Shown in pieces: positions 1-64,000 of a stretch of DNA of 64,000 nt (position 1 is the first letter of the stretch; every line of letters begins with the position of its first letter). A program made the translations under genes and the position numbers. Origin of the DNA: Plasmodiophora brassicae. Its lineage: Eukaryota. The notes beneath the pieces were generated by a model, which was not told where the DNA came from, made no database searches, and was given only the letters and a program-made list of their open reading frames with translations. Location of the stretch: positions 248,001 to 312,000 of the forward strand of contig CP145416.1 of NCBI GenBank assembly GCA_036867785.1, in the 5' to 3' direction.

Positions 1-745
1 CCCATTTCCGGGTAGAAACCGGTCGTTCAGAGTGGAACACACGTTCAAGTGCGACCTCATTCGGGTTGTCGTCGCGGTAACATCACAACCGCAGTGGTTG
101 CACACACAACGACGCTCGCCGCCGTCGGCTCCTTCATCGTCTCTGGGCTGATACGGGGCTGCGAAGTGCTGTCTTAGAGCCGCAATATCGATAGCTCGCG
201 GTCGCTCTGGTGCGCTTCGCCGGCCTTGGCATCTCGTGCTCACGTACGGCAGACACAGTGAGACTGTGAAACTGACGAAGTAACCGTGGTGACGTGGTCC
301 GTTCGGACTAGAGTACGGGCGTTTCGCGGATTTTCGGAGGCCGCGCACCACTGGGTATGACGCCTTATGACGGAGGCCCTCAGGGATGACGTCATATGAC
401 GTCATATATTATGACAGGGCCGTGCGATACTGCCTATGTCTTCGTCGTCCCCTGCCGGGCGGCTCCGTGCGCCGTGCGCCGTGCGCATAAAAAAAAGTCC
501 GCACTGCGCACTTTGGCGCCCGCGGACTGCAGTCTGCGATTTATTGCGTCTTCAGCACTAAATGAAACTCCTACGGTGATTTTGCGACGCACTCGAATTG
601 CGACGCAGCGGCTGACCCAGCCGTCTATCGCAGCGGTAGCCGTTTGACGACAACTCTTCACAGGTCGTCGACCGATTATCCGATCCGATGCCCCGAAGGC
701 CGAAACCCGATCCGCCGTGGACGTTTCGGTCGCAGCATTTGCTAA

Positions 746-1690
746 TTGCCAGTCATGTCAGCGCCCATGGGCACGCCGGAGGATGTCACCTTCCCGATGG
801 AGTTCAGGATAACTGTTCGGGACTTCATGGGCAACAAGGCGGCTCCTGTTATCGAGTCAAGCTGGAAGGTTCGTGTCCGTAACTACCGTGACCTGGTGGC
901 ACAGGTCTGGGAAAAAGTTAGTGGGTGGATCCAAGGCGAAGCCGTATTTGACGGGGACGGCAACGACGACCGCGTCCGTCGATGACCTTGAGAAGTACGT
1001 CTTGTTAGGCGACGAGAAGCAGAAGAGAACATTCCATATGTCGCATCTCACCGAGCAAAAGACGCTAAACAGTGCGCGAGACCGCGTCTGGCATCTGTAT
1101 GTGCACAGATATTCTATGTCGGTCAGTTCCGCCGAGCTGTATCGGCGACTGAAGCACCGGCTTCTAGAAGCCGAGCAAGATCGCTCGGGGGCGGCAACTA
1201 CCGCGGTAGTGGCGGCGCGGGCGCGGACGCTACAGCAGCTCCACCCTGATTTCAAGGTGTTCGAGGTCAATTGGTTCCAATGGAAGCCTTCCAAAAGTGA
1301 CTTACACGGCATTTTAGATTAGATCTAGTTGGCCTCGGAGAAAGAATGTAAATGCGGAATGTAGTGGGAAGGCGAAGTCGGACTGCGCACAGACAAATGT
1401 AAGATTGTAAGAATCTGCGTCTGGTATCTAAGAAGACCGTTTCGCGGTCTCCGCAGATCTAAGACGGATCTTAGAACAGATCTAATTCGCTCAGATTGCG
1501 GATCTTAGGCGACGCAGATTCGTGATCTAAGGTATTTTTGGAAGGCATCCAATGGACAATGTGGATTGAAAGTCTTCCACTTCATGTTCGCTATGACAAA
1601 TCTCGCCAGCCTCCACCCCCACACACAGGCAGCATATCGGCTACAGCGGGGCTACAATTCTGCGGAGGAGCTACAAATCGGCTACATTAG
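746..1690 (+). pseudogene. Disrupted gene of unknown function (frameshifted, MITE-interrupted)
   Basis: ORFs 746-985 and 873-1322 join through a frameshift. Removing the 1282-1550 insert restores ...VNWFQW-TMWIESLPLH. Confidence 0.4.
1282..1550. mobile_element. MITE (about 265 bp), superfamily ambiguous
   Basis: TIR GCCTTCCAAAA / TTTTGGAAGGC. The flanking duplication reads as AAT (3 bp) or TCCAATGGA (9 bp, 1276-1284 and 1548-1556). Interior is AT-rich with repeated AGATCT/TCTAAG motifs. Confidence 0.7.
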
Positions 1691-1903
1691 TGGACACATT
1701 GGTGACATTTTCTTCCGCCTGCCCAAGGAGTGCGCTGATGGGGGGGGATATTGCCGCTATTGTTCGAAATGCAAAATGCGCGATGGAAACAATAGCGCAG
1801 CGCTTCAGTTCGAACGAACCGTAGCCGATAGCTCCGCCCGGGTAGAGCGGGGCTCTATATTTGGCATCCCGTACATCAACGCGCTGCCGTCTCGCTTGAC
1901 GCT

Positions 1904-2127
1904 TGTCACGATCGGCAGTCCACCGGATCACTGAGGCTGGCGCGGACCAAACGGACTGCGCGAGAACCGTAGCAGATTTTGCATTTTGGATGAAAACGAG
2001 GAATACAAATGGGCTACAAGCCTTCAACACCACTGGGAAAAATTCCGCGTCAAATTCAGGTCAACCTTACAGAGAATGTCAATTTCGGTCAATTCGGGAC
2101 AGCTTGCAGTCACAGCAACCGGTTACA
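1904..2127 (+). repeat. Candidate 5' LTR of the Gypsy element at 2602-5982
   Basis: TGTCACG...CGGTTACA termini upstream of gag-pol. No partner LTR in the window. Confidence 0.25.
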
Positions 2128-2601
2128 GGATCCAATTCTCTGTGCGGCCGGATCGTTATGGAAGTTGAAAGTGGTACCACGCACTCCGCAACGAATGCGG
2201 GTATCAGTTGGTCCAGCGTGTGATTCGCGCCGATGAGACGTGGTGTGAACGCCGCACTGGAGGAAAAGTCGTCGGCCGATGATGACGCAGTGGGAGACTA
2301 CTTCTGGCAGGAATGGGCGAGCGCGGCGAGCGCGGCGATGGTGTCGAGGCCAAGTCACCCGATGACGTCGATGACAACTTCTTTCTTCGGGAGTGGTTGG
2401 AGTTGTAGTCCGGGGCCCTATATTTAGCTCCTCATCACCTGCGTCAGCATCAGCATCCTCCAGATATTCACATGCGCCAGAGATTCATGTGTCGAGATAT
2501 GCGGGGAACGAGAGCACGCGATCACGTGCGCCGCTGATGGGAGAGCGGGGTAAGGGATCGATGGTGGATAAACGGCATTCGTCTATTGTGTCACCCGAGG
2601 C

Positions 2602-5600
2602 TTGACGGAAGACACTATAGTGGCCACTACGTGTCGTACGTTGATTCTCCGTGAACGACACCGACGACGACACGACATGGAGCTGACAAGCAGCAGCAGC
2701 AGCGGCGGCTCGACAAGCGCTACCATCGTTACGAACGCCGATGCGAGCATCCTGCCCAAGGCTAACAACCTTGACTCGACATCGATCCTGACGCTGCGCG
2801 AGGCGTACAACCGCTACGTCGCCATCTTCGAGGATCGGGAGGCGCAGCAGCCGCGGGGGCGTCGACTTCGTCCGCAAGGCATCCGGCTGTGCTTCACCGC
2901 CGTGCAGTTGAAGGCGATTGCCGAAAATCACCTGGACCTGGACGGCGGCGCCGAGGCGTTGACTGACGAATTGCTGGACGGATGGATCCGAGACCAGATC
3001 AACGCATTGCCCACCAGCCATGGGCTGCGTATTCAGGACATCGAGTCCAAGATCGCGGATGAGCTCTCGATGGATACCTCGATGTCGACCCTGCGAGATC
3101 AAATCGCGTCAATCCCGGACCAGCTGACGGCCATCCAGGACCGCCACGGTTGGAAGCTGAGCGAGACCGCTGGAGGACGCAAAGCCATGGGGCGCCTGAT
3201 CGCTGACTCGCTCCAGCCCGGCTACCTCCGCGGTCACGTCCAGGCCTGGATCAAGGAGGACAAGGCCGAACGTGAAGGCAATACCAGGGCGATCGTTCGC
3301 GAGGCGCAGGATTGGGCGAAGCACTTCGTCGCGATCGGACGCGCCCGCAACGCATCGATCAAGCGTCCTCGGAAGACGTGCTCCGAACTGCGACTCGCCG
3401 ACAAGCAGAGCAAGCTGACTCCCGCTGCGACAACTTCAGGTGGACGCCGCGTACCAGCCCATCGCCCTGTGCCCGCCAACCGGCAATCGGGCCGACATCC
3501 AGTGACCGTGAACGCTCCCAAGCGCAACCGCGAACCGACGGCGACAAGTGACAGCAGCCAGATGACGGGGACGACTGATGGCAAGCGCGATTTCAAATGC
3601 TGGCACTGCTCTGGGCCACATAAGATGTCGATGTGCCCAGAGAAGCCGACGAGAGAAAGGCGCAATGAGCTCGCACGTCATCATCGGCCTGCAGGCGGAC
3701 ATCATCCCGATGGACGTCGACCGATTAAAGTCGCCAAAACTCGCGCCTACACTGGGATCCAGCACGTGACACAGCAAGTAGAGATCGAGGGAAGGCGTAT
3801 CCCTTATGTTCTAGACTCTGGCTGTGATGGGGGAAACCTCATACCTGAACACGTTGCGAATGAGTTGAAGGGCGCCACGTTCGAGGTTATCGAGCCCCGA
3901 GATATCGCATCAGCCGACGACCAAGTCATTACCGTCAGCACCCGCATCGTCACCGTTCCAGTGACGAAACTCGAAACCAAAGCTGGGAATCTCACCCTGT
4001 ACCATGTTGCCTACTATGTCTGCGACGCTATTCCAATCATCTTATTCGGCGACACACTACTCTCTATGATCGGCATCAGTCCACGTCAGCAACTCGAGGA
4101 CATGATCGCATCCGGCACCACCGAGTTTGATGCCAGACTATCTGGATGCGCCATGTTCGATGTGGAGTCGTTCGACGCCGTCAGTGAAATCGTTGCAAGG
4201 ATGGCGACGTTGAGCGGCGACACGTATCAGGCGCCACATGTACACGATGCGGCGGAACCTACCTCCAGTGATGTCGACTTAGGGCCGATCAACATTCAAG
4301 AGATTGAGGCATCCCTCACCCGCCTGATACATCAAGCACGCCTCAACGGCATGTCTCGTCAAGGGGTTGCACGGCTACGACTCATCCTTCGACGACACGT
4401 CAACGAATTCCGCACACAGCTTGGTCAGGACGGTCCTGTCAACATCGAACCTATGATCACCAAGCTTCAACCGGACGCCACGCCGTACCGATGCAGACCG
4501 CGCTCCTACAACCCGAAGCAAAAGGAGTTCCTCGTCGAGATGATCAAGATGCTGTTGGAAAACAATCTGATCTACCTCAACATGAACTCCAGATGGGCGA
4601 GTCCCGTTCTTGTGGTCAAGAAACCGAACAGCAAGGGGTACCGCCTGTGCGTCGATCTGCGTCAGGTGAACTCGCGTACGGTACCAACTGCTTGGCCGAT
4701 GCCCAACATCGAGGCGGCTAGTCGGAAGCTGGCTGGCATGACCTGCTTCTTCACGATCGATGCCCACAAGGGGTTCCGGCTCATGCCAATTGCGAAGGAA
4801 TGCCAGGAGATCTTCTCGTTTATGACCGACGACGGCGTCTACACACCTACCAGGAGCATTCAGGGCGCGACCAACTCTGCCTTGCAGTTCCAGGCGCGGA
4901 TCGGGAAGATCTTCGACGACATGAAGCATCACCTCTTGATATGGATCGACGACCTGCTGGGATTCGCCAAAACGGAAGACATTCTACTGCATCAGCTTGC
5001 ACGTGTCTTGGAGCGAGCGCGCGAACGCAACTTGAAGTTCAACCCGGACAAATGCGTCCTATTCGCTCGAGAGCTGAAGTGGTGTGGGCGCATCTACTCT
5101 CGTGATGGAATCCGACACGATCCCGAACGAATCGAGGCGCTGACCAGCATGCCGCGTCCTAACACTTTCAAAGAGCTACAGCAGTTCATCTGGGCGGCCA
5201 ACTGGATGCGTACTAGTGTTCCCGGTTACGCGTACATCATCGCCCCGCTCCAGGAGCTGACGGACAAGGCGAACGAGGAGATGAAGAGAATCCAGTCTTC
5301 GTCACCTTCGTCGATTCGGTTACATGATCTTGGATGGACAGACCGGCACAGTAAGGCCTTCGAGGACATACGCTTTGCGCTGATCCAGCACGTCCAGCTC
5401 GCGTACCCGAAGTCTGATCACCAGACATGCTTGTTCACGGACGCCAGTGACCTAGCATGGGCTCCGGTTATTACCCAGATTCCGAGGGAGGACATCGACC
5501 TACCAGTTCATGAACAACGACACGAACCACTGGCTTTCTACGGCAAGCGGTTCTCTGGCGCTGAGTTGCGATGGTCAACACCGGAGAAGGAGGCAGCCGC

Positions 5601-5982
5601 CATCATCAAGGCGACTGAACGTGGTGACTTCCTTCTGCAGACGTCGCGTGAATTCCTCATGTTCTGCGACCACCGGAACCTCACGTTCATCTTCGCGAAC
5701 GACGCTGAGATGAAGAAGCACACCGCTCAGAAAATCGAGCGCTGGGCGCTACATCTCCAAGGGTTTGATTACCGTACAAAGGAGATCTCCGGCACTGCCA
5801 ACGTCTGGGCCGACCTGTTATCTCGATGGGGCGCAGGACGAATCGCACTGACGTGCCGGGCAACGCGCATCTTGCAGATGGACGATCTTCGCGTAACGCC
5901 GATGACGCATCCCGATTTCCAATGGCCGACCGAGACCGAAATTCGCGAATCGCAAAGGCTATTGTCGCGTGAAGAGAAGATC
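2602..5982 (+). mobile_element. Ty3/Gypsy gag-pol single ORF, truncated before integrase by a Copia LTR
   Basis: CWHCSGPHKMSMC zinc knuckle, LDSG protease, RT (LCVDLR, WIDD), RNase H (TDAS, EKEA, DHRNL, WADLLSR). Copia LTR starts at 5983. Confidence 0.92.
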
Positions 5983-6108
5983 TGTCGAACAACGTATCCA
6001 CTACGACCAGCAGCACATGCCTGCAGCACGTGAACGCCGTCACGCACTCCGCGACTCCGTGCCCGCCGGCGTTGGCAACCGTTACACCGTCGGCGACTAC
6101 GTCGCCAC

Positions 6109-6997
6109 TATAGCTCTGTATTTTTTTTTATTTGTATTATTCACCTGCTATATAATACACATATAATACACGGTCTACGAAATATTATACAGCGATAAAA
6201 TACACCCTGTGCCTATATATAGTGCCGACCACTGGGCAAGGGCCGCCAAGGCTGTGCAGTGTGCACGCTGTGGCTCGCTGACCTGCGGGATGCTGCCTGC
6301 GGGCTGCGCGCAGCCGCCACGGCCTCATTGCCAGCAAGCCTGCGTGCCTACGGGTTGTCGCCTGCCTCGATAACCATCTATCTACGCTGGCGTCGCTACT
6401 GGTGAAGATCCACAACCTCGTTACTAATGCCGCCGGTGGTGAGCGAAACCATAAGGCAGCGAAGCGGGTCCATTCGGCAACACGAGCCAGCTTGCAAGGG
6501 GCGTCTGTGATGAAGCAGACAGCTGTTGCATTCAATGCAAAGCAGCTGTTGAAAGAAATCAGTATGACGCGTTCCGATGACGCGTTTGTACAGAGGCTGT
6601 CCGCCTGTGGATCAGGGTCATTGTATTCGCAACGCGCTGCAGCAGACGAAGAAGCTCTCAATCTTGTTTTTGAGGACGAGGACGAGGATGAGGAGCTTGT
6701 CGGTCTCTCTGTCGAAAGCGTCATCGATCCTGCCACCGATATTGGGCTGGATAGCATCATCGCCCTTGATGCTGCGGAAGACATCGAAGCTGTTCGAGCC
6801 GATGACACCTTGATCAGAACGCGCGAGATAATTGCCCTGAGCGTCTGAGGCCCTGATCCATCTCGGAATGAATACAAACTTCTTTGAATGCATTTCCAAT
6901 AGGCTGTATTAAATACCTGTATTATCCACCAGTATTATACAGGTATTATACACTTTTTGTATTATACAGGACCTCGGGTGTATTATACAGAGCCATA
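6109..6997 (+). mobile_element. Non-autonomous hAT element with a transposase C-terminal remnant
   Basis: 8-bp TSD GTCGCCAC (6101-6108, 6998-7005). TIR TATAGCTCTGTA / TACAGAGCCATA. ORF 6402-6848 NAAGGERNHKAAKRVHSATRASL resembles the hAT dimerisation motif. Confidence 0.85.
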
Positions 6998-7064
6998 GTC
7001 GCCACTGTAACGTCCGCCGCACACGCCGTACGTAATACATCCACTCCATTTATTGTCTTTCTCA

Positions 7065-7078
7065 GATTAACAGTCGTA
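7065..7078 (+). promoter_or_regulatory. Copia primer-binding site GATTAACAGTCGTA (anti tRNA-Asn anticodon arm)
   Basis: Lies immediately 3' of the LTR CA. Identical 14-mer at 15340-15353 and 24652-24665. Reverse complement TACGA-CTGTTAA-TC. Confidence 0.8.
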
Positions 7079-7107
7079 TAGGCGCAGGCGCTGAGCCTCT
7101 ACTCGCC

Positions 7108-9815
7108 ATGGCCGAGCGCCAGGCGACGCCTAACACGGATGACGACCCGCTGCGTCATCTGTCGCTCGAGGAGATCGACACCCGAATTGCCGAAGCGGAG
7201 GCAACGATCGCCAGGCAGGAGAAGATCGACCGTCTCCGTGTCCTGCAGCAGCAGCTGGCGCGTCCGACCAGCTGTCCATCGACCCCGGCCATGCCGATCA
7301 TCGCCGAGGCGCACAGCCGAAGCGACGCAGGCCGACTGCCCATGCCCAAGTTCGACGGTACTCCCGACTCGTTCACGTCCTGGGTTCAGACAGCTGCACT
7401 CTGGTTTCGCAATCGTGGGTACGCGGACGTCATCGGGATCAACGAAGATGGCTCGCCGACTGCGACAACCGGTACGGCACACGACCCAGCTCTCGAGGCA
7501 GCCAGCCGCGCGCGAGATTCTACTCGTCCACATGCTGGACCACAAGATCGCGTCCGCGTTGTCTTTGTTTCAGGCAGGCTCGGCTGCCAAGTGCTGGCGC
7601 GTGCTGTTCCAGGCGTACAGCCCGTCGTCGCTGGCATCGGTCGTGCGCGCCGTCCGCGACCTCGTCACGGTCCAGCACATGCCCGGCGAGTCGGTCGCCA
7701 CGTACGCCGCCCGAGTTCAAGCAGCGGCCCATCGCGTCCGGTCGACGGTACCGACCGAGATGCTGTCCCTCACCGACGCATTGGTCGCCGTGCTCATCTT
7801 GGCCAACGCATCATCCGATCTCGACGCCGTCGTCGCTGGCCTGCACAATCGTGCTCTGGACACGCTGCCCAGTGTCTCCGAGGTCGTCGGGTCGTTGACA
7901 AGCGAGGAGATCAGGGTCCAAGACGTGCGGGACCGACACGACGCGTTCCAAACGGCCAACCGCTCCAGTTGCGCCACATCGACGCGTCCCCGTGGACCAC
8001 GACGCAACGAGTCCTGCGTCTTCCATCCCGGATCCAAGCACACTAACGGCGAATGCACGCTGCAACGACACATCTGGTACCGCGACAGCAACGCGAAAAC
8101 CAATACATCCTCACCAACGTCCAACGAGTATCCAACGTCTGGCGCTCATCCGGTCGATCCGGCGCCCGAGCCGATGCGTGCTTTGTCGGCACGCCACGCC
8201 ATCGACGTGTACGCGAACTCAGTAGGCCTACTGGACTCAGCGTGTTCCACGACGATGACGCCCCTGCGCCGACATCTCACCTGCTATCGCCAAGGCACCG
8301 GACCGGAAGTTGAGCTAGCCGATCTGTCGCGTACGACCACTTCCGGTCGAGGCGTGACGTCATTCGGCATGGATGTCCAGGCGACGAGTATCGATTCGCT
8401 GCACGTTCCCCGACTTGGCCAAGCGCTAGTATCAGTTGGCCAGCTCACCAGATCAGGTCACAAGATCGTGTTCGACGGCGATACCGCGAAGATCTACTCG
8501 GGGGCCAACTGGACGGCGCCCGTCGGCCAGCCAGTGGCCGTCAGTCAACGAGGACACGATAACCTGTACCGGATTCCATTATCCGCTCCAACCTCCGCGC
8601 CCGGCACACTTCATTCCGCCCGAGTCTGCTCCTTGATCGCATCCAGCGTCTCATGCCGCGTCGCTAAGGTCACCGCCGCAGCTCCAGCTGTCTGGCACGC
8701 TCGAACCGGCCACCTGGGTTACGGCAACCTGCGCATCCTGCACAAACGTTGTCGTGGCATGAAGTTCGACGGGCCAATCCCGAGGCCGCAAGATCGATGT
8801 CCATGCGCTGCATGTTTACTCGCCAAGGGCAAACGGTCATCATTCCCTCCCAGTACGTCGCGCGCGCGTCGTGTTGGCGATCTCGTCCATAGCGATCTGT
8901 CCGGACGGTGGCCTGTCGTCGGTGTCGGCGGCTTTGAGTACTACCAGACCATGCTTGACGATTCCTCTCGGTACCTGTCCGTCTATCTGCTACGTCGCAA
9001 ATCGGAGGCGCTCGACGTCATCACGCACTATGACGCGCGTCTTCGCAACCAGGAAGGACGTGGTATCCGGACGTTCCAGACTGACGGTGGCGGCGAGTAC
9101 AACTCCAAGGCGTGCGTCCTGTTCTACAACGAGTCCGGCATCCTGCACCGCAAATCTGTCCCGTACACGCCCGAGCAGAACGGCCGCGCTGAAAGCGTCA
9201 ACCACACGCTCTGCGGTATCGAAAGCTCAATCCGGTGCCACCCTAGCATGCCTGACTCCACGTGGCCCTGGTCGCTGTCCTACCCTGCGATACTGTACAA
9301 CATCCACCCGAGATCAGTCCTTCCCGGGCGTCGCACATCGTTCGAGGCTGCTCGTCGCGCCCTACCTAACATCTCGGCCCTTCGTGTCTACGGTTGCGAT
9401 GCCTATGCCATGCGACCACATCCAGCCACGAAGAAGCCGAGCAAGTTGGAGCCTCGTCGTGTTCGCGCTGTGTTCATCGGTTTCACGCCCGGCATGAAGG
9501 CTTGGCGGTTCTACGACGTGGACCGGGAAGACACGTTCGAGAGCACGACTGCCGAGTTCCTGGAGACCTCGTTCACGTTCGGCTTTGGAAGATCCAGCCC
9601 TGCTAGTTCATCATCAGCGCCACCGTCCAGTCCCGAGTCGAGCTCTGCGCCGAACGTTGACACGATCGTCCCGACGCCCGTCTCTTCCGACGCCGTCATG
9701 GCACCTCTACCATCGACGTCAGCATCCTCTCTCGCAGCATCCCCTCCCGAGCCTCCGTCACCTGCCGCTGCGTCATCGCCTTCCGAGATCGTCCGACCGT
9801 CGCGCTCACCGTCTC
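7108..9815 (+). pseudogene. Copia gag-protease-integrase (one frameshift near 7500)
   Basis: PKFDG gag motif, LLDSACSTTM protease, WHARTGH pre-integrase, VHSDL / TDGGGEY / PEQNGRAE integrase core. Confidence 0.9.
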
Positions 9816-9998
9816 TGTCACGACTGAGTCGTGTTGGCGACTCAGCCGGCACCAAATTGGGCTCCTTCGTAGCGCACTGGGTACAATAAACGTCCACGGC
9901 GCGGACCGACCTCAGTCGGTCAATCCGTGTGGTTGACTCATCGTGTTCGGTCGTCACATTTTGACCGACTAACCTTCTGTCGTCGTGTTGTCTCGACT

Positions 9999-10198
9999 CG
10001 TATCGTATTGTGCCGTATCGTATCGTATTGTGCCGTATCGTATCGTATTGTGCCGTATCGTATCGTATTGTGCCGTATCGAATCGTATTGTGCCGTATCG
10101 TATCGTATTGTGCCGTATCGTATCGTATTGTGCCGTATCCTTATCGTATTGTGCCGTATCGTATCGTATTGTGCCGTATCGTACCGTGCCGTACCGTT
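9999..10198 (+). repeat. 20-bp tandem repeat (CGTATCGTATCGTATTGTGC)n in the element 5' leader
   Basis: About 9 visible units. About 5 units in copy B at 29298-29415. Confidence 0.95.
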
Positions 10199-10224
10199 TC
10201 TATCGTTCGTATTGTATTGCATTC

Positions 10225-12771
10225 ATGGCAGGAGGCGATGGGTCGATTCCGTCATGGGCGGACGACGTCCCATCGTCCGCGAATCCGGATGTTGCGGGTG
10301 TGTCGGATTTTGCTCTCGGTTCCCTGTCGCAGCTGCACTTCGCGCGGGGTGTTCTGCCACTGGCGAATCATCTCCCTGCACGACCGCTCACCCCGCCTTC
10401 GCTCACTAGTACCGCTGCCGATTGGCCCGACGACTCTCTGTCCTCTTCGGACCCTCACTCCCCGCCTGCCTTATCGTCCCTACACGTTTCTGCCGCCTCG
10501 ACGTCTCTGCAGGACCCCGGCGGCGCGCCTCGGCATGACCCTGTCTCCTCGACGTCGCAGCATATTGGCGCTTCGTCCGTTGGGGCTCGGGTGCCGGCGC
10601 CACGGGTGTCTCCGGGCCCACCCTTAACGTCTATTGTTGTCCAGTCACAAGACATTCCGCGTTTTTCGGGAAGCGATGGTCTGTCGACGACGCGTTGGTT
10701 GACTGCGTTCTCTCGGATCACCCAGACGTCGTTAACGTCTACAAGTCCTCTATCCGGCGATGTGCAATGTGTCTTAACGACAGCCTTGCAAGGTCAGGCG
10801 CTTGAGACTTACCTCGACTTGCCTGCGGACGCGTCTATGGCGGACGTAGCGTCCGTCCTGCTCCATGACTTCCCGGGACCTTCGTTCAAGCAGGTTGAAG
10901 CGAAGTTTGACAACCTGAAGCAGACTGCAGGTGTCGCTCACCACGCACTGGCATTCCAACGCTTGTACAAGCACCTTCAACGACTTGACCCATTGTACAG
11001 ACTCAATCCGGCCCGCTTGGCGGAAAAGTTCCGCCTCTCGTTGAACCCTGCGCTCTCAGAAGCGCTGTTCTTCTACAACTTCAGAGACTACGACAAAGTT
11101 CTCGAGATGGCGGTTCATCTTGAGTCGAAATACCCAATCGCCGCCATCAACGCTGGCGGTGATGCAAGGGCACAACCCCTGGCTTGCCACTATTGTCGCG
11201 AAGTTGGGCATTTTATTGCGTCCTGCCCGAAGAGGCCACCGTGCCCGCACTGTCATAAGGTTGGCCACCGCTCATCGCTGTGTCCCGAGCGGTCCGGCAA
11301 CCCTCTCCACGTCACTGATCTGTTCCTTATGACGTCTCCCTCAATACCGCATCTATTGGTATCGGTACGCCTCGTTATCGGCTCACGCCGTGTCAACACT
11401 ATCGCCCTGTTAGACTGTGGTGCGACTTCCAACTTCATCGACTGGTCGTTCTGTCGTCACCATGAAATACCGGTTCGCTCTAAAGCGCGTACCATTCCTG
11501 TTCGCGTCATCGACGGGCGACACCTGTCTCCAGTAACTCAGGAAACCGTCCCGCTACGTGCTACCGTCGACGGATGTTTCGACAGCGATGTCGTCCTGAA
11601 CATGATCCACTCGCCTCAACACCCTGTCATTCTTGGGCTGCCTTGGTTGGCGGATACAAACCCAGATATCGATTGGCGTCAGCGCCGCCTACAGCGCCGC
11701 GGAGATACCCTCGTGGGGATGTCACGCCGTACAGGAGACGTCCATGAGTCTGGGTCCTTCGTCTCTTCGGCGGGACCATTTGCTAAGCGCGGGGATAGTC
11801 TCTCAGCTGGGGTCTCACCTCCTGCACGAAGCGTTCCTGCGCCTGCGTGTGCCATCCCTTCAGCTGAATCACTTGAAACGCTGCCGCTTACATCCGTGTT
11901 TGTCGACGGCAAGCTGGCTTCCGTAGCTAACGACGACCACCCGGAGTGCCACATTGCCATTGCTGCGATCGACGACAGGCCGAGCCCTTCCGCTTTCGAT
12001 TATGGTAGCATCCCGGGGGTCGCCGCCTTCAATGATACTGTTGCCCCCAGCCGCACCGATCTCTTATCATTGCCCCGTTCAGGCTCCGAGTCCACGCCCC
12101 TTATGTCCTCCTTCCGGAACTGGGGCCCCGTTCGACGAGGGGTGAGACGGCCTCTCCCGCCGCCCCCGCCGCCTCCCTCCAATGATGGCTTCCGAGACGG
12201 CCACAGCCTCAATCTTCTGATGTTCGCAACCTTTGTCGCCCTGACCTGGATCCTAGTTGGGTGGCCGTATTTTCCAATAGCACAGCTGTGTACGAGCGCC
12301 TCTGCGGAGCCCCCGCCCTTGAATGCGCCCGCCGAGTCCTTCTTTGAACCTTTTGCTACGCTAGAGGATGACCAGGTCTCATCAACCTTGATCGCGTTTC
12401 TCAACCCCGATCTCATGTTCCTGGACGCCGCCGCACGTGCGTTTGCCCACAAGCTACATCGACGACAGATTCGTTCACTCCAATTCCTTAGCGAAGTTGA
12501 TTTCGTTCATTGGACACCTGACGCCCTGACTCGTCGACTGGAGTACAGACTGTCGCCTAATGATGAAGCAGTTCTTGCTAGGCCTCACCAAATGCTTCCA
12601 ACCAGACAAGCCCGCAGCCCGTTCCCGGTGCGGCTAAAAGGGGACTATTATGTCACGACTGAGTCGTGTTGGCGACTCAGCCGGCACCAAATTGGGCTCC
12701 TTCGTAGCGCACTGGGTACAATAAACGTCCACGGCGCGGACCGACCTCAGTCGGTCAATCCGTGTGGTTGA
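10225..12771 (+). CDS. Gag-protease fusion with hydrophobic segment and RNase H remnant (about 848 aa)
   Basis: Two CCHC knuckles, ALLDCGATSNF protease, ILGLPWL, hydrophobic LLMFATFVALTWILVGW, then HKLHRRQIR...PDALTRR. Uninterrupted ORF ending inside the 3' LTR. Confidence 0.85.
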   Translation: MAGGDGSIPSWADDVPSSANPDVAGVSDFALGSLSQLHFARGVLPLANHLPARPLTPPSLTSTAADWPDDSLSSSDPHSPPALSSLHVSAASTSLQDPGGAPRHDPVSSTSQHIGASSVGARVPAPRVSPGPPLTSIVVQSQDIPRFSGSDGLSTTRWLTAFSRITQTSLTSTSPLSGDVQCVLTTALQGQALETYLDLPADASMADVASVLLHDFPGPSFKQVEAKFDNLKQTAGVAHHALAFQRLYKHLQRLDPLYRLNPARLAEKFRLSLNPALSEALFFYNFRDYDKVLEMAVHLESKYPIAAINAGGDARAQPLACHYCREVGHFIASCPKRPPCPHCHKVGHRSSLCPERSGNPLHVTDLFLMTSPSIPHLLVSVRLVIGSRRVNTIALLDCGATSNFIDWSFCRHHEIPVRSKARTIPVRVIDGRHLSPVTQETVPLRATVDGCFDSDVVLNMIHSPQHPVILGLPWLADTNPDIDWRQRRLQRRGDTLVGMSRRTGDVHESGSFVSSAGPFAKRGDSLSAGVSPPARSVPAPACAIPSAESLETLPLTSVFVDGKLASVANDDHPECHIAIAAIDDRPSPSAFDYGSIPGVAAFNDTVAPSRTDLLSLPRSGSESTPLMSSFRNWGPVRRGVRRPLPPPPPPPSNDGFRDGHSLNLLMFATFVALTWILVGWPYFPIAQLCTSASAEPPPLNAPAESFFEPFATLEDDQVSSTLIAFLNPDLMFLDAAARAFAHKLHRRQIRSLQFLSEVDFVHWTPDALTRRLEYRLSPNDEAVLARPHQMLPTRQARSPFPVRLKGDYYVTTESCWRLSRHQIGLLRSALGTINVHGADRPQSVNPCG

Positions 12772-12793
12772 CTCATCGTGTTCGGTCGTCACA

Positions 12794-15050
12794 GTCTCCT
12801 GATGACGTATCCACCGACGAAGATGATGATGACGCTGAAGATGATCCCGACTACGAAGGTTCGGCGTCCAGCAACGACTCTCCCAACGAAGCTGCCGACC
12901 CCGACGTCCACGACAATTCCGATGCTGCTGATATCGTTGACCACAATGTCATCGACGTGCCACGCCCTCGCCGATCGAATCGTCGTCGTCAACCGCCTGG
13001 TGAATGGTGGAAGGCGCCGGAGGCGGCCAATCGTTCGTCGACACGGTGGTCCTCGACGGTCGACGCCTGGTTCCAGAATCCGACCCTAACGTTCCCGACA
13101 CAGCGCCCTCCTCGTCGCTCCCGCCGACTGATCCGGCATTGGCAGCAGGTTGAGGAGCGCCGTCTGATCGATCAGGCCATCAGGTCCAACCGTCCGACAT
13201 GTCGCGGCGCCGCTGCCAAGACATGTCGAGCCAAGGTATCCGCCCCGATCGACCCAGCCCGTCTACCACGACCCGACCTGTCGAAGCTGAAAGCGACCGA
13301 CATTCCCGTACCCAACTCAATGGCCGATGCCCTCTCATCACCTTTCGCTGGCCACTGGTGAGACGCCGCCGTCACCCAGATGGCAACACTGGACGCCAAG
13401 GACACGTTCGGCCCGCTAATCGACCTGCCGAAAAGTAAGATCGCTGTTGGCGCCAAGTGGGTGTTCCGAGTGAAGTCCTCGCTCAGTGGCAACGGTGGCA
13501 TCCGCAAGTTCACCGCCCGACTCTGTGCTCAGGGCTTCCGACAACGCCCCGGCATCGACTTCGACGATACGTTCGCGCCGACCGCCCGTGCCACTGCGTT
13601 CCTCGTTATCCTAGCGCTCGCGGCGCAGCACGGCCTGCATCTTCGCCAGGTCGACTGGGTGGCCGCATACCTGAACGCCGACATGCTCCATGATGTTTAC
13701 ATTCGTCAGCCGGATGGCTTCACCGATCATCACGTCCCGTACCGAGTTCGTCAACTGCAAAAGGCCCTTTATGGAACGAAACAAGGCGCCGAACGTTGGT
13801 ACAAGACGCTTCGGGAGATGCTGTTATCACTCGGATTCGAATCGATCATCGCGGACCCCTGCGTCTTCCGGTACGATCGCGATGGAAAGTTCATGATCAT
13901 GTCGGTGCACACCGACGACGGTCTGCTGGCGTACAATGACGTCCCGTTCGCGGAATCCGTTCTCGAGAAGCTCTCCACGATGGCCGAGATCACCGATCAA
14001 GGTGAACCGTCGACCCTGCTTGGCATGCGCATCCGACGCGAACCTGGCACCGGCGCCATCACCCTTGACCAAGCCGAGTACATCGAGAAGGTGTTGAGCG
14101 ACTTCAACATGTCGCATTGTCATCCGGTCGACACGCCGCACCAGCCTGGCGTTCACCTATCAACGACAATGAGTCCACAAAGCGACCTCGACCGCGACGA
14201 AATGGCGACCAAGCCGTACCTCAAACTTATTGGCTGCCTGACATGGCTCGCCCATCGATGCCGTCCCGACATCGCGTACATAACGAATGTACTGGCCCAA
14301 TTCTCCTCGAATCCCGGCATCCAGCATTGGCGTGCGGGGCAACGCGTTCTTGAGTACCTCGCCGGCACCATGACGCACGGCATCCGATACGAACGCCAGC
14401 CCGAAGATCGTCTGATCGCATACGCCGACGCTGATTGGGCATCCGACCCTGACACGCGACGGTCGCGCTCCGGCCACATCATCCTGCTGGCTGGCGGCCC
14501 CGTGCACTGGCAGTCACGTCGCCAAGACCTGGGCGCAGTCAAAGTTAGCTTATCGTCCACACATGCAGAGATCAAGTCGCTGTGTGCTGTTACCCGCCAG
14601 CTGGCCTGGATCCGGTTATTCCTGACCGAAATCGGCTTCGCACGCTCCAGTCCGACGATCGTATACGAGGACAATCAAGGCGCGAAGGCCTGGTCTGGCT
14701 ATCGTCGGATGGATGATCGCACGAAGGACATCGAGGTGCAGTTTCACTACACCCGGGAGGCCGTCGAGGCCAGTTTGATTGTCGTCCACAAGTGCCCGTC
14801 CGCCGAGATGGCTGCAGACTACCTCACGAAGCCCGCTCTCAGCACCTCGTATCATGCGAACCTGCTCCTGGCCGGCATCCTCGACACAAGTCCCAGGCCG
14901 TGTGCTGCTGGAGGGGGCGTGTCGAACAACGTATCCACTACGACCAGCAGCACATGCCTGCAGCACGTGAACGCCGTCACGCACTCCGCGACTCCGTGCC
15001 CGCCGGCGTTGGCAACCGTTACACCGTCGGCGACTACGTCGCCACTGTAA
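12794..15050 (+). pseudogene. Copia reverse transcriptase and RNase H (in-frame TGA at 13359-13361)
   Basis: ARLCAQGF, LQKALYGTKQ, HTDD, YADADWA, YEDNQ, MAADYLTK. Confidence 0.93.
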
Positions 15051-16163
15051 CGTCCGCCGCACACGCCGTACGTAATACATCCACTTCATTATTGTCTTTC
15101 TCATCTACCAATCGTCGTACATGATTTGAGCTTTGATTTCCTCGGTCATGTTGAGGTTTGTCAAACAACATGTCCAGTACAACCAGCAGCACATGCCTGC
15201 AGCACGCCGTCACGCACTCCGAAACTCCGTGTTCGCCGTCAACCGTTACGTCGTCGGCGACTACGTCGCCACTACAACGGCCACCGTGCCGTTGCGCAAA
15301 CGCCGTACGTAATACACTCACTTCGTTATTGTCTTCACAGATTAACAGTCGTAGGCGCAGGCGTTTTACCCCTTCTCGTCCTGGCCGAGCGCCAGGCGAC
15401 GCCGACGCCGAACGCGGATGACGACCCGTTGAATCACCTGACGATCGACGAGATCGACATCTGCCTAGCCGAAGCGGAGGCAAAGGTCGCAAGGCAGGAG
15501 AAGATCGACCGTCTTCGCATCCTGCACAAGCAGCTGGCGCGCCCGACCAGCTGTCCACCGATCCCGTCCGTGCCGATGGTTGCCGAGGCGCACACCCGAA
15601 GCGACGCAGGTCGGCTACCACTGCCCAAGTTCGATGGGACGCCCGACTCGTTCACGTCCTGGATTCAGACCGCGGCCCTCTGGTTCCGCAACCGTGGATA
15701 CGCGGACGTCATCGGGATCAACGAAGACGGCTCGCCGACCGCGACAACCGGTACGACGGACGGTCAGCTCGGAGGCGGCCGCGCGCGAGATTCTACTCGT
15801 CCACATGCTGGATCACAAGATCGCGTCTGCGTTGTCCTTGTTTCAAGCAGGCTCGGGTGCCAAGTGTTGGCGCGTGCTGTTCCAGGCGTACAGCCCGTCG
15901 TCGCTGGCGTCGGTCGTGCGCGCCGTCCGCGACCTCGTCACGATCCAACACATGCCCGGCGAGTCAGTCGCCACTTACACCGCCAGAGCTCAAGCCGCAG
16001 CTCATCGAGTCCGGGCAACGGTACCGACCGAGATGCTGTCCCTCACCGACGCGCTGGTTGCCGTCCTCATTCTGGCAAACGCATCATCCGATCTGGACGC
16101 GGTCGTCGCCGGCCTGCACAACCGTGCACTGGACACGCTGCCCAGTGTCTCCGAGGTCGTTGC

Positions 16164-16319
16164 TGTAGACCGGACCGCCCAACTAGGCCACCAGAGCAGC
16201 TGCTCTCGTGGCCTAATTGGGCCTTGAGCTTCTCCGGTGAGATGTTTTGTAGACCGGACCGCCCAACTAGGCCCCGAGAGCAGCTGCTCTCGTGGCCTAG
16301 TTGGGCGGTCCGGTCTACA
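16164..16319. mobile_element. 156-bp palindromic MITE with TGT..ACA ends and 4-bp TSD
   Basis: TSD TTGC (16160-16163, 16320-16323). TIR TGTAGACCGGACCGCCCAACTAGGCC. Removing it restores gag EVVASLTSE. Confidence 0.88.
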
Positions 16320-16700
16320 TTGCGTCACTGACGAGCGAAGACATTCGCATTCGCGATGTTCGCGACCGTCAAGAATCGTTCCAGACGGCCAACCGATCCA
16401 GCTGCAATACGTCGACACGTACCCGTGGACCTCGATGTCACAGTCAAGTCGCTGTCTTGGCGACTCAACCGGCACCTAATTGGGCTCCTCCGCAGCGCAC
16501 TACTACAATAAACGTCCACGGCGTTGGACCGACCTCAGTCGGTCAATCCGTGTGGTTGACACATCTTGCTCTGTCGTCACATTTTTACCGACTACCCTTC
16601 GGTCGTACGCGTATCGTCTCGTCTCGTCTCGGCCCGTATCGACTCATATCGTATTGCACCGCGTCCTAACAACTGTTCCGTCTAGTGTATCATCGCAGCT

Positions 16701-17808
16701 ATGGCGGGAGGTGATGGGTTGATTCCGGCGTTGTCGGACTCGCCATCGTCCGCGAATCCGGATGTTGCAGCTGCGGCGGATGTTGCTGGCGCTATCGAGC
16801 TGCGCGACCTGAAGGCGGAGATCCTCGACCTCTTAGCCCAGTTGAAATTCGCGCATGGCTCGCTGCCTAGGCCCAGCCCCCCCCCCCCCCCCCCCCGCAG
16901 CGCCAGCTGTCTCGTCTCCCGAAGTGCGCAACGACTCGTCGGATTCTCCGGTCACCAGTGCTGTGCCTTCCCTATTGCCTCTCCACGCTTCTGTGGCTTC
17001 GTCTCTGCCGAATTCTGTCGCCCCGTCGACGCTGCATCCCGTGTCCCCGCCGCCGCCGCCTATTGTTGTCCTGTCCCACGATATCCCGCGATTTTCGGGG
17101 GCGGACGGTCTGTCGACGATGCGTTGGTTGACCGCCTTCGCGCGGATCACCCAGACGCCGTTAACGTCTACCAGTCCGCTTTCCGACGCTGTGCAATGCA
17201 TCTTGACGACGGCCTTGAAAGGATACGCCTTGGAGACTTATCTTGACCTTTCCGAGGACGTGTCAATGGCGGACGTGGCATCCGCCCTGCTTCATGATTT
17301 TCCGGAGCCGTCGTTAAAGCGGGTCGAAGCTGATTTTGACAATTTGAAGCAGACTTCCAGTGTGGTTCACCACGCGCGGGAGTTCCAGCGCTTGTACAAG
17401 AAGGTTCAACAACTCGACCCCTTGTATAGGCTGAGTCCGTCCCGTTTGGCGGAAAAGTTCCGCTTGTCCTTGCACCCTGCACTTTCTGATGCCCTCTTCA
17501 TTTACAACTACACCGAGTACGACAAGATGTTCGAGATGGCGATCCATCTCGAACCGAAGTACCCGACCGCCGCTGTCAACGCTATCGAGGTCGGAGGGGC
17601 GCAACCTTTGGTCTGCCACTATTGTCGCGAGGCTGGACATTTCATTGCGTCCTGCCCCAAGCGACCTCCGTGCCAGCACTGTCACAAGGTTGGTCACCGC
17701 TCCGCGCTGTGCCCCGAGCGGCCTGCCGCTGCTGGTCCTCCGTCGCCCCCACCCAGCGCCAGCATCCCGCAGGCTGGTCCCCCGGGAAATGTGCCCGGGC
17801 GTCTGTGA
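16701..17808 (+). CDS. Gypsy Gag (apparent frameshift in the poly-C run near 16877-16896)
   Basis: MAGGDG start as in copies A and B, DIPRFSG, two CCHC knuckles. Confidence 0.85.
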
Positions 17809-17827
17809 ACGGGTTCCTCAGTCGCCC
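17784..17827 (+). promoter_or_regulatory. -1 ribosomal frameshift signal
   Basis: G GGA AAT heptamer in the gag frame, 6-nt spacer, GGGCG...CGCCC hairpin. Pol is in the -1 frame. Confidence 0.75.
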
Positions 17828-20800
17828 AGTAAACATTTCGTTTGGTTCCGAACCCGACTTTCTTCATGTTACGGATTTATTCTTTACGTCGGCTACATCT
17901 ATACCACATCTATTGGTTCCGGTCTGTCTCGCTATTGGCTCACGTCGCATCAGTACGCTCGCCTTGTTAGACTGTGGCGCGACGTCCAATTTTATCGACT
18001 GGTCGTTCTGTCGTCATCACGAAGTGCCTGTTCGCTCCAAATCGCGTGCAATTCCGGTTCGCGTCATTGACGGCCGTCATCTGGCCCCAATTACTCAGGA
18101 AACCGCCCCGCTACGAATCACCGTCGACGAATGTTTCGACAGTGACGTCGTCCTCAACATGATCCATTCGCCGCAGCATCCTGTCATCCTCGGCCTGCCG
18201 TGGTTGGCGGATACAAACCCTGACATCGATTGGCGGAGCCGCCGTCTCCAGCATCGCGGCCCTCGCCTCGCGGGGATCTCAATCCCGGCAGGAGACCTCC
18301 CTGCGTCTACGTATGCAGTTGATTCGGCGGCATCAGTCGAACCATTGCCGACTGCCTCAGCATCTGAGGTAGCCGAGGTGGAGGTAATTGCCCTCCCTGA
18401 GTTGGCTTCTGACGACGAGGACGACGACGATTACTCCGAGTTCGGGACCGTCCCGGCTGCGGGCGTCGATAGCTCTAGCGCTTCCGTCATCGCTCCCGAT
18501 TGCCTCTCGGAGGTCGCTGTCACTGATACGGTGGCCGCCGGTCACAGTGATCCGTCTGCTGCTGTTGTCGACAGCTCTAGCTCTCCCGCCCTCGCGCATG
18601 CCTGCCTCTCCGAGGTCGCTGCCACTGCTACTGTGGCAGCGTGCCACAACGACCCGTTATCATCGTTCCCCTCGGGCCCCGAGCCGTCGTGCGTCCGGCA
18701 CCGTGGACCCGTCCGTCGAGGGGCGGGACAACGCCTCTCGCCGCCTCGCCCCTCTGGCGGGCTTCGTGGTCGCCACATTATCAATCTTTTGATGACTGCA
18801 TCCTTGGTCGCCCTGGCCTGGGTCCTTGGGTGGACTTATCTTCCATTCACGCGGCTCTCTTCCGGTGCCTCTGCGGAGCCCCTGATCTCGAACGCCTCCG
18901 ACGAGTCCTTCTTTGCGCCCTTGGTCTCACCAGACGGTGACCCGGGGTCATCAACCTCGATTGCGTTTATCAGCGCTGAGCCGTTTCTGGATGCTATCGT
19001 TGACGACGCAGCTTGTTACCTTCTGCATTATACTTGGACCGAACTCGACTCGGACTCAGTCTCCGGGCCTGCGCTTCCTGACGCCTATCGTGAGTTCTCG
19101 GACGTGTTCGCCACTGGCAGCCCGGCGTGCCTGCCTCCTCACCGCGCTTCCGATTGCCCCATCGATCTTAAGCCCGGCAAGGAGCCACCATTTTGTCGGC
19201 TATATGGTCTCTCCCAACGAGAGCAGGTGGCCCTCAAGCAGTATCTGGAAGCCAATTTAAAGTCGAATTTCATTCGTCCTTCCCGTTCTTCGGCCGGTGC
19301 GCCGATTCTGTTTGTACGCAAGAAAGACGGCTCGCTGCGACTTTGTGTCGATTATCGCGGCCTCAATTCTGCCACGATCAAGAACCGGTATCCACTGCCT
19401 CTTATTGACCAACTTCTTGCCAACCTTAGTCGGGCCACGATCTTCACGAAAATCGACCTGCGCAGCGCGTATAATCAAATTCGTATCCGCGAAGGGGACG
19501 AGTGGAAGACGGCGTTTCGCACCCCGTATGGACTCTTCGAATATTTGGTTATGCCGTTTGGCCTCGCAAACGCACCGGCTTCGTTCCAGTCGTTCATGAA
19601 TGATATGTTCAAGGATTACCTCGACCAGTTCGTTGTCGTATATCTGGACGACATCCTTATTTTTTCTGCGAACGTCGCCGACCATGAACACCATGTGCGC
19701 CTCGTCCTGGAACGACTTCGGGCTAGCAGTCTTACCGCTAATATGGAGAAGTGCGTTTTCGGCGCCAAGGAGGTTGAGTTTCTCGGCTACCTCGTTTTTC
19801 GAGACGGACTGCGCCTCGACCCTGCCTGTATCGACACTATCCTGTCTTGGCAACCGCCACGAGATATCCATGGTCTCCAAGTATTCTTGGGATTCGCCAA
19901 TTTTTATCGCAAATTTATTCCTCACTTCGCGGAAATTGCTCTACCACTCACAAACCTGACGCGTGACGGTGTCGCCTTTATCTGGGATGCTGACGCTCAA
20001 GCTGCATTCGGCTCTCTGAAGGTTGCGTTCACATCGGCACCTGTCTTGGGCCATTTCGATCCTCATCAACCGTGTGATGTTGAGACCGACGCCTCAGACT
20101 TTGCCATCGCTATGGTCCTTTCGCAAAAGGGCGGCGCAGATGGGGAGTTGCACCCGATCGCCTACTTCTCGCGGAAGCTGATTGCTGCCGAGATTAGCTA
20201 TCCCATTTACGACAAGGAACTCCTGGCGGTTGTGGAAGCGTTCACTAAGTGGCGGCAGTTCCTCGACTCAGATCAGCACCAAACTGTCGTGCATAGCGAC
20301 CATCGTAACCTCGTCCACTTCATGTCTACCCACAAGTTGAACAGACGTCAGGTTCGCTGGTCTCAACTGCTTAGCGAATTCGATTTCGTGATTCATCATC
20401 GTCCGGGGCGACTTCATGGGAAGCCGGACGCCCTCACTCGTCGTCCGGAATACCAACCTTCGCCTGGCGACGAAGAAATTCTAGCAATGTCTCAACAGCT
20501 GCTTCCACCGCATCGCTTCTTCCGCCCGGACCCAGCTATTCTCTTCCTCCAGACCGGTACATCAGGCATCTCCCTTGTCGAACGTGTTCGTCGCGAACAA
20601 GCCGATGACCCCTTCGTCCAGAAGACGTTATTATCGCTGGACGGGCCTCGTGGACGACGTTTCCGCGTTGCCGATGGTCTCTTATACAACGGAACCGCTC
20701 TCGTCGTCGCTGGTGAGGCCTGCAAGCTGGAAGTTCTGCACAGCCTTCACGACAACGTTACCGCCGGTCATTTTGGGGTTCGCAAGACATTGCAGCTCGT

Positions 20801-22039
20801 CAAGCGCGAGTTCTGGTGGCCCAAGATGTCCTCGTTCATCAAGGGTTACGTGGCGACCTGTGACACGTGTCGCCGCGTCAAACCTCCTCGCCATCGACCA
20901 TCCGGCCTGCTACTTCCGCTACCAATTCCAACCGCTCTCTGGTCCTCCATCTCAATGGACTTTATCGTCAAGCTCCCCTCCTCCCGTGGCTATGACTTTG
21001 TACTGGTCGTGGTCGACCGTTATTCGAAGATGGCCCACTTTGTGGCGTGTCGAGAATCCATTTCCGCGGATCAGCTTGCCGATCTGTTTCTTCAGAACGT
21101 GTTCCGTCTGCATGGCCTGCCCGACGACATTGTCTCGGATCGCGGACCTCAGTTCGTATCGTTGTTCTGGAAGCACCTCCTATGCCGTCTCGGCGTTGAA
21201 CGCCATCTGTCATCATCCCGCCATCCCGAATCTGATGGCCAGACCGAGCGCGTCAACCAGATATTAGAGCAATACCTTCGCTGTTATGTGTGCTACCTGC
21301 AAGACGACTGGGAGCCATTATTGCCGCTGGCCGAATTCTCTTACAATAACGTCGACCATTCGTCCACTGGAATGTCTCCCTTCTTCGCGAACTACGGCTA
21401 CAACCCTCAGCTACGCGACCCTCGTCCTTGCAAACACGGTAGCTCCAATCCCTCTGCCGATGAACGCGTGGAGAACTTGACGGCCATTCGCCGTTACCTA
21501 CACCGCCAACTGCATCGTGCTGTCAGCACCATGAAACGAGCTGCGGATCGGAAACGCCGACCTCATCCCGACTTCAAGATCGGGGAGTCGGTCATGCTCC
21601 GTCGAGGGGCAATTGCGACTGGCCGGCCATGCGGTAAGCTGGATGTCCAAATGCTCGGCCCTTTCGAAGTTAGTCGCATCGTCAATCCGGTCGCCTACGA
21701 ACTCCTGCTCCCGGCATCCTTCCGCATCCACAACGTCTTCCACGCATCCCAACTGGAACCGGACGTCCCGAACGTGATACCCCATCGTGTGCAGCCTCCG
21801 CCACCCCGATTCTGCTCGACGACGACGACCAACCGCTGTTCATCGTGAAGGAGGTCCTGGACTCTCGATACCGTGCTGGTAAGCTGCAGTATTATATCGA
21901 CTGGGAAGGCTACCCTGCATCCGAGCGCACCTGGGAACCCGCCTCCAACTTGCAGGGCACCGGCGGATTCGATCGCCTGCTCGCGGCATTCCACGCTCGG
22001 TACCCAGACAAGCCCGGACCCCGTCTTCGACGCCCGTAA
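17784..22039 (+). CDS. Gypsy Pol (PR-RT-RH-IN-chromodomain; frameshift near 21805)
   Basis: LLDCGAT, YLDD, ETDAS, HHCC, SMDF / SDRG / DGQTERVN, GPF, chromodomain YYIDWEGY...TWEP in the shifted frame. Confidence 0.93.
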
Positions 22040-23178
22040 AAGGGGACTATTATGTCACGGTCGAGTCGCTGTCTTGGCGACTCAGCCGGCACCTAATTGG
22101 GCTCCTCCGCAGCGCACTACTACAATAAACGTCCACGGCGTTGGACCGACCTCAGTCGGTCAATCCGTGTGGTTGACACATCTTGCTCTGTCGTCACACT
22201 CGACGTAACGAGTCCTGCGTCTTTCATCCGGGATCGAAGCACACGAATGGCGAATGCAGCCTGCAGCGGCACATCTGGCATCGCGACATCAACAACAACA
22301 ACAACAGCAATACATCGTCACCAACGTCCCACGAGTATCCATCGTCTGGCGCTCTCCCGACAGATCCGGCATCCGAGCCAACGCGCGCATTGTCGGCACG
22401 CCACTCCATCGACGCGAGCGCGAGCTCAATGGGACTATTGGATTCGGCCTGTTTCACAACGATAACACCCCTGCGCCAGCATCTCAGCCGTTATCGACGC
22501 GTCCCTGGACCAGAAGTCGAACTAGCTGATTTGTCGCGAACGACTACGTCCGGTCGGGGCGTGATGTCATTCGGCAAGGATGCCCAGGCGATGAGTATCG
22601 ACTCACTGCACGTCCCACGACTTGGTCAAGCGCTTGTTTCAGTCGGACAACTCACCCGATCAGGCCACAAGATCGTATTCGACGGCGCCACTGCGACCAT
22701 CTACTCGAAGGACAGCCGGACGGCACCCACCGGGCAGCCAGTGGCGATCAGCACCCGTGGACAAGACAACCCCGGATCGCACTATCAGCTCCATCCACCG
22801 ACAACACGCAACCGACTGTACCAGCCTGTTCCCTGATCGTATCCGACATCGCCTGTCGCGCCGCAAAGGTCACCACTGCATCTCCCGATCTGTGGCACGC
22901 ACGAATGGGCCATCTCGGTTATGGCAATCTGAACATCCTGCGGAACCGCTGTCGTGGTATGAAACTTGACTGCCCCATTCCCAAGCGTTCGCACCGGTGC
23001 CCATGCGAAGCCTGCCTCCTCGTCAAAGGTAAGCGTTCCTCATTTCCTCCGAGTAAGTCGCGGCACTTCGTGTCGGCGATCTCGTGCACAGCGACTTATC
23101 CGGTCGGTGGCCCGTTGTCGGCATTGGCGGCTTCGAGTACTACCAGACGATGCTGGACGACTCCGCGCGCTACCTGAC

Positions 23179-24498
23179 TGTCACGATCAGGCAAGCTGAT
23201 GCAACGAACGCTTTGACGGACTGGCGAAGTCCGTCGCGGGGTTCGGGATTTATTCAGTCATCACAGAATAGTCCTCTTCTAGCGATTGTGTCTCCGCCGG
23301 TTTCGGGAGCGAGGGCCAGGTTTATCGGGATATCGAGCATGAAATTCAGCAATCTCTTGGCCCAGGCCTCCTGTCCCATGGAGATTGCCCGCGGGTTCCC
23401 AGGTGCGATCGGACGGGGAGTATCCTTCCCAATCTATGAGATATTGCAAACGCCCCGACCGGTATCGGGAATCCAAGATCGACTTAACGATGAACAGGGG
23501 CTGGTCGTCATCTTCCAATACAATGGGCGGCGGCGGTGGCTGTTGGCGATGTGGAAGGACATTAGGCGTATACGGTTCCAGCTGTGACACATGGAAGACG
23601 TTATGTAGGCGCGAGGTAGGAGGCAGCTTCACTTCATATGCGACAGGGTTAACTGTGCGAACAACTTGGAAGGGTCCCAGCAGACGGTCATCCAGTTTCC
23701 CGCACGGGCGGCCAGTCGATAAGGTTCCACGCCTGAGCATGACGAGATCATCCACCTGCAGTGGTGGTGGTTCGCGGCGACGGCGATCCGCAGAGCGCTT
23801 CATAGCGTCGACCGCCCGTTGCAGTTGGCCCTTCAAGTAGCGGCGAACCTTCTCAAGGAATTCGGCGCGCTCATCGGCGGCTGGGTTACAGACTTGGCCA
23901 TTCCTGGGTCGAGGCTCCGTCACCCTTGGATGAAACCCGTAGTTGGCGAAAAACGGCGACATGCCGGTGGCCGAATGGTCGGCGTTGTTGTACGCGAACT
24001 CGGCCATAGGCAGAAGTTGCATCCAGTCGTCCTGCATGTAGTTAACATAACAGCGTAAGTATTGTTCGAGGATCTGGTTCACGCGTTCCGTCTGGCCGTC
24101 GGATTCCGGGTGCCGGGATGAAGACAAGTTCCGTTGGATACCAAGACGGTCCAGTAAGTGCTTCCAAAAGGCCGACACGAACTGGGGCCCCCGGTCGGAG
24201 ACGATGTCGTCCGGTAGGCCATGCAGGCGGAATATCTGCTGCAAAAACAGGTCGGACAGCTCGACCGCTGTGAGGGTCTCCTTGCACGGAATGAAGTGGG
24301 CCATTTTCGAAAACCGGTCGACGACGACGAGGACCGAATCGTAGTTGTCGGAAACTGGAAGCTTGACAATTAGATCCATTGAGATCGATGACCACAGAAA
24401 ACTCGGCAAGGGAAGAGGCAGCAGGAGCCCGGACGGTTTGTGGCGCGGAGACTGCTTCTCAGACAAATGTCGCAGGATGAGACGTACAGTTTGACGAA
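23179..24498 (-). mobile_element. 3' fragment of a second chromovirus family (integrase, chromodomain, about 87-bp LTR)
   Basis: ORF 23279-24523 has the integrase core, GPF and YLIDWEGY..TWEP. PPT AGAAGAGGACTATTC precedes LTR 23179-23265 (TG..CA). Confidence 0.9.
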
Positions 24499-26068
24499 TG
24501 TCGAACTCCATATCCAGCAGCACACTCGTGCAGCAGCGCCGCCCGCGATGATGTAACGTGCACCGCGTCTCACGTCTACGACGTTGCCCGTCACACCCAA
24601 TATCTTCGCTCTATATCCATCAATATATCTCACTCTGATTTCGTCGTTTCAGATTAACAGTCGTAACCGCGCTCTGGGCGTTTCGCTCGCGTCCAACGTC
24701 ATGGCCGATCGCGGCCGAACGGCGGAATCAGATGTCCAAGTTCTCGACGCGCAGCTCGCTGAGGCCGAGCGACAGGAGAAGATCGCGCGCATCGCATTCC
24801 TGCGACAGCAAACCGCATCGTACTCCTGCATCGCCACGACGCCGACGACGCAGTCTCGCCCAACCATTGTGGACGGCGTAGTGCGTCCAGGTACAGATCG
24901 CGTGCCTCCGCCTCGGTTCGACGGCAAGCACGAATCGTTTGCCGCTTGGGCGCCCGCCGCCGCGTCTTGGTTTACCAACCGTGGATTCGCGGGAATTGTC
25001 GGCATCGACCTGGACGGATCGCCGACTCTGAGTATCCCCGACAATGTGGACGCGGATCTGGAGGCAACTGCTCGGGAGATACTCTTGTTTCAGATGGTCG
25101 ACGAGACCGTTCTGATCGGCTACAACTTGCTGTACGCCGGTACATCGGCGCAATGCTGGCGCGCTCTCTTCCGCATGCTGCGACCTTGCACGTTTTCGTC
25201 TGTCATTCGTGCTTCTAAAGATTTGTTCAGTGTTCGACAGCAAGCCGGTGAATCGGTCGCCTTGTACGCGGCTCGTCTGCAAGCCGCTGCCCAACGTTTC
25301 CGTACAACAGTCCCGAACGACATGCTTCACATGACGGATTCCTTCCTGGCTGTCCTGATGGCTGGCAACGCTTCATCAGAATTGGACACGGCCGCATCCA
25401 ACCTGCACAGTCGTGGACTCGAACCGCGGCCTACTGTCACTGAGGTCCTACTGTCACTGAGGTCGTGTCCACGCTCACATCAGAAGAGCAGCGCATTCAA
25501 GAGGCTCACGCTGACCGGGAGATATCGTTCGCAACGGCGAACCGTGCAAGCGCCACCGCACACCCGATTAAGGCTCCCGAACGCGATGGACTGCGCGTCC
25601 TACATACGTCCTTTAGGAAGCTGCACACGAATGGCAACTGTTTCCTACAGCGCTCGTTGTGGCGGACGACATCGAATACATCGTCGCAACCTGATCAGTA
25701 CGTCCCGGTTCGCGCCATGTCTGCCCGTCACCCCGCCGTAGACAACAGTTCCGTCGGCCTGCTCGATTCTGGATGTTCCACCACAATGACGCCCCTGCGC
25801 GAGCATCTCGGCGCTTACCGACATGTCGCCGGACCGACGGTTGAACTTGCAGACCTGTCTCGTACGACCACTTCCGGACGTGGCGTGACGTCATTGGGCG
25901 CTGATCAGTCCCAGATGACGCCTATCGATTCGCTGCACGTCCCACGACTCGGCCAAGCGCTCGTCTCCGTTGGACAGCTCACCCGATCCGGGCACAAGAT
26001 CGTCTTCGATGGGCCCAACGCGACCATCTATTCCAAGGACAACTGGACGTCCCCTGTCGGGACCCCGC
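24499..26068 (+). mobile_element. Ty1/Copia copy 3 (diverged; 5' LTR, gag, PR; truncated)
   Basis: LTR 24499-24651, same PBS, ATG at 24701, LLDSGCSTTM. 17-bp tandem duplication 25431-25464 causes a frameshift. Confidence 0.9.
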
Positions 26069-26605
26069 TAGACCCCGGCCGCACCGACTTTCCTGTTCTG
26101 GTTGCTGGTGCCCGTGGCACTGATCCTGTCGTGTGGAATGCCATCTCAAAATATATTCTGCGTTGTTTTGAAGTTGATTTGTTCTCGAAACTTAGAATCG
26201 GGTGTGCATTCAAAAGGATCCGTATTAAATTGCAGTGCCCCGCCGGTGCGTTCTACGCGATCGTCGAGGAATTTGAACTGACGCCACGGTGGACATCAGC
26301 TGGAAGCCTGGTCATTGATGGTGCAACTGGCGCAACCATTCGAAGCATGCTGGGGCCCACTTGTCTTCAACGGTCGTTCGTGTCGTACGAGGCTACTGTG
26401 GCAGAGGACTCAGCTGTCAAAATCCGGTGGACGTCGACCGTGTTGCGCGACGACGCTGGCACTGCAACTGCGTTCGAAGTTAGCTGGCTAACGATCACGT
26501 TGATCTGCCGAGCTAGATCGACTATCGACGTTAATCGCATGACTCCGCGTATTGCAATTTAATGATACAGGCACCCTGTGCTCTCATACTGTCTAACTCT
26601 TGTGA

Positions 26606-29600
26606 TCACGACTGATGATTTCGACACACGAAGGTCAGTGTGAGCTCGAGCGTCAGGATCTCTTGCATGATCATCACGCTGCGGCTCATGCTGCCAGGCC
26701 GTGCGCCACCCTTCATTGTCTGCCGAAAAAGCACCAGAGTCTGTTGGTGGTTCTTGAGTTCAAGACTCTGGCACGCGAATGTGACGACAGAGCAAGATGT
26801 GTCAACCACACGGATTGACCGACTGAGGTCGGTCCGCGCCGTGGACGTTTATTGTACCTAGTGCGCTACGAAGGAGCCCAATTTGGTGCCGGCTGAGTCG
26901 CCAACACGACTCAGTCGTGACATAATAGTCCCCTTTTAGCCGCACCGGGAACGGGCTGCGGGCTTGTCTGGGTGGAAGCATTTGGTGAGGCCTAGCAAGA
27001 ACTGCTTCATCATTAGGCGACAGTCTGTACTCCAGTCGACGAGTCAGGGCGTCAGGTGTCCAATGAACGAAATCAACTTCGCTAAGGAATTGGAGTGAAC
27101 GAATCTGTCGTCGATGTAGCTTGTGGGCAAACGCACGTGCGGCGGCGTCCAGGAACATGAGATCGGGGTTGAGAAACGCGATCGAGGTTGATGAGGCCTG
27201 GTCATCCTCTAGCGTAGCAAAAGGTGCAAAGAAGGACTCGGCGGGCGCATTCAAGGGCGGGGGATCCGCAGAGGCGCTCGTACACAGCTGTGCTATTGGA
27301 AAATACGGCCACCCCACTAGGATCCAGGTCAGGGCGACAACGGTTGCGAACATCAGAAGATTGAGGCTGTGGCCGTCTCGGAAGCCATCATTGGAGGGAG
27401 GCGGCGGGGGCGGCGGGAGAGGCCGTCTCACCCCTCGTCGAACGGGGCCCCAGTTCCGGAAGGAGGACACAAGGGGCGTGGACTCGGAGCCATAATCGAA
27501 AGCGGAAGGGCTCGGCCTGTCGTCGATCGCAGCAATGGCAATGTGGCACTCCGGGTGGTCGTCGTTAGCTACGGAAGCCAGCTTGCCGTCGACAAACACG
27601 GATGTAAGCGGCAACGTTTCAAGTGATTCAGCTGAAGGGATGGCACACGCAGGCGCAGGAACGCTTCGTGCAGGAGGTGAGACCCCAGCTGAGAGACTAT
27701 CCCCGCGCTTAGCAAATGGTCCCGCCGAAGAGACGAAGGACCCAGACTCATGGACGTCTCCTGTACGGCGTGACATCCCCACGAGGGTATCTCCGCGGCG
27801 CTGTAGGCGGCGCTGACGCCAATCGATATCTGGGTTTGTATCCGCCAACCAAGGCAGCCCAAGAATGACAGGGTGTTGAGGCGAGTGGATCATGTTCAGG
27901 ACGACGTCGCTGTCGAAACATCCGTCGACGGTAGCACGTAGCGGGACGGTTTCCTGAGTTACTGGAGACAGGTGTCGCCCGTCGATGACGCGAACAGGAA
28001 TGGCACGCGATTTAGAGCGAACCGGTATTTCGTGGTGACGACAGAACGACCAGTCGATGAAGTTGGAAGTCGCACCACAGTCTAACAGGGCGAAAGTGTT
28101 GACACGGCGTGAGCCGATAACGAGGCATACCGATACCAACAGATGCGGTATTGAGGGAGACGTCATAAGGAACAGATCAGTGACGTGGAGAGGGTTGCCG
28201 GACCGCTCGGGACACAGCGATGAGCGGTGGCCAACCTTACGACAGTGCGGGCACGGTGGCCTCTTCGGGCAGGACGCAATAAAATGCCCAACTTCGCGAC
28301 AATAGTGGCAAGCCAGGGGTTGTGTCCTTGCATCACCGCCAGCGTTGATGGCGGCGATTGGGTATTTCGGCTCAAGATGAGCCGCCATCTCGAGAATTTT
28401 GTCGTAGTCTCTGAAGTTGTAGAAGAACAGCGCTTCGGAGAGCGCAGGGTTCAACGAGAGGCGGAACTTTTCCGCCAAGCGGGCCGGATTGAGTCTGTAC
28501 AATGGGTCAAGTCGTTGAAGGTCCTTGTACAAGCGTTGGAATGCCAGTGCGTGGTGAGCGACACCTGCAGTCTGCTTCAGGTTGTCAAACTTTGCTTCAA
28601 CCTGCTTGAACGAAGGGCCCGGGAAGTCATGGAGCAGGACGGACGCTACGTCCGCCATAGACGCGTCCGCAGGCAAGTCGAGGTAAGTCTCAAGGGCCTG
28701 ACCCTGCAAGGCTGTCGTTAAGACACATTGCACATCGCCGGATAGAGGACTTGTAGACGTTAACGACGTCTGGGTGATCCGAGAGAACGCAGTCAACCAG
28801 CGCGTCGTCGACAGACCATCGCTTCCCGAAAAACGCGGAATGTCTTGTGACTGGACAACAATAGACGTTAAGGGTGGGCCCGGAGACACCCGTGGCGCCG
28901 GCACTCGAGCCCCAACGGACGAAGCGCCAATATGCTGCGACGTCGAGGAGACGGGGTCATTCCGAGGCGCGCCGCCGGGGTCCTGCAGAGACGTCGAGGC
29001 GGCAGAAACGTGTTGGGACGATAAGGCAGGCGGGGAGTGACGGTCCGAAGAGGACCGAGAGTCGTCGGGCCAATCGGCAGCGGTACTATTGAGCGAAGGC
29101 GGGGTGAGCGGTCGTGCAGGGAGATGATTCGCCAGTGGCAGAACACCCCGCGCGAAGTGCAGCTGCGACAGGGGACCGAGAGCAAAATCCGACACACCCG
29201 CAACATCCGGATTCGCGGACGATGGGACGTCGTCCGCCCATGACGGAATCGACCCATCGCCTCCTGCCATGAATGCAATACAATACGAACGATAGAAACG
29301 GTACGGCACGGTACGATACGGCACAATACGATACGATACGGCACAATACGATTCGATACGGCACAATACGATACGATACGGCACAATACGATACGATACG
29401 GCACAATACGATACGAGTCGAGACAAGACGACGACAGAAGGTTAGTCGGTCAAAATGTGACGACAGAGCAAGATGTGTCAACCACACGGATTGACCGACT
29501 GAGGTCGGTCCGCGCCGTGGACGTTTATTGTACCCAGTGCGCTACGAAGGAGCCCAATTTGGTGCCGGCTGAGTCGCCAACACGACTCAGTCGTGACAGC

Positions 29601-31774
29601 GAAGGCGCCCATGGAGAGGAAAGGCGTTCGGCGGAACATGTGGTTCAGATGGGCCTCCAAGCAGTGCATATACGGCGTCACTTTTTTAGGGCCGATAATG
29701 TCGCGAATTCTGCTGACCAGGTTTCGGTAATTCGACTAGATCGCGTCGATTCGATCGAGAGAGACGCGCTCAGGTGAAGATAATTCCTCGAAGCCGTTGG
29801 CCATGTCTTCGCAGATGCCCTGCAAGTGTTCCCTTATTGCTTCATGGACAGGTTCAGCCAACGAGCCCAGTTTCAATGTTGACAGGTCAACATTCTTGAG
29901 GAGGAGCTGGCGGCTCTTGTTCCATAACGTCGACCACTCCAGCGCACTGGCATCGCGGATACCCTCCTGCCCATATACACTGAACTGCTGCTTCGACGCT
30001 GCGGTAAACTCGACCTCGATCGACCTGAGCACGTCACGAAGTTCGTCCGAGCTTGCGCACGTCCCGGACGCCCATTGGATGATGGTTTGGAAAAGCACGT
30101 CGGTTATTCGAAAGTTGGCGTGGAGAACATCCAGAATGATCTTGTCAAAGTCAATAGACCTGATCGCCGACTCCATGACGTATCCCTTATGCACGTACGA
30201 ATCTTTGGATGCGAGAGCAACACACTCGTCCGCCTGCCTCTGGGACCGCAAGTCGTCGGCGCCGGTCCAGTGTGTGCATCGGCGATCAACAACGCCGCCG
30301 CGGTCACAGGCACACTGGAAACCGCCCGGGGACGACGGTGACTTGGCATGCTTAGGCTTAACGCAGAGAGGGCACGCATGCGTGGCATTAACTGATTGGA
30401 GACCTTTGACGATGGCCAAGAACTTCATGTCACCCGTCAAGACGACTCTGACGTTGTACAGAACGTGGTCGTACTCGAAACCCGAGTTTTGAACGAGCAT
30501 TAACCATTCGTCGATTGGTCGCAAGGCCCGGTGAAGTACTGAATGCGACTCTCCCCCGTCGATCAACATCACCGTATGGACCCGATTTAGCTCATGTGAA
30601 CGCCTTGCATCCGCCGGATCCATGAGAGCCAGGGCAACGACACTGCTGTTCGAGTTTCGATGGATGGAGCGACCATCGCCTCCGACTCTCAACCATAGTT
30701 CGTGACTGTTCGATGCTGTTTCAGGGATGCCTTCCACAGCAACTATGTTGCGGAGGTAGTTACCCAGGTCGCGAACGTAGACAAATGCACAATTGTTGCC
30801 CTTCTTGTCCTGTGCGAATCCTATATCCAGCTCTAGCTTGTGGTCCTTTCTGACGGCAGCGCGTCAGCAATGCCAATCACGCTCGAGCGCACTGGCAGTC
30901 ACCCCTTCGATACCAAGGATTTTTAGGACCGCCCTCATGGCTGCCCGCGGGACCTGTTGCGTCTTGCTCACAATCAACAGCGCCCGTATTTTCGCAGAAC
31001 GATCGAGGGTGTCGTTGTCATCGTCAGTGTTCACAGTCGGTAGCGGCACGTCCGGACCATCATCACTTCCAACCGCTGAAGTGCCGCTACCTTCTGTTCC
31101 TTGCTAGTCGCCATAGCCAGTTTTCGCACAGCGTGCAACAGCAGAAAGATTTGCCTCTTGAGCTGTTTCAGTTCAACCGACTTCGAACGGGACGCTCTCT
31201 GGGCCCTCTTCGCAGCTCTGCTAGCTGTTTGGGCGCGTACCCTGAGCTGGGCCATTTGTGACTCGGCTCTGGAACGATCCCGCGAACGAACTGCCATCAG
31301 ACTGGCACACCGTTTCTTCAGGTGGAACACCTCATCACGCAGCGCCCTGATCGTGTTAGACATCGACTCAATGTCGATAGTGTCGATGGGACTGCTCGAC
31401 GGGACATCGGCAACAGGAAAGAAAGCGTCAAGCAAGCTCGTTTCAGGATCCAGACATAAATCTCTCCGCAGTCGTCGTCGTCTTATCGACAGCATCATAC
31501 GACGCTGCCGGTTGTTGCATTGTGATCGAATCCGTTTCATATTCGACTCAGTCAGCGCAACCGGGAAATCCCGGCCGTCCAGGCGGCTCTGGACAAGGTC
31601 CATAAACTCTCGACCAGTCAGATTGGGATTCCCCATCGTGACCTCGAAGCACAGAACTGCAACGTCTTCAGACCGCAGGCGCGGTTGGGAGCTTGCGGCA
31701 GCGGCATCACTCTGCAGACTGCTGTTCAGTGGCCCCAACGGGGTCCGCCGCAGGGTCCATACTAAGGGCAACAT
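26606..31774 (-). pseudogene. Chapaev/Transib/RAG1-core-like DDE transposase, split by an LTR element
   Basis: GGDGR, TGDMKF...CPLC, DVLH, TPYMHCLEAH, and GAF|ACQSLELKNH rejoined across the 26780-29598 insertion. Stops at 30864 and 29736 and a frameshift near 31050-31100. Confidence 0.8.
26780..29598 (-). mobile_element. Non-autonomous Gag-PR LTR element, copy B
   Basis: LTRs 29456-29598 and 26780-26922. TSD GCGAA. Open ORF 29270-26802 (about 822 aa). Confidence 0.95.
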
Positions 31775-31923
31775 GTAATTGGCCGTGTCACACTCGTTAG
31801 CAGCCCGATTTAAACGAAAGTTTCGCCGTTGAAACGCCCATCGTCTCCTCTAATGCACTGTCCTACCAACTTTTGTGACAAAGAACCCAATTGCCAGAAC
31901 GGGTCTTGTCTCCGGGTTTGTAA

Positions 31924-32263
31924 GAGCATCTCCACCCGTTGTACCTAAACCTAAATTTTTCCGTAGATTTAGAGATAATGATAATGAATTCGTTCCCCAC
32001 CCGTTGTACCTATACCTAACCGTTTAGGTAGAGTCTTTAAACGGGACCACAGATCTGAGCAGATCTGTCACGGAGTATAGGTAGCGCCCAACGGCAGCGG
32101 AAATGCGTGGGACGCCGTCGGATCGGACAACTTCACGGCGACCCACGTTCACAGAATTAGAGACGCCGAGCACCGCTGGGGGGAGCACCCATTTTTCTGT
32201 AAATTTGGTGATCCCTATGAGTCCGCTTAGGTATAGGTTTAGGTACAACGGGTGGAGATGCTC
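31924..32263. mobile_element. PIF/Harbinger (Tourist-like) MITE
   Basis: TAA TSD on both sides and a 30-bp TIR GAGCATCTCCACCCGTTGTACCTAAACCTA. Confidence 0.92.
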
Positions 32264-32398
32264 TAACTGCGGCACTTCAGTGCGCAGTCAAACGCCATTT
32301 TTAGGTGTCGTCTGGTGACCAACCAAAGGGCGGTCCCCTATTTTGGAGCCTTTGTCCGCCGTAACGCGGCGTTCAGGCGATTGCTGCACCAGTAGGCC

Positions 32399-32930
32399 AT
32401 GGCCAGCCCGACCAGTCGGAATTCAAGCCGAAGGGAAAGAAGGTTCTCGAGTTCGTGTCCACTGAGCACATCTCTGCGCTGGCTGACAGCTACTACTCGC
32501 ACTTCGAGCATTACTGCGAGGGCCGCAAGAAGGCGGTGACGCAAGTGATTCCAGAAGCGGTTTGGAAACAGGTCAGGTTCACGATTTGGGCAACTCGTAC
32601 TCCTGGTATTGATTTATGTTTCAAGGTCTACGCCGAGTACCGATAAAAGTTCCCCGTACCGCCCGTACTAAGAGCATAGAGCTCAATTACTGGACATACA
32701 AGTGAGCACAACTCCTCGAATTCGCTTGCGGTGAAGTTCGTTGTCGCCCTAAATAACGATGGCCGTCGTAGAAGATATGCGAGCTCATCGCGAACGCCAA
32801 CGTCTGGGTCAACATACACCTGGTTATTGTTGTCGTCAAGTTCGTAGGGGTTGAAGAACTAACTCATCCGTGTTGCCAATAACCGCCATACAGCACCACG
32901 CCGCCGCGTCAATCTCAAAGGAGTCATCGA
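32399..32930. pseudogene. Possible Harbinger-type transposase N-terminal remnant (-) abutting a convergent ORF remnant (+)
   Basis: LFRATTNFTASEFEELCSLVCPVI resembles the N-terminal helical region of IS5/PIF transposases. No termini found. Confidence 0.35.
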
Positions 32931-33061
32931 TACCGTCAGAATGCACAGAGGTCGATAGACAGATCGAGATCCAAGACAGCCTTCTAAGAAGATTCTGGTG
33001 TAGCCGCGCGCGCAGGAGGCCGTAACTGGTAGCCAGTCACACTCAGTTGATAACTTTAGTG

Positions 33062-33139
33062 TCTTAGATATAGTTCGGTTTGGTTTAGTTCGGTTCGGCC
33101 ATCAAAAAACCAAACCAAACCAAACCGCTCCGATCCCTA
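33062..33139 (-). mobile_element. Orphan inverted end of the hAT MITE family
   Basis: Near reverse complement of 33186-33268. Confidence 0.75.
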
Positions 33140-33185
33140 CATAGGTACGGCGCAGTTTTGATACGGTAGGGGTCTTGGTTGAGCG

Positions 33186-33855
33186 TAGGGGTCGGCGCGG
33201 TTTGGTTTGGTTTGGTTTGGTTTTTTGAGGGCCAAACCGAACTAAACCAAACCGAAGTATATCTAAGAGCTAGAAACCGGAACCAAACCGAACCGGGCCT
33301 CCGAAACCGAAACTAAACCAACAAACCGTGGTTTAGATGAATCACGACAGTGTGTGGCGTAAAGTCCCTAATCCAACTCCTTCAGAAGAAGGTCCACGAC
33401 ATCGTCATTGTCGGTGAGGTCACGTTGCTGGTTGGCATCCAGCTGAGAGGGAACAAACTCGACACCAGTCTCAGACGATGACGACAAATCGTGATCGCTG
33501 ATACTTGCTCCATCTAGGCAATGACCAAGCATGACAGACACGAGAACTGGACCTCCTACGCTCCCAATCTGCTTCGAACGCGATACGGGAGGCGCTGGGG
33601 CCACTGTGCAGACGCTGGACAGCGCGCTCGCGGCTCGGGATTCCTGTATTACTAGCGCAGCCGCCATATATAGCCACTCGGTGCGAACCACGGTTCAAAC
33701 CGGTTCCACCGGAAGCAAACCGGTTTGAACCGGTTTGGGCGGACCTCGAACTAAACCAAACCAAACCAAACTAATTGGGTCCACCTGGAACCAAAACCGC
33801 GCATTTCGGTTTGGTTCACGGTTTCTGGCTCGAAACCAAACCGCGCCGACCCCTA
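33186..33855. mobile_element. Non-autonomous hAT element (670 bp)
   Basis: 8-bp TSD GTTGAGCG. TIR TAGGGGTCGGCGCGGTTTGGTTT. Many subterminal AAACC/GGTTT motifs. Confidence 0.93.
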
Positions 33856-34084
33856 GTTGAGCGTCTGGGGAGGTAAACGAACGGCCAGTAAATGCCGTTG
33901 ACAAGTCCGAGCGGACCTCTTCCCGTTCTGATATCGTCCAGGCGCGATGAGCCTAGTTCAAAAAGGTGATGGGCCGGCACTGCCAGGCCGGGGATGTTGG
34001 CGCTCTGCTGGCTGAACCTTCGGCACTCGGACCCGAGACCAAAGCGCGAAGAACAGAGTACTAACTAAATCGTATGTCTTTCCT

Positions 34085-37000
34085 TTATTCGTTGGATTTG
34101 CTGCAACCGACTTTGCCAGTTCGAGACGCAATCGCTTCCGCTCCTTTTTGCCTGAGACAAGTTAGCTGAGGTAAAATGCCAGGCACTGTTATTCGACAAG
34201 CTACCTGAAGGTTACAGCACGTAATTTGCGCATGAAGGGCCAGGTGCCTTACTGTCGCTGCCAACGTTGCAAACGGCGCAAAACGGCAATAGCGCGTAAA
34301 TCTAGTAAGATTTAGAAAGACGTCCATAATAATCTGTCTTGTATCTTACCCGGACTTCAAGACGTCATTCTTCATAATTAGGTCAATGCGGAAAAATAGG
34401 TTTCCAACCGGCCGCACAACAATATTGACAAAGTTGAGCTGGCTAGGTATGGTATTAATCTCATACACTGCATCGCAGTTGTCCGAATAGACGATGTTGA
34501 CATAGTCGTTGCCAATATGTCGTTTCTTGTTCTCTCCCTAAATTGGATCATTCTGTTATCTCCTACTAATCAGATATACACGGATTGGCTACATGTGGAA
34601 ACTGCTCCGGGTAATTGGGCATCAGCGTTGCAACGTGAAAACAGATTCGGGTAAGGCAGTCGTTCCAGATCAGGGCAACGCAACCGTCGTCATCGCTTGT
34701 CCGGTCAAGGCCACCAGAGTAACAAGAAGACCCTCGTAGCGGGATGAAGCGCCCAAGTGATCTTAAAAACTACAAGAAAATACAATCAAGTATTCAGATG
34801 AACGATCAAGTTAACGTCTCGTCAAAAGCAAGCCCTACACGTTCGTAAAGAGGTGAACCGGATGTGTTCCCGAGGATCTCCACTTCATTGGTCTGATCAT
34901 ACCCGACATAAATGACGCCGAATTTCATAGTGTCCTGGCAGGGCATCTGATCGAGCATTGACAGCGATCCCTCCAGTGTTTCGTCTACGCTTAAACCTAT
35001 TCATTTGAGGAGCAAGCAACCGTCACTAAACGTCATATGAAGCGAATATGACAGGTTGTGAGTTACAGGTCAAAAGATTATCGCCGACAACTTGGCCATG
35101 AACTAGAAGTCCAGCTTGATCGATTACAAATTCAGGAAGGCATGAAAGGACAGTTCCTGGGCAGATCGCATCATGGCGGCGGTCCGATGGACCGGAATGA
35201 TGGGAATGCTCGTACGATCCCAAGTGCTCGTTACAAAATTGCCCTGAGCGCCATGGATTTGTCGATGATTGCAAAATGTCCACGACGCTGGAGGACGGCA
35301 CGAAGGAACTTCCACCTTGTGAGAAGTGAACTATCCACGTGCTGTTAACGGACGCAGGACGGCGTACTGTCACTCGCGCCGTCGACGAAGTCAAAATCTC
35401 AACCGAGACGATTGCATTGTCGCCAGCCCATATCTTCTGCGCTAGTGTCCGGTGCGTAATTTCTTCCAACCTGTCGGGTAGGGTTAGCATATGAAACTCA
35501 GGAGCATCGTTAGTGCTGGAGTATCGGTGCATAAAATCCTGAAGGCAACAGGCGTTGCTGCTGCGCTGCGCCAGGTTTGACAGAACCGTTCCAAGTGCGC
35601 GATAGTTAACACCACGCCCGTGCCGATCCAATTTGATGAACCACAGAGATGTGCACCTCTGAGCGAGATGAGTGATTGCTGGCCTTGCGTTAACTGTCTC
35701 CAATATCTGTATGAGAGCAGAGAGAACGCGAGCAGTGTTCTCAGCAACAACAGCCAAAGCCTGAATGAAACCTGTTACGGACACCTTCCACATTACGATA
35801 TACTCCTCACCTCGCTATCAATTATATCGAGGAAGGTCGCGAAAACGTACAGACATTCGAGAGTAGCCCAGACAGCAGCCTCAGATAGAGATGTTGCCGA
35901 CGACAGCACTGCAACGACCTGGATCTTCGTTCATTTCATATCAGGAATAGGTTAATATTTCCCCACCTTCGATAAGTGGGGTACAAGAAGTGCAGGGCAC
36001 GACATCGCACAGATTGTTAATCCATGGAAACATGTCTCAACACTCTCACTGTACGCGATATCTGATTGCAGCAATAGTTAAGCTGTTAACCAAACGTTAC
36101 TGAGTAGAGATGTCTCCGAACCTTCCAAATGATACCGGTTCTGCAACAGCACGGTAAGACAAGTTATGACGGCCCTTAGACAGACAGGACTGAGTCGATC
36201 GATGAAAGCGAGAAGCTGCACGAGTAGCCGCAGGCCGACGTTAACAAAGCGGCCTGGACAGACTCCAGTTCCGAAACGGACGGTAAGTGATTCAGCGCGT
36301 AAGCAGTCGCTGACAGAGGCGTATTACAAAACCAAATGCAGATCGCCACAATTACTCAACTGACCTTAACAGCGATACAAGCCGATCGACGTCAACGAGA
36401 GAAACGATATTGAAATCTATGCAAATATCAGTAATAACATCTCGGGAGATGCTTCAGTGTCTGACCTTGGCAACACAATACCACACTATCAAGTGCAGCG
36501 AAGAAAACCTGCGCATCAGCCTCTGCATCAAGGACGTTGACAAGTGCTGTCCATGCACGTTCGATATGGAGAACCATGGACGCGCTTGCATCGTCGATTT
36601 CCCGGGAAATGAAGAGATACCGGCTGTGAGCAGAATCAGCCATGGATACTCGCCCATGACTGTCACATGATATTTTCCCAATAGCTTCACATACTCGCTG
36701 GCGAACATCCGGTAAGCAATGGTTAACCAGATCGAGTAGAGCGCTGAACGTGTACAGACAGTCTTCAAAATGAGGGTCTTGTAGCTTGGCCCGAAAAATT
36801 GCCTCCAGAATGCGAGGCACTTCGGCGGCAATACATTCTATGTTTGCTGCGCAACCCAATACATCAACGAGATCCTTCACAGATCCGCAATAACCGGAAG
36901 ACGCGATTTGCCCTATGCTTTTAATGACGACGATCTGGACGTCGTAAGAGTCATCCGATGTAAAGGGCTCGGAAAGGTATGGCAAAAGAGCGCCTCGAAG

Positions 37001-38231
37001 GATGTCATCTGCAAGCAGAGTCTGATAACGGTGAAATAGCTGAACTGCGAAGGAGAATGCGGAAAGTCGCAGCGCCTCTGGTCGTGAACGATCGACGAAG
37101 AAAAGGCGCATCAACTGCGCGAGCCTCTCAAACCAAACAGGGTTTGAAGGATATATCTGGGCCATAATGGCATGAAGAAGAATCTCCAGGTTGTCCCTAT
37201 CCAACAGCCTATGCATCCTTTCCAGCATTGCAAAATAGGAGTCGGACTGAACATTGCACGTGCGCATGGCTGTCAAAGATTCGCGCACAGCGGTTTCGAC
37301 AGCGACAGAAGCATCGACATGCTCCGCAACTATCGACAAAATGTCAATGATGGCGTCCCATTCGACAGCGGTGATTTCTGTGCCGAATTTGCGGATCAGA
37401 CGACGCGTTGATGCGCTAATTTCGCCGATAATAGCGATATCGGCTCGAACCGACCGATCGGTAAGGACGATAAGGAGCGCATCGAGAACATCCAAAAATG
37501 GTAGCGCCAGACGATCCGGGTCAATGCGCTGCGATCCCCAAACGGCCATGCCAACGAAAAATATAGCACCGCGACGAACAGCCGGCGTGACTGCGGCCTG
37601 CGAGAGCTGTCGCATGAGAATGGCGCCACACCTGGCACAATGCCTGCCGCTGAGAATGGCGCGAAAAATCCGCCATGGTTCATGACTGTCAGACATGGCC
37701 GCCGCCTGACATAACGCAACGACGACACGTTCGACGGCGCCCTGTGTGATCATGTCCGCTTTGACGCAAACCTGTGTAGGAAGATCGCAGCAGTTAGCAG
37801 AGGGACGTACATGCGAATTGCACTGGCGGAGATGTCGAATAACATACGTCAATGAAACGGAGGGCAATATGCCCGTAGGCCGTACCCGGCAGGCAAGAGG
37901 CAACGGCATCGACTACCGGTTCGATATCGGCTTCGGTCATGCCATATCCTGTAACCAGGTTGATCAGGCAGCGCAGGATGGCATCAGGATCGGAGAGGTC
38001 TGGGGCGACGGCGATGATACGCGCAATAAGACTGGCAGTGGCGGCCGGTGAATCGATTAGGCGGCGACAGTCGTGCGTGGCGGCCACCAGGGCGCGCTGC
38101 CTGGTGACCAGGTCGACCTGGTCGGACTGCAGCGCACGCATGATAGCAGGATGTGTATCGGTGGGTGCAAGGTCGCCAGCAAGCACCCGCGCAAGAATGG
38201 CGGCGGGCGCGTCATCGCCACCGATTGCCAT
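34085..38231 (-). CDS. TSC2: Tuberin-like RapGAP-domain protein (multi-exon)
   Basis: N-terminal RGAIFFVGMAVWG. C-terminal RapGAP motifs MKFGVIYV, YSGGLDR, FHVATLMP, KKRHIGNDYVNIVY. Confidence 0.85.
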
Positions 38232-38585
38232 CGGGCAAGTACGGCACCGCACGCGCGCGCCGCGGCGATAATAACGCCGGTTCCAGCGCGACGGGACGGG
38301 GCGGCGCAGAAACGCACGCAGACGGTGCTGGCACGAGCACACCCTTCGTAATACGAGCGGCGAAATTCTGTCGGTACGGCCAATGTTTGACGGCGGTACC
38401 CAACGTGAACATCGCAGTTGGCAGCAGCGGCTGGTCGTTACGTATAATTATAGGTGCACATACGTACCTATGCGGTTGCGGGCGCAGGCAGGGCCGGCCC
38501 CGCCATTCGGCGTTGCGGTCCGTGACGTCGTTGGTCACTGGATCGACCCTGCAGCACTCAGCGACGTCCGCTGCGCGCTACTCGG

Positions 38586-39661
38586 ATGGCGACCATGACG
38601 GCTGACATGGCAGCGACCGTACTGAATGCGGCCATGCACAACGATATCGATGTGCTACAAAGGAACCTCGATGGCCTGGATCCGGACGACGACGACGTCC
38701 GGTCGTACAAGGTAGGGTGTTGCACCCAGGCGGCGCCCCCGTACAACACGGCCACCACCTGGCCCGCATGAACTCACCCGTTGATCACATCAGGACTGCA
38801 ATGGTCGAACGGCCCTGCACTGGGCCGCCGCTAATGGCCACGATGGCGCTGTGGAGGCCCTCATCCGACACCGCTGGGACGTCAACGTTGACGATGAGGT
38901 CGGAATGTCCATGGAGCGGCCCGCCCCCGCGCCCAATGTTTTATGATGGATGACGGATGGGCGCATCTCAACGTGTATCTCAGGTGCACTGGACGCCATT
39001 GCATTCGGCATGCAGCGCCGGACATGTTCCTGTGGTCCGGCAGCTGTTGCAACAGAAGGCGAACTGCCACGCTCGTAACGACAACGGTTGCACGTACGTC
39101 GATCCGGCGCTGCGCCCCGTCACCGACTGACTGTGCGCACTCCCAGGCCGATCATGTACGCCGCATCCAAGGGCAACACGCTGATCGTTGACCTGCTCCT
39201 TAAGAACGGTGCCAATCCGAGCATTTCTGATGCGTCTGGCCAGTGTGTACGTGGGGTGCGCCTAGCGTCCGAGCCGTCGTGCGTTTGCTGACATGGCCGA
39301 CCCAGCCGCTGCATCGCGCCGCCAGTCGAGGCAAGGCTGATATCGTGGAGATGCTGGTGCGGGACCCGCGGGTCAACATTAACGCTGTCGACAATGCTGG
39401 CCACTCGGCGTTGCACTTGGCGTGCATGGAAGGGGACAAGGAGATGGCTGCCGACCTGATCGACCTGGGCGCTGGTACTATATCATTCTACGATGCCGTT
39501 CGTCGACGGCAAACCCATTGAATGCGTCTGCAGATGCGCGCCTGCGCGACAAGGACGGCAAGGTGGCCTTCCATTACGCACCGAGCGCGCAAGTCAACTA
39601 CCTGGTCTCGTTGGTCCTCGACAAGGACAAACGTCAGGACGGGGCGCCGGCTGCCGAGTAG
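38586..39661 (+). CDS. Ankyrin-repeat protein (gankyrin/PSMD10-like), multi-exon
   Basis: TALHWAA, WTPLHSACSAG, PIMYAASKG, PLHRAASRG, SALHLAC. Confidence 0.85.
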
Positions 39662-39838
39662 GACGCTACGCGCTTGATGTCTACAGGAGTACGCCTCGTG
39701 TTGATATAGTCTCGAACAAATGGATGTCAGTCTACTGTAGGTAGGCAGACTGGTACGAGCGCGCGTGTGCGTCCGGTATCGTGTCGACGTTTTGTGGGTC
39801 TGGCGGAGACGGCGAATGAGAAGTGCGGCGACGACCCG

Positions 39839-40928
39839 ATGAGGGCAGGCGCGATGCCCACGACTACAGCAGCGCCCGATGCGGAAGGGCGCTGGGCCGA
39901 CGGACCTCTTCAGTACGTGTTGGGGCGGTCCTGGTTGCCATCGTCGCTGGTCCTGCGGTTCTGCACGGATCGGGACGTGCGCGCCTTGCGTCGCGTCTGC
40001 ACCCACCTGCATATCGGCGTCGGCAGCCACATTGTCGACATCGACGCCAGTCATCGAGGCGACGCGGTTCGCGACCGACATGTGCACCAGTTCGCCCGAT
40101 ACCATCCGCGCATGCGTTCGCTGTCCATTGCCGGTACCGGTGTTACATCGATCACCGCGTTGCAATCGGCCACAGCGCTTCTCGCTCTGAACATAAGCGA
40201 CACTCTGGTCAGCAGCGTACGGCACTTGGACCAGTGCATGTTGCTGACCTGTGCCTCGTATGGCCGTACAGGTCAGGTCGTTATCGGCGTTGTCGTCGTG
40301 TCCGCGCCTGCAGGATCTGCAGGCAGCGGGATGCACGCAGATCCAGTCAGTCGATGCGCTCGCGTCCTGCCCCGCCCTGCGTCATGTGAACCTGCGCCGC
40401 ACCCGCGTCTATGACATCACGGCGCTGGGCTTCTGTCCGGCCATCGTCCATGTCAACCTGCGCGATGCGCCCGTCGCTGACATTGCTGCCCTGGGGCACT
40501 GCACTCGCCTGACCTATCTCGACCTGCAGGACACGAACTGTACCGATCTGGCGGCGCTGTCGTCCTGCCCGCTCCTGCAGTGGCTCTGTATACGGGGCAC
40601 ACGTGTCGCCGACCTGGGCCCACTGCAACACTGCCCGGTGCTGCAGGTCCTGAATGCTCGCGACACCCGCGTAGATGACGTCGAACCGTTAGTGCACTGC
40701 GTCGCCCTCGTCAAGGTCAATCTGCACGGCACTCTGGTGGATGACCTCCTGCCATGGGCCCTGCACTGCCCGCGCCTGGAGATGCTCGACGTCTCCCGGA
40801 CGCCCGTCCATGACGTCGACCCGTTGATCAGTGCGCCTGCCCTGAAGACACTGAATGTCGTTGGGTCCCGTGTCACCACGATCGTCCAGTTGACCACCCA
40901 TCGACCCGACTTAACAATCAACCTGTAG
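39839..40928 (+). CDS. Leucine-rich repeat protein (one intron near 40208-40272)
   Basis: About 10 repeats of LxxCxxLxxLxLxxTxVxD. Confidence 0.88.
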
Positions 40929-41121
40929 TTCGTAGATTGTTCCAAGGGGGCCGAACTATTATGCCCTGTTCATGACTATGGATTCAATGAAGGGTTGCAC
41001 CTGCAGGTAGTGGCTGCTCTTGACCCACTGTAGGCCTGCTCTGCTATTGGCCTGTGGTCTGGCACTGGCTGGCATCACGTTCCAGACGCCCAGTTGAACT
41101 CGCGCGCCCGACTATGAGATC

Positions 41122-42022
41122 ATGGTCGACCCCGTACACGCCATCGAATCGGGCGACCTGTTCGCGGTGGCATCATTCCTGGGTGCCGCCGACGGGAACC
41201 GGTACTGGGTCGACCGGTCTGGTCGAACTGCCCTCTGGTTATATATCCTGCTGGAGTTGCTGCAGGGCGAACGAGGCTGACTGCTCGGTGATGTGCGAGT
41301 AGGTGGGCGGCAAGATGCGATCAGGTCGTCGTTGCAACGCTGATCTTATCTGTGATGGACCCCACTGATCGTCACCGATCCGATTACCGGCGGCGTACTG
41401 CATTGCACGTCGGCACCGTACACGGCAGTGCCCCGACGATTGCCCTGCTTCTAGCCGCCGGCCTTCGGGGCGACGTTGCCGATATCGATGGCAACACTGT
41501 TCTGCATGCCGCTCTCCTGGGCCAGCGTGACTCCCATATCGCCAGCATGGTGCTCAGTGCCGCCGGCGGTCGCCCGTGTCTATTCGTCAGGAACAAGGTT
41601 GCTCATGCACGACGTCTGTAGAAACGCGCCTGATGCCATGTACTCAGGCCGAGCAGCTGCCCATCGAGATAGCCGCTCTGTACAACAGGCTCGACCTGGT
41701 TCGGCTGATGGTGGACCGGTACGCGAGTCCAGTGCCCGCATCGGCCGGCGTTCTAGCCCTGCGTCACGGGCACCTACCCCTGATCCGGTACCTGGTTCGG
41801 GAAGCCATCGGTGTTCGGTACCCAGTCGCTCTTCTCCTTGATACCGAACTGGACCAGATCAAGGTCCCGGGCGACATCCGTCCGGCCGTCCGCCGTGCCA
41901 TTCAGCATGGCCTCGCTCAGCGCCGTGCTCGACGCGACGACCTGCACGCGTTCCTGGCAGGATCGTGGCCCAGGGTGCCCGTCGCCATCATCACCCGCAT
42001 CACCGAATTCGTTCTCGGATGA
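41122..42022 (+). CDS. Short ankyrin-repeat protein, multi-exon
   Basis: GRTALW, RTALHVG, GNTVLHAA, LPIEIAA. Confidence 0.7.
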
Positions 42023-42106
42023 CACTGCCGCATGACCAGGGATGTTATGGTGCTGTTTAGAATCCGCATAGATATAAACATGAGGCTGCCGATGTCGGTC
42101 GACCAC

Positions 42107-42964
42107 CTAGGCCAGCCATGCCTTGAACGCCTCGTATGTGGTCCAGCAGATGGCGGCGCTCGGCGTGAAGTACATGCAGCGCGCGATGGCGCCCTGGAAC
42201 AGCGCCCTGTACCCTTCCCGTTCAGCGATCGTCGCCAGGACATGCCGCAGGCCTGACGTGTCGCCATTGACCTGAATCCGGGTCTTGACGACGTCGAAGG
42301 GTGTCGACACGAACCCGCCGAGGGCGCCGGCCGCCGCTCCTGCCATCAGATGCGACGTGATCGACGGGCAGTGCATGTGGTCGGTGAGGTGCAGCTTGAC
42401 GCTCTCGTATGTGGCAAAGTGCACGGCCATAAACGGCACGTTCATAGCGACGGTGACCGGGTAGGACGCGAACAGGACACCGGCGCCTTCCTGCCGGACG
42501 ATCGATCGGACACAGGACACGATCGTGTTGTGCTGCGACTTATAGACCTGCATGCGCTGCTTGACAACGTCCAGCGGCGTCACAATGGCGTCATGAGCCA
42601 TGACAGCACAGGCACCGGCGAACCCGTTTATCAGTGGGTGGTGGCCTGGAGCGCGCCCTCCTATATGGTCCTTGACGAACTCGTACGTCGCAAAGTAGGC
42701 GGCGTGGGAGGGTACTGCGCCCAGCAGGATGGCCGGCAGCCCTTTGTACAGATGGGCGATGCCTTCCCGTCGCACAATGCTGTTGAACGCATGCAGTACG
42801 CCCCGGTAGATGGGCATGCCCGGCACCCCGATGACCTGCAATCGGGTTTTGACCGTGTCGACGGGGAACATGAACAGGTGCTCGGATATGCCCGCTGCCG
42901 CACCGGCCAGCATGGCCTGCGCATACCCCATATGTTCGAACGCCTCCAGGTCATGGTCCGCCAT
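42107..42964 (-). CDS. Mitochondrial carrier, mitoferrin/Mrs3-4 type
   Basis: Three PxDxxKxR motifs, EHLFMFP, PSHAAYF, MNVPF. Intact 285-aa ORF. Confidence 0.93.
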   Translation of the reverse strand: MADHDLEAFEHMGYAQAMLAGAAAGISEHLFMFPVDTVKTRLQVIGVPGMPIYRGVLHAFNSIVRREGIAHLYKGLPAILLGAVPSHAAYFATYEFVKDHIGGRAPGHHPLINGFAGACAVMAHDAIVTPLDVVKQRMQVYKSQHNTIVSCVRSIVRQEGAGVLFASYPVTVAMNVPFMAVHFATYESVKLHLTDHMHCPSITSHLMAGAAAGALGGFVSTPFDVVKTRIQVNGDTSGLRHVLATIAEREGYRALFQGAIARCMYFTPSAAICWTTYEAFKAWLA

Positions 42965-43325
42965 GTGCCGACCCGGTCGGTGTCTGAGGATGGACGCGAG
43001 GCGACGCGCACCCCACCGCCTCCGTCACGGACTCCGCAACCGAGTCGGGGTCCCGAGTCGCCGCCGACCCCCGACCTGCGCGTACCTACAACATACTCCC
43101 TATCTATATTATGTAGTCGGTCATCTGGCGCGCGCTTTCCAGACAACGGTGATCCCGTCCGACGATGTGCCCTTCTGCGAATACACAGACGCCCGGCAAT
43201 CCGGCCAACGCCAATGATTGAACAACCTTCTCTCTTTAGCTTTAATAGAATACAGAAGTGTGAGCGTGCAGTATCTGCATTAGGGTGGCCTTGCGGCTGG
43301 GCAAGGGACGGCAGCGTGACGACGA

Positions 43326-45445
43326 TCAGAGCGATTTCGTGTGGACGTTGCAGATGGGGCACATGGTCGGCCCATGCGGGTGCAGCGATGCCCAGGCGGG
43401 GCCGACGTCACTGACGTACCTGCGCGAGCACAGCGCACACGATCGGCCCGCCGGTGTGTCCAGCAGGCGCAGCGTCAGGCTGCATCGCTCGGCAATGTGG
43501 CCCTTCTCGCAACACTCTTGCACCAGACTACTGGTTGCCACCTGACACAAACAGACGTCGTCAACTACAAACCGCTCGGGCGACTACCTTGTCGCCGACA
43601 TCATACCTCCGTCCTGCATACTGGGCAAGTTTCCACCAGGCTGTCGTCACGTTCCAGAAGTTCATTGGCCTTGCCGACCAGCTCGGTGTCGTTGCAGAAC
43701 CGTGCGGCGATGCGAACAGCCGCCTGCGCCTCCGCCGACGGTTTCGCTACGAAGCAAGCCACGACGCGCGACGCGTACAGGCGCGTCAGCGTGTCCAGGT
43801 TGGCGGCGATCTGTGTCGAGTGCCGGATGCGTGTCTCGCCGTCCAGACAGGATCCATGCGAGAGCGCCCACCTGACAACGTTTGCTGTTCGCAGGCCGGA
43901 CATGTCGGATCGGCAGGCCTCCAGTTCGCAGGCAATGCGCTCGAAGGCATCGCTCGAGCAAGCCGCAATCGCACGTCGAGCATTGTCCAGGTAGACCGAG
44001 CGGGACGTTATCGCCGAGAGCGGATCCCGTTCAACGGGCACCAGGAACAGACCAAACACGAGGTCCGGTCGTGACGTTGCCTTCCCGGATCGGCCGACAG
44101 CAGCGTTCGATATGATCGGGGCCAGAACAGCGCCCAGCAGACCTGTTCACGGCAGTGAGCGCATTGCACATGGACCTGCGGCGAACGGATACGCACCGTC
44201 AGGCGACGAACCCAGGCCGGCATGTCCCCGAAGGTAAATGTTGGCATCGTCATCGTCATCACAGTATGGCAGAAGAGAGCGCGTTGCCAAATTATCGCAG
44301 GCAGAGATCGGTGCATCTGGGACCAGCTCCAGCTGCTTGTCATGGACAGACCAGGTCCGGATGGCAGGGCCCGTCGTGGACACCGTCGTCAGCGTCGTCG
44401 ACGAGGCCGACCAGATCATACCGGATATCATTCCGGGCTGGTCATGGGCGGTGAGCGGCGTAGACGACGCCCCGGCCGGATCGGAAAAGTCGGTGACGAC
44501 AATGGCACTGCCCATAGCGCAGGCCAGCTTCGTCGAGTCGTGCGACCAGCGCAGCTGCGTAATGACCGACAGCGGCGACAAGGGCCGAATCAACAGGCCG
44601 GGACATAGGTTCGTCCTGAACTTGAAATGAGATACACTGACAGCGACGACCAGAACGTTCGCCTGGTTTACCCTTCGTTGATGACGTTGTAAACGTGAAC
44701 GGTGCAGTCGGATGTAACGACTGCGAGACGGGTCGCCGAGAAGCGCATATCGGAGACTGGCCGAGGCGTGTCCACCGATGCCAGTTTCGCCAATGTCGCA
44801 TCACGCTGGCGCCTCAGTAGCATGACAGAGCCGCGCGTCAGACCGAGGGCGAAGAGGTCCGATACCGACGGCGACCAATCAAGCGCTTCAACGTCATTCA
44901 GGCCGAGCGTATCGGACACGTTCTCTGATAGGGTCCAGCGGGCCGGCGGCACAGGCGCCTGCGAAAACAGCAATGCACGTCCATCGGATACGACGACGCC
45001 GAGCACGCAGCCGCCATCACGGCCACAGCCAAGGCCCGACCAGCGTGCCGACTTGATGGCAACCGGTACGGACAGCACCTGGTTGCTGGTCATGGGTTTC
45101 GCCAGCGGGATCTTCACCATGGACGATTCCCCAGCCGACACGTCCTGTCCAAAGGCGCAACGCATCAGGGGAAACGTTCTGCATTCCAAAGCGTAACGCG
45201 ACAGATGTGGGACGTACAACAATGTCAATGTCGAGGGCGCCGACCACGGCAATATGGTTGTCGGCGGACCAGTGAACGGCATCGTGCAGAGCAGGCCGGA
45301 TGGAGAGCGTTGCAATGGGTTCCAGGCCGGACGCAATATCGTCGGTTAGCGTGGCGCCCGACCCGACCTTGAATGGGGACGGCGCCGCTGTCGGTGCATG
45401 GACAGCTCGGCCGGACAGGGTCAGCGGTCGTGGCAGAGGTGCCAT
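43326..45445 (-). CDS. WD40 protein with C-terminal Cys-rich zinc finger, TFIIIC 90 kDa (GTF3C4)-like; may extend 5' to 45792
   Basis: AVHWSADNHIAV, repeated WS WD-like blades, C-terminal CPVC...CEKGH..RCSLT...CALC...CPIC. Confidence 0.65.
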
Positions 45446-46117
45446 GGGCGGCGGCTGTCCCCAGGCACGCGTCAGTCAGTGAGTACAGGACAAAAAACAC
45501 GCAGAAAGGCAGGTGACGGGCCGCGAACCGTCACCCGCTTGCAGCGCTCACTGACCTCGTCAAGCACGCCTGGCGACGAGTTGTCGAGCAGGCAGTCGAA
45601 GGCCGACGGCGGGTGCTTGCCGATCGAGAAGGGCGACGTCGGGCCGTGCGTCGAGAAGATGGCCGACGTGTTGAAGCAGGACAGGCTGAGCGACGACGAG
45701 AAGGTCAGCGAAGGCGACTGCTGGGACAGCAGGGCGACGAGGGACGGCGAGGGCGGCCCCCCACCCGTATCCATGGTCGACGACATGGCCATGGGTGTTG
45801 CCGTCGGTGTGCGCGTGACGACGAATTAAGCGCGATCGATGAGGATGGGCGCGAACGGACCGTCCTCCAACACCGAGCCACCGCGCAGTCCGTGGGCCAA
45901 CACCACGCGCATTTTTGCGACCCGCTATGTGCGCCGCTGCCCCGCAGCGTGACGTGGCGGGCGGCACATACCTCCCTGCTGTACGTACCTACGTACACCG
46001 CGCAGGCCCGGCCCCGGCATGCCGATCGCGCATCACGCCGCACTCGCTCGTCACGGCGGACGGACACGACTGGACTGCGCTGGCAAGTAAGTGCAATGTC
46101 GCCCGGGTTTTATACGG

Positions 46118-47331
46118 CTATGAGCGCAGGTCTCGCGTGAACCACCAGCTCGGGATAACCGGATGCACCTGGTGGTCCCCGCACATTAGCGGACCCGTCC
46201 GCGTGGCGAACAGGAATTCCAGTCGCATCATCGCCAGGGCCGCGTTGCCAGATTGCGACGACAGCATCGTGCCGGCCTTGTCGCCCGATGATGTCAGGAT
46301 CGGCGCGCCTTGCTGTGCGGCATGATGTGGCCAGTCGGGTCTGAAGGTCCCGGACTGGATCAGTGGACTGCATTGCGTCAGCGTCTTGTCATCCGACAGG
46401 AGCACCGGGGTGATTCTCTTGCGAATAACACCCTGGTGGTATGCTCGCGCTGTAAAGCAACAAGTAGTCAGCGGCAGGTACCACGCCCGTTGCGGCCACG
46501 GCCGGCCAACCTATGAGCTCCTGTCCCAGATAGCAGCCTTTGTTGAACGCGATGCCGTTCAGAAAATCCCTGCAAGGCCGATGTGAGCACACGCACCGAA
46601 ATATAGGACTGCTGCCCGATACATATTCGCTTCCAACGGGATGGTCTTCTCCTTGATCAGGTCGACATTGGATCGGGCAACGCCGTTCAGCACGGACCAC
46701 AACGTGTAGAAGCGCTCGGGATCGTCGTCGTCACCTCCCGGGACGAATGCGTCCCCGATGGCGGTCTGTATCTGGTTGCCAGTATCGCCCTTGGCCAGGA
46801 TGAGGCGCACGCCAAGATGGTTGAGCCTCGGGTCGACGAACGCGACGGTTTCGTGGCAGTGCGCGTGCCGCACCGACCGCTCGACATGCTGCAGGTAGGT
46901 GATGTCGGGGCTGATGAAGCTGTGCAACTCGAACTCCCTTGACGCATCCTCGATCTGCGACTAGGTTAAACCCCCGATCCAGCGGAAACAGGCGCCCGGC
47001 AACACGGAATCGGCCTTACAACGACGCGGGATCGGAGCTTGTACCGTCGCAGGTGGTGGACAACGTCATCGAGCGAACCGGCGTGGATGTCGAGTAGGTA
47101 CGTGGAGTCGACAGGCGACATGACGACGAAGGCGTCGAACAGGTACCGACCCCGGGCGGAGAACATGCCACAGTAGGCGGCGGGGCCGCGGTGCCGCTCC
47201 AGGAACTTGGCGGGCATGACCTCGTTGGACACCAGCCCCTGCAGGAACTGCCCCGCATCGGCACCGGCCACCCGAACAATGGCGCGCGACACGAGCCGCG
47301 TCCGAATGTGCGACGACGCCGGCACCGACAT
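46118..47331 (-). CDS. IBA57: Folate-binding Fe-S assembly factor IBA57/CAF17/YgfZ
   Basis: VAGADAGQFLQGLVSN, GRYLFDAF, signature KGCYLGQEL. Confidence 0.92.
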
Positions 47332-47675
47332 GAGGCGAGTCGCGTCGGGTCGTCCTCAATCTACCTAGCCGACGTTCGTAGGAACGACGTACGAGGACGG
47401 CGTGCGGCGCGGCGCGGCGCGACGGGGTCCGCCAACAGAGGTCGCCCGTCTGGCCGGTATGTGCATAGGGCACCCATACGATGCGTGCAACGTGCCACGA
47501 CGAGAGAGATGCAGAGAGATGTGGGTGGCAGGGCCGGGGACGGGAACGCGGCCACCCACCGGGCGGCTGCCACCACCGGGACTGGCTGCGGGACCGGATC
47601 CAGGCGCCAGGTGCAGGCAGGCAGGTGCCACACACTGACCGGCGCGAGATATCACCTCGACCTGCGCAACGAACG

Positions 47676-48020
47676 ATGCTCACCGCTATATCCCGGACGT
47701 TGGCGTCTCGTCGCGGTCGATCGACGTCGTCCCGGTTGGTGTCCGATGATGACGACGATGGGTGCGGATGGAACGTGACGCGCTCGGAGGCGGACAGCAT
47801 GTTCGTGACGAGCCCACGAGCCGGGTCGGCGGCGGGTCCGAACGCGTGCGCGCCGATGCAGAGCAGTGCCGGCGACCCGTTCATCCTGCCTGCCAAGGCG
47901 ACCAAGATGGACAGGTTCGCCCGGCTGAAGCAGCGCATCCTGGAGAAGGTACCCGTCAACCGAGGTGGGCGCCGTGGACGGCGCTCCCGTAAGGAACCCA
48001 TGCGACTGGAAGACCTGTAG
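47676..48020 (+). CDS. Small hypothetical protein
   Basis: Open frame with plausible composition. No motif recognised. Confidence 0.3.
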   Translation: MLTAISRTLASRRGRSTSSRLVSDDDDDGCGWNVTRSEADSMFVTSPRAGSAAGPNACAPMQSSAGDPFILPAKATKMDRFARLKQRILEKVPVNRGGRRGRRSRKEPMRLEDL

Positions 48021-48380
48021 ACGACCAAACGAGCCGCCAACAATGACCAGTCCACTGTACAATACAGACCGCACGTATTCGGCCGGCAACGGATGAGACC
48101 AAGACGCAGTGTAGGCCGGGCGCAATGGCCCGTCACGTGAAGGGACGGATGGGCGGAACGCGTGCGGCAGGTTCCCTGCTGGTACTGGCGTCCAGCGCAC
48201 GTTTATGTTTCGCGGGTGCTGTCGGCAACCGACCGTGTGTCGATACATATTCAGGGCGTTGCGTTCGGGGCAACCTGGGGCACCTGGCTGGGCAGCCCGT
48301 CATATGATGGCCAGGCTCTGCAATCGGCCCCGTCCGATCCTCACTTCCTAAAACGCTTGCGCCATAGAGAGACGTCGACC

Positions 48381-50520
48381 ATGTCGCGCGCCCATATGCT
48401 GCTGGCGGGCCTAACGGCGCTCCTGGTGATGACCAGTACCGGTACGTCGAGAGCCCCTGGCGCTCTCTCTCTTTGTCGTTGCGTTTCTTCGCTACTGACC
48501 GCATGGCGCAGCTCAGGTGCCGACTGAGGCACCATCCGCCTTGCCATCTACAGCGTCGCCGGCGCCAACCCCGACCCCGACCGAGGCTTCCACGCCTGGG
48601 CCAACCGAGTCCCCAACTGCGTCGCCTACGCTGGCACCAACCGAACCTGCAACAGCGCCGCCTACGCTGGCACCAACGGAACCTGCAACAGCGCCGCCTA
48701 CGCTGGCACCAACCGAACCTGCAACGGCGCCACCTACGCCTGCGCCAACCGAGCCGGCAACGTCTGCGCCAACTGAGCCAGCAACACCTGCGCCAACCGG
48801 GCCTCCAACGCCGTCTCCGACAGCGTCCGCCACGCCGATGCCGTCCGACCCACCTACGCCTGCGCCAACAGGAGCTCCTGCAGCACCTGCTACAGATGCG
48901 CCTACTGCAGCAGCGACGTTTCCTCCAACGGACCCGCCTGCCACGCAGACGCCATCGCCAACGACGTCGTCGGCACCTGCTACCCAGCTGCCAACGCCAT
49001 CCCCTACGACGTCTTCGTCGCCCACCGCACCTCCACCGACGCCTTCGCCGACTAGTTCAGCACCAACGCAGGCAGCCCAAGTGACACCGTCGCCCAGCAC
49101 GCCGTCTCCGACGACCGCAACATCGTCGTCGACGCCCACTGGCCTACCAACATCAACTCCTACTCCAGCGCCGACGACATCGACGGCTACGGTCGTCCCG
49201 GCCGCCATACCTCAAGGTCCAGCAACGACGGCGCCACGCACAACCACGTCGACGCCCACGACACCGCCAGCACCTGCGACGACGACGCCAACGCCAACGA
49301 CAGCGACACCTGCGACTTCGACCCCTGCAACGACAGCGCCTGCGACAACGCCAGCACCAACGGCCCGTAACTCGACGGCATCGCCAACGACGCAAGCCCC
49401 GACGATGAACGCCAGCAACGCGACGACGCCGGCCCCGACGATGAACGCCAGCCACACGACGACCCCGGCACCGACGACGGCATCAGCGCCGGCACACACG
49501 ACGACAGCAGCGCCTCGGCGGCCGACGACGACGACGGCGACTCGCAGGCCGAGTGCGACCCGTGTGCCGACGTTGCTGCCTGTACTGCCGGCCGCGATAC
49601 CAGCGACACCAACGACAACGACGACGACCTCGGCGACCGTCGCACCGCACCGTGTCGTCCTGAAACGTCGGTGCAGGAAGCGCGGCGTATCGCAGGCGTG
49701 CCCAGTGTACGTGCCGGTGCCCGCGCATGTCGTCCCAATGATCAGCGTGAACCCGGCCAACGTCACGTTCAACCTGACGCTGAGTAGGTGGCACCCTGCC
49801 TTGTGCTGCGCGTTGTCTGACGATAGGCGCGCGCAGACCTGACCGAACCCACCGGGCAGGCCTACGAACCTGTCACCGTCGACGGGCTGATCTGCATGAA
49901 CCACTACCTGCCCACGCTGCTCTTCGACTTCCGCAACGACCGACCGGCGGGCATTGGTAGGGCGCTCGCTCCCCCGGCAGCGGCCATGGACGGATCGAAC
50001 CGGGTTGCTGACTGAGTGATCACGCGACAGGATTGCAATCGCTGGCCGAGACCGGCAACCAATCGGCGCTGATCGACGAGATCGACGCGCTGAAGGCGGC
50101 AGGGTACGTCGGCAACTACTTCCAGGGGCCGGCATCGATCGCGTTCCCGAACGTGACGACCATGCAGGTCGGTAGATGCTTCGCATCGATAGTAACGGGC
50201 GCACGCTGACCGATGCTGTTCGCCTGCCGCAGGTGCAGGTCAGCGAAGTGTTTCCGTTGCTGTCGTGTGCGGCCCGTCTGACGCCTGGGCCCGACTGGTT
50301 CACCGGCATCGCCGACATCAACCTCCTCGACTGGGACCTGTTCGCCAACGTCACCAGGGACGGCAGGCCGCCGTCGGACACCTTCTACCAGGAGGTGATC
50401 TCCGTCCTGCCCGGGTTCGATGCCGGCACCCTGTCCTACGCGGGCGTCCCCGAATCCGGGAACGTGACCCTGCTGCCCGACGAGTTCGGGTACGCAACCC
50501 TGGCGAAATCGTCCTACTAG
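48381..50520 (+). CDS. Secreted Pro/Thr-rich mucin-like protein with C-terminal Spondin_N-like domain
   Basis: Signal-like [19 protein letters not shown], about 370 aa P/T/A/S stalk with [12 protein letters not shown] repeats, then [22 protein letters not shown]. Confidence 0.8.
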
Positions 50521-50699
50521 ACGCGCGTTACGCAGACCTGGCCCTGCTGCTGCTGCTGCTGCTGCAGACGGATACCCTCTTAGAACATGTATTTGGTACG
50601 GCCGACGGCCCCCCCCCCCCCCCGCACACGAATAAAACAGGGACGCGCGCCCTTGGTACCCCCGACAGAACCGTCGCCCAAGGTACCTACGTAGTTCGG

Positions 50700-51602
50700 C
50701 TACCCGGCCAGGCACTTGGCCGTGCACCCGTAAAAGTCGTCGATGATGCCCTCGTCGATCTGCATGTTGCGCACCTGGATGACGTCGAGGACCTGTTCGG
50801 CGACGTCGGCCGCCATCGGCCCGCCGTCGGCCATGCAGCAGGCGGCCAGGTCCATGAGGACGTCCTCGCAGCGGATCGCATTGACGGTCAGCGCTTCCGG
50901 CAGCATCAGGAACGCCTTCTGCGGTTGTTCCGCCTCGCGGCACAGGCTGATGATGCTGGCGACGGCTTCCACGGATCGCGGCCCGTGCTTGAAGTACACG
51001 TCGATGGCGTCGTCGACCAGGGGCGGATTTGCGATGCGACAGGACCGCACGACGAGGTCGAACAGGACGTCGCAGATCTTCAGCTTGTGGTAGACGAGCT
51101 CGCGCGCGACCTCGGGCGCCTTGGTGGGCAGGCACCGGGCGCAGAACGCCAGCATCGTCCAGAAGTAGTCGTAGTGCAGGGAGAAGTCGTCGTCCAGCAT
51201 GACCGTATGGATGGTCCATCCACGCAGCGGGTCCGTCTCCTGCTTCAGGGCGCCGACGGCGGCGGCCACGTTCGGCCTGTTGACGAACGACTGGAACACG
51301 GTGGTCGGGGGCGTGCGCGGCACCCACCCTTTCGGCACAACGCCCTCGTCCCAGCGACGCCCCGTCACGTCATCCGTGCTCCTGTGCCGCCCGCCCCCAT
51401 CACGAGCGACCTGACGACGCGGGCGACGCCCGGCGCCATCGTCTCCCGGCGCCCGGAACCTTTTCGATTCGCGCCAGTTCGGGTTCAGCGCCTTCTTCAA
51501 CCTGGACTGCTTGCGCGCGTACGTCCCCATGTGCTGGCGAAGGCCGGGCAGGGCCGCCGCCGCCGCCGACACGATACGCCGCCAGGGCGCACCCGGCCAC
51601 AT
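50700..51602 (-). CDS. Hypothetical helical protein, possibly organelle-targeted
   Basis: About 300-aa ORF with GC3-rich codons and an Arg/Ala-rich N-terminus. Confidence 0.6.
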   Translation of the reverse strand: MWPGAPWRRIVSAAAAALPGLRQHMGTYARKQSRLKKALNPNWRESKRFRAPGDDGAGRRPRRQVARDGGGRHRSTDDVTGRRWDEGVVPKGWVPRTPPTTVFQSFVNRPNVAAAVGALKQETDPLRGWTIHTVMLDDDFSLHYDYFWTMLAFCARCLPTKAPEVARELVYHKLKICDVLFDLVVRSCRIANPPLVDDAIDVYFKHGPRSVEAVASIISLCREAEQPQKAFLMLPEALTVNAIRCEDVLMDLAACCMADGGPMAADVAEQVLDVIQVRNMQIDEGIIDDFYGCTAKCLAG

Positions 51603-51687
51603 CGGCACCAGCGCGATCGCTGGTGACAATCAATCACACACGACGGACGGATGTCCCCGGACGCGCTGAGAAAAGCCCGAGCGCACC

Positions 51688-51830
51688 ACGCAGCAGCGGC
51701 ACGCAGCAGCCCTGCAGCAGACTGCAGCAGCGGCACGCAGCAGCACGCAGCACGGCAGCAGCGGCACGCAGCTGCACTGCAGCAGCGGCACTGCAGCCGC
51801 AGCAGCACTGCAGCAGCACTGCAGCTGCAG
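51688..51830. repeat. Degenerate (GCA)n-rich repeat between divergent genes
   Basis: Recurrent GCAGCAGCGGCAC / GCACTGCAGCA units. Confidence 0.8.
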
Positions 51831-51969
51831 ACGCCGCGGTCCGGCCCCTGTAGCAGTCGACACAATGCCGCGACTGTAGTCACAGGACTGCAGCACGGAC
51901 GCGGCCGCCGCCGCCTCCACCTGCCGGCCGGGCGCGCGCGCGCATCGTTGTCGTCCGCGCAGCGCCGCG

Positions 51970-54890
51970 ATGGATGCCGAGCTGCGGGACCTGGTGCATC
52001 GCCTGCAGCGGGTGGGCGGGTCGGACGAGGCGCGCCTGGCGACCTGGCAGTCGTTCGTCCTGGTTCATTCGGGGCCGGGTGCCGCCGCCGCCCACCGCCT
52101 GCAGTATAAAGTCGACCAGCAGGCCGGCCACGCCGACATCACGTACGGTCCGCAGCGCTCGCCGTCTCCCTCGCCGACCCGATGATCGGTGGCCGCACGG
52201 CAGGGTTGTGGCGCGCGACGGGACACGCCGGCGGTATCGTGCATCGCAGGCCGCTCCGCAGGAGCAGCGCCCTCGTCTGCAAGCCGCCATACTCGATAGC
52301 GCCCTGGAATGGGTCTGCTCCGGGTTCCACTCCACTATCGTCATTGTCGGGCAATCCGGTTGTGGTCGTCGCGTTTCGCTGCATGCCCCATGATCTAACA
52401 GAGGGGGCGGCAGGTCTGCCGAATCCCGTCGCCGTCGCCGACCATCTGCTGGCCACCGCCACTGACCGCATCCTGCACGAGGTTGCAGGTCGGCTATAGG
52501 CTCGATGCGCCCTGCAGTAGCTAGGCACCTGCCTAACGCTGCCTGCGCAGACGGGAACGACCACCAGGAGGTGACCGTCGCCTTATGGGAGGTCGACGAC
52601 CATAGCAAGACGGCAGTCGACATCCTGTCCAGGTCGGCCCCGTGTCTGACCTGGGTACCGACGACCATTCAGACTGGGTTCCGGGCCCTGCACAGGGTGG
52701 TCACTGGACAGCGACGTGTCCTGAAGCCCAACGAGCATCCGGTCCAGGTCCAGGTGCAGACGGTCAGCCAGGTCCACAACATCATGGACATTGCTGCGGC
52801 CACCGGTCTGCTTTCGTCGTGGACCGCCCGCCCACCAGTAACTCCCCTGTTCGTGTTCTAGGATCGGGACCCACCTGTCATCGGTTCTGGCGCGTATCCG
52901 TCCTTGACCACGTTCGCAACACGACCTGCGCCCTGAACGTCAGCAATGGCGGGTCTGTTTGTGAACGCGATCGCCTCTGACAGGTATCGGCAGGTCGTGG
53001 AAGTCGCCGACGACGCCCTTGCGATCGCGTCGTTAGGCCGGTTGCTAACGCAGCTGGCCGATCCGGCCACGGGCGCCCATGTTCACGCCTTCCGGGATAC
53101 CAAGTCGTTTCCGTATCACGATGGATGGCGTGGTCGGTGCTGACGTCAACAATGGGCCAGGCTGACCGAGCACGTCGGCCCGATGCTGACGCATAACTCC
53201 AAGTCGATCCTCGTCGTCTGCGTGGCCGACGACGAGGCGAACTTCCTGGGCGCCTCCACTCTGCTACATATGGCCGAGCAGGTGCTCACGATGACAACGC
53301 CCTGCGTTCGCAACAGTGGGCCGGGGCCGTCCAGGGCCAAGGCCGACATCGTCCCCTATAACAGCGTTCGACCGGATGCGCCCCTCGACTTCCCGGATGG
53401 CAACGTCAGCGGCGATTCGATATCGACCGTCACTATGGGTCTCATCGCCTCCTGATCGGGTTTGACCCTGCAGGTTCTGAACAAGAAGGACCAGGTGGAC
53501 AACGTCATGAGGCTGTCGGCGTCGCTCGACGACCTCGAGAAACAGTTCGACCTGTATGAACCGGCGACTTGTGCTGTTTGTCCACCGGCGACGGGATGTG
53601 ACCCACCTGGCGTGCGACGCAGGATCGGCCTGTCGAGCGGCTCGGACGGCGGCTCACAGGCAGGCGCCAGCAAGGCTCGCATCGACGACCAGGAGCCGTC
53701 GCCAGCCAGTGCCGGGCAGACATCGCAGCCGCTGCTGGCGTCTACTGAGGAACGGCTCCTGCACAAGGAGATCCAGGTCCGTTGTCCAAGCGCGTCGTTC
53801 CCGTCGGTCGCCTCAGACGTGGCCAGGTGGCCAACCTGCTGCTGGAGAACGCGCACTTGCAGGACCGATGCCAGTCGCTGCAGGGCGGGTCGCCGGTCGG
53901 ATCCGTGCTGGCCGACGCCGATCGCAGGGTCGACCGTCTACAGCGCCAGGTTGCCCGCCTGCGTCGAGCCAACGCCGACCTGGAACTCCAGCTGTCCTCC
54001 TCCACCATCACCGGGTACCGGCCAAAGTCAGATCCGTCGACGGGCGCGATCGTTCGCACCCGGGCACTGACGCGTGCGTTGCCGCCCCCCACCAGTTCGT
54101 GCTTCCCGATGGAGTCGGTCGCCCTGCGCAACCTGCAGAGGGCGCTGGACAAGGCGCAGGCGAAGGTGGCCGCCCATGAAGCCAAGCAGGCCGACGCCGA
54201 CAGGGCCAGGAACGTCGCCGAGCGGGCGCAACGATGCCTGCAGTCGGTGTTGCAGAAGAACGCCGCCCTGTCCAGGACGATCGACGCCCTGCAAGGGCAG
54301 TGCGCGTCGCTGAAGGAATCCGCCCAGGAAGCCGCCGACCGCGTCAGGAACTGGCATCGTTCGCCCATCGATCGCGCTCTCGCCGTCCTGACGGTGTTGG
54401 TACAGGCCGATCGCGCCGAGGGCTGCCTGCGGGACACCCAGCGCCAGGTTGATTACGGCCACGACAAGATCAGGACGCTGGAGGCGGAGCTGACCCTGGT
54501 GCGGGCAATGTGCGACGATACGACCCGGGGCGTGCGCCCACCGAGCGCCACCGGTACGCCCTGGCAGCACGCGCGTGCGGCGCCGGCCGTCACTGATCGG
54601 CCAGCGTCCCGTAGCGCCTGACAGAGGCCACGTGCCCATGTCGCGACTGCTGCACCAGCTGGAGAGCGAGGTCATGGCCTTGCAGCCGGCCAGCAGCCAG
54701 ACGCGCTGCCTGAAGCTGTTGCACAGCGCTCGGCAATCGTTGCAGGTGCGCGTCCGCCCGCCCCACCGTCGTCGCACGTGTGCTGAGTGCTGGGTCGCCC
54801 CCAGGCGATGGACCGGGACCACATGGAGATGTCCCGACGGATGCACCGCTGGTCCACGCTGGTCAAATCCATCAGCAGGTCCCCGTAGCG
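51970..54890 (+). CDS. Divergent kinesin-like protein with coiled-coil tail (multi-exon)
   Basis: LEWVCSGFHSTIVIVGQS, AFRDTK-LTEHVGPMLTHNSKSILVVCV...STLLHMA, then heptad-rich exons 53470-54890. Confidence 0.7.
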
Positions 54891-54918
54891 GGCGTTCCAG
54901 TCTCGCATGGATAATGTA

Positions 54919-56031
54919 TTATGGGACTAGTGCCGTCGACGTCGACGCCAGGCCTGTCTTGGCACTGTGGTTGCCCGCCGCTTTGTCGGCGAACGTGACC
55001 GTGCCGGTGTACAGGGCGGCGACGCCGTCGGATGCCAGGCAGCGTCGCTCCCAGTGGATCAAACACGGTCGAGGGCGCCCGGTCCGACCCGTCACCGACG
55101 TCGACACCGACCCGACCATGCGATCGCTGACGACGACGTCCAGCCACGCGTTGGCCAGACTTGCCAGCGACGATGCCCTGCAAGGATCGCACGCCGCGTC
55201 AGCAACGCGAGAGGGGCGCGTCCTGTGCGCGCGCCCTACGTGAGGATGGGGGCCGTCGGCCACCTGTTGGCGAGCATGTCGTTGAGGTCGGCCGCGGTCA
55301 CGCCGAGAATGTCCAGGGCGCCGGGCGACACCGTCACGAGGCACTCCAGCGTGACGTCGTCGGTGAACATGGCCTGGAACTCCACGGCGTCCTGCGTGAG
55401 GGCGAGAGACAGGTGAACACGGCCCGTTATGCGTCTGGGTCGGCTGTCCAGTGACCTCAGCCATCGGTCCTCGTCGTCGGGCTTGTCCGGCGTGCACAGC
55501 GGCGTCAGCGTCCGTCGCAGGTTCAGGAGATCGTCGCGCGGCAACAGTCCCGACAGCGACGTTAGCAGAATCTCCCTGCACCACGTCAGACCAGGCCAGC
55601 ACGCCGGGAACGTGGATCCCCGATCCCTACAGTCGCAATGGCGTGATCGTGTCGAACAGCGAATACTGCCTGGCGGTGTGCAGCAGGACGGAGGCTAGCG
55701 GTTCATCGCTGGGGTTGTTCTGTCCCTGGCGCGCATTCCGCCTGGGTCTGACCGTGCACAGGTCCGGGCGCTCGAGCCGGACGCAGCGCGGGCAGGGGCG
55801 CTCATCGGAGCAGGCCACCTTGGACTTGTTGCACGGTTCGCATGCCTTCAGGCGATTCTTGCGAGCCGCCGGGTGCCGTGGCTCGCCCGGCACGTCGACA
55901 GGACGATTGACACACTGTTCAGGGCATCCCCGGAAGGTGCACTGTTGGCATGGGCGCCCCGGATCGCACCGTGCCTTACGGAGGACGCACGGTTCACACG
56001 CGACCTTTAATCGGGCCGGGCGTGCTGCCAT
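54919..56031 (-). CDS. Tandem Zn(II)2Cys6 transcription factor, paralog 1
   Basis: CEPC..KARCD..RPCQQC....C and CEPC..KVACSDERPCPRC....C. Confidence 0.85.
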
Positions 56032-57499
56032 GCCAGATGAGACAGGGCAGGCTGGGGTACGGATCCAGTCGGGTCCTGCCGATGATCACGGCTCGGCAGC
56101 AGGCATGCGGGGCCGGCAGCAAATCTGCGTGTACCGCCTGTCCGACTCAGGGGACCGACCTGGTCAAATCAATCAACCCGCTGTGTGGGATGGTAAAACC
56201 CATCACCCGCGCACTCCGCAATGGCCAACGGGACACCCTCAGAATCAGCCGCGCCTCCTCGTCGTGTGACCTGCCTGCCCCGAGCGGTTGCGCTTCCGGG
56301 GCACGACGACTATCGATCCCCATGGACGAATGATGTCGGATATAGTAATTATTATCCCTACAGTAGTCGATGGCGGATAATCGTCTGTCATAGATCTGCG
56401 TTCGGCGTGGACACGTCTTGACCTCTTTTTGCTCCGGACGGATCGAGAACCCGAAAATAGAACGAGCTCGAGCGCCGTTCTCCCTCCGATCAACGCCACG
56501 TTCGGAGCTCCCCCCATACATTGGACCGCAGAACGCCCAGTTGAAGACAGTGAATTGACCTGAATATATATGCAGGATGTATCGGCTTGCGAGTTTCTTA
56601 CGGTGCACTACCGCGTCGGGACCTACATAGCCGGCGATATGCACGTCACCCATCGGACGCCCCGGAACGCGCAGCCGCCTCTTGATGCGGGTTCGATGGC
56701 CGTGGTTGCGGTTGCCGGCACGATACCCCTCAGCTACCTATAACATGCGTACGGGATTACTGACACCGCCACTCGCACCAAACGAAGCAGAGCAAACCTA
56801 ACGTTGTTGCATGAGCGTATTCGGCAAAAATATCGGGCCGGGCCTGAACTCCACTGCTGCATTCGTCGAGGGCTGTGCAGGTGGCGATCGCCGTTACGCT
56901 CCGGTGCTGGCAATAGTTGGCAGGCGATCGCACGAGCCACATCGAGTTCGTCGGGAGATCCGAAGACAGCCCAGACCAGGTCAGACGCCTATTCAGTACT
57001 CCTTGCTGGTGACTGGTCATAGTGAAGGTCGTCAATGTCGCTTCATGGTCCCCGGCGAGGAGGACCCTCCGCGGCGTTCGGCCGGGGGGTACCCCATCAA
57101 CAACCTCGAGCATGACAAATCACCAGCAACGAGCACTGAGCAAGCGGCCTGCCTGGAGCGCTTCTGGGTCGGTGCGTGGATTCACAAACGCAACGCGGCG
57201 TTGCCGTTGTCGGGACGACGCAAGGATAAGCGGCCAGCTCGACAGTCCGTGCAGTGCCATTGGGTAGGTAGCGCAATGGTGCGCGCAGTTTCCCGGGCGC
57301 CCAACGGCCCCTGGCCCCAGGCCTGCGCCCGATTTCTAATTTTGAGCCCTGCGACGTCCCCGCGACAACCCCAATCGCCGATCCGAGCGGATATTTCAGA
57401 CACCGATATATTAGAGACGATACAGGTTATCGATAGGCGGACGCAGATGACGTGAAGGTCGCCTGTCGAACTACTTTCAAGAGGCAGCAAACGAGGTCC

Positions 57500-60309
57500 G
57501 TTACCAGGCACGTACCAGTGTGCCATCGTACGCTGCAGTGATGAGCTGTGGCGATGACGGATTGAATGCCAGCGCAGAGACGGCGTCTCGGTGCGACTTC
57601 AGGCGAGCCAAATATCGGCCGGACCCAACATCATAAATGAACGTCAAGTTATCTTCTGATCCAACGGCAACCCACCTGCATGTTCACCACTGAGCACGAA
57701 GGTGACGTCTGCATTGCCATCGGCGTCTCACCTGACACATGGGCTGATAGCCAGGCCCACCTGCTTCTGACGATTCGTGTGCCCGAAGAACCTACACCGG
57801 AACGTAACTTAGGAGGCCCTCCCGCGTCGTTGACATCATAGTTACCGGCGAACAGGCCGAGATACACGAATGTCCCAGAGCTTGGCGGTGGAATCGGCGG
57901 CGGCAGTACAGAACAGGTTATGATCCGATGCCGCAATGTTGCCCGCATTGGATGCTATCGAGATGGAGTGGACAGGTCGCCCGTGGGCATGGCCGGCACT
58001 CCAAACGGCGGTGCCTCCCACAGCCATATCAATCGCTGCCTGGCGAAGTCAGTAGCAGGCCCCCAGGGCGACCGTCGTTCGTGCAAGTACGTCACCTAGA
58101 ATTTCCCTGTTGCGAGTGCCTGCCAGAACAAGCCGGCTGGCTTTGGAGTTACGCGCACATATGCGCGTGATCGCCGAGTTCGACTCGATGTCTCTCTTGA
58201 AACATGCGACCCGGGCGAACCTGTAATCTTGGAACGGGCGAGCCAGGTCGTTGTGGATGCCGGACGCTGATCCGAGACGATACTTATACCTTGCAAACAA
58301 TAGTCAGCGCTGCAGGACTGTACGGTATCGAAGGGATGCCGATCGCACAGGGCGACTTCGTTACGGCAGCACATGGCGATGAATGCGTCGCCGTAGAAGA
58401 ACGATGCGTCACTGACTTCGCCGGACAGCGGGGAGTTGCCGCGGGCAGTGGACCCGGCGAGATTGCTGTGCGTGTGCGTTATCCGACAGACAGGGTCCAG
58501 TCGAGGGAGCTCGTAAATGGCGACGCTCTGTCCACACAGAAAACCATGGGCGCCTGTTGCCGATGTACATCGGTGCCGACACTGACCCTATCCGCCGACG
58601 CCGTCACCAGCAGCGTCGACGACGAACTCCAGTTGCAGGTTTTGACAGAACCGGTATGCCCTGTAAGAATGAGGCTGTGGCGTTTCGAGGGCCCGCTTTT
58701 GTGGAGCCTCGTTGAGCCATCGGTTGAGCACGTCAGGAACGAGTTGCCTGACGACGAGAACGACACAGCGTTGACTGGGCCGCTGTGCACAGGGGTTTCC
58801 CATCGGTTCTGCGAATGTGGACCTTAGGTACGCGCTGCGGTAGTTGATACTCTGGACACGTACTTCGGGTGTGCAAATCAACTCACAATCGATTGGATAG
58901 CTGAAACGAACGGGGTGTCAGACCATGGATACTCTTCTGGCGGACCCATACAGGTTCGTACTTTCGCGACGGTCCCGTGCCAGCAGCTGGTCTGGCTTGC
59001 TTCTTGACAGGTTTGGGTCCCGGCCTCGAAAACATCACCTGTCGTGGCTGACGGGTGTCCCCATACCCTGTGGACCGGACGCGAGCGTGAAACAGGATGG
59101 GATGATTTAAGCTGCTCTTCGATGGTTTCTTTGTGGTCTTCACCCCTGCCAGGCGTGGCATCCGTTACAATGTGCACCATGCGTTCCCAGGGCTAGCTTA
59201 CGGGAGGAAAACGTGGAGTTCAACAAAGGCGATCCCTCAGGCAGGTCATCGTCGATCCCGTACGACTCTCCTAGAGTCACCGTCGTTGCAGAAGATCGCA
59301 TGAACCGGCGGACATGGAACTGGGTGGCGACGAGTGTATTCGAGAAGGCGCCGGCCATCAGCGAGGTGATCGTCGATCCATCGCTGCTCGCAGCAATACC
59401 ACACGTGCTCTGGATCGCGGCCAGTTCTTTCACAGCCAGCAAATCCAGGCTATCGCCGTTCAGGACGCATATCGCGGTCGTAGTTATGATGACCAAGGAA
59501 GAGCTGGGGCCAAGCCATGTCATCCCAATAACCGTCATAGACATGACGAGCGCGTCGTCGTCATCGTCAGCAGCGGCATCGTCGGGGCATACTCCCTCCA
59601 GTGTATCCCGGGACTCCTCAATCATTCGGAACAGATTGACGCGGCCCAGATACCGGCACTCGGCATCGCTGATGATATCGAACAGGCTGATGTGGCCGTC
59701 GGTGGTGGCAATCGCGAACCGTGTCGTATCAGGATGGACAGCCACTGAGTTGGCCGGCGATGCCGATGGCAACATCGTCTGGTACGTCAGGTCCGTCTTG
59801 GTCCATATATTCAACGACCCGTCACTGCCGACCGACACGAATTGCTCGCCCGCGAACGCCATTGCACAGCAGTGTCGATGACGGAGCGTAGACAGAACCA
59901 TCCCAGACTGACTGGACACGAATCGGATCGCACCGCTCTCGTCGACGATCGCCAAGACTGAACCACCGCGACAGAAGACGCAGCTGACGACCGAGTCGAA
60001 CGGGTCCAGCGGCAGAACCCGACCGACAAACGAGGTCAGGCCGGGGCGAAGGTCCCAGAATACAATGGCGTCCCGCGAGCAGGACGCTGCGATGGAGTCG
60101 GCGACGGCCACGGCCGTGATTGCCGACGCATGATCGCCCCGGCACTGATGGATGCGGGCGGCGCCCGGCCGCATGTCGACGATGATGACGCCGCCGGTTG
60201 GAATGCCGGTCCCGATCGCCCAGTACTCGGACGCCGCTAGGCAGGCGCTGGGCGTCGGCACCGATATCTGCCAGGCGTCGGTCCAGATGGCATCGTCCTC
60301 GGAGGACAT
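57500..60309 (-). CDS. WD40-repeat protein, WDR27-like (multi-exon, 3' end approximate)
   Basis: Many WD repeats (HSGPVNAVSFS, GHTGSV, AKLWDIR) and the LFHARVRSTGYG linker. Confidence 0.75.
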
Positions 60310-60565
60310 GACGCCTCGTCGACCCAGTGGCGAAAATTGCTGAAGTCTGCCGCCCCTTTTTTTCGTCGTTGGAGTGACGAACCGAACGCGCCCCCGTCTG
60401 GCGATACAACGCGGTTACAAGTTGTCCAGCACGTTGATGACAACGGGGACGACTGTATAGGAGCCGCGATGGAGCTAATACTCTACGTCTTCCTACACGG
60501 ATGATGGGTAGCGTACAATGAAGTCAACGATCGCATGCCGAAACGTCCAGCAACAGCTCGGTGTA

Positions 60566-61924
60566 TTACGAGGAACGGGAGAACTGGCTGACGTATTCGT
60601 CAGCGGCCCCGGGTCCCCAGTCGACGAACGGGGATGGGTGTCGGCCGTGCCCCGCCAGAATGCTCAGATCCCGGGCCTGATTGGCAATAGCGACGCGCAT
60701 GACATCGACAGGTGACTCGCTGAACGCGGCCATGAACTGGTATCCCTGCAGCCGATCGCCGATCTCCTGTAGCAGCGACCGACACCGCTCATGTAGTTGC
60801 GATATCTCGGCGGCGTCGCGTTCAGGCGTCTCGGGCAGGGCCGCTATGTGACTAGGATGGCTGTCCGGAATCTGCATAGATATATCATAGACCTGGCGAC
60901 ACTTGTCGGCGTCGTCCAACCTAACGTAACCCAGTGTCAGATGCAATGCAGTACAGGCGGCGAACTGATACGCGGCGTACCTCAGATGGTAGAGAAACGT
61001 CAGAGGATCGGCGGGCCTCAGCACCTTGTCGAGAGCGCCAGGAAGCGTATCGATAGAAATCTGTCCAAGGCCGAATACGTCACGCAGGACCTCATCACAG
61101 ATGACCTGGGTCGGATCCTGGGCGTGCAGCAGCTGGTACCGACGGATATACGCCCAGAGACTCTCGAGGACGTTCTCCTTGGTCGGAAGCATTTGCAATC
61201 CTAGAGCGGCGGCCAGCCGATCTGGAGCAACCCAACGTGGAGGGTACTGCTCCAGGTTTAGCAGCACACGACAATGCGTGTCTTCGTTAGCCGCCCGCGC
61301 CGTCAGCTCAATGCCATCGAGGTCGACGTCCTCGTCGTTGCGATTCCATTCCAGTATGCACTCCGATTCGGAATACGCTGGCGCCTGAAGCTGAACGGCA
61401 GCGTTCCGAACGTAATGCGAAAACCGGTTTCGGTCCCGGTGCGAATCCGGGTTCCCCGTCTGCAGAGGTTGCAACCATTGAGCAATGGAACTGTGCATGT
61501 CTTGCTGAGCAACAATGACATACGTCTGGATTGACAAGGTGCCCGTGGACACGAAACCGGAGCGTATCGTTGTCAATCTCATGGGCCAGGAAGATTCGTA
61601 GCGTGCGATAGACAGTCCTAGGTGTCCTCAGGATGCGTTGGGCATCCAAACGCATGCGTGCCAGTGCCGCATCGATTCGCTGTTCGAACCGGGTCAGCTG
61701 CAGGAATAGTTTCGCTTCTGGAATGAGCGCATCGAGCTGACAAACGCAGCGGTGAGTCGTGGCCTGCCTCTGGACGACGCCAGTCACCGACCTGTTGCGG
61801 CAGGCGCAGCTCGGGTACGATCGGCAGCTTCCTACATTGGCACCACTGAGGACATGTCCCTTGCGGGGCTGCCAATCGCGTACCTTGGGGCGTGCGAATC
61901 CGAATCGCTGCCCGACGTGCCCAT
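60566..61924 (-). CDS. SWI/SNF BAF60/SMARCD/Swp73-like SWIB-domain protein (5' end uncertain)
   Basis: IPEAKLFLQLTRFEQRID, RTLRIFL, LWAYIRRYQL..DPTQVICDEVLRDVF, FMAAFSESPV..IANQARDL. Confidence 0.9.
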
Positions 61925-62108
61925 CGGCGATGCCGCCACGGTCCGCGGACTCACACGCGGTACGGAGTTCTGCAGACCATTTAGCAATGCCACGGGCCAT
62001 CTTCGTAAACGGCCAGCGCTCAGCGGTATATATGTATTCACAACGTGAACGTGGTAGACAATAGATGGATCATGGAAATGGCGTGTCCAAACGCGTGGTT
62101 GGCGGGGA

Positions 62109-63339
62109 TCAAAGCAGCGGTTCGAATGTCGCTGTTGTAAGGAAGAGCTTGCCGTCCTCCGTGACGGCACTGTCCCATGTCGACACGCAGTGCACGACCT
62201 TGCCGTCCAGCCGCAACAGGGTCACAGGCAGGACCGCCCGCTTCTTGCCCAGAACGAACACGTCAATGGCGTGATGTACAACCGCCGACCAGGATGACGA
62301 CTCGAATAGCCTAAATGATAAAAAGGCATAGTCAAATAGGCGGGATTTCGCGAAGGGACTGCCTAATTGATACGGACATGAGAAACGGGTGCGCGTACTT
62401 GCGCTTATCGTCGGTCACTCTGGGATACGACTGGCAGAGAGCCCGCAGGTTGGCCAGAGTGTATCCTAACAGTGCCTGAGCCCGCTCAGTCACCAGCAAG
62501 GAGTATCGGACAACTGGCAGCTCGCTATAATCGATTTGAATCTGCAACATCAATGCGTCTGATGGCGGAAGCTGTCCGCATGTTTCAGTACCAGAACCAC
62601 ACATCGCATCAGAGTGCATACTGTTCCAATGTCGAAGGATACGGCAAGCGGTTCCAACGACGCCAGCCATGATTCCAACTGCGCATCGACAGCTGATATA
62701 CAGGACGTCATTGATTGACGAAACGCGATGAGGTCATCACGCGATAAAACCGCCGCTATCACGGATAGGAACGTGTTCCTGGACAGAGAGCACTCAGAAT
62801 ACATTGTTGGGATAGCCGATGTTTGATCGGCGCACGTACAGTCTGGTCGGGGCTAGAATGAAATTGGCAATGTCGAACGTGGTATACCTACGCAGAGACG
62901 ACAGGACAGCATTTCGGAGCCCTTCTGGGACGATGACGGCAGCGAAGACGGGCGTGTCGGGAGCGGCGGTACCAGCAGGTGCACCAGGCACAGTTGACGG
63001 ATACGACGTCATCGGCTCGGCCCTGTTGTCCCTGTGCAGCGACCCGGCGGCGTTCCGCCTCGGCAGGATCGTGCACTTCTCGGGCTGATTTAGGCGTACA
63101 CATCGCCCGCAGGGTCGCTCATCGCAGCAGGCGACTTTCGATCGATAACACGGGTCGCAGGCTTTAACGGCCTTGCGCTTCCGCTCAGGACGGTCTTGAC
63201 GGGTCTGCACGCGGTCCATGCACTGCTCGGGAACGCCACGCTGAATGCATCGGTAACACGGCCGTCCCTGATCGCATTTCGCCTTATTGGCGGCGCACAG
63301 CGAACAGGCTCTCTTCAACCTCGGTGCCGGCGCCGACAT
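62109..63339 (-). CDS. Tandem Zn(II)2Cys6 transcription factor, paralog 2
   Basis: CSLC..KAKCD.GRPCYRC....C and CDPC..KVACCDERPCGRC....C, plus downstream exons. Confidence 0.85.
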
Positions 63340-63691
63340 TGCCGTCCGAGTGCATATGCGTCGGCTCGGCAGACTCGGTGCCAGGGTACAGATGGACGGC
63401 TGGCCGAGAGAGAGGGAGCGAGAGCGGACGAGGCTCCCCGCTGGCTGGGCGGGATTTACCGCAACTGCCGCAACTTCGCACCTGCCAGTCGCGCGGACTC
63501 CCGATCCGAAGAATCGCGGGGCCGGCCTGGGGTTCGGCGGCCCTCCCCGATTGCGAGTGCGGCCATGCCGTGCGGCACTGTAGGACCTACCACCGGTGGC
63601 TACGCAACCACGCAGGGCCAAACCAGTCCAAAACATGCCTGGGACGGTCGGCGCGGCCGCACCACCTCAATGCCGCCGCCGGACTGGGCCT

Positions 63692-64000
63692 TTACTGGCG
63701 GACAAGTTGGACGCGGGTCCAGGCCGGGCAGGATCCGTCCTCGCATGATGCCAGCAGCGATGCCAGGGACTGCGGATCCGCGCTCCCGAGGAACCTGGCG
63801 GGCAGGCCGCCCCACACCTGGCCGGGCGGGATCTGCTTGAACGGCGGAACCAGCGACCCCGGCATGACGATTGACCCGGTTCCAACCACGACTCCGTCAA
63901 GGACAATGGCTCCTACGTACGATACCACTCGGTGATACTGTCCAACTGCGAACGCATGACGTGGGTACCTGGGCCAACACACGCGTTCTCTTGGACGGTG
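63692..64000 (-). CDS. Gamma carbonic anhydrase-like hexapeptide-repeat protein (partial)
   Basis: GAIVLDGVVV..GSIV.PGSLVPP...IPPGQVWGGLPARF. Confidence 0.8.
   Translation of the reverse strand, partial: HRPRERVCWPRYPRHAFAVGQYHRVVSYVGAIVLDGVVVGTGSIVMPGSLVPPFKQIPPGQVWGGLPARFLGSADPQSLASLLASCEDGSCPAWTRVQLVRQ

Follow-up and report, generated by a model that had tools for sequence, protein, structure and literature searches.

Drosophila copia and yeast Ty5 (genus Hemivirus, Pseudoviridae) are primed from the anticodon stem-loop of tRNA-iMet. Their primer-binding sites (PBSs) start with two stem bases, which are followed by the bases opposite A38 and A37 and then, at bases 5-7, by the complement of the anticodon.

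Internal regions of other tRNAs have also been described as primers of LTR retrotransposons. In plants, the Bianca lineage of Ty1/copia has a PBS for 1/2tRNA-Ile, and 1/2tRNA-Met is given for Osser, Bryco, and Gymco-II; in the passages of this survey that deal with primers, tRNA-Asn occurs only among the 3′-end primers, with 2% of the elements (Neumann 2019, PMC6317226). The PBS of the FunCo1 clade of the Pezizomycotina, ATTAAGAGTCT, is complementary to an internal region of tRNA-Lys, and the clade was not found in 245 Basidiomycota genomes (Donnart 2017, PMC5445492). The Tca2/gamma-type LTR families of Candida albicans have an internal PBS for tRNA-Arg(UCU) (PMC4139406). PBSs that complement an anticodon loop were reported for most fungal Helenus TRIMs and for several Copia families of Puccinia, and the primers named for the Helenus and Copia elements of rust fungi are tRNA-Tyr, tRNA-Ile, and “tRNA-Asn-GTT” (Kojima 2024, PMC10886601). 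The text of the latter paper is inconsistent, i.e. tRNA-Asp (Copia-6_PHord) is given in one paragraph and tRNA-Asn-GTT in another; the tRNA genes concerned have introns. In our literature search, which was carried out outside subscription journals and Repbase, this was the only source that names tRNA-Asn as an internal primer.

A conserved 14-mer behind the 5′ LTRs of three Copia copies

The 14-mer GATTAACAGTCGTA has exactly three exact matches in the window, i.e. the whole 64-kb stretch of DNA that was analysed, at positions 7065-7078, 15340-15353, and 24652-24665, all of them on the + strand. The chance expectation for the window is 0.15, three matches were obtained in none of 100 shuffles, and no additional sites with up to two mismatches were found on either strand of the whole window. 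All three sites belong to a nest of LTR retrotransposons that extends over 25 kb of GC-rich (~58%) eukaryotic DNA. The initial annotation had placed the 14-mer directly 3′ of the 5′ LTR in three diverged Copia copies, and this was confirmed for the sites starting at 7065, 15340, and 24652.

Copy 1 is a Ty1/copia (Pseudoviridae) element. Its gag-protease-integrase frame (7082-9889, + strand; gag ATG at 7109) contains the Pfam domains Retrotran_gag_2, Pol_BBD, gag_pre-integrs, rve, and SH3_retrovirus, and its reverse transcriptase/RNase H frame (13362-15050, + strand), which runs into the 3′ LTR, contains RVT_2 (E 3e-50). The elements were assigned to Ty1/copia because gag_2, Pol_BBD, gag_pre-integrs, rve, and SH3 are followed by RVT_2 downstream. 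In copy 1, the domains are arranged as gag - protease - integrase - reverse transcriptase (RVT_2) - RNase H, and the direct LTRs have TG...CA ends, the 3′ one being preceded by a polypurine tract.

The 3′ LTR of copy 1 (14920-15103, + strand, 184 bp) starts with TGTCGAAC, ends with TTTCTCA, and has TG...CA termini. It is directly preceded by the polypurine tract, GGAGGGGGCG (14910-14919, + strand), and directly followed by unrelated sequence (TCTACC). Because unrelated sequence and not the motif follows this LTR, the 14-mer is internal and lies outside the LTR. The 5′ LTR is present in two parts, the first of which (5983-6112, + strand) is 99% identical to 14920-15049 over 130 nt, while the last (6998-7064, + strand), again ending with TTTCTCA, is 97% identical to positions 119-184 of the 3′ LTR over 67 nt. 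The 5′ LTR therefore ends at 7064, one base before the motif, which starts with the first internal base, and the 3′ LTR fixes this end independently of the motif. The earlier LTR boundary was thus upheld by the 3′ LTR and the split 5′ LTR, and the putative PBS of copy 1 (7065-7078, + strand), an exact copy of the motif, adjoins the LTR end at 7064.

An 885-bp insertion (6113-6997) splits the two parts of the 5′ LTR. Its terminal inverted repeats are imperfect (86% complementary; arms 6101-6121 and 6985-7005), GTATTATAC-like repeats are found in subterminal position, and about nine duplicated LTR bases (GTCGCCACT) flank it on either side; the insertion has the appearance of a non-autonomous DNA transposon. 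An LTR-bounded insertion of about 3 kb (9795-12793) breaks the integrase region of copy 1 and parts its two frames. The LTR-like ends of this insertion (9795-9958 and 12630-12793) are 65-66% identical to the LTR of the Gypsy family described below, and the final 24 residues of the interrupted frame are found again at 12650-12721. A 5-bp target-site duplication is absent at copy 1 (flanks AGATC vs TCTAC), for which recombination between copies in this heavily nested region could be the cause.

The 5′ LTR of copy 2 (15159-15339, + strand), which is 78% identical to LTR 1 over 189 alignment columns, is adjoined by a putative PBS with the exact motif (15340-15353, + strand). Copies 1 and 2 are arranged head to tail, with 55 bp between them (15104-15158). 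The putative 5′ LTR of copy 3 (24499-24651, + strand) starts with TGTCGAAC like LTRs 1 and 2 and ends with TTTCA, after which the putative PBS follows, again with the exact motif (24652-24665, + strand); at the level of BLAST, this LTR matches neither LTR 1 nor LTR 2, and its boundary was placed by alignment alone. No 3′ LTR of copies 2 and 3 is present within the window. Protein identities to copy 1 are 66-84% for copy 2 and 50-58% for copy 3, and copy 3 is, by sequence comparison, a distinct and more distant Copia family. All three copies contain nested insertions, and all three are decayed. The gag start of copy 2 is lost, with CTG at 15380-15385 in place of the ATG of copies 1 and 3 (7106-7111 in copy 1). 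Searches of viral contigs yielded no protein relatives of the reverse transcriptase-RNase H region; seven matches to a 16-mer made of LTR end and PBS were found there in phage-like coding sequence without LTR context and were taken as chance matches.

In every pair of the three copies, the 14-mer is identical at 14 of 14 positions, whereas the values for its 100-nt flanks range from 62/111 to 77/106 (55-73%) in pairwise global alignments. Selection on the 14-mer is suggested because it is fully retained in copies with protein identities of 50-84% and flank identities of 55-73%. The conservation ends exactly at motif base 14, the next bases being TAGG, GGCG, and ACCG in the three copies, and this end corresponds to position 27 of tRNA-Asn, i.e. 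to the stem boundary. The block lacks palindromic symmetry, and across the three copies no further conserved block is found downstream of it. A TGG-type PBS is absent downstream of the LTR in copies 1, 2, and 3, as had been claimed at the outset. Judged from these alignments, the 14-mer block is under constraint, at the place where a PBS sits.

The window contains additional elements and genes. A Gypsy family is found on the + strand; its LTRs (16418-16581 and 22035-22198) share 93% identity, and its pol domains lie in 17490-21848. A short inverted relative is present on the − strand (26778-29598), and its LTRs (26778-26922 and 29454-29598) are 99% identical. Both have no TGG site after the LTR. 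There is a sequence 4 nt behind the Gypsy LTR (TTTTGACCGACTAAC in the inverted copy) that is complementary to AGTCGGTCAA within the LTR, suggesting a Tf1-like self-priming. The short Gypsy-related insertions contain, just inward of their LTRs, tandem arrays of a 10/20-nt unit (CGTATCGTATTGTGCCGTAT-like; 9963-10220 and 29275-29444), whose orientations at the two places are opposite. To the right of the nest, host genes are present, all on the − strand, for a DUF3384/HEAT (tuberin-like) protein (36428-37912), a WD40 protein (59140-60414), and a SWIB-domain protein (60566-61627), and from 38 to 56 kb of the window the GC content is raised to 62-68%.

The anticodon arm of tRNA-Asn

The complement of the 14-mer consists of the five-base 5′ strand of a stem, the loop CTGTTAA with the anticodon GTT, and two bases of the 3′ strand. 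In the initial annotation, it had been read as the anticodon arm of tRNA-Asn(GUU), and a 17-base arm, TACGACTGTTAATCGTA, had been predicted, which we used as a query against metagenome contigs. The 17-mer was found in at least 119 contigs. For 98 of the 119 matching contigs listed, ARAGORN predicted a tRNA-Asn(gtt) with the 17-mer as its anticodon arm, in agreement with the earlier reading; these 98 genes were picked by the searched pattern and show the arm in nature, not in the host. The 17-mer is a common natural anticodon arm of tRNA-Asn. Among the matches listed, the 101 tRNA calls over the 17-mer represent 77 distinct sequences, and the 98 Asn genes by themselves include many different ones. 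Two contigs (L090 and L111) carry eukaryote-type nuclear tRNA-Asn genes, i.e. without an encoded CCA and with a T-run directly after the gene. As a control, the 431 tRNAs called in the listed contigs were compared with the 14-base complement, and isotypes other than Asn reached at most 11/14 when six odd “Ile(aat)” calls were left aside, the 17-mer itself being present in at least three of these.

In 3 of the 119 contigs listed, the 17-mer is covered by odd 101-nt “Ile(aat)” genes (ARAGORN), and 18 have no tRNA call over it, two of them resembling the 101-nt form and another being truncated at the end of the locus. The 101-nt tRNA-like genes (L017, L038, and L084, also L053 and L067) have an Asn anticodon arm, then an insert of ~27 nt, and an encoded CCA; the ARAGORN call is Ile(aat) or none. 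They may represent tRNA-Asn with an intron or a long variable arm. One contig (L042, 3190-3359) contains the 17-mer twice, 153 bp apart, in a tandemly repeated AT-rich unit without a tRNA call, which may be due either to chance or to a tRNA-derived repeat.

ARAGORN found no tRNA genes within the window. For the tRNA-Asn of the host, we made use of the sequencing runs that hold the window, i.e. 20 runs in 9 studies, some labelled plant metagenome and none recorded as RNA. The contigs of four of these runs (three organisms) were compared with positions 500-640 of L111 at 80% likeness. All four runs contain one contig on positions 7-63 of the L111 tRNA, with 51 of 57 positions identical, no gaps, and six unplaced differences; one of the runs holds a second, plant-type piece. 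In one run, the host contig is exactly 74 nt long and has a depth of 697, as expected of a multicopy tRNA gene with differing flanks. Its loose ends, GTCTGA before and GGGCTCGGACG behind, form a 7-bp acceptor stem, and a T-run follows. These contigs indicate that the host has an intron-less tRNA-Asn-like gene of 74 nt.

The 3′ strand of the T-stem ends with GGG in the host vs ACC in L111, and it follows that at least two, probably three, of the six differences lie in the 5′ strand of the T-stem. For the other three to four, the D loop, the variable loop, and the anticodon stem are possible places. On this comparison, the host arm is likely to be identical, or nearly so, to the complement of the 14-mer; a compensated stem change in the host arm would still leave 12-13 Watson-Crick pairs plus G-U.

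Proposed half-tRNA priming and its alternatives

We propose, with a probability of roughly 0.8, that the 14-mer is the PBS of a Ty1/copia lineage that is primed by a half-molecule of tRNA-Asn(GUU). The 14-mer in the genomic RNA would anneal to positions 27-40 of the cytoplasmic tRNA-Asn(GUU), and the duplex would comprise all five bases of the anticodon stem’s 5′ strand, the loop of seven bases that contains GUU, and two bases at the start of the 3′ strand. Because the 3′-OH would be at position 40, a cut of the tRNA between positions 40 and 41, within the anticodon stem, is required, and the primer would be a 5′ fragment of tRNA-Asn of ~40 nt, unlike the halves induced by stress, for which the cut is in the loop. 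Reverse transcriptase would extend this fragment across U5 and R, giving the minus-strand strong-stop DNA. Cleavage of tRNA-Asn and priming by the fragment are both inferred by analogy with copia and Ty5.

Priming by half a tRNA-Asn is favoured because, in each of the three copies, the site starts at the base that directly follows the LTR. As is characteristic of half-tRNA priming, the PBS adjoins the 5′ LTR and complements an internal region of the tRNA, not its CCA end. In tRNA-Asn, t6A is expected at position 37, and queuosine replaces G34 in some fungi. Both positions would be within the proposed duplex, a difficulty that is shared by the accepted iMet cases. The interpretation of the initial annotation was retained with respect to the place of the PBS, the LTR boundary, and the match to the Asn(GUU) arm. 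The novelty that it had implied was given up, because internal PBSs for tRNAs other than iMet are in print (PMC6317226, PMC4139406, PMC5445492, PMC10886601). Half-tRNA-Asn priming at this locus would be a case of a known principle, not a new mechanism.

A pairing of the site with tRNA-Asn is also compatible with a conserved role in host-side or element-side regulation, rather than or besides priming. PBS-directed binding of tRNA fragments and pre-tRNAs to the RNA of LTR elements has been described for mouse and Drosophila (PMC12853362, PMC13537249); the relevant passages of PMC13537249 mention Asn-GTT only as a pre-tRNA that is bound by Puf68. However, such mechanisms exploit an existing PBS and leave its retention by the element unexplained, and the element needs a primer, for which no other candidate is present. 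We therefore regard a regulatory role as improbable.

If the site bound the 3′ end of another host RNA, e.g. a small RNA, a tRNA-like transcript, or a fragment of another tRNA, the likeness to tRNA-Asn would be coincidental. The occurrence of the 17-mer as a tRNA-Asn arm in 98 of the 119 contigs listed argues against this, as does the maximum of 11/14 for isotypes other than Asn among the tRNAs of these contigs. In addition, the conservation ends exactly at the stem boundary at position 27, and a chance match of 14/14 to one of a few dozen arms in the exact register is very unlikely. Taken together, these values make another RNA a highly improbable partner.

The block might also represent a different cis signal, e.g. 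for packaging or dimerisation, an end-proximal site for the integrase, or a hairpin, with priming elsewhere. There is a precedent in the fungal GalEa Copia elements, in which a conserved hairpin site replaces the PBS at this place (PMC5445492). At the present locus, the block is not palindromic, no second conserved block comes after it, nothing else downstream resembles a PBS, and the match to tRNA-Asn would have to be due to chance, so that we give this explanation very little credence. Self-priming of the Tf1 type, in which the 5′ end of the element’s own transcript folds onto the site and is cut to become the primer, is reported for the Ty1/copia lineages TAR and Houba (PMC6317226) and has a possible parallel in the Gypsy family of the same window, where the complement of the post-LTR sequence is inside the LTR, but it was rejected for the Copia copies, because the longest exact complement of the 14-mer in the own LTR is 6 nt (four LTR/site pairs), that of a 30-nt extension is 7 nt at most, and neither complement is at a conserved place.

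Relation to known priming systems

Half-tRNA-Asn priming of these elements would extend the short list of LTR elements with a primer cut from a tRNA other than iMet by an autonomous-type Copia that is present in three diverged copies, and it would support the single published mention of tRNA-Asn(GUU) as an internal primer. PBS finders that use only complements of tRNA 3′ ends will report “no PBS” here, suggesting that libraries of anticodon arms should be included. The growing set of half-tRNA primers makes it possible to ask what is recognised by cleavage or selection, a question that the finding in the window alone does not answer. When the motif and its complement were searched as letter strings in full texts, they were found only in unrelated primers or genes.

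The PBS appears to be old in the Copia lineage, because copies with 50-58% protein identity already share the site. A more far-reaching reading is that Asn priming is ancestral and fixed in the whole Copia clade of the host lineage, and that primer switching is channelled; we regard this as tentative and rather doubtful. The tRNAs for iMet, Ile, Arg, Lys, and Asn share the loop side U36-(t6)A37-A38. In the passages on primers of the papers cited above, the internal primers are mostly iMet-CAU, Ile-AAU, Arg-UCU, Lys-CUU, and Asn-GUU, i.e. their anticodons end in U, and thus all of them read codons beginning with A. If switching is channelled, a PBS could move between such tRNAs by changes of only 2-3 bases opposite the anticodon plus stem bases, and the motifs of FunCo1 and of the window are an example of such a small shift. 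The cleavage or selection step might recognise the U36-A37-A38 loop class. Exceptions from the pattern are Tyr-GUA and, if it is not a misprint, “Asp” (PMC10886601).

Among the internally primed elements, those of Kojima are the ones for which tRNA-Asn is named, but the window copies are of the autonomous Copia type, and the host tRNA-Asn-like gene has no intron. The Tca2/gamma-type families of Candida resemble the window elements in the use of an internal region of a tRNA other than iMet, while the tRNA and the host group differ. The Bianca lineage has a half-molecule of a non-iMet tRNA, as is proposed here, but its host is a plant and the tRNA is tRNA-Ile. The FunCo1 site ATTAAGAGTCT overlaps the site in the window and equals it except opposite anticodon base 34 and in the stem portion, with the same register and loop context; FunCo1 is of the Lys(CUU) type, in contrast to Asn(GUU) in the window. 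With copia and Ty5, the window elements share the Ty1/copia architecture and a PBS that directly follows the LTR, lacks TGG, and is complementary to an anticodon arm. The register is also the one given for copia and Ty5 in the initial annotation, but PBS bases 5-7 (AAC) of the window elements complement the anticodon GUU (Asn) and not CAU (iMet). The window elements therefore fall outside Hemivirus in the strict sense of a tRNA-iMet primer, while their proposed mode of priming is that of copia and Ty5 with another tRNA.

Follow-up and report, generated by a model that had tools for sequence, protein, structure and literature searches.

Two LTR elements within a 64-kb stretch of the Plasmodiophora brassicae genome (64,000 nucleotides of contig CP145416.1, here called the window) have lost the same RT and integrase genes and retain a long open reading frame. 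This prompts one to ask if the deleted form transposes as a unit, and what keeps its frame open. A first-pass annotation had proposed a protein-coding parasite of a chromovirus in the same window, possibly a defective-interfering or restriction factor. Here we analyze this satellite element, its relatives in the genome and its putative helper.

Structure of the satellite copies

Copy A occupies positions 9816-12793 of the plus strand and is inserted into a copia element between the IN and RT regions of the latter. The TSD GTCTC is found at 9811-9815 and again at 12794-12798. The 5' LTR (9816-9958, 143 nt, TG...CA) contains AATAAA at 9885 and does not differ from the 3' LTR (12651-12793) at any position. 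A primer site of the predicted self-priming type (9961-9970) is complementary to LTR nucleotides 9914-9923, and from this pairing the start of R is predicted at 9914. It is followed by a leader with a tandem array of a 20-nt unit (9998-10187); leader length ranges from 105 to 333 nt among 13 satellite copies.

The single ORF of copy A (10225-12771, 848 aa) encodes, in this order, a low-complexity N terminus, a capsid domain according to the predicted structure (10633-11154, amino acids about 137-310), two CCHC zinc knuckles (11185-11283), an aspartic protease (11305-11724, DCG motif at 11413), a spacer, a hydrophobic, membrane-helix-like segment (12205-12264, 19-aa Kyte-Doolittle mean of 1.89) and an in-frame C-terminal remnant of RNase H (12448-12600). 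The frame then reads through the polypurine tract (PPT; 12635-12650, identical to that of the helper) into the 3' LTR, which contains the last 39 codons and the stop. In satellite elements the stop codon lies 119-121 nt into the 3' LTR, about 20 nt beyond the predicted R start, that is, at the RNA 3' end.

Copy B lies on the minus strand (26780-29598) and carries an ORF of 822 aa (29270 to 26802). It has LTRs of 143 nt (TG...CA) like those of copy A, with one mismatch between them, and its TSD is TTCGC on the element strand (GCGAA on the plus strand). The two ORFs are separated by one 78-nt in-frame gap corresponding to 12004-12081 of copy A; this segment is also missing in a copy on C10. A Pfam search of both ORFs detected a zinc knuckle as well as a retroviral protease, with no match to RVT or rve in either, and the alignment of the satellite to the helper skips RT and integrase. 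These observations bear out the first-pass annotation, which had described two copies with different TSDs, matching LTRs, the same loss of RT and IN, open frames of 820-850 aa and an in-frame 78-bp indel. Its label "Gag-protease-only" is too narrow, because about 240 aa of the helper PR-RT spacer, including the hydrophobic helix, are retained.

Relationship between satellite and helper

The helper family is represented in the window by one copy on the plus strand (16436-22198), which has two frame breaks. Its gene order is gag, a -1 frameshift and PR-RT-RH-IN-chromodomain, with Pfam domains RVT_1, RT_RNaseH, rve, SH3_Tf2-1 and Chromo (E 2e-14). With gag, this order of pol domains and a C-terminal chromodomain, the helper is by its sequence a chromovirus. 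The named proteins most similar to the helper Pol (70% and 63% identity) are labeled P. brassicae. A GGGAAAT slippery site at 17784, a stem downstream and pol in the -1 frame suggest that the helper itself undergoes frameshifting. In the satellite, 139 nt of the helper including the slippery site are swapped for 11 nt (11293-11303). The net loss of 128 nt equals 3n+2, so that the gag and pol frames are joined, in agreement with the earlier proposal of an in-frame fusion through loss of the frameshift cassette; by this fusion the satellite would make an excess of protease. The RNase H tail, likewise noted before, consists of the final 51 aa of RNase H, is 65% identical to the helper over these 51 aa and is in frame. 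A further gap of 8 codons relative to the helper also keeps the frame, and the last junction departs from the helper pol frame, to the sequence preceding the PPT.

The satellite and the helper have R, primer site and PPT in common. Among five autonomous families compared, the helper alone has all three; none of the four other families matches them all. This supports the chromovirus family at 16436-22198 as the partner on which the satellite would depend. A search of the assembly for a closer autonomous parent identified none (40/45 candidates scored at the DNA level, 111/126 at the protein level).

In both elements the primer site can form a 10-bp pairing with LTR nucleotides 99-108, at the predicted RNA start. 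Other families of the genome show such a pairing too, and in one of them the pair is altered on both sides. These sequence features point to self-priming. Among known systems, satellite and helper resemble the self-priming chromoviruses of the Tf1/sushi group in a 10-nt primer site that pairs with the predicted RNA 5' end and in the chromodomain of the helper integrase. They differ from this group in the hydrophobic helix and in a PR-RT spacer of 445-533 aa, versus a median of 236 in database relatives. The TR-GAG and RLG_Quinta lineages of plants, to which the satellite is compared below, are presumably tRNA-primed.

In the internal region, satellite and helper are 79% identical at the DNA level with dS values of 0.7-1.1, and their capsids are 77% identical. 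By these distances they are old sisters (dS about 0.8). The dN/dS between them ranges from 0.06 to 0.19. Because the RNase H remnant also has a low value (0.19), much of the low dN/dS probably predates the loss of pol, and we rejected it as a proof of function.

Own LTRs differ by 0-1 mismatch in all 11 satellite pairs and in either four or five (both counts were obtained) of the six helper loci that have both LTRs, indicating that satellite and helper moved in the same period. Satellite sequence is inserted in two helper copies, and a solo satellite LTR with a TSD lies inside a helper copy. We had also suspected recombination in U5, as strand transfer from helper RNA, since four satellite LTR sets (B, C15, inner C18 and C6) have a U5 identical to that of the helper. 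This was rejected: an older relative has the same helper-like U5, and the four differences lie in or at the base of a hairpin loop, so that ancestral retention suffices and the U5 provides no evidence of co-packaging.

Genomic copies and mobility

A DNA search, which yielded 90 matches from 40/45 candidates and hence gives lower bounds, resolved at least 17 satellite loci with coding sequence at ≥92% identity, all without RT and integrase, versus 7 near-full helper loci. The 3' deletion junction region was found in 16 loci (23/23 candidates scored). These counts exclude two older relatives, a 290-nt fragment on C19 and two LTRs, one broken (on C16) and one diverged (on C12). At least 11 satellite copies have two LTRs; 10 of them are flanked by a perfect, private 5-bp TSD and one by a TSD with a single mismatch. 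Identity among copies is 95-99.8%. Our data thus support the earlier proposal that the deleted form itself transposes as a unit, and the family has been recently mobile. With 17 dispersed loci that carry LTRs and TSDs, it is not a domesticated single-locus gag gene, and a fixed, LTR-less satellite locus was not seen among them.

The ORF is fully open (816-850 aa) at five of the 17 loci and broken, interrupted or partial at 12. One of the latter is interrupted by an insertion and otherwise undamaged, one is split by another satellite copy, and ten carry a frameshift, an internal deletion or fragmentation. The first-pass annotation had stated that every other retroelement in the window carries a lesion. 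This holds for those checked in the window, where the helper has two frame breaks, the host copia is interrupted by copy A and by a stop, and a gypsy element at 2572-6033 is cut off; genome-wide there is no such contrast, as two of the seven helper loci have both frames open and several other families have open frames as well.

The four-gamete test marks the satellite copies as mosaics, with 686 of 3916 site pairs incompatible; the share is 9% for pairs less than 200 nt apart and 23% for pairs more than 1000 nt apart. Incompatibility that grows with distance is as expected if templates switch between copies. Separately, we read 18 loci of related families for a second Gag-protease-only family. 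The one candidate, a 646-aa frame without RT, is a single truncated locus in which no LTR pair was seen, and it was discarded.

Selection on the reading frame and on the protein

For the analysis of selection, 18 rows (17 loci and one internal duplication) were compared piecewise to copy A, with the large rearranged stretches in the C7 and C11 copies set aside. Eight indels are present in at least two rows, seven of them within the spacer and one within the LTR, and all eight are in frame, whereas 11 of 14 private indels are frameshifts (Fisher P=0.001). When two triplet-run cases are left out, 6/6 shared indels are in frame (P=0.003-0.018 under microhomology nulls). For the non-coding leader, only four of the 11 copies compared have a length offset from copy A that is divisible by 3. 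Of the 11 private frameshifts, ten involve 1 nt, some in short base runs, and may be assembly errors; dropping the 1-nt frameshifts abolishes the contrast between shared and private indels (P=0.33), but the in-frame and stop-deficit tests remain. The latter is independent of indels: one stop was observed among 326 substitutions, versus 9.3 expected (P=0.001).

In the region of capsid, knuckles and protease, 19 of 38 shared substitutions are synonymous versus 10.8 expected (P=0.004; 17/36 without twin rows), and the ratio of nonsynonymous to synonymous changes (N/S) in this region does not differ significantly between shared and private changes (Fisher P=0.16). Neither the N terminus (P=0.87) nor the sequence downstream of the protease (P=0.21) shows amino acid constraint. 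By these sequence comparisons, the frame of the satellite ORF is under selection along the transposing lineage, capsid, knuckles and protease are constrained at the amino acid level, and the tail behind the protease is constrained as a frame and not as a sequence.

The first-pass annotation had named broken copies with a dN/dS near 1 as evidence against a selected protein. Half of this picture was found: 12 of the 17 loci are damaged, and overall N/S relative to neutral is 0.66 for shared and 0.90 for private changes. As a test this is, however, ill suited, since a copy decays once it is inserted.

An older, decayed relative carries the same fusion plus 15 nt (dS 0.37, dN/dS 0.32, CI 0.23-0.42). 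The gag tree places it with the satellite (93/95); the protease tree does not resolve its position. Its sequence breaks off behind the protease, so that it may have been autonomous.

Predicted capsid, zinc knuckles and protease

A model of the capsid domain (amino acids 136-312, built on 9 sequences) reached a pLDDT of 89. The ten top-ranking structural matches, headed by PNMA2 (probability 1.0, TM 0.57-0.60), are without exception capsids of the retroelement type, although the best E value is 0.0025 and none is below 0.001; the nearest folds are the PNMA2, dArc and PEG10 capsids. A search of the sequences of solved structures, with the capsid alignment as query, gave no match. All eight knuckle ligands are invariant in each covering row (14-15 of 18 rows), as is the DCG protease motif in 13/13 covering rows, so that 11/11 knuckle and catalytic positions are invariant. 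The model and these motifs support the view that the satellite ORF codes for a capsid fold, a pair of intact zinc knuckles and a protease with its motif intact. A search with the full-length satellite protein returned two weak matches, and a search of representative proteins returned fragments at 98% and 70%, generic protease matches and nothing else.

A hydrophobic helix between protease and RT

In four of the five chromovirus families examined in this genome, the PR-RT spacer contains a membrane-like helix, which the satellite retains. Hydropathy is the sole measure on which this is based (1.9-2.8 over 19 aa in the four families), and the position of the helix varies among the families. A comparable helix was found in none of the 82 database relatives, of 122, that have both anchor motifs (maximum 1.49). 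Our literature searches turned up no chromovirus whose PR-RT spacer is described as containing a transmembrane segment.

Transcription

At least half of the satellite words are contained in 18 of 24 listed sequencing runs, none of which is recorded as RNA. Contigs of four runs from four studies were compared to positions 18900-38600. In all four, a neighboring host gene is covered with spliced joints and 30069-31382 is uncovered, the satellite is covered by contigs of 1.5-2.5 kb, and helper sequence is covered too; records in two of the four runs bridge the Gag-protease fusion. The satellite is thus transcribed, as shown by its presence in RNA, in contigs that give no strand, level or ends.

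Discussion

Taken together, we consider it probable that the satellite is a selfish, semi-autonomous and helper-dependent LTR retrotransposon family with an ORF that acts in cis. Its RNA would be translated end to end into a Gag-protease-tail protein, and this translation would help the same RNA to enter particles common to satellite and helper. The helper would provide RT, RNase H and chromodomain integrase and would recognize the common self-priming site, PPT and LTR ends. Production of the protein, its action in cis and co-packaging with helper proteins are inferred. Changes inherited through transposition keep the frame and damage gathers after insertion, as would be expected if an element needs its own translation for its own replication. 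That the inherited changes carry the signal of selection is predicted by a benefit to the element itself, but not by a protein that is a shared good alone. A cis action has been reported for the fused ORF of mouse IAP 1-delta-1 (review PMC6466679), whereas Ty1 Gag, as reported in PMC3945221, has no cis preference, which counts against our reading. The tail would be kept open most likely because an early stop would create a long 3' UTR and cause decay, or because the hydrophobic helix would be lost.

The first of these reasons can be extended to the whole element: an open frame up to the 3' LTR would evade nonsense-mediated decay, the protein would be dispensable, and helper Gag would package the RNA. 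In line with this, the tail is constrained as a frame only, the stop lies near the RNA 3' end, the other post-protease frames carry 12 and 20 stops, and a UPF1 gene is present in the genome. Frame-only selection, however, requires neither the synonymous enrichment in capsid, knuckles and protease nor the 11 invariant knuckle and catalytic positions, and as an account of the entire ORF we regard RNA stability as unlikely. As the reason for the tail alone, escape from decay and a function of the helix are about equally likely.

It is improbable that the ORF is open merely by inheritance in a young deletion derivative on which no selection acted after the loss of RT and integrase. The close similarity of the copies, most of which are already damaged, and the RNase H remnant, whose dN/dS suggests a late loss of pol on the branch, would fit such a history; it is already disfavored by the stop deficit, the eight shared in-frame indels and three fixed sites that keep the frame, namely the Gag-PR join, the join of the spacer to the RNase H tail and the 8-codon gap. 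Comparably improbable is a mutualistic role in which the satellite supplies a common pool with Gag and protease in trans, as in the published Cereba/Quinta model for gag-only partners (PMC11302176, PMC9744471). Such a role would suit a capsid so similar to that of the helper, but supply in trans alone would let broken copies profit from intact ones and frameshifts spread across loci, and 0/11 did, an argument that is weaker if the 1-nt indels are assembly errors.

The least probable alternative is the defective-interfering element or host-kept restriction factor of the first-pass annotation, which would poison helper particles through a variant capsid or excess protease; Ty1 p22 is an example of a Gag-derived restriction factor. 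In HIV, an overdose of protease leads to premature processing (PMC2259377), in cattle, helpers are outcompeted by defective ERVs (PMC10924933), and two helper copies were hit by satellite insertions, yet the helper copies match those of the satellite in youth and inserted at the same time, the satellite requires the helper, no fixed, LTR-less, domesticated locus was seen, and beyond the ratio of 17 to 7 loci (lower bounds) nothing supports this role. What stands of the earlier proposal is an element that appears to depend on the chromovirus, codes for a predicted capsid and protease, is transcribed and has a selected frame.

Returning to the semi-autonomous reading, the helix may add to it. 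Ty1 RNA is reported to reach its assembly site co-translationally via SRP (PMC3945221), which makes a membrane-targeting role of the helix plausible by analogy. It is conceivable, if doubtful, that the Pol of the chromoviruses in this organism has a membrane anchor between PR and RT, so that their particles assemble on a membrane. The satellite, free of the frameshift, would then anchor each of its own Gag precursors, guide its own RNA during translation to the membrane where assembly takes place and so capture the scarce Gag-Pol of the helper. If true, this would be a parasite winning by placement, within a gypsy lineage that lacks env and whose Pol is an integral membrane protein.

By its sequence, the satellite shows the features of semi-autonomous Gag(-Pro) elements: two LTRs with TSDs, no RT or integrase, a constrained ORF and an autonomous partner that shares its LTR ends, primer site and PPT. 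It is not a TR-GAG in the strict sense of a Gag-only ORF, as protease, spacer and RNase H tail are in frame. One of the closest known systems is wheat RLG_Sabrina_SA, described as a "semi-autonomous" gypsy element with an intact GAG-Pro ORF (PMC9744471), which likewise has two LTRs, lacks RT and integrase, combines Gag and protease in a single intact ORF and has long co-evolved with an autonomous partner. The satellite differs in that the -1 frameshift of its partner was removed in its lineage, in its kinship with a putatively self-priming chromovirus of a protist, in its 17 loci (a lower bound) versus thousands, and in pol remnants that are in frame up to the 3' LTR. The pol-less Athila elements of Arabidopsis are reported as non-autonomous with intact gag ORFs under purifying selection (PMC2410132); here there is no env, the protease is kept, and selection is split into frame and amino acid components. 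TR-GAG and RLG_Quinta have a single gag ORF, have LTR ends, primer site and PPT in common with a partner, and their transposition was shown or inferred (PMC8704663, PMC11302176). As these sources describe them, both are plant lineages without a protease, whereas the satellite has one. In mouse IAP 1-delta-1, an internal in-frame deletion gave rise to a fused ORF that is reported to aid retrotransposition in cis (PMC6466679), but this is an ERV in which part of gag and pol is deleted and which is near-identical to its helper, in contrast to the dS of about 0.8 here.

We found no description of the satellite family in the literature, although supplements of genome papers may list it in repeat libraries. 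As far as our literature search shows, it is the first Gag-protease semi-autonomous element in a protist chromovirus. Dozens of near-complete assemblies have been reported for the species (bioRxiv 10.64898/2026.10.14.759018), so that the test of frame selection can be scaled up at once.

In conclusion, semi-autonomous Gag-protease elements, known from plants and mice, would with the satellite extend to a putatively self-priming chromovirus of a rhizarian. Should the membrane-like helix in Pol prove real, it would add a new feature to the assembly of gypsy particles. The small and countable set of copies provides, on a point not yet settled for TR-GAG, Quinta and Sabrina, an unusually clean sign of selection on the frame in cis at each round of retrotransposition.

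Helix-like spacer segment and related chromovirus loci

A membrane-helix-like segment, judged by hydropathy, lies inside the spacer between protease and RT in four of the five chromovirus families of the P. brassicae genome. It was located in the pol frames of the helper, the autonomous chromovirus of the window (18772-18830), and of the loci L088, L089 and L091/L099 elsewhere in the genome, and in these helix-bearing families the spacer is very long (445-533 aa). None of the 82 database relatives compared has such a segment. At L090:1222-6471 (minus strand), a related chromovirus encodes gag and pol as a single frame of 1749 aa, in which we looked for a CCHC knuckle and found none, and its spacer contains no hydrophobic helix. 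The 646-aa frame at L093:3198-5138 (minus strand) comprises Gag, a knuckle and two protease-like motifs and lacks RT; its gag is nearly identical to that of the L089 family, and no pair of LTRs was seen at this locus.

Other elements and RNA in the window

Two 130-nt direct repeats beginning TGTCGA (5983-6112 and 14920-15049; 99% identity) are likely the LTRs of the copia element into which satellite copy A is inserted. An integrase-chromodomain fragment of another gypsy family (23237-24498, minus strand) is spanned by contigs of ~5.2 kb in three of four RNA runs, and therefore a full-length relative is transcribed. The RNA control was a host gene with multiple introns (34000-38600, minus strand); it contains a DUF3384/HEAT region, is presumably tuberin-like, and is spliced in all four runs. 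By eye, we also noted a short MITE-like element with long terminal inverted repeats (31925-32266); apparently nested inverted-repeat elements rich in GGTTT occupy 33062-33860.

Satellite copies and their landing sites

In the satellite copy at L061:3488-4147, capsid and protease are gone and the spacer-helix region is duplicated in tandem; this copy has both LTRs and a perfect TSD. Retroelement clusters are landing places of the satellite family: one satellite copy lies inside a second (L063:2559-6716), another inside the integrase region of a helper (L078:2373-6186), and a solo satellite LTR inside the gag of a helper (L086:2922-3064).
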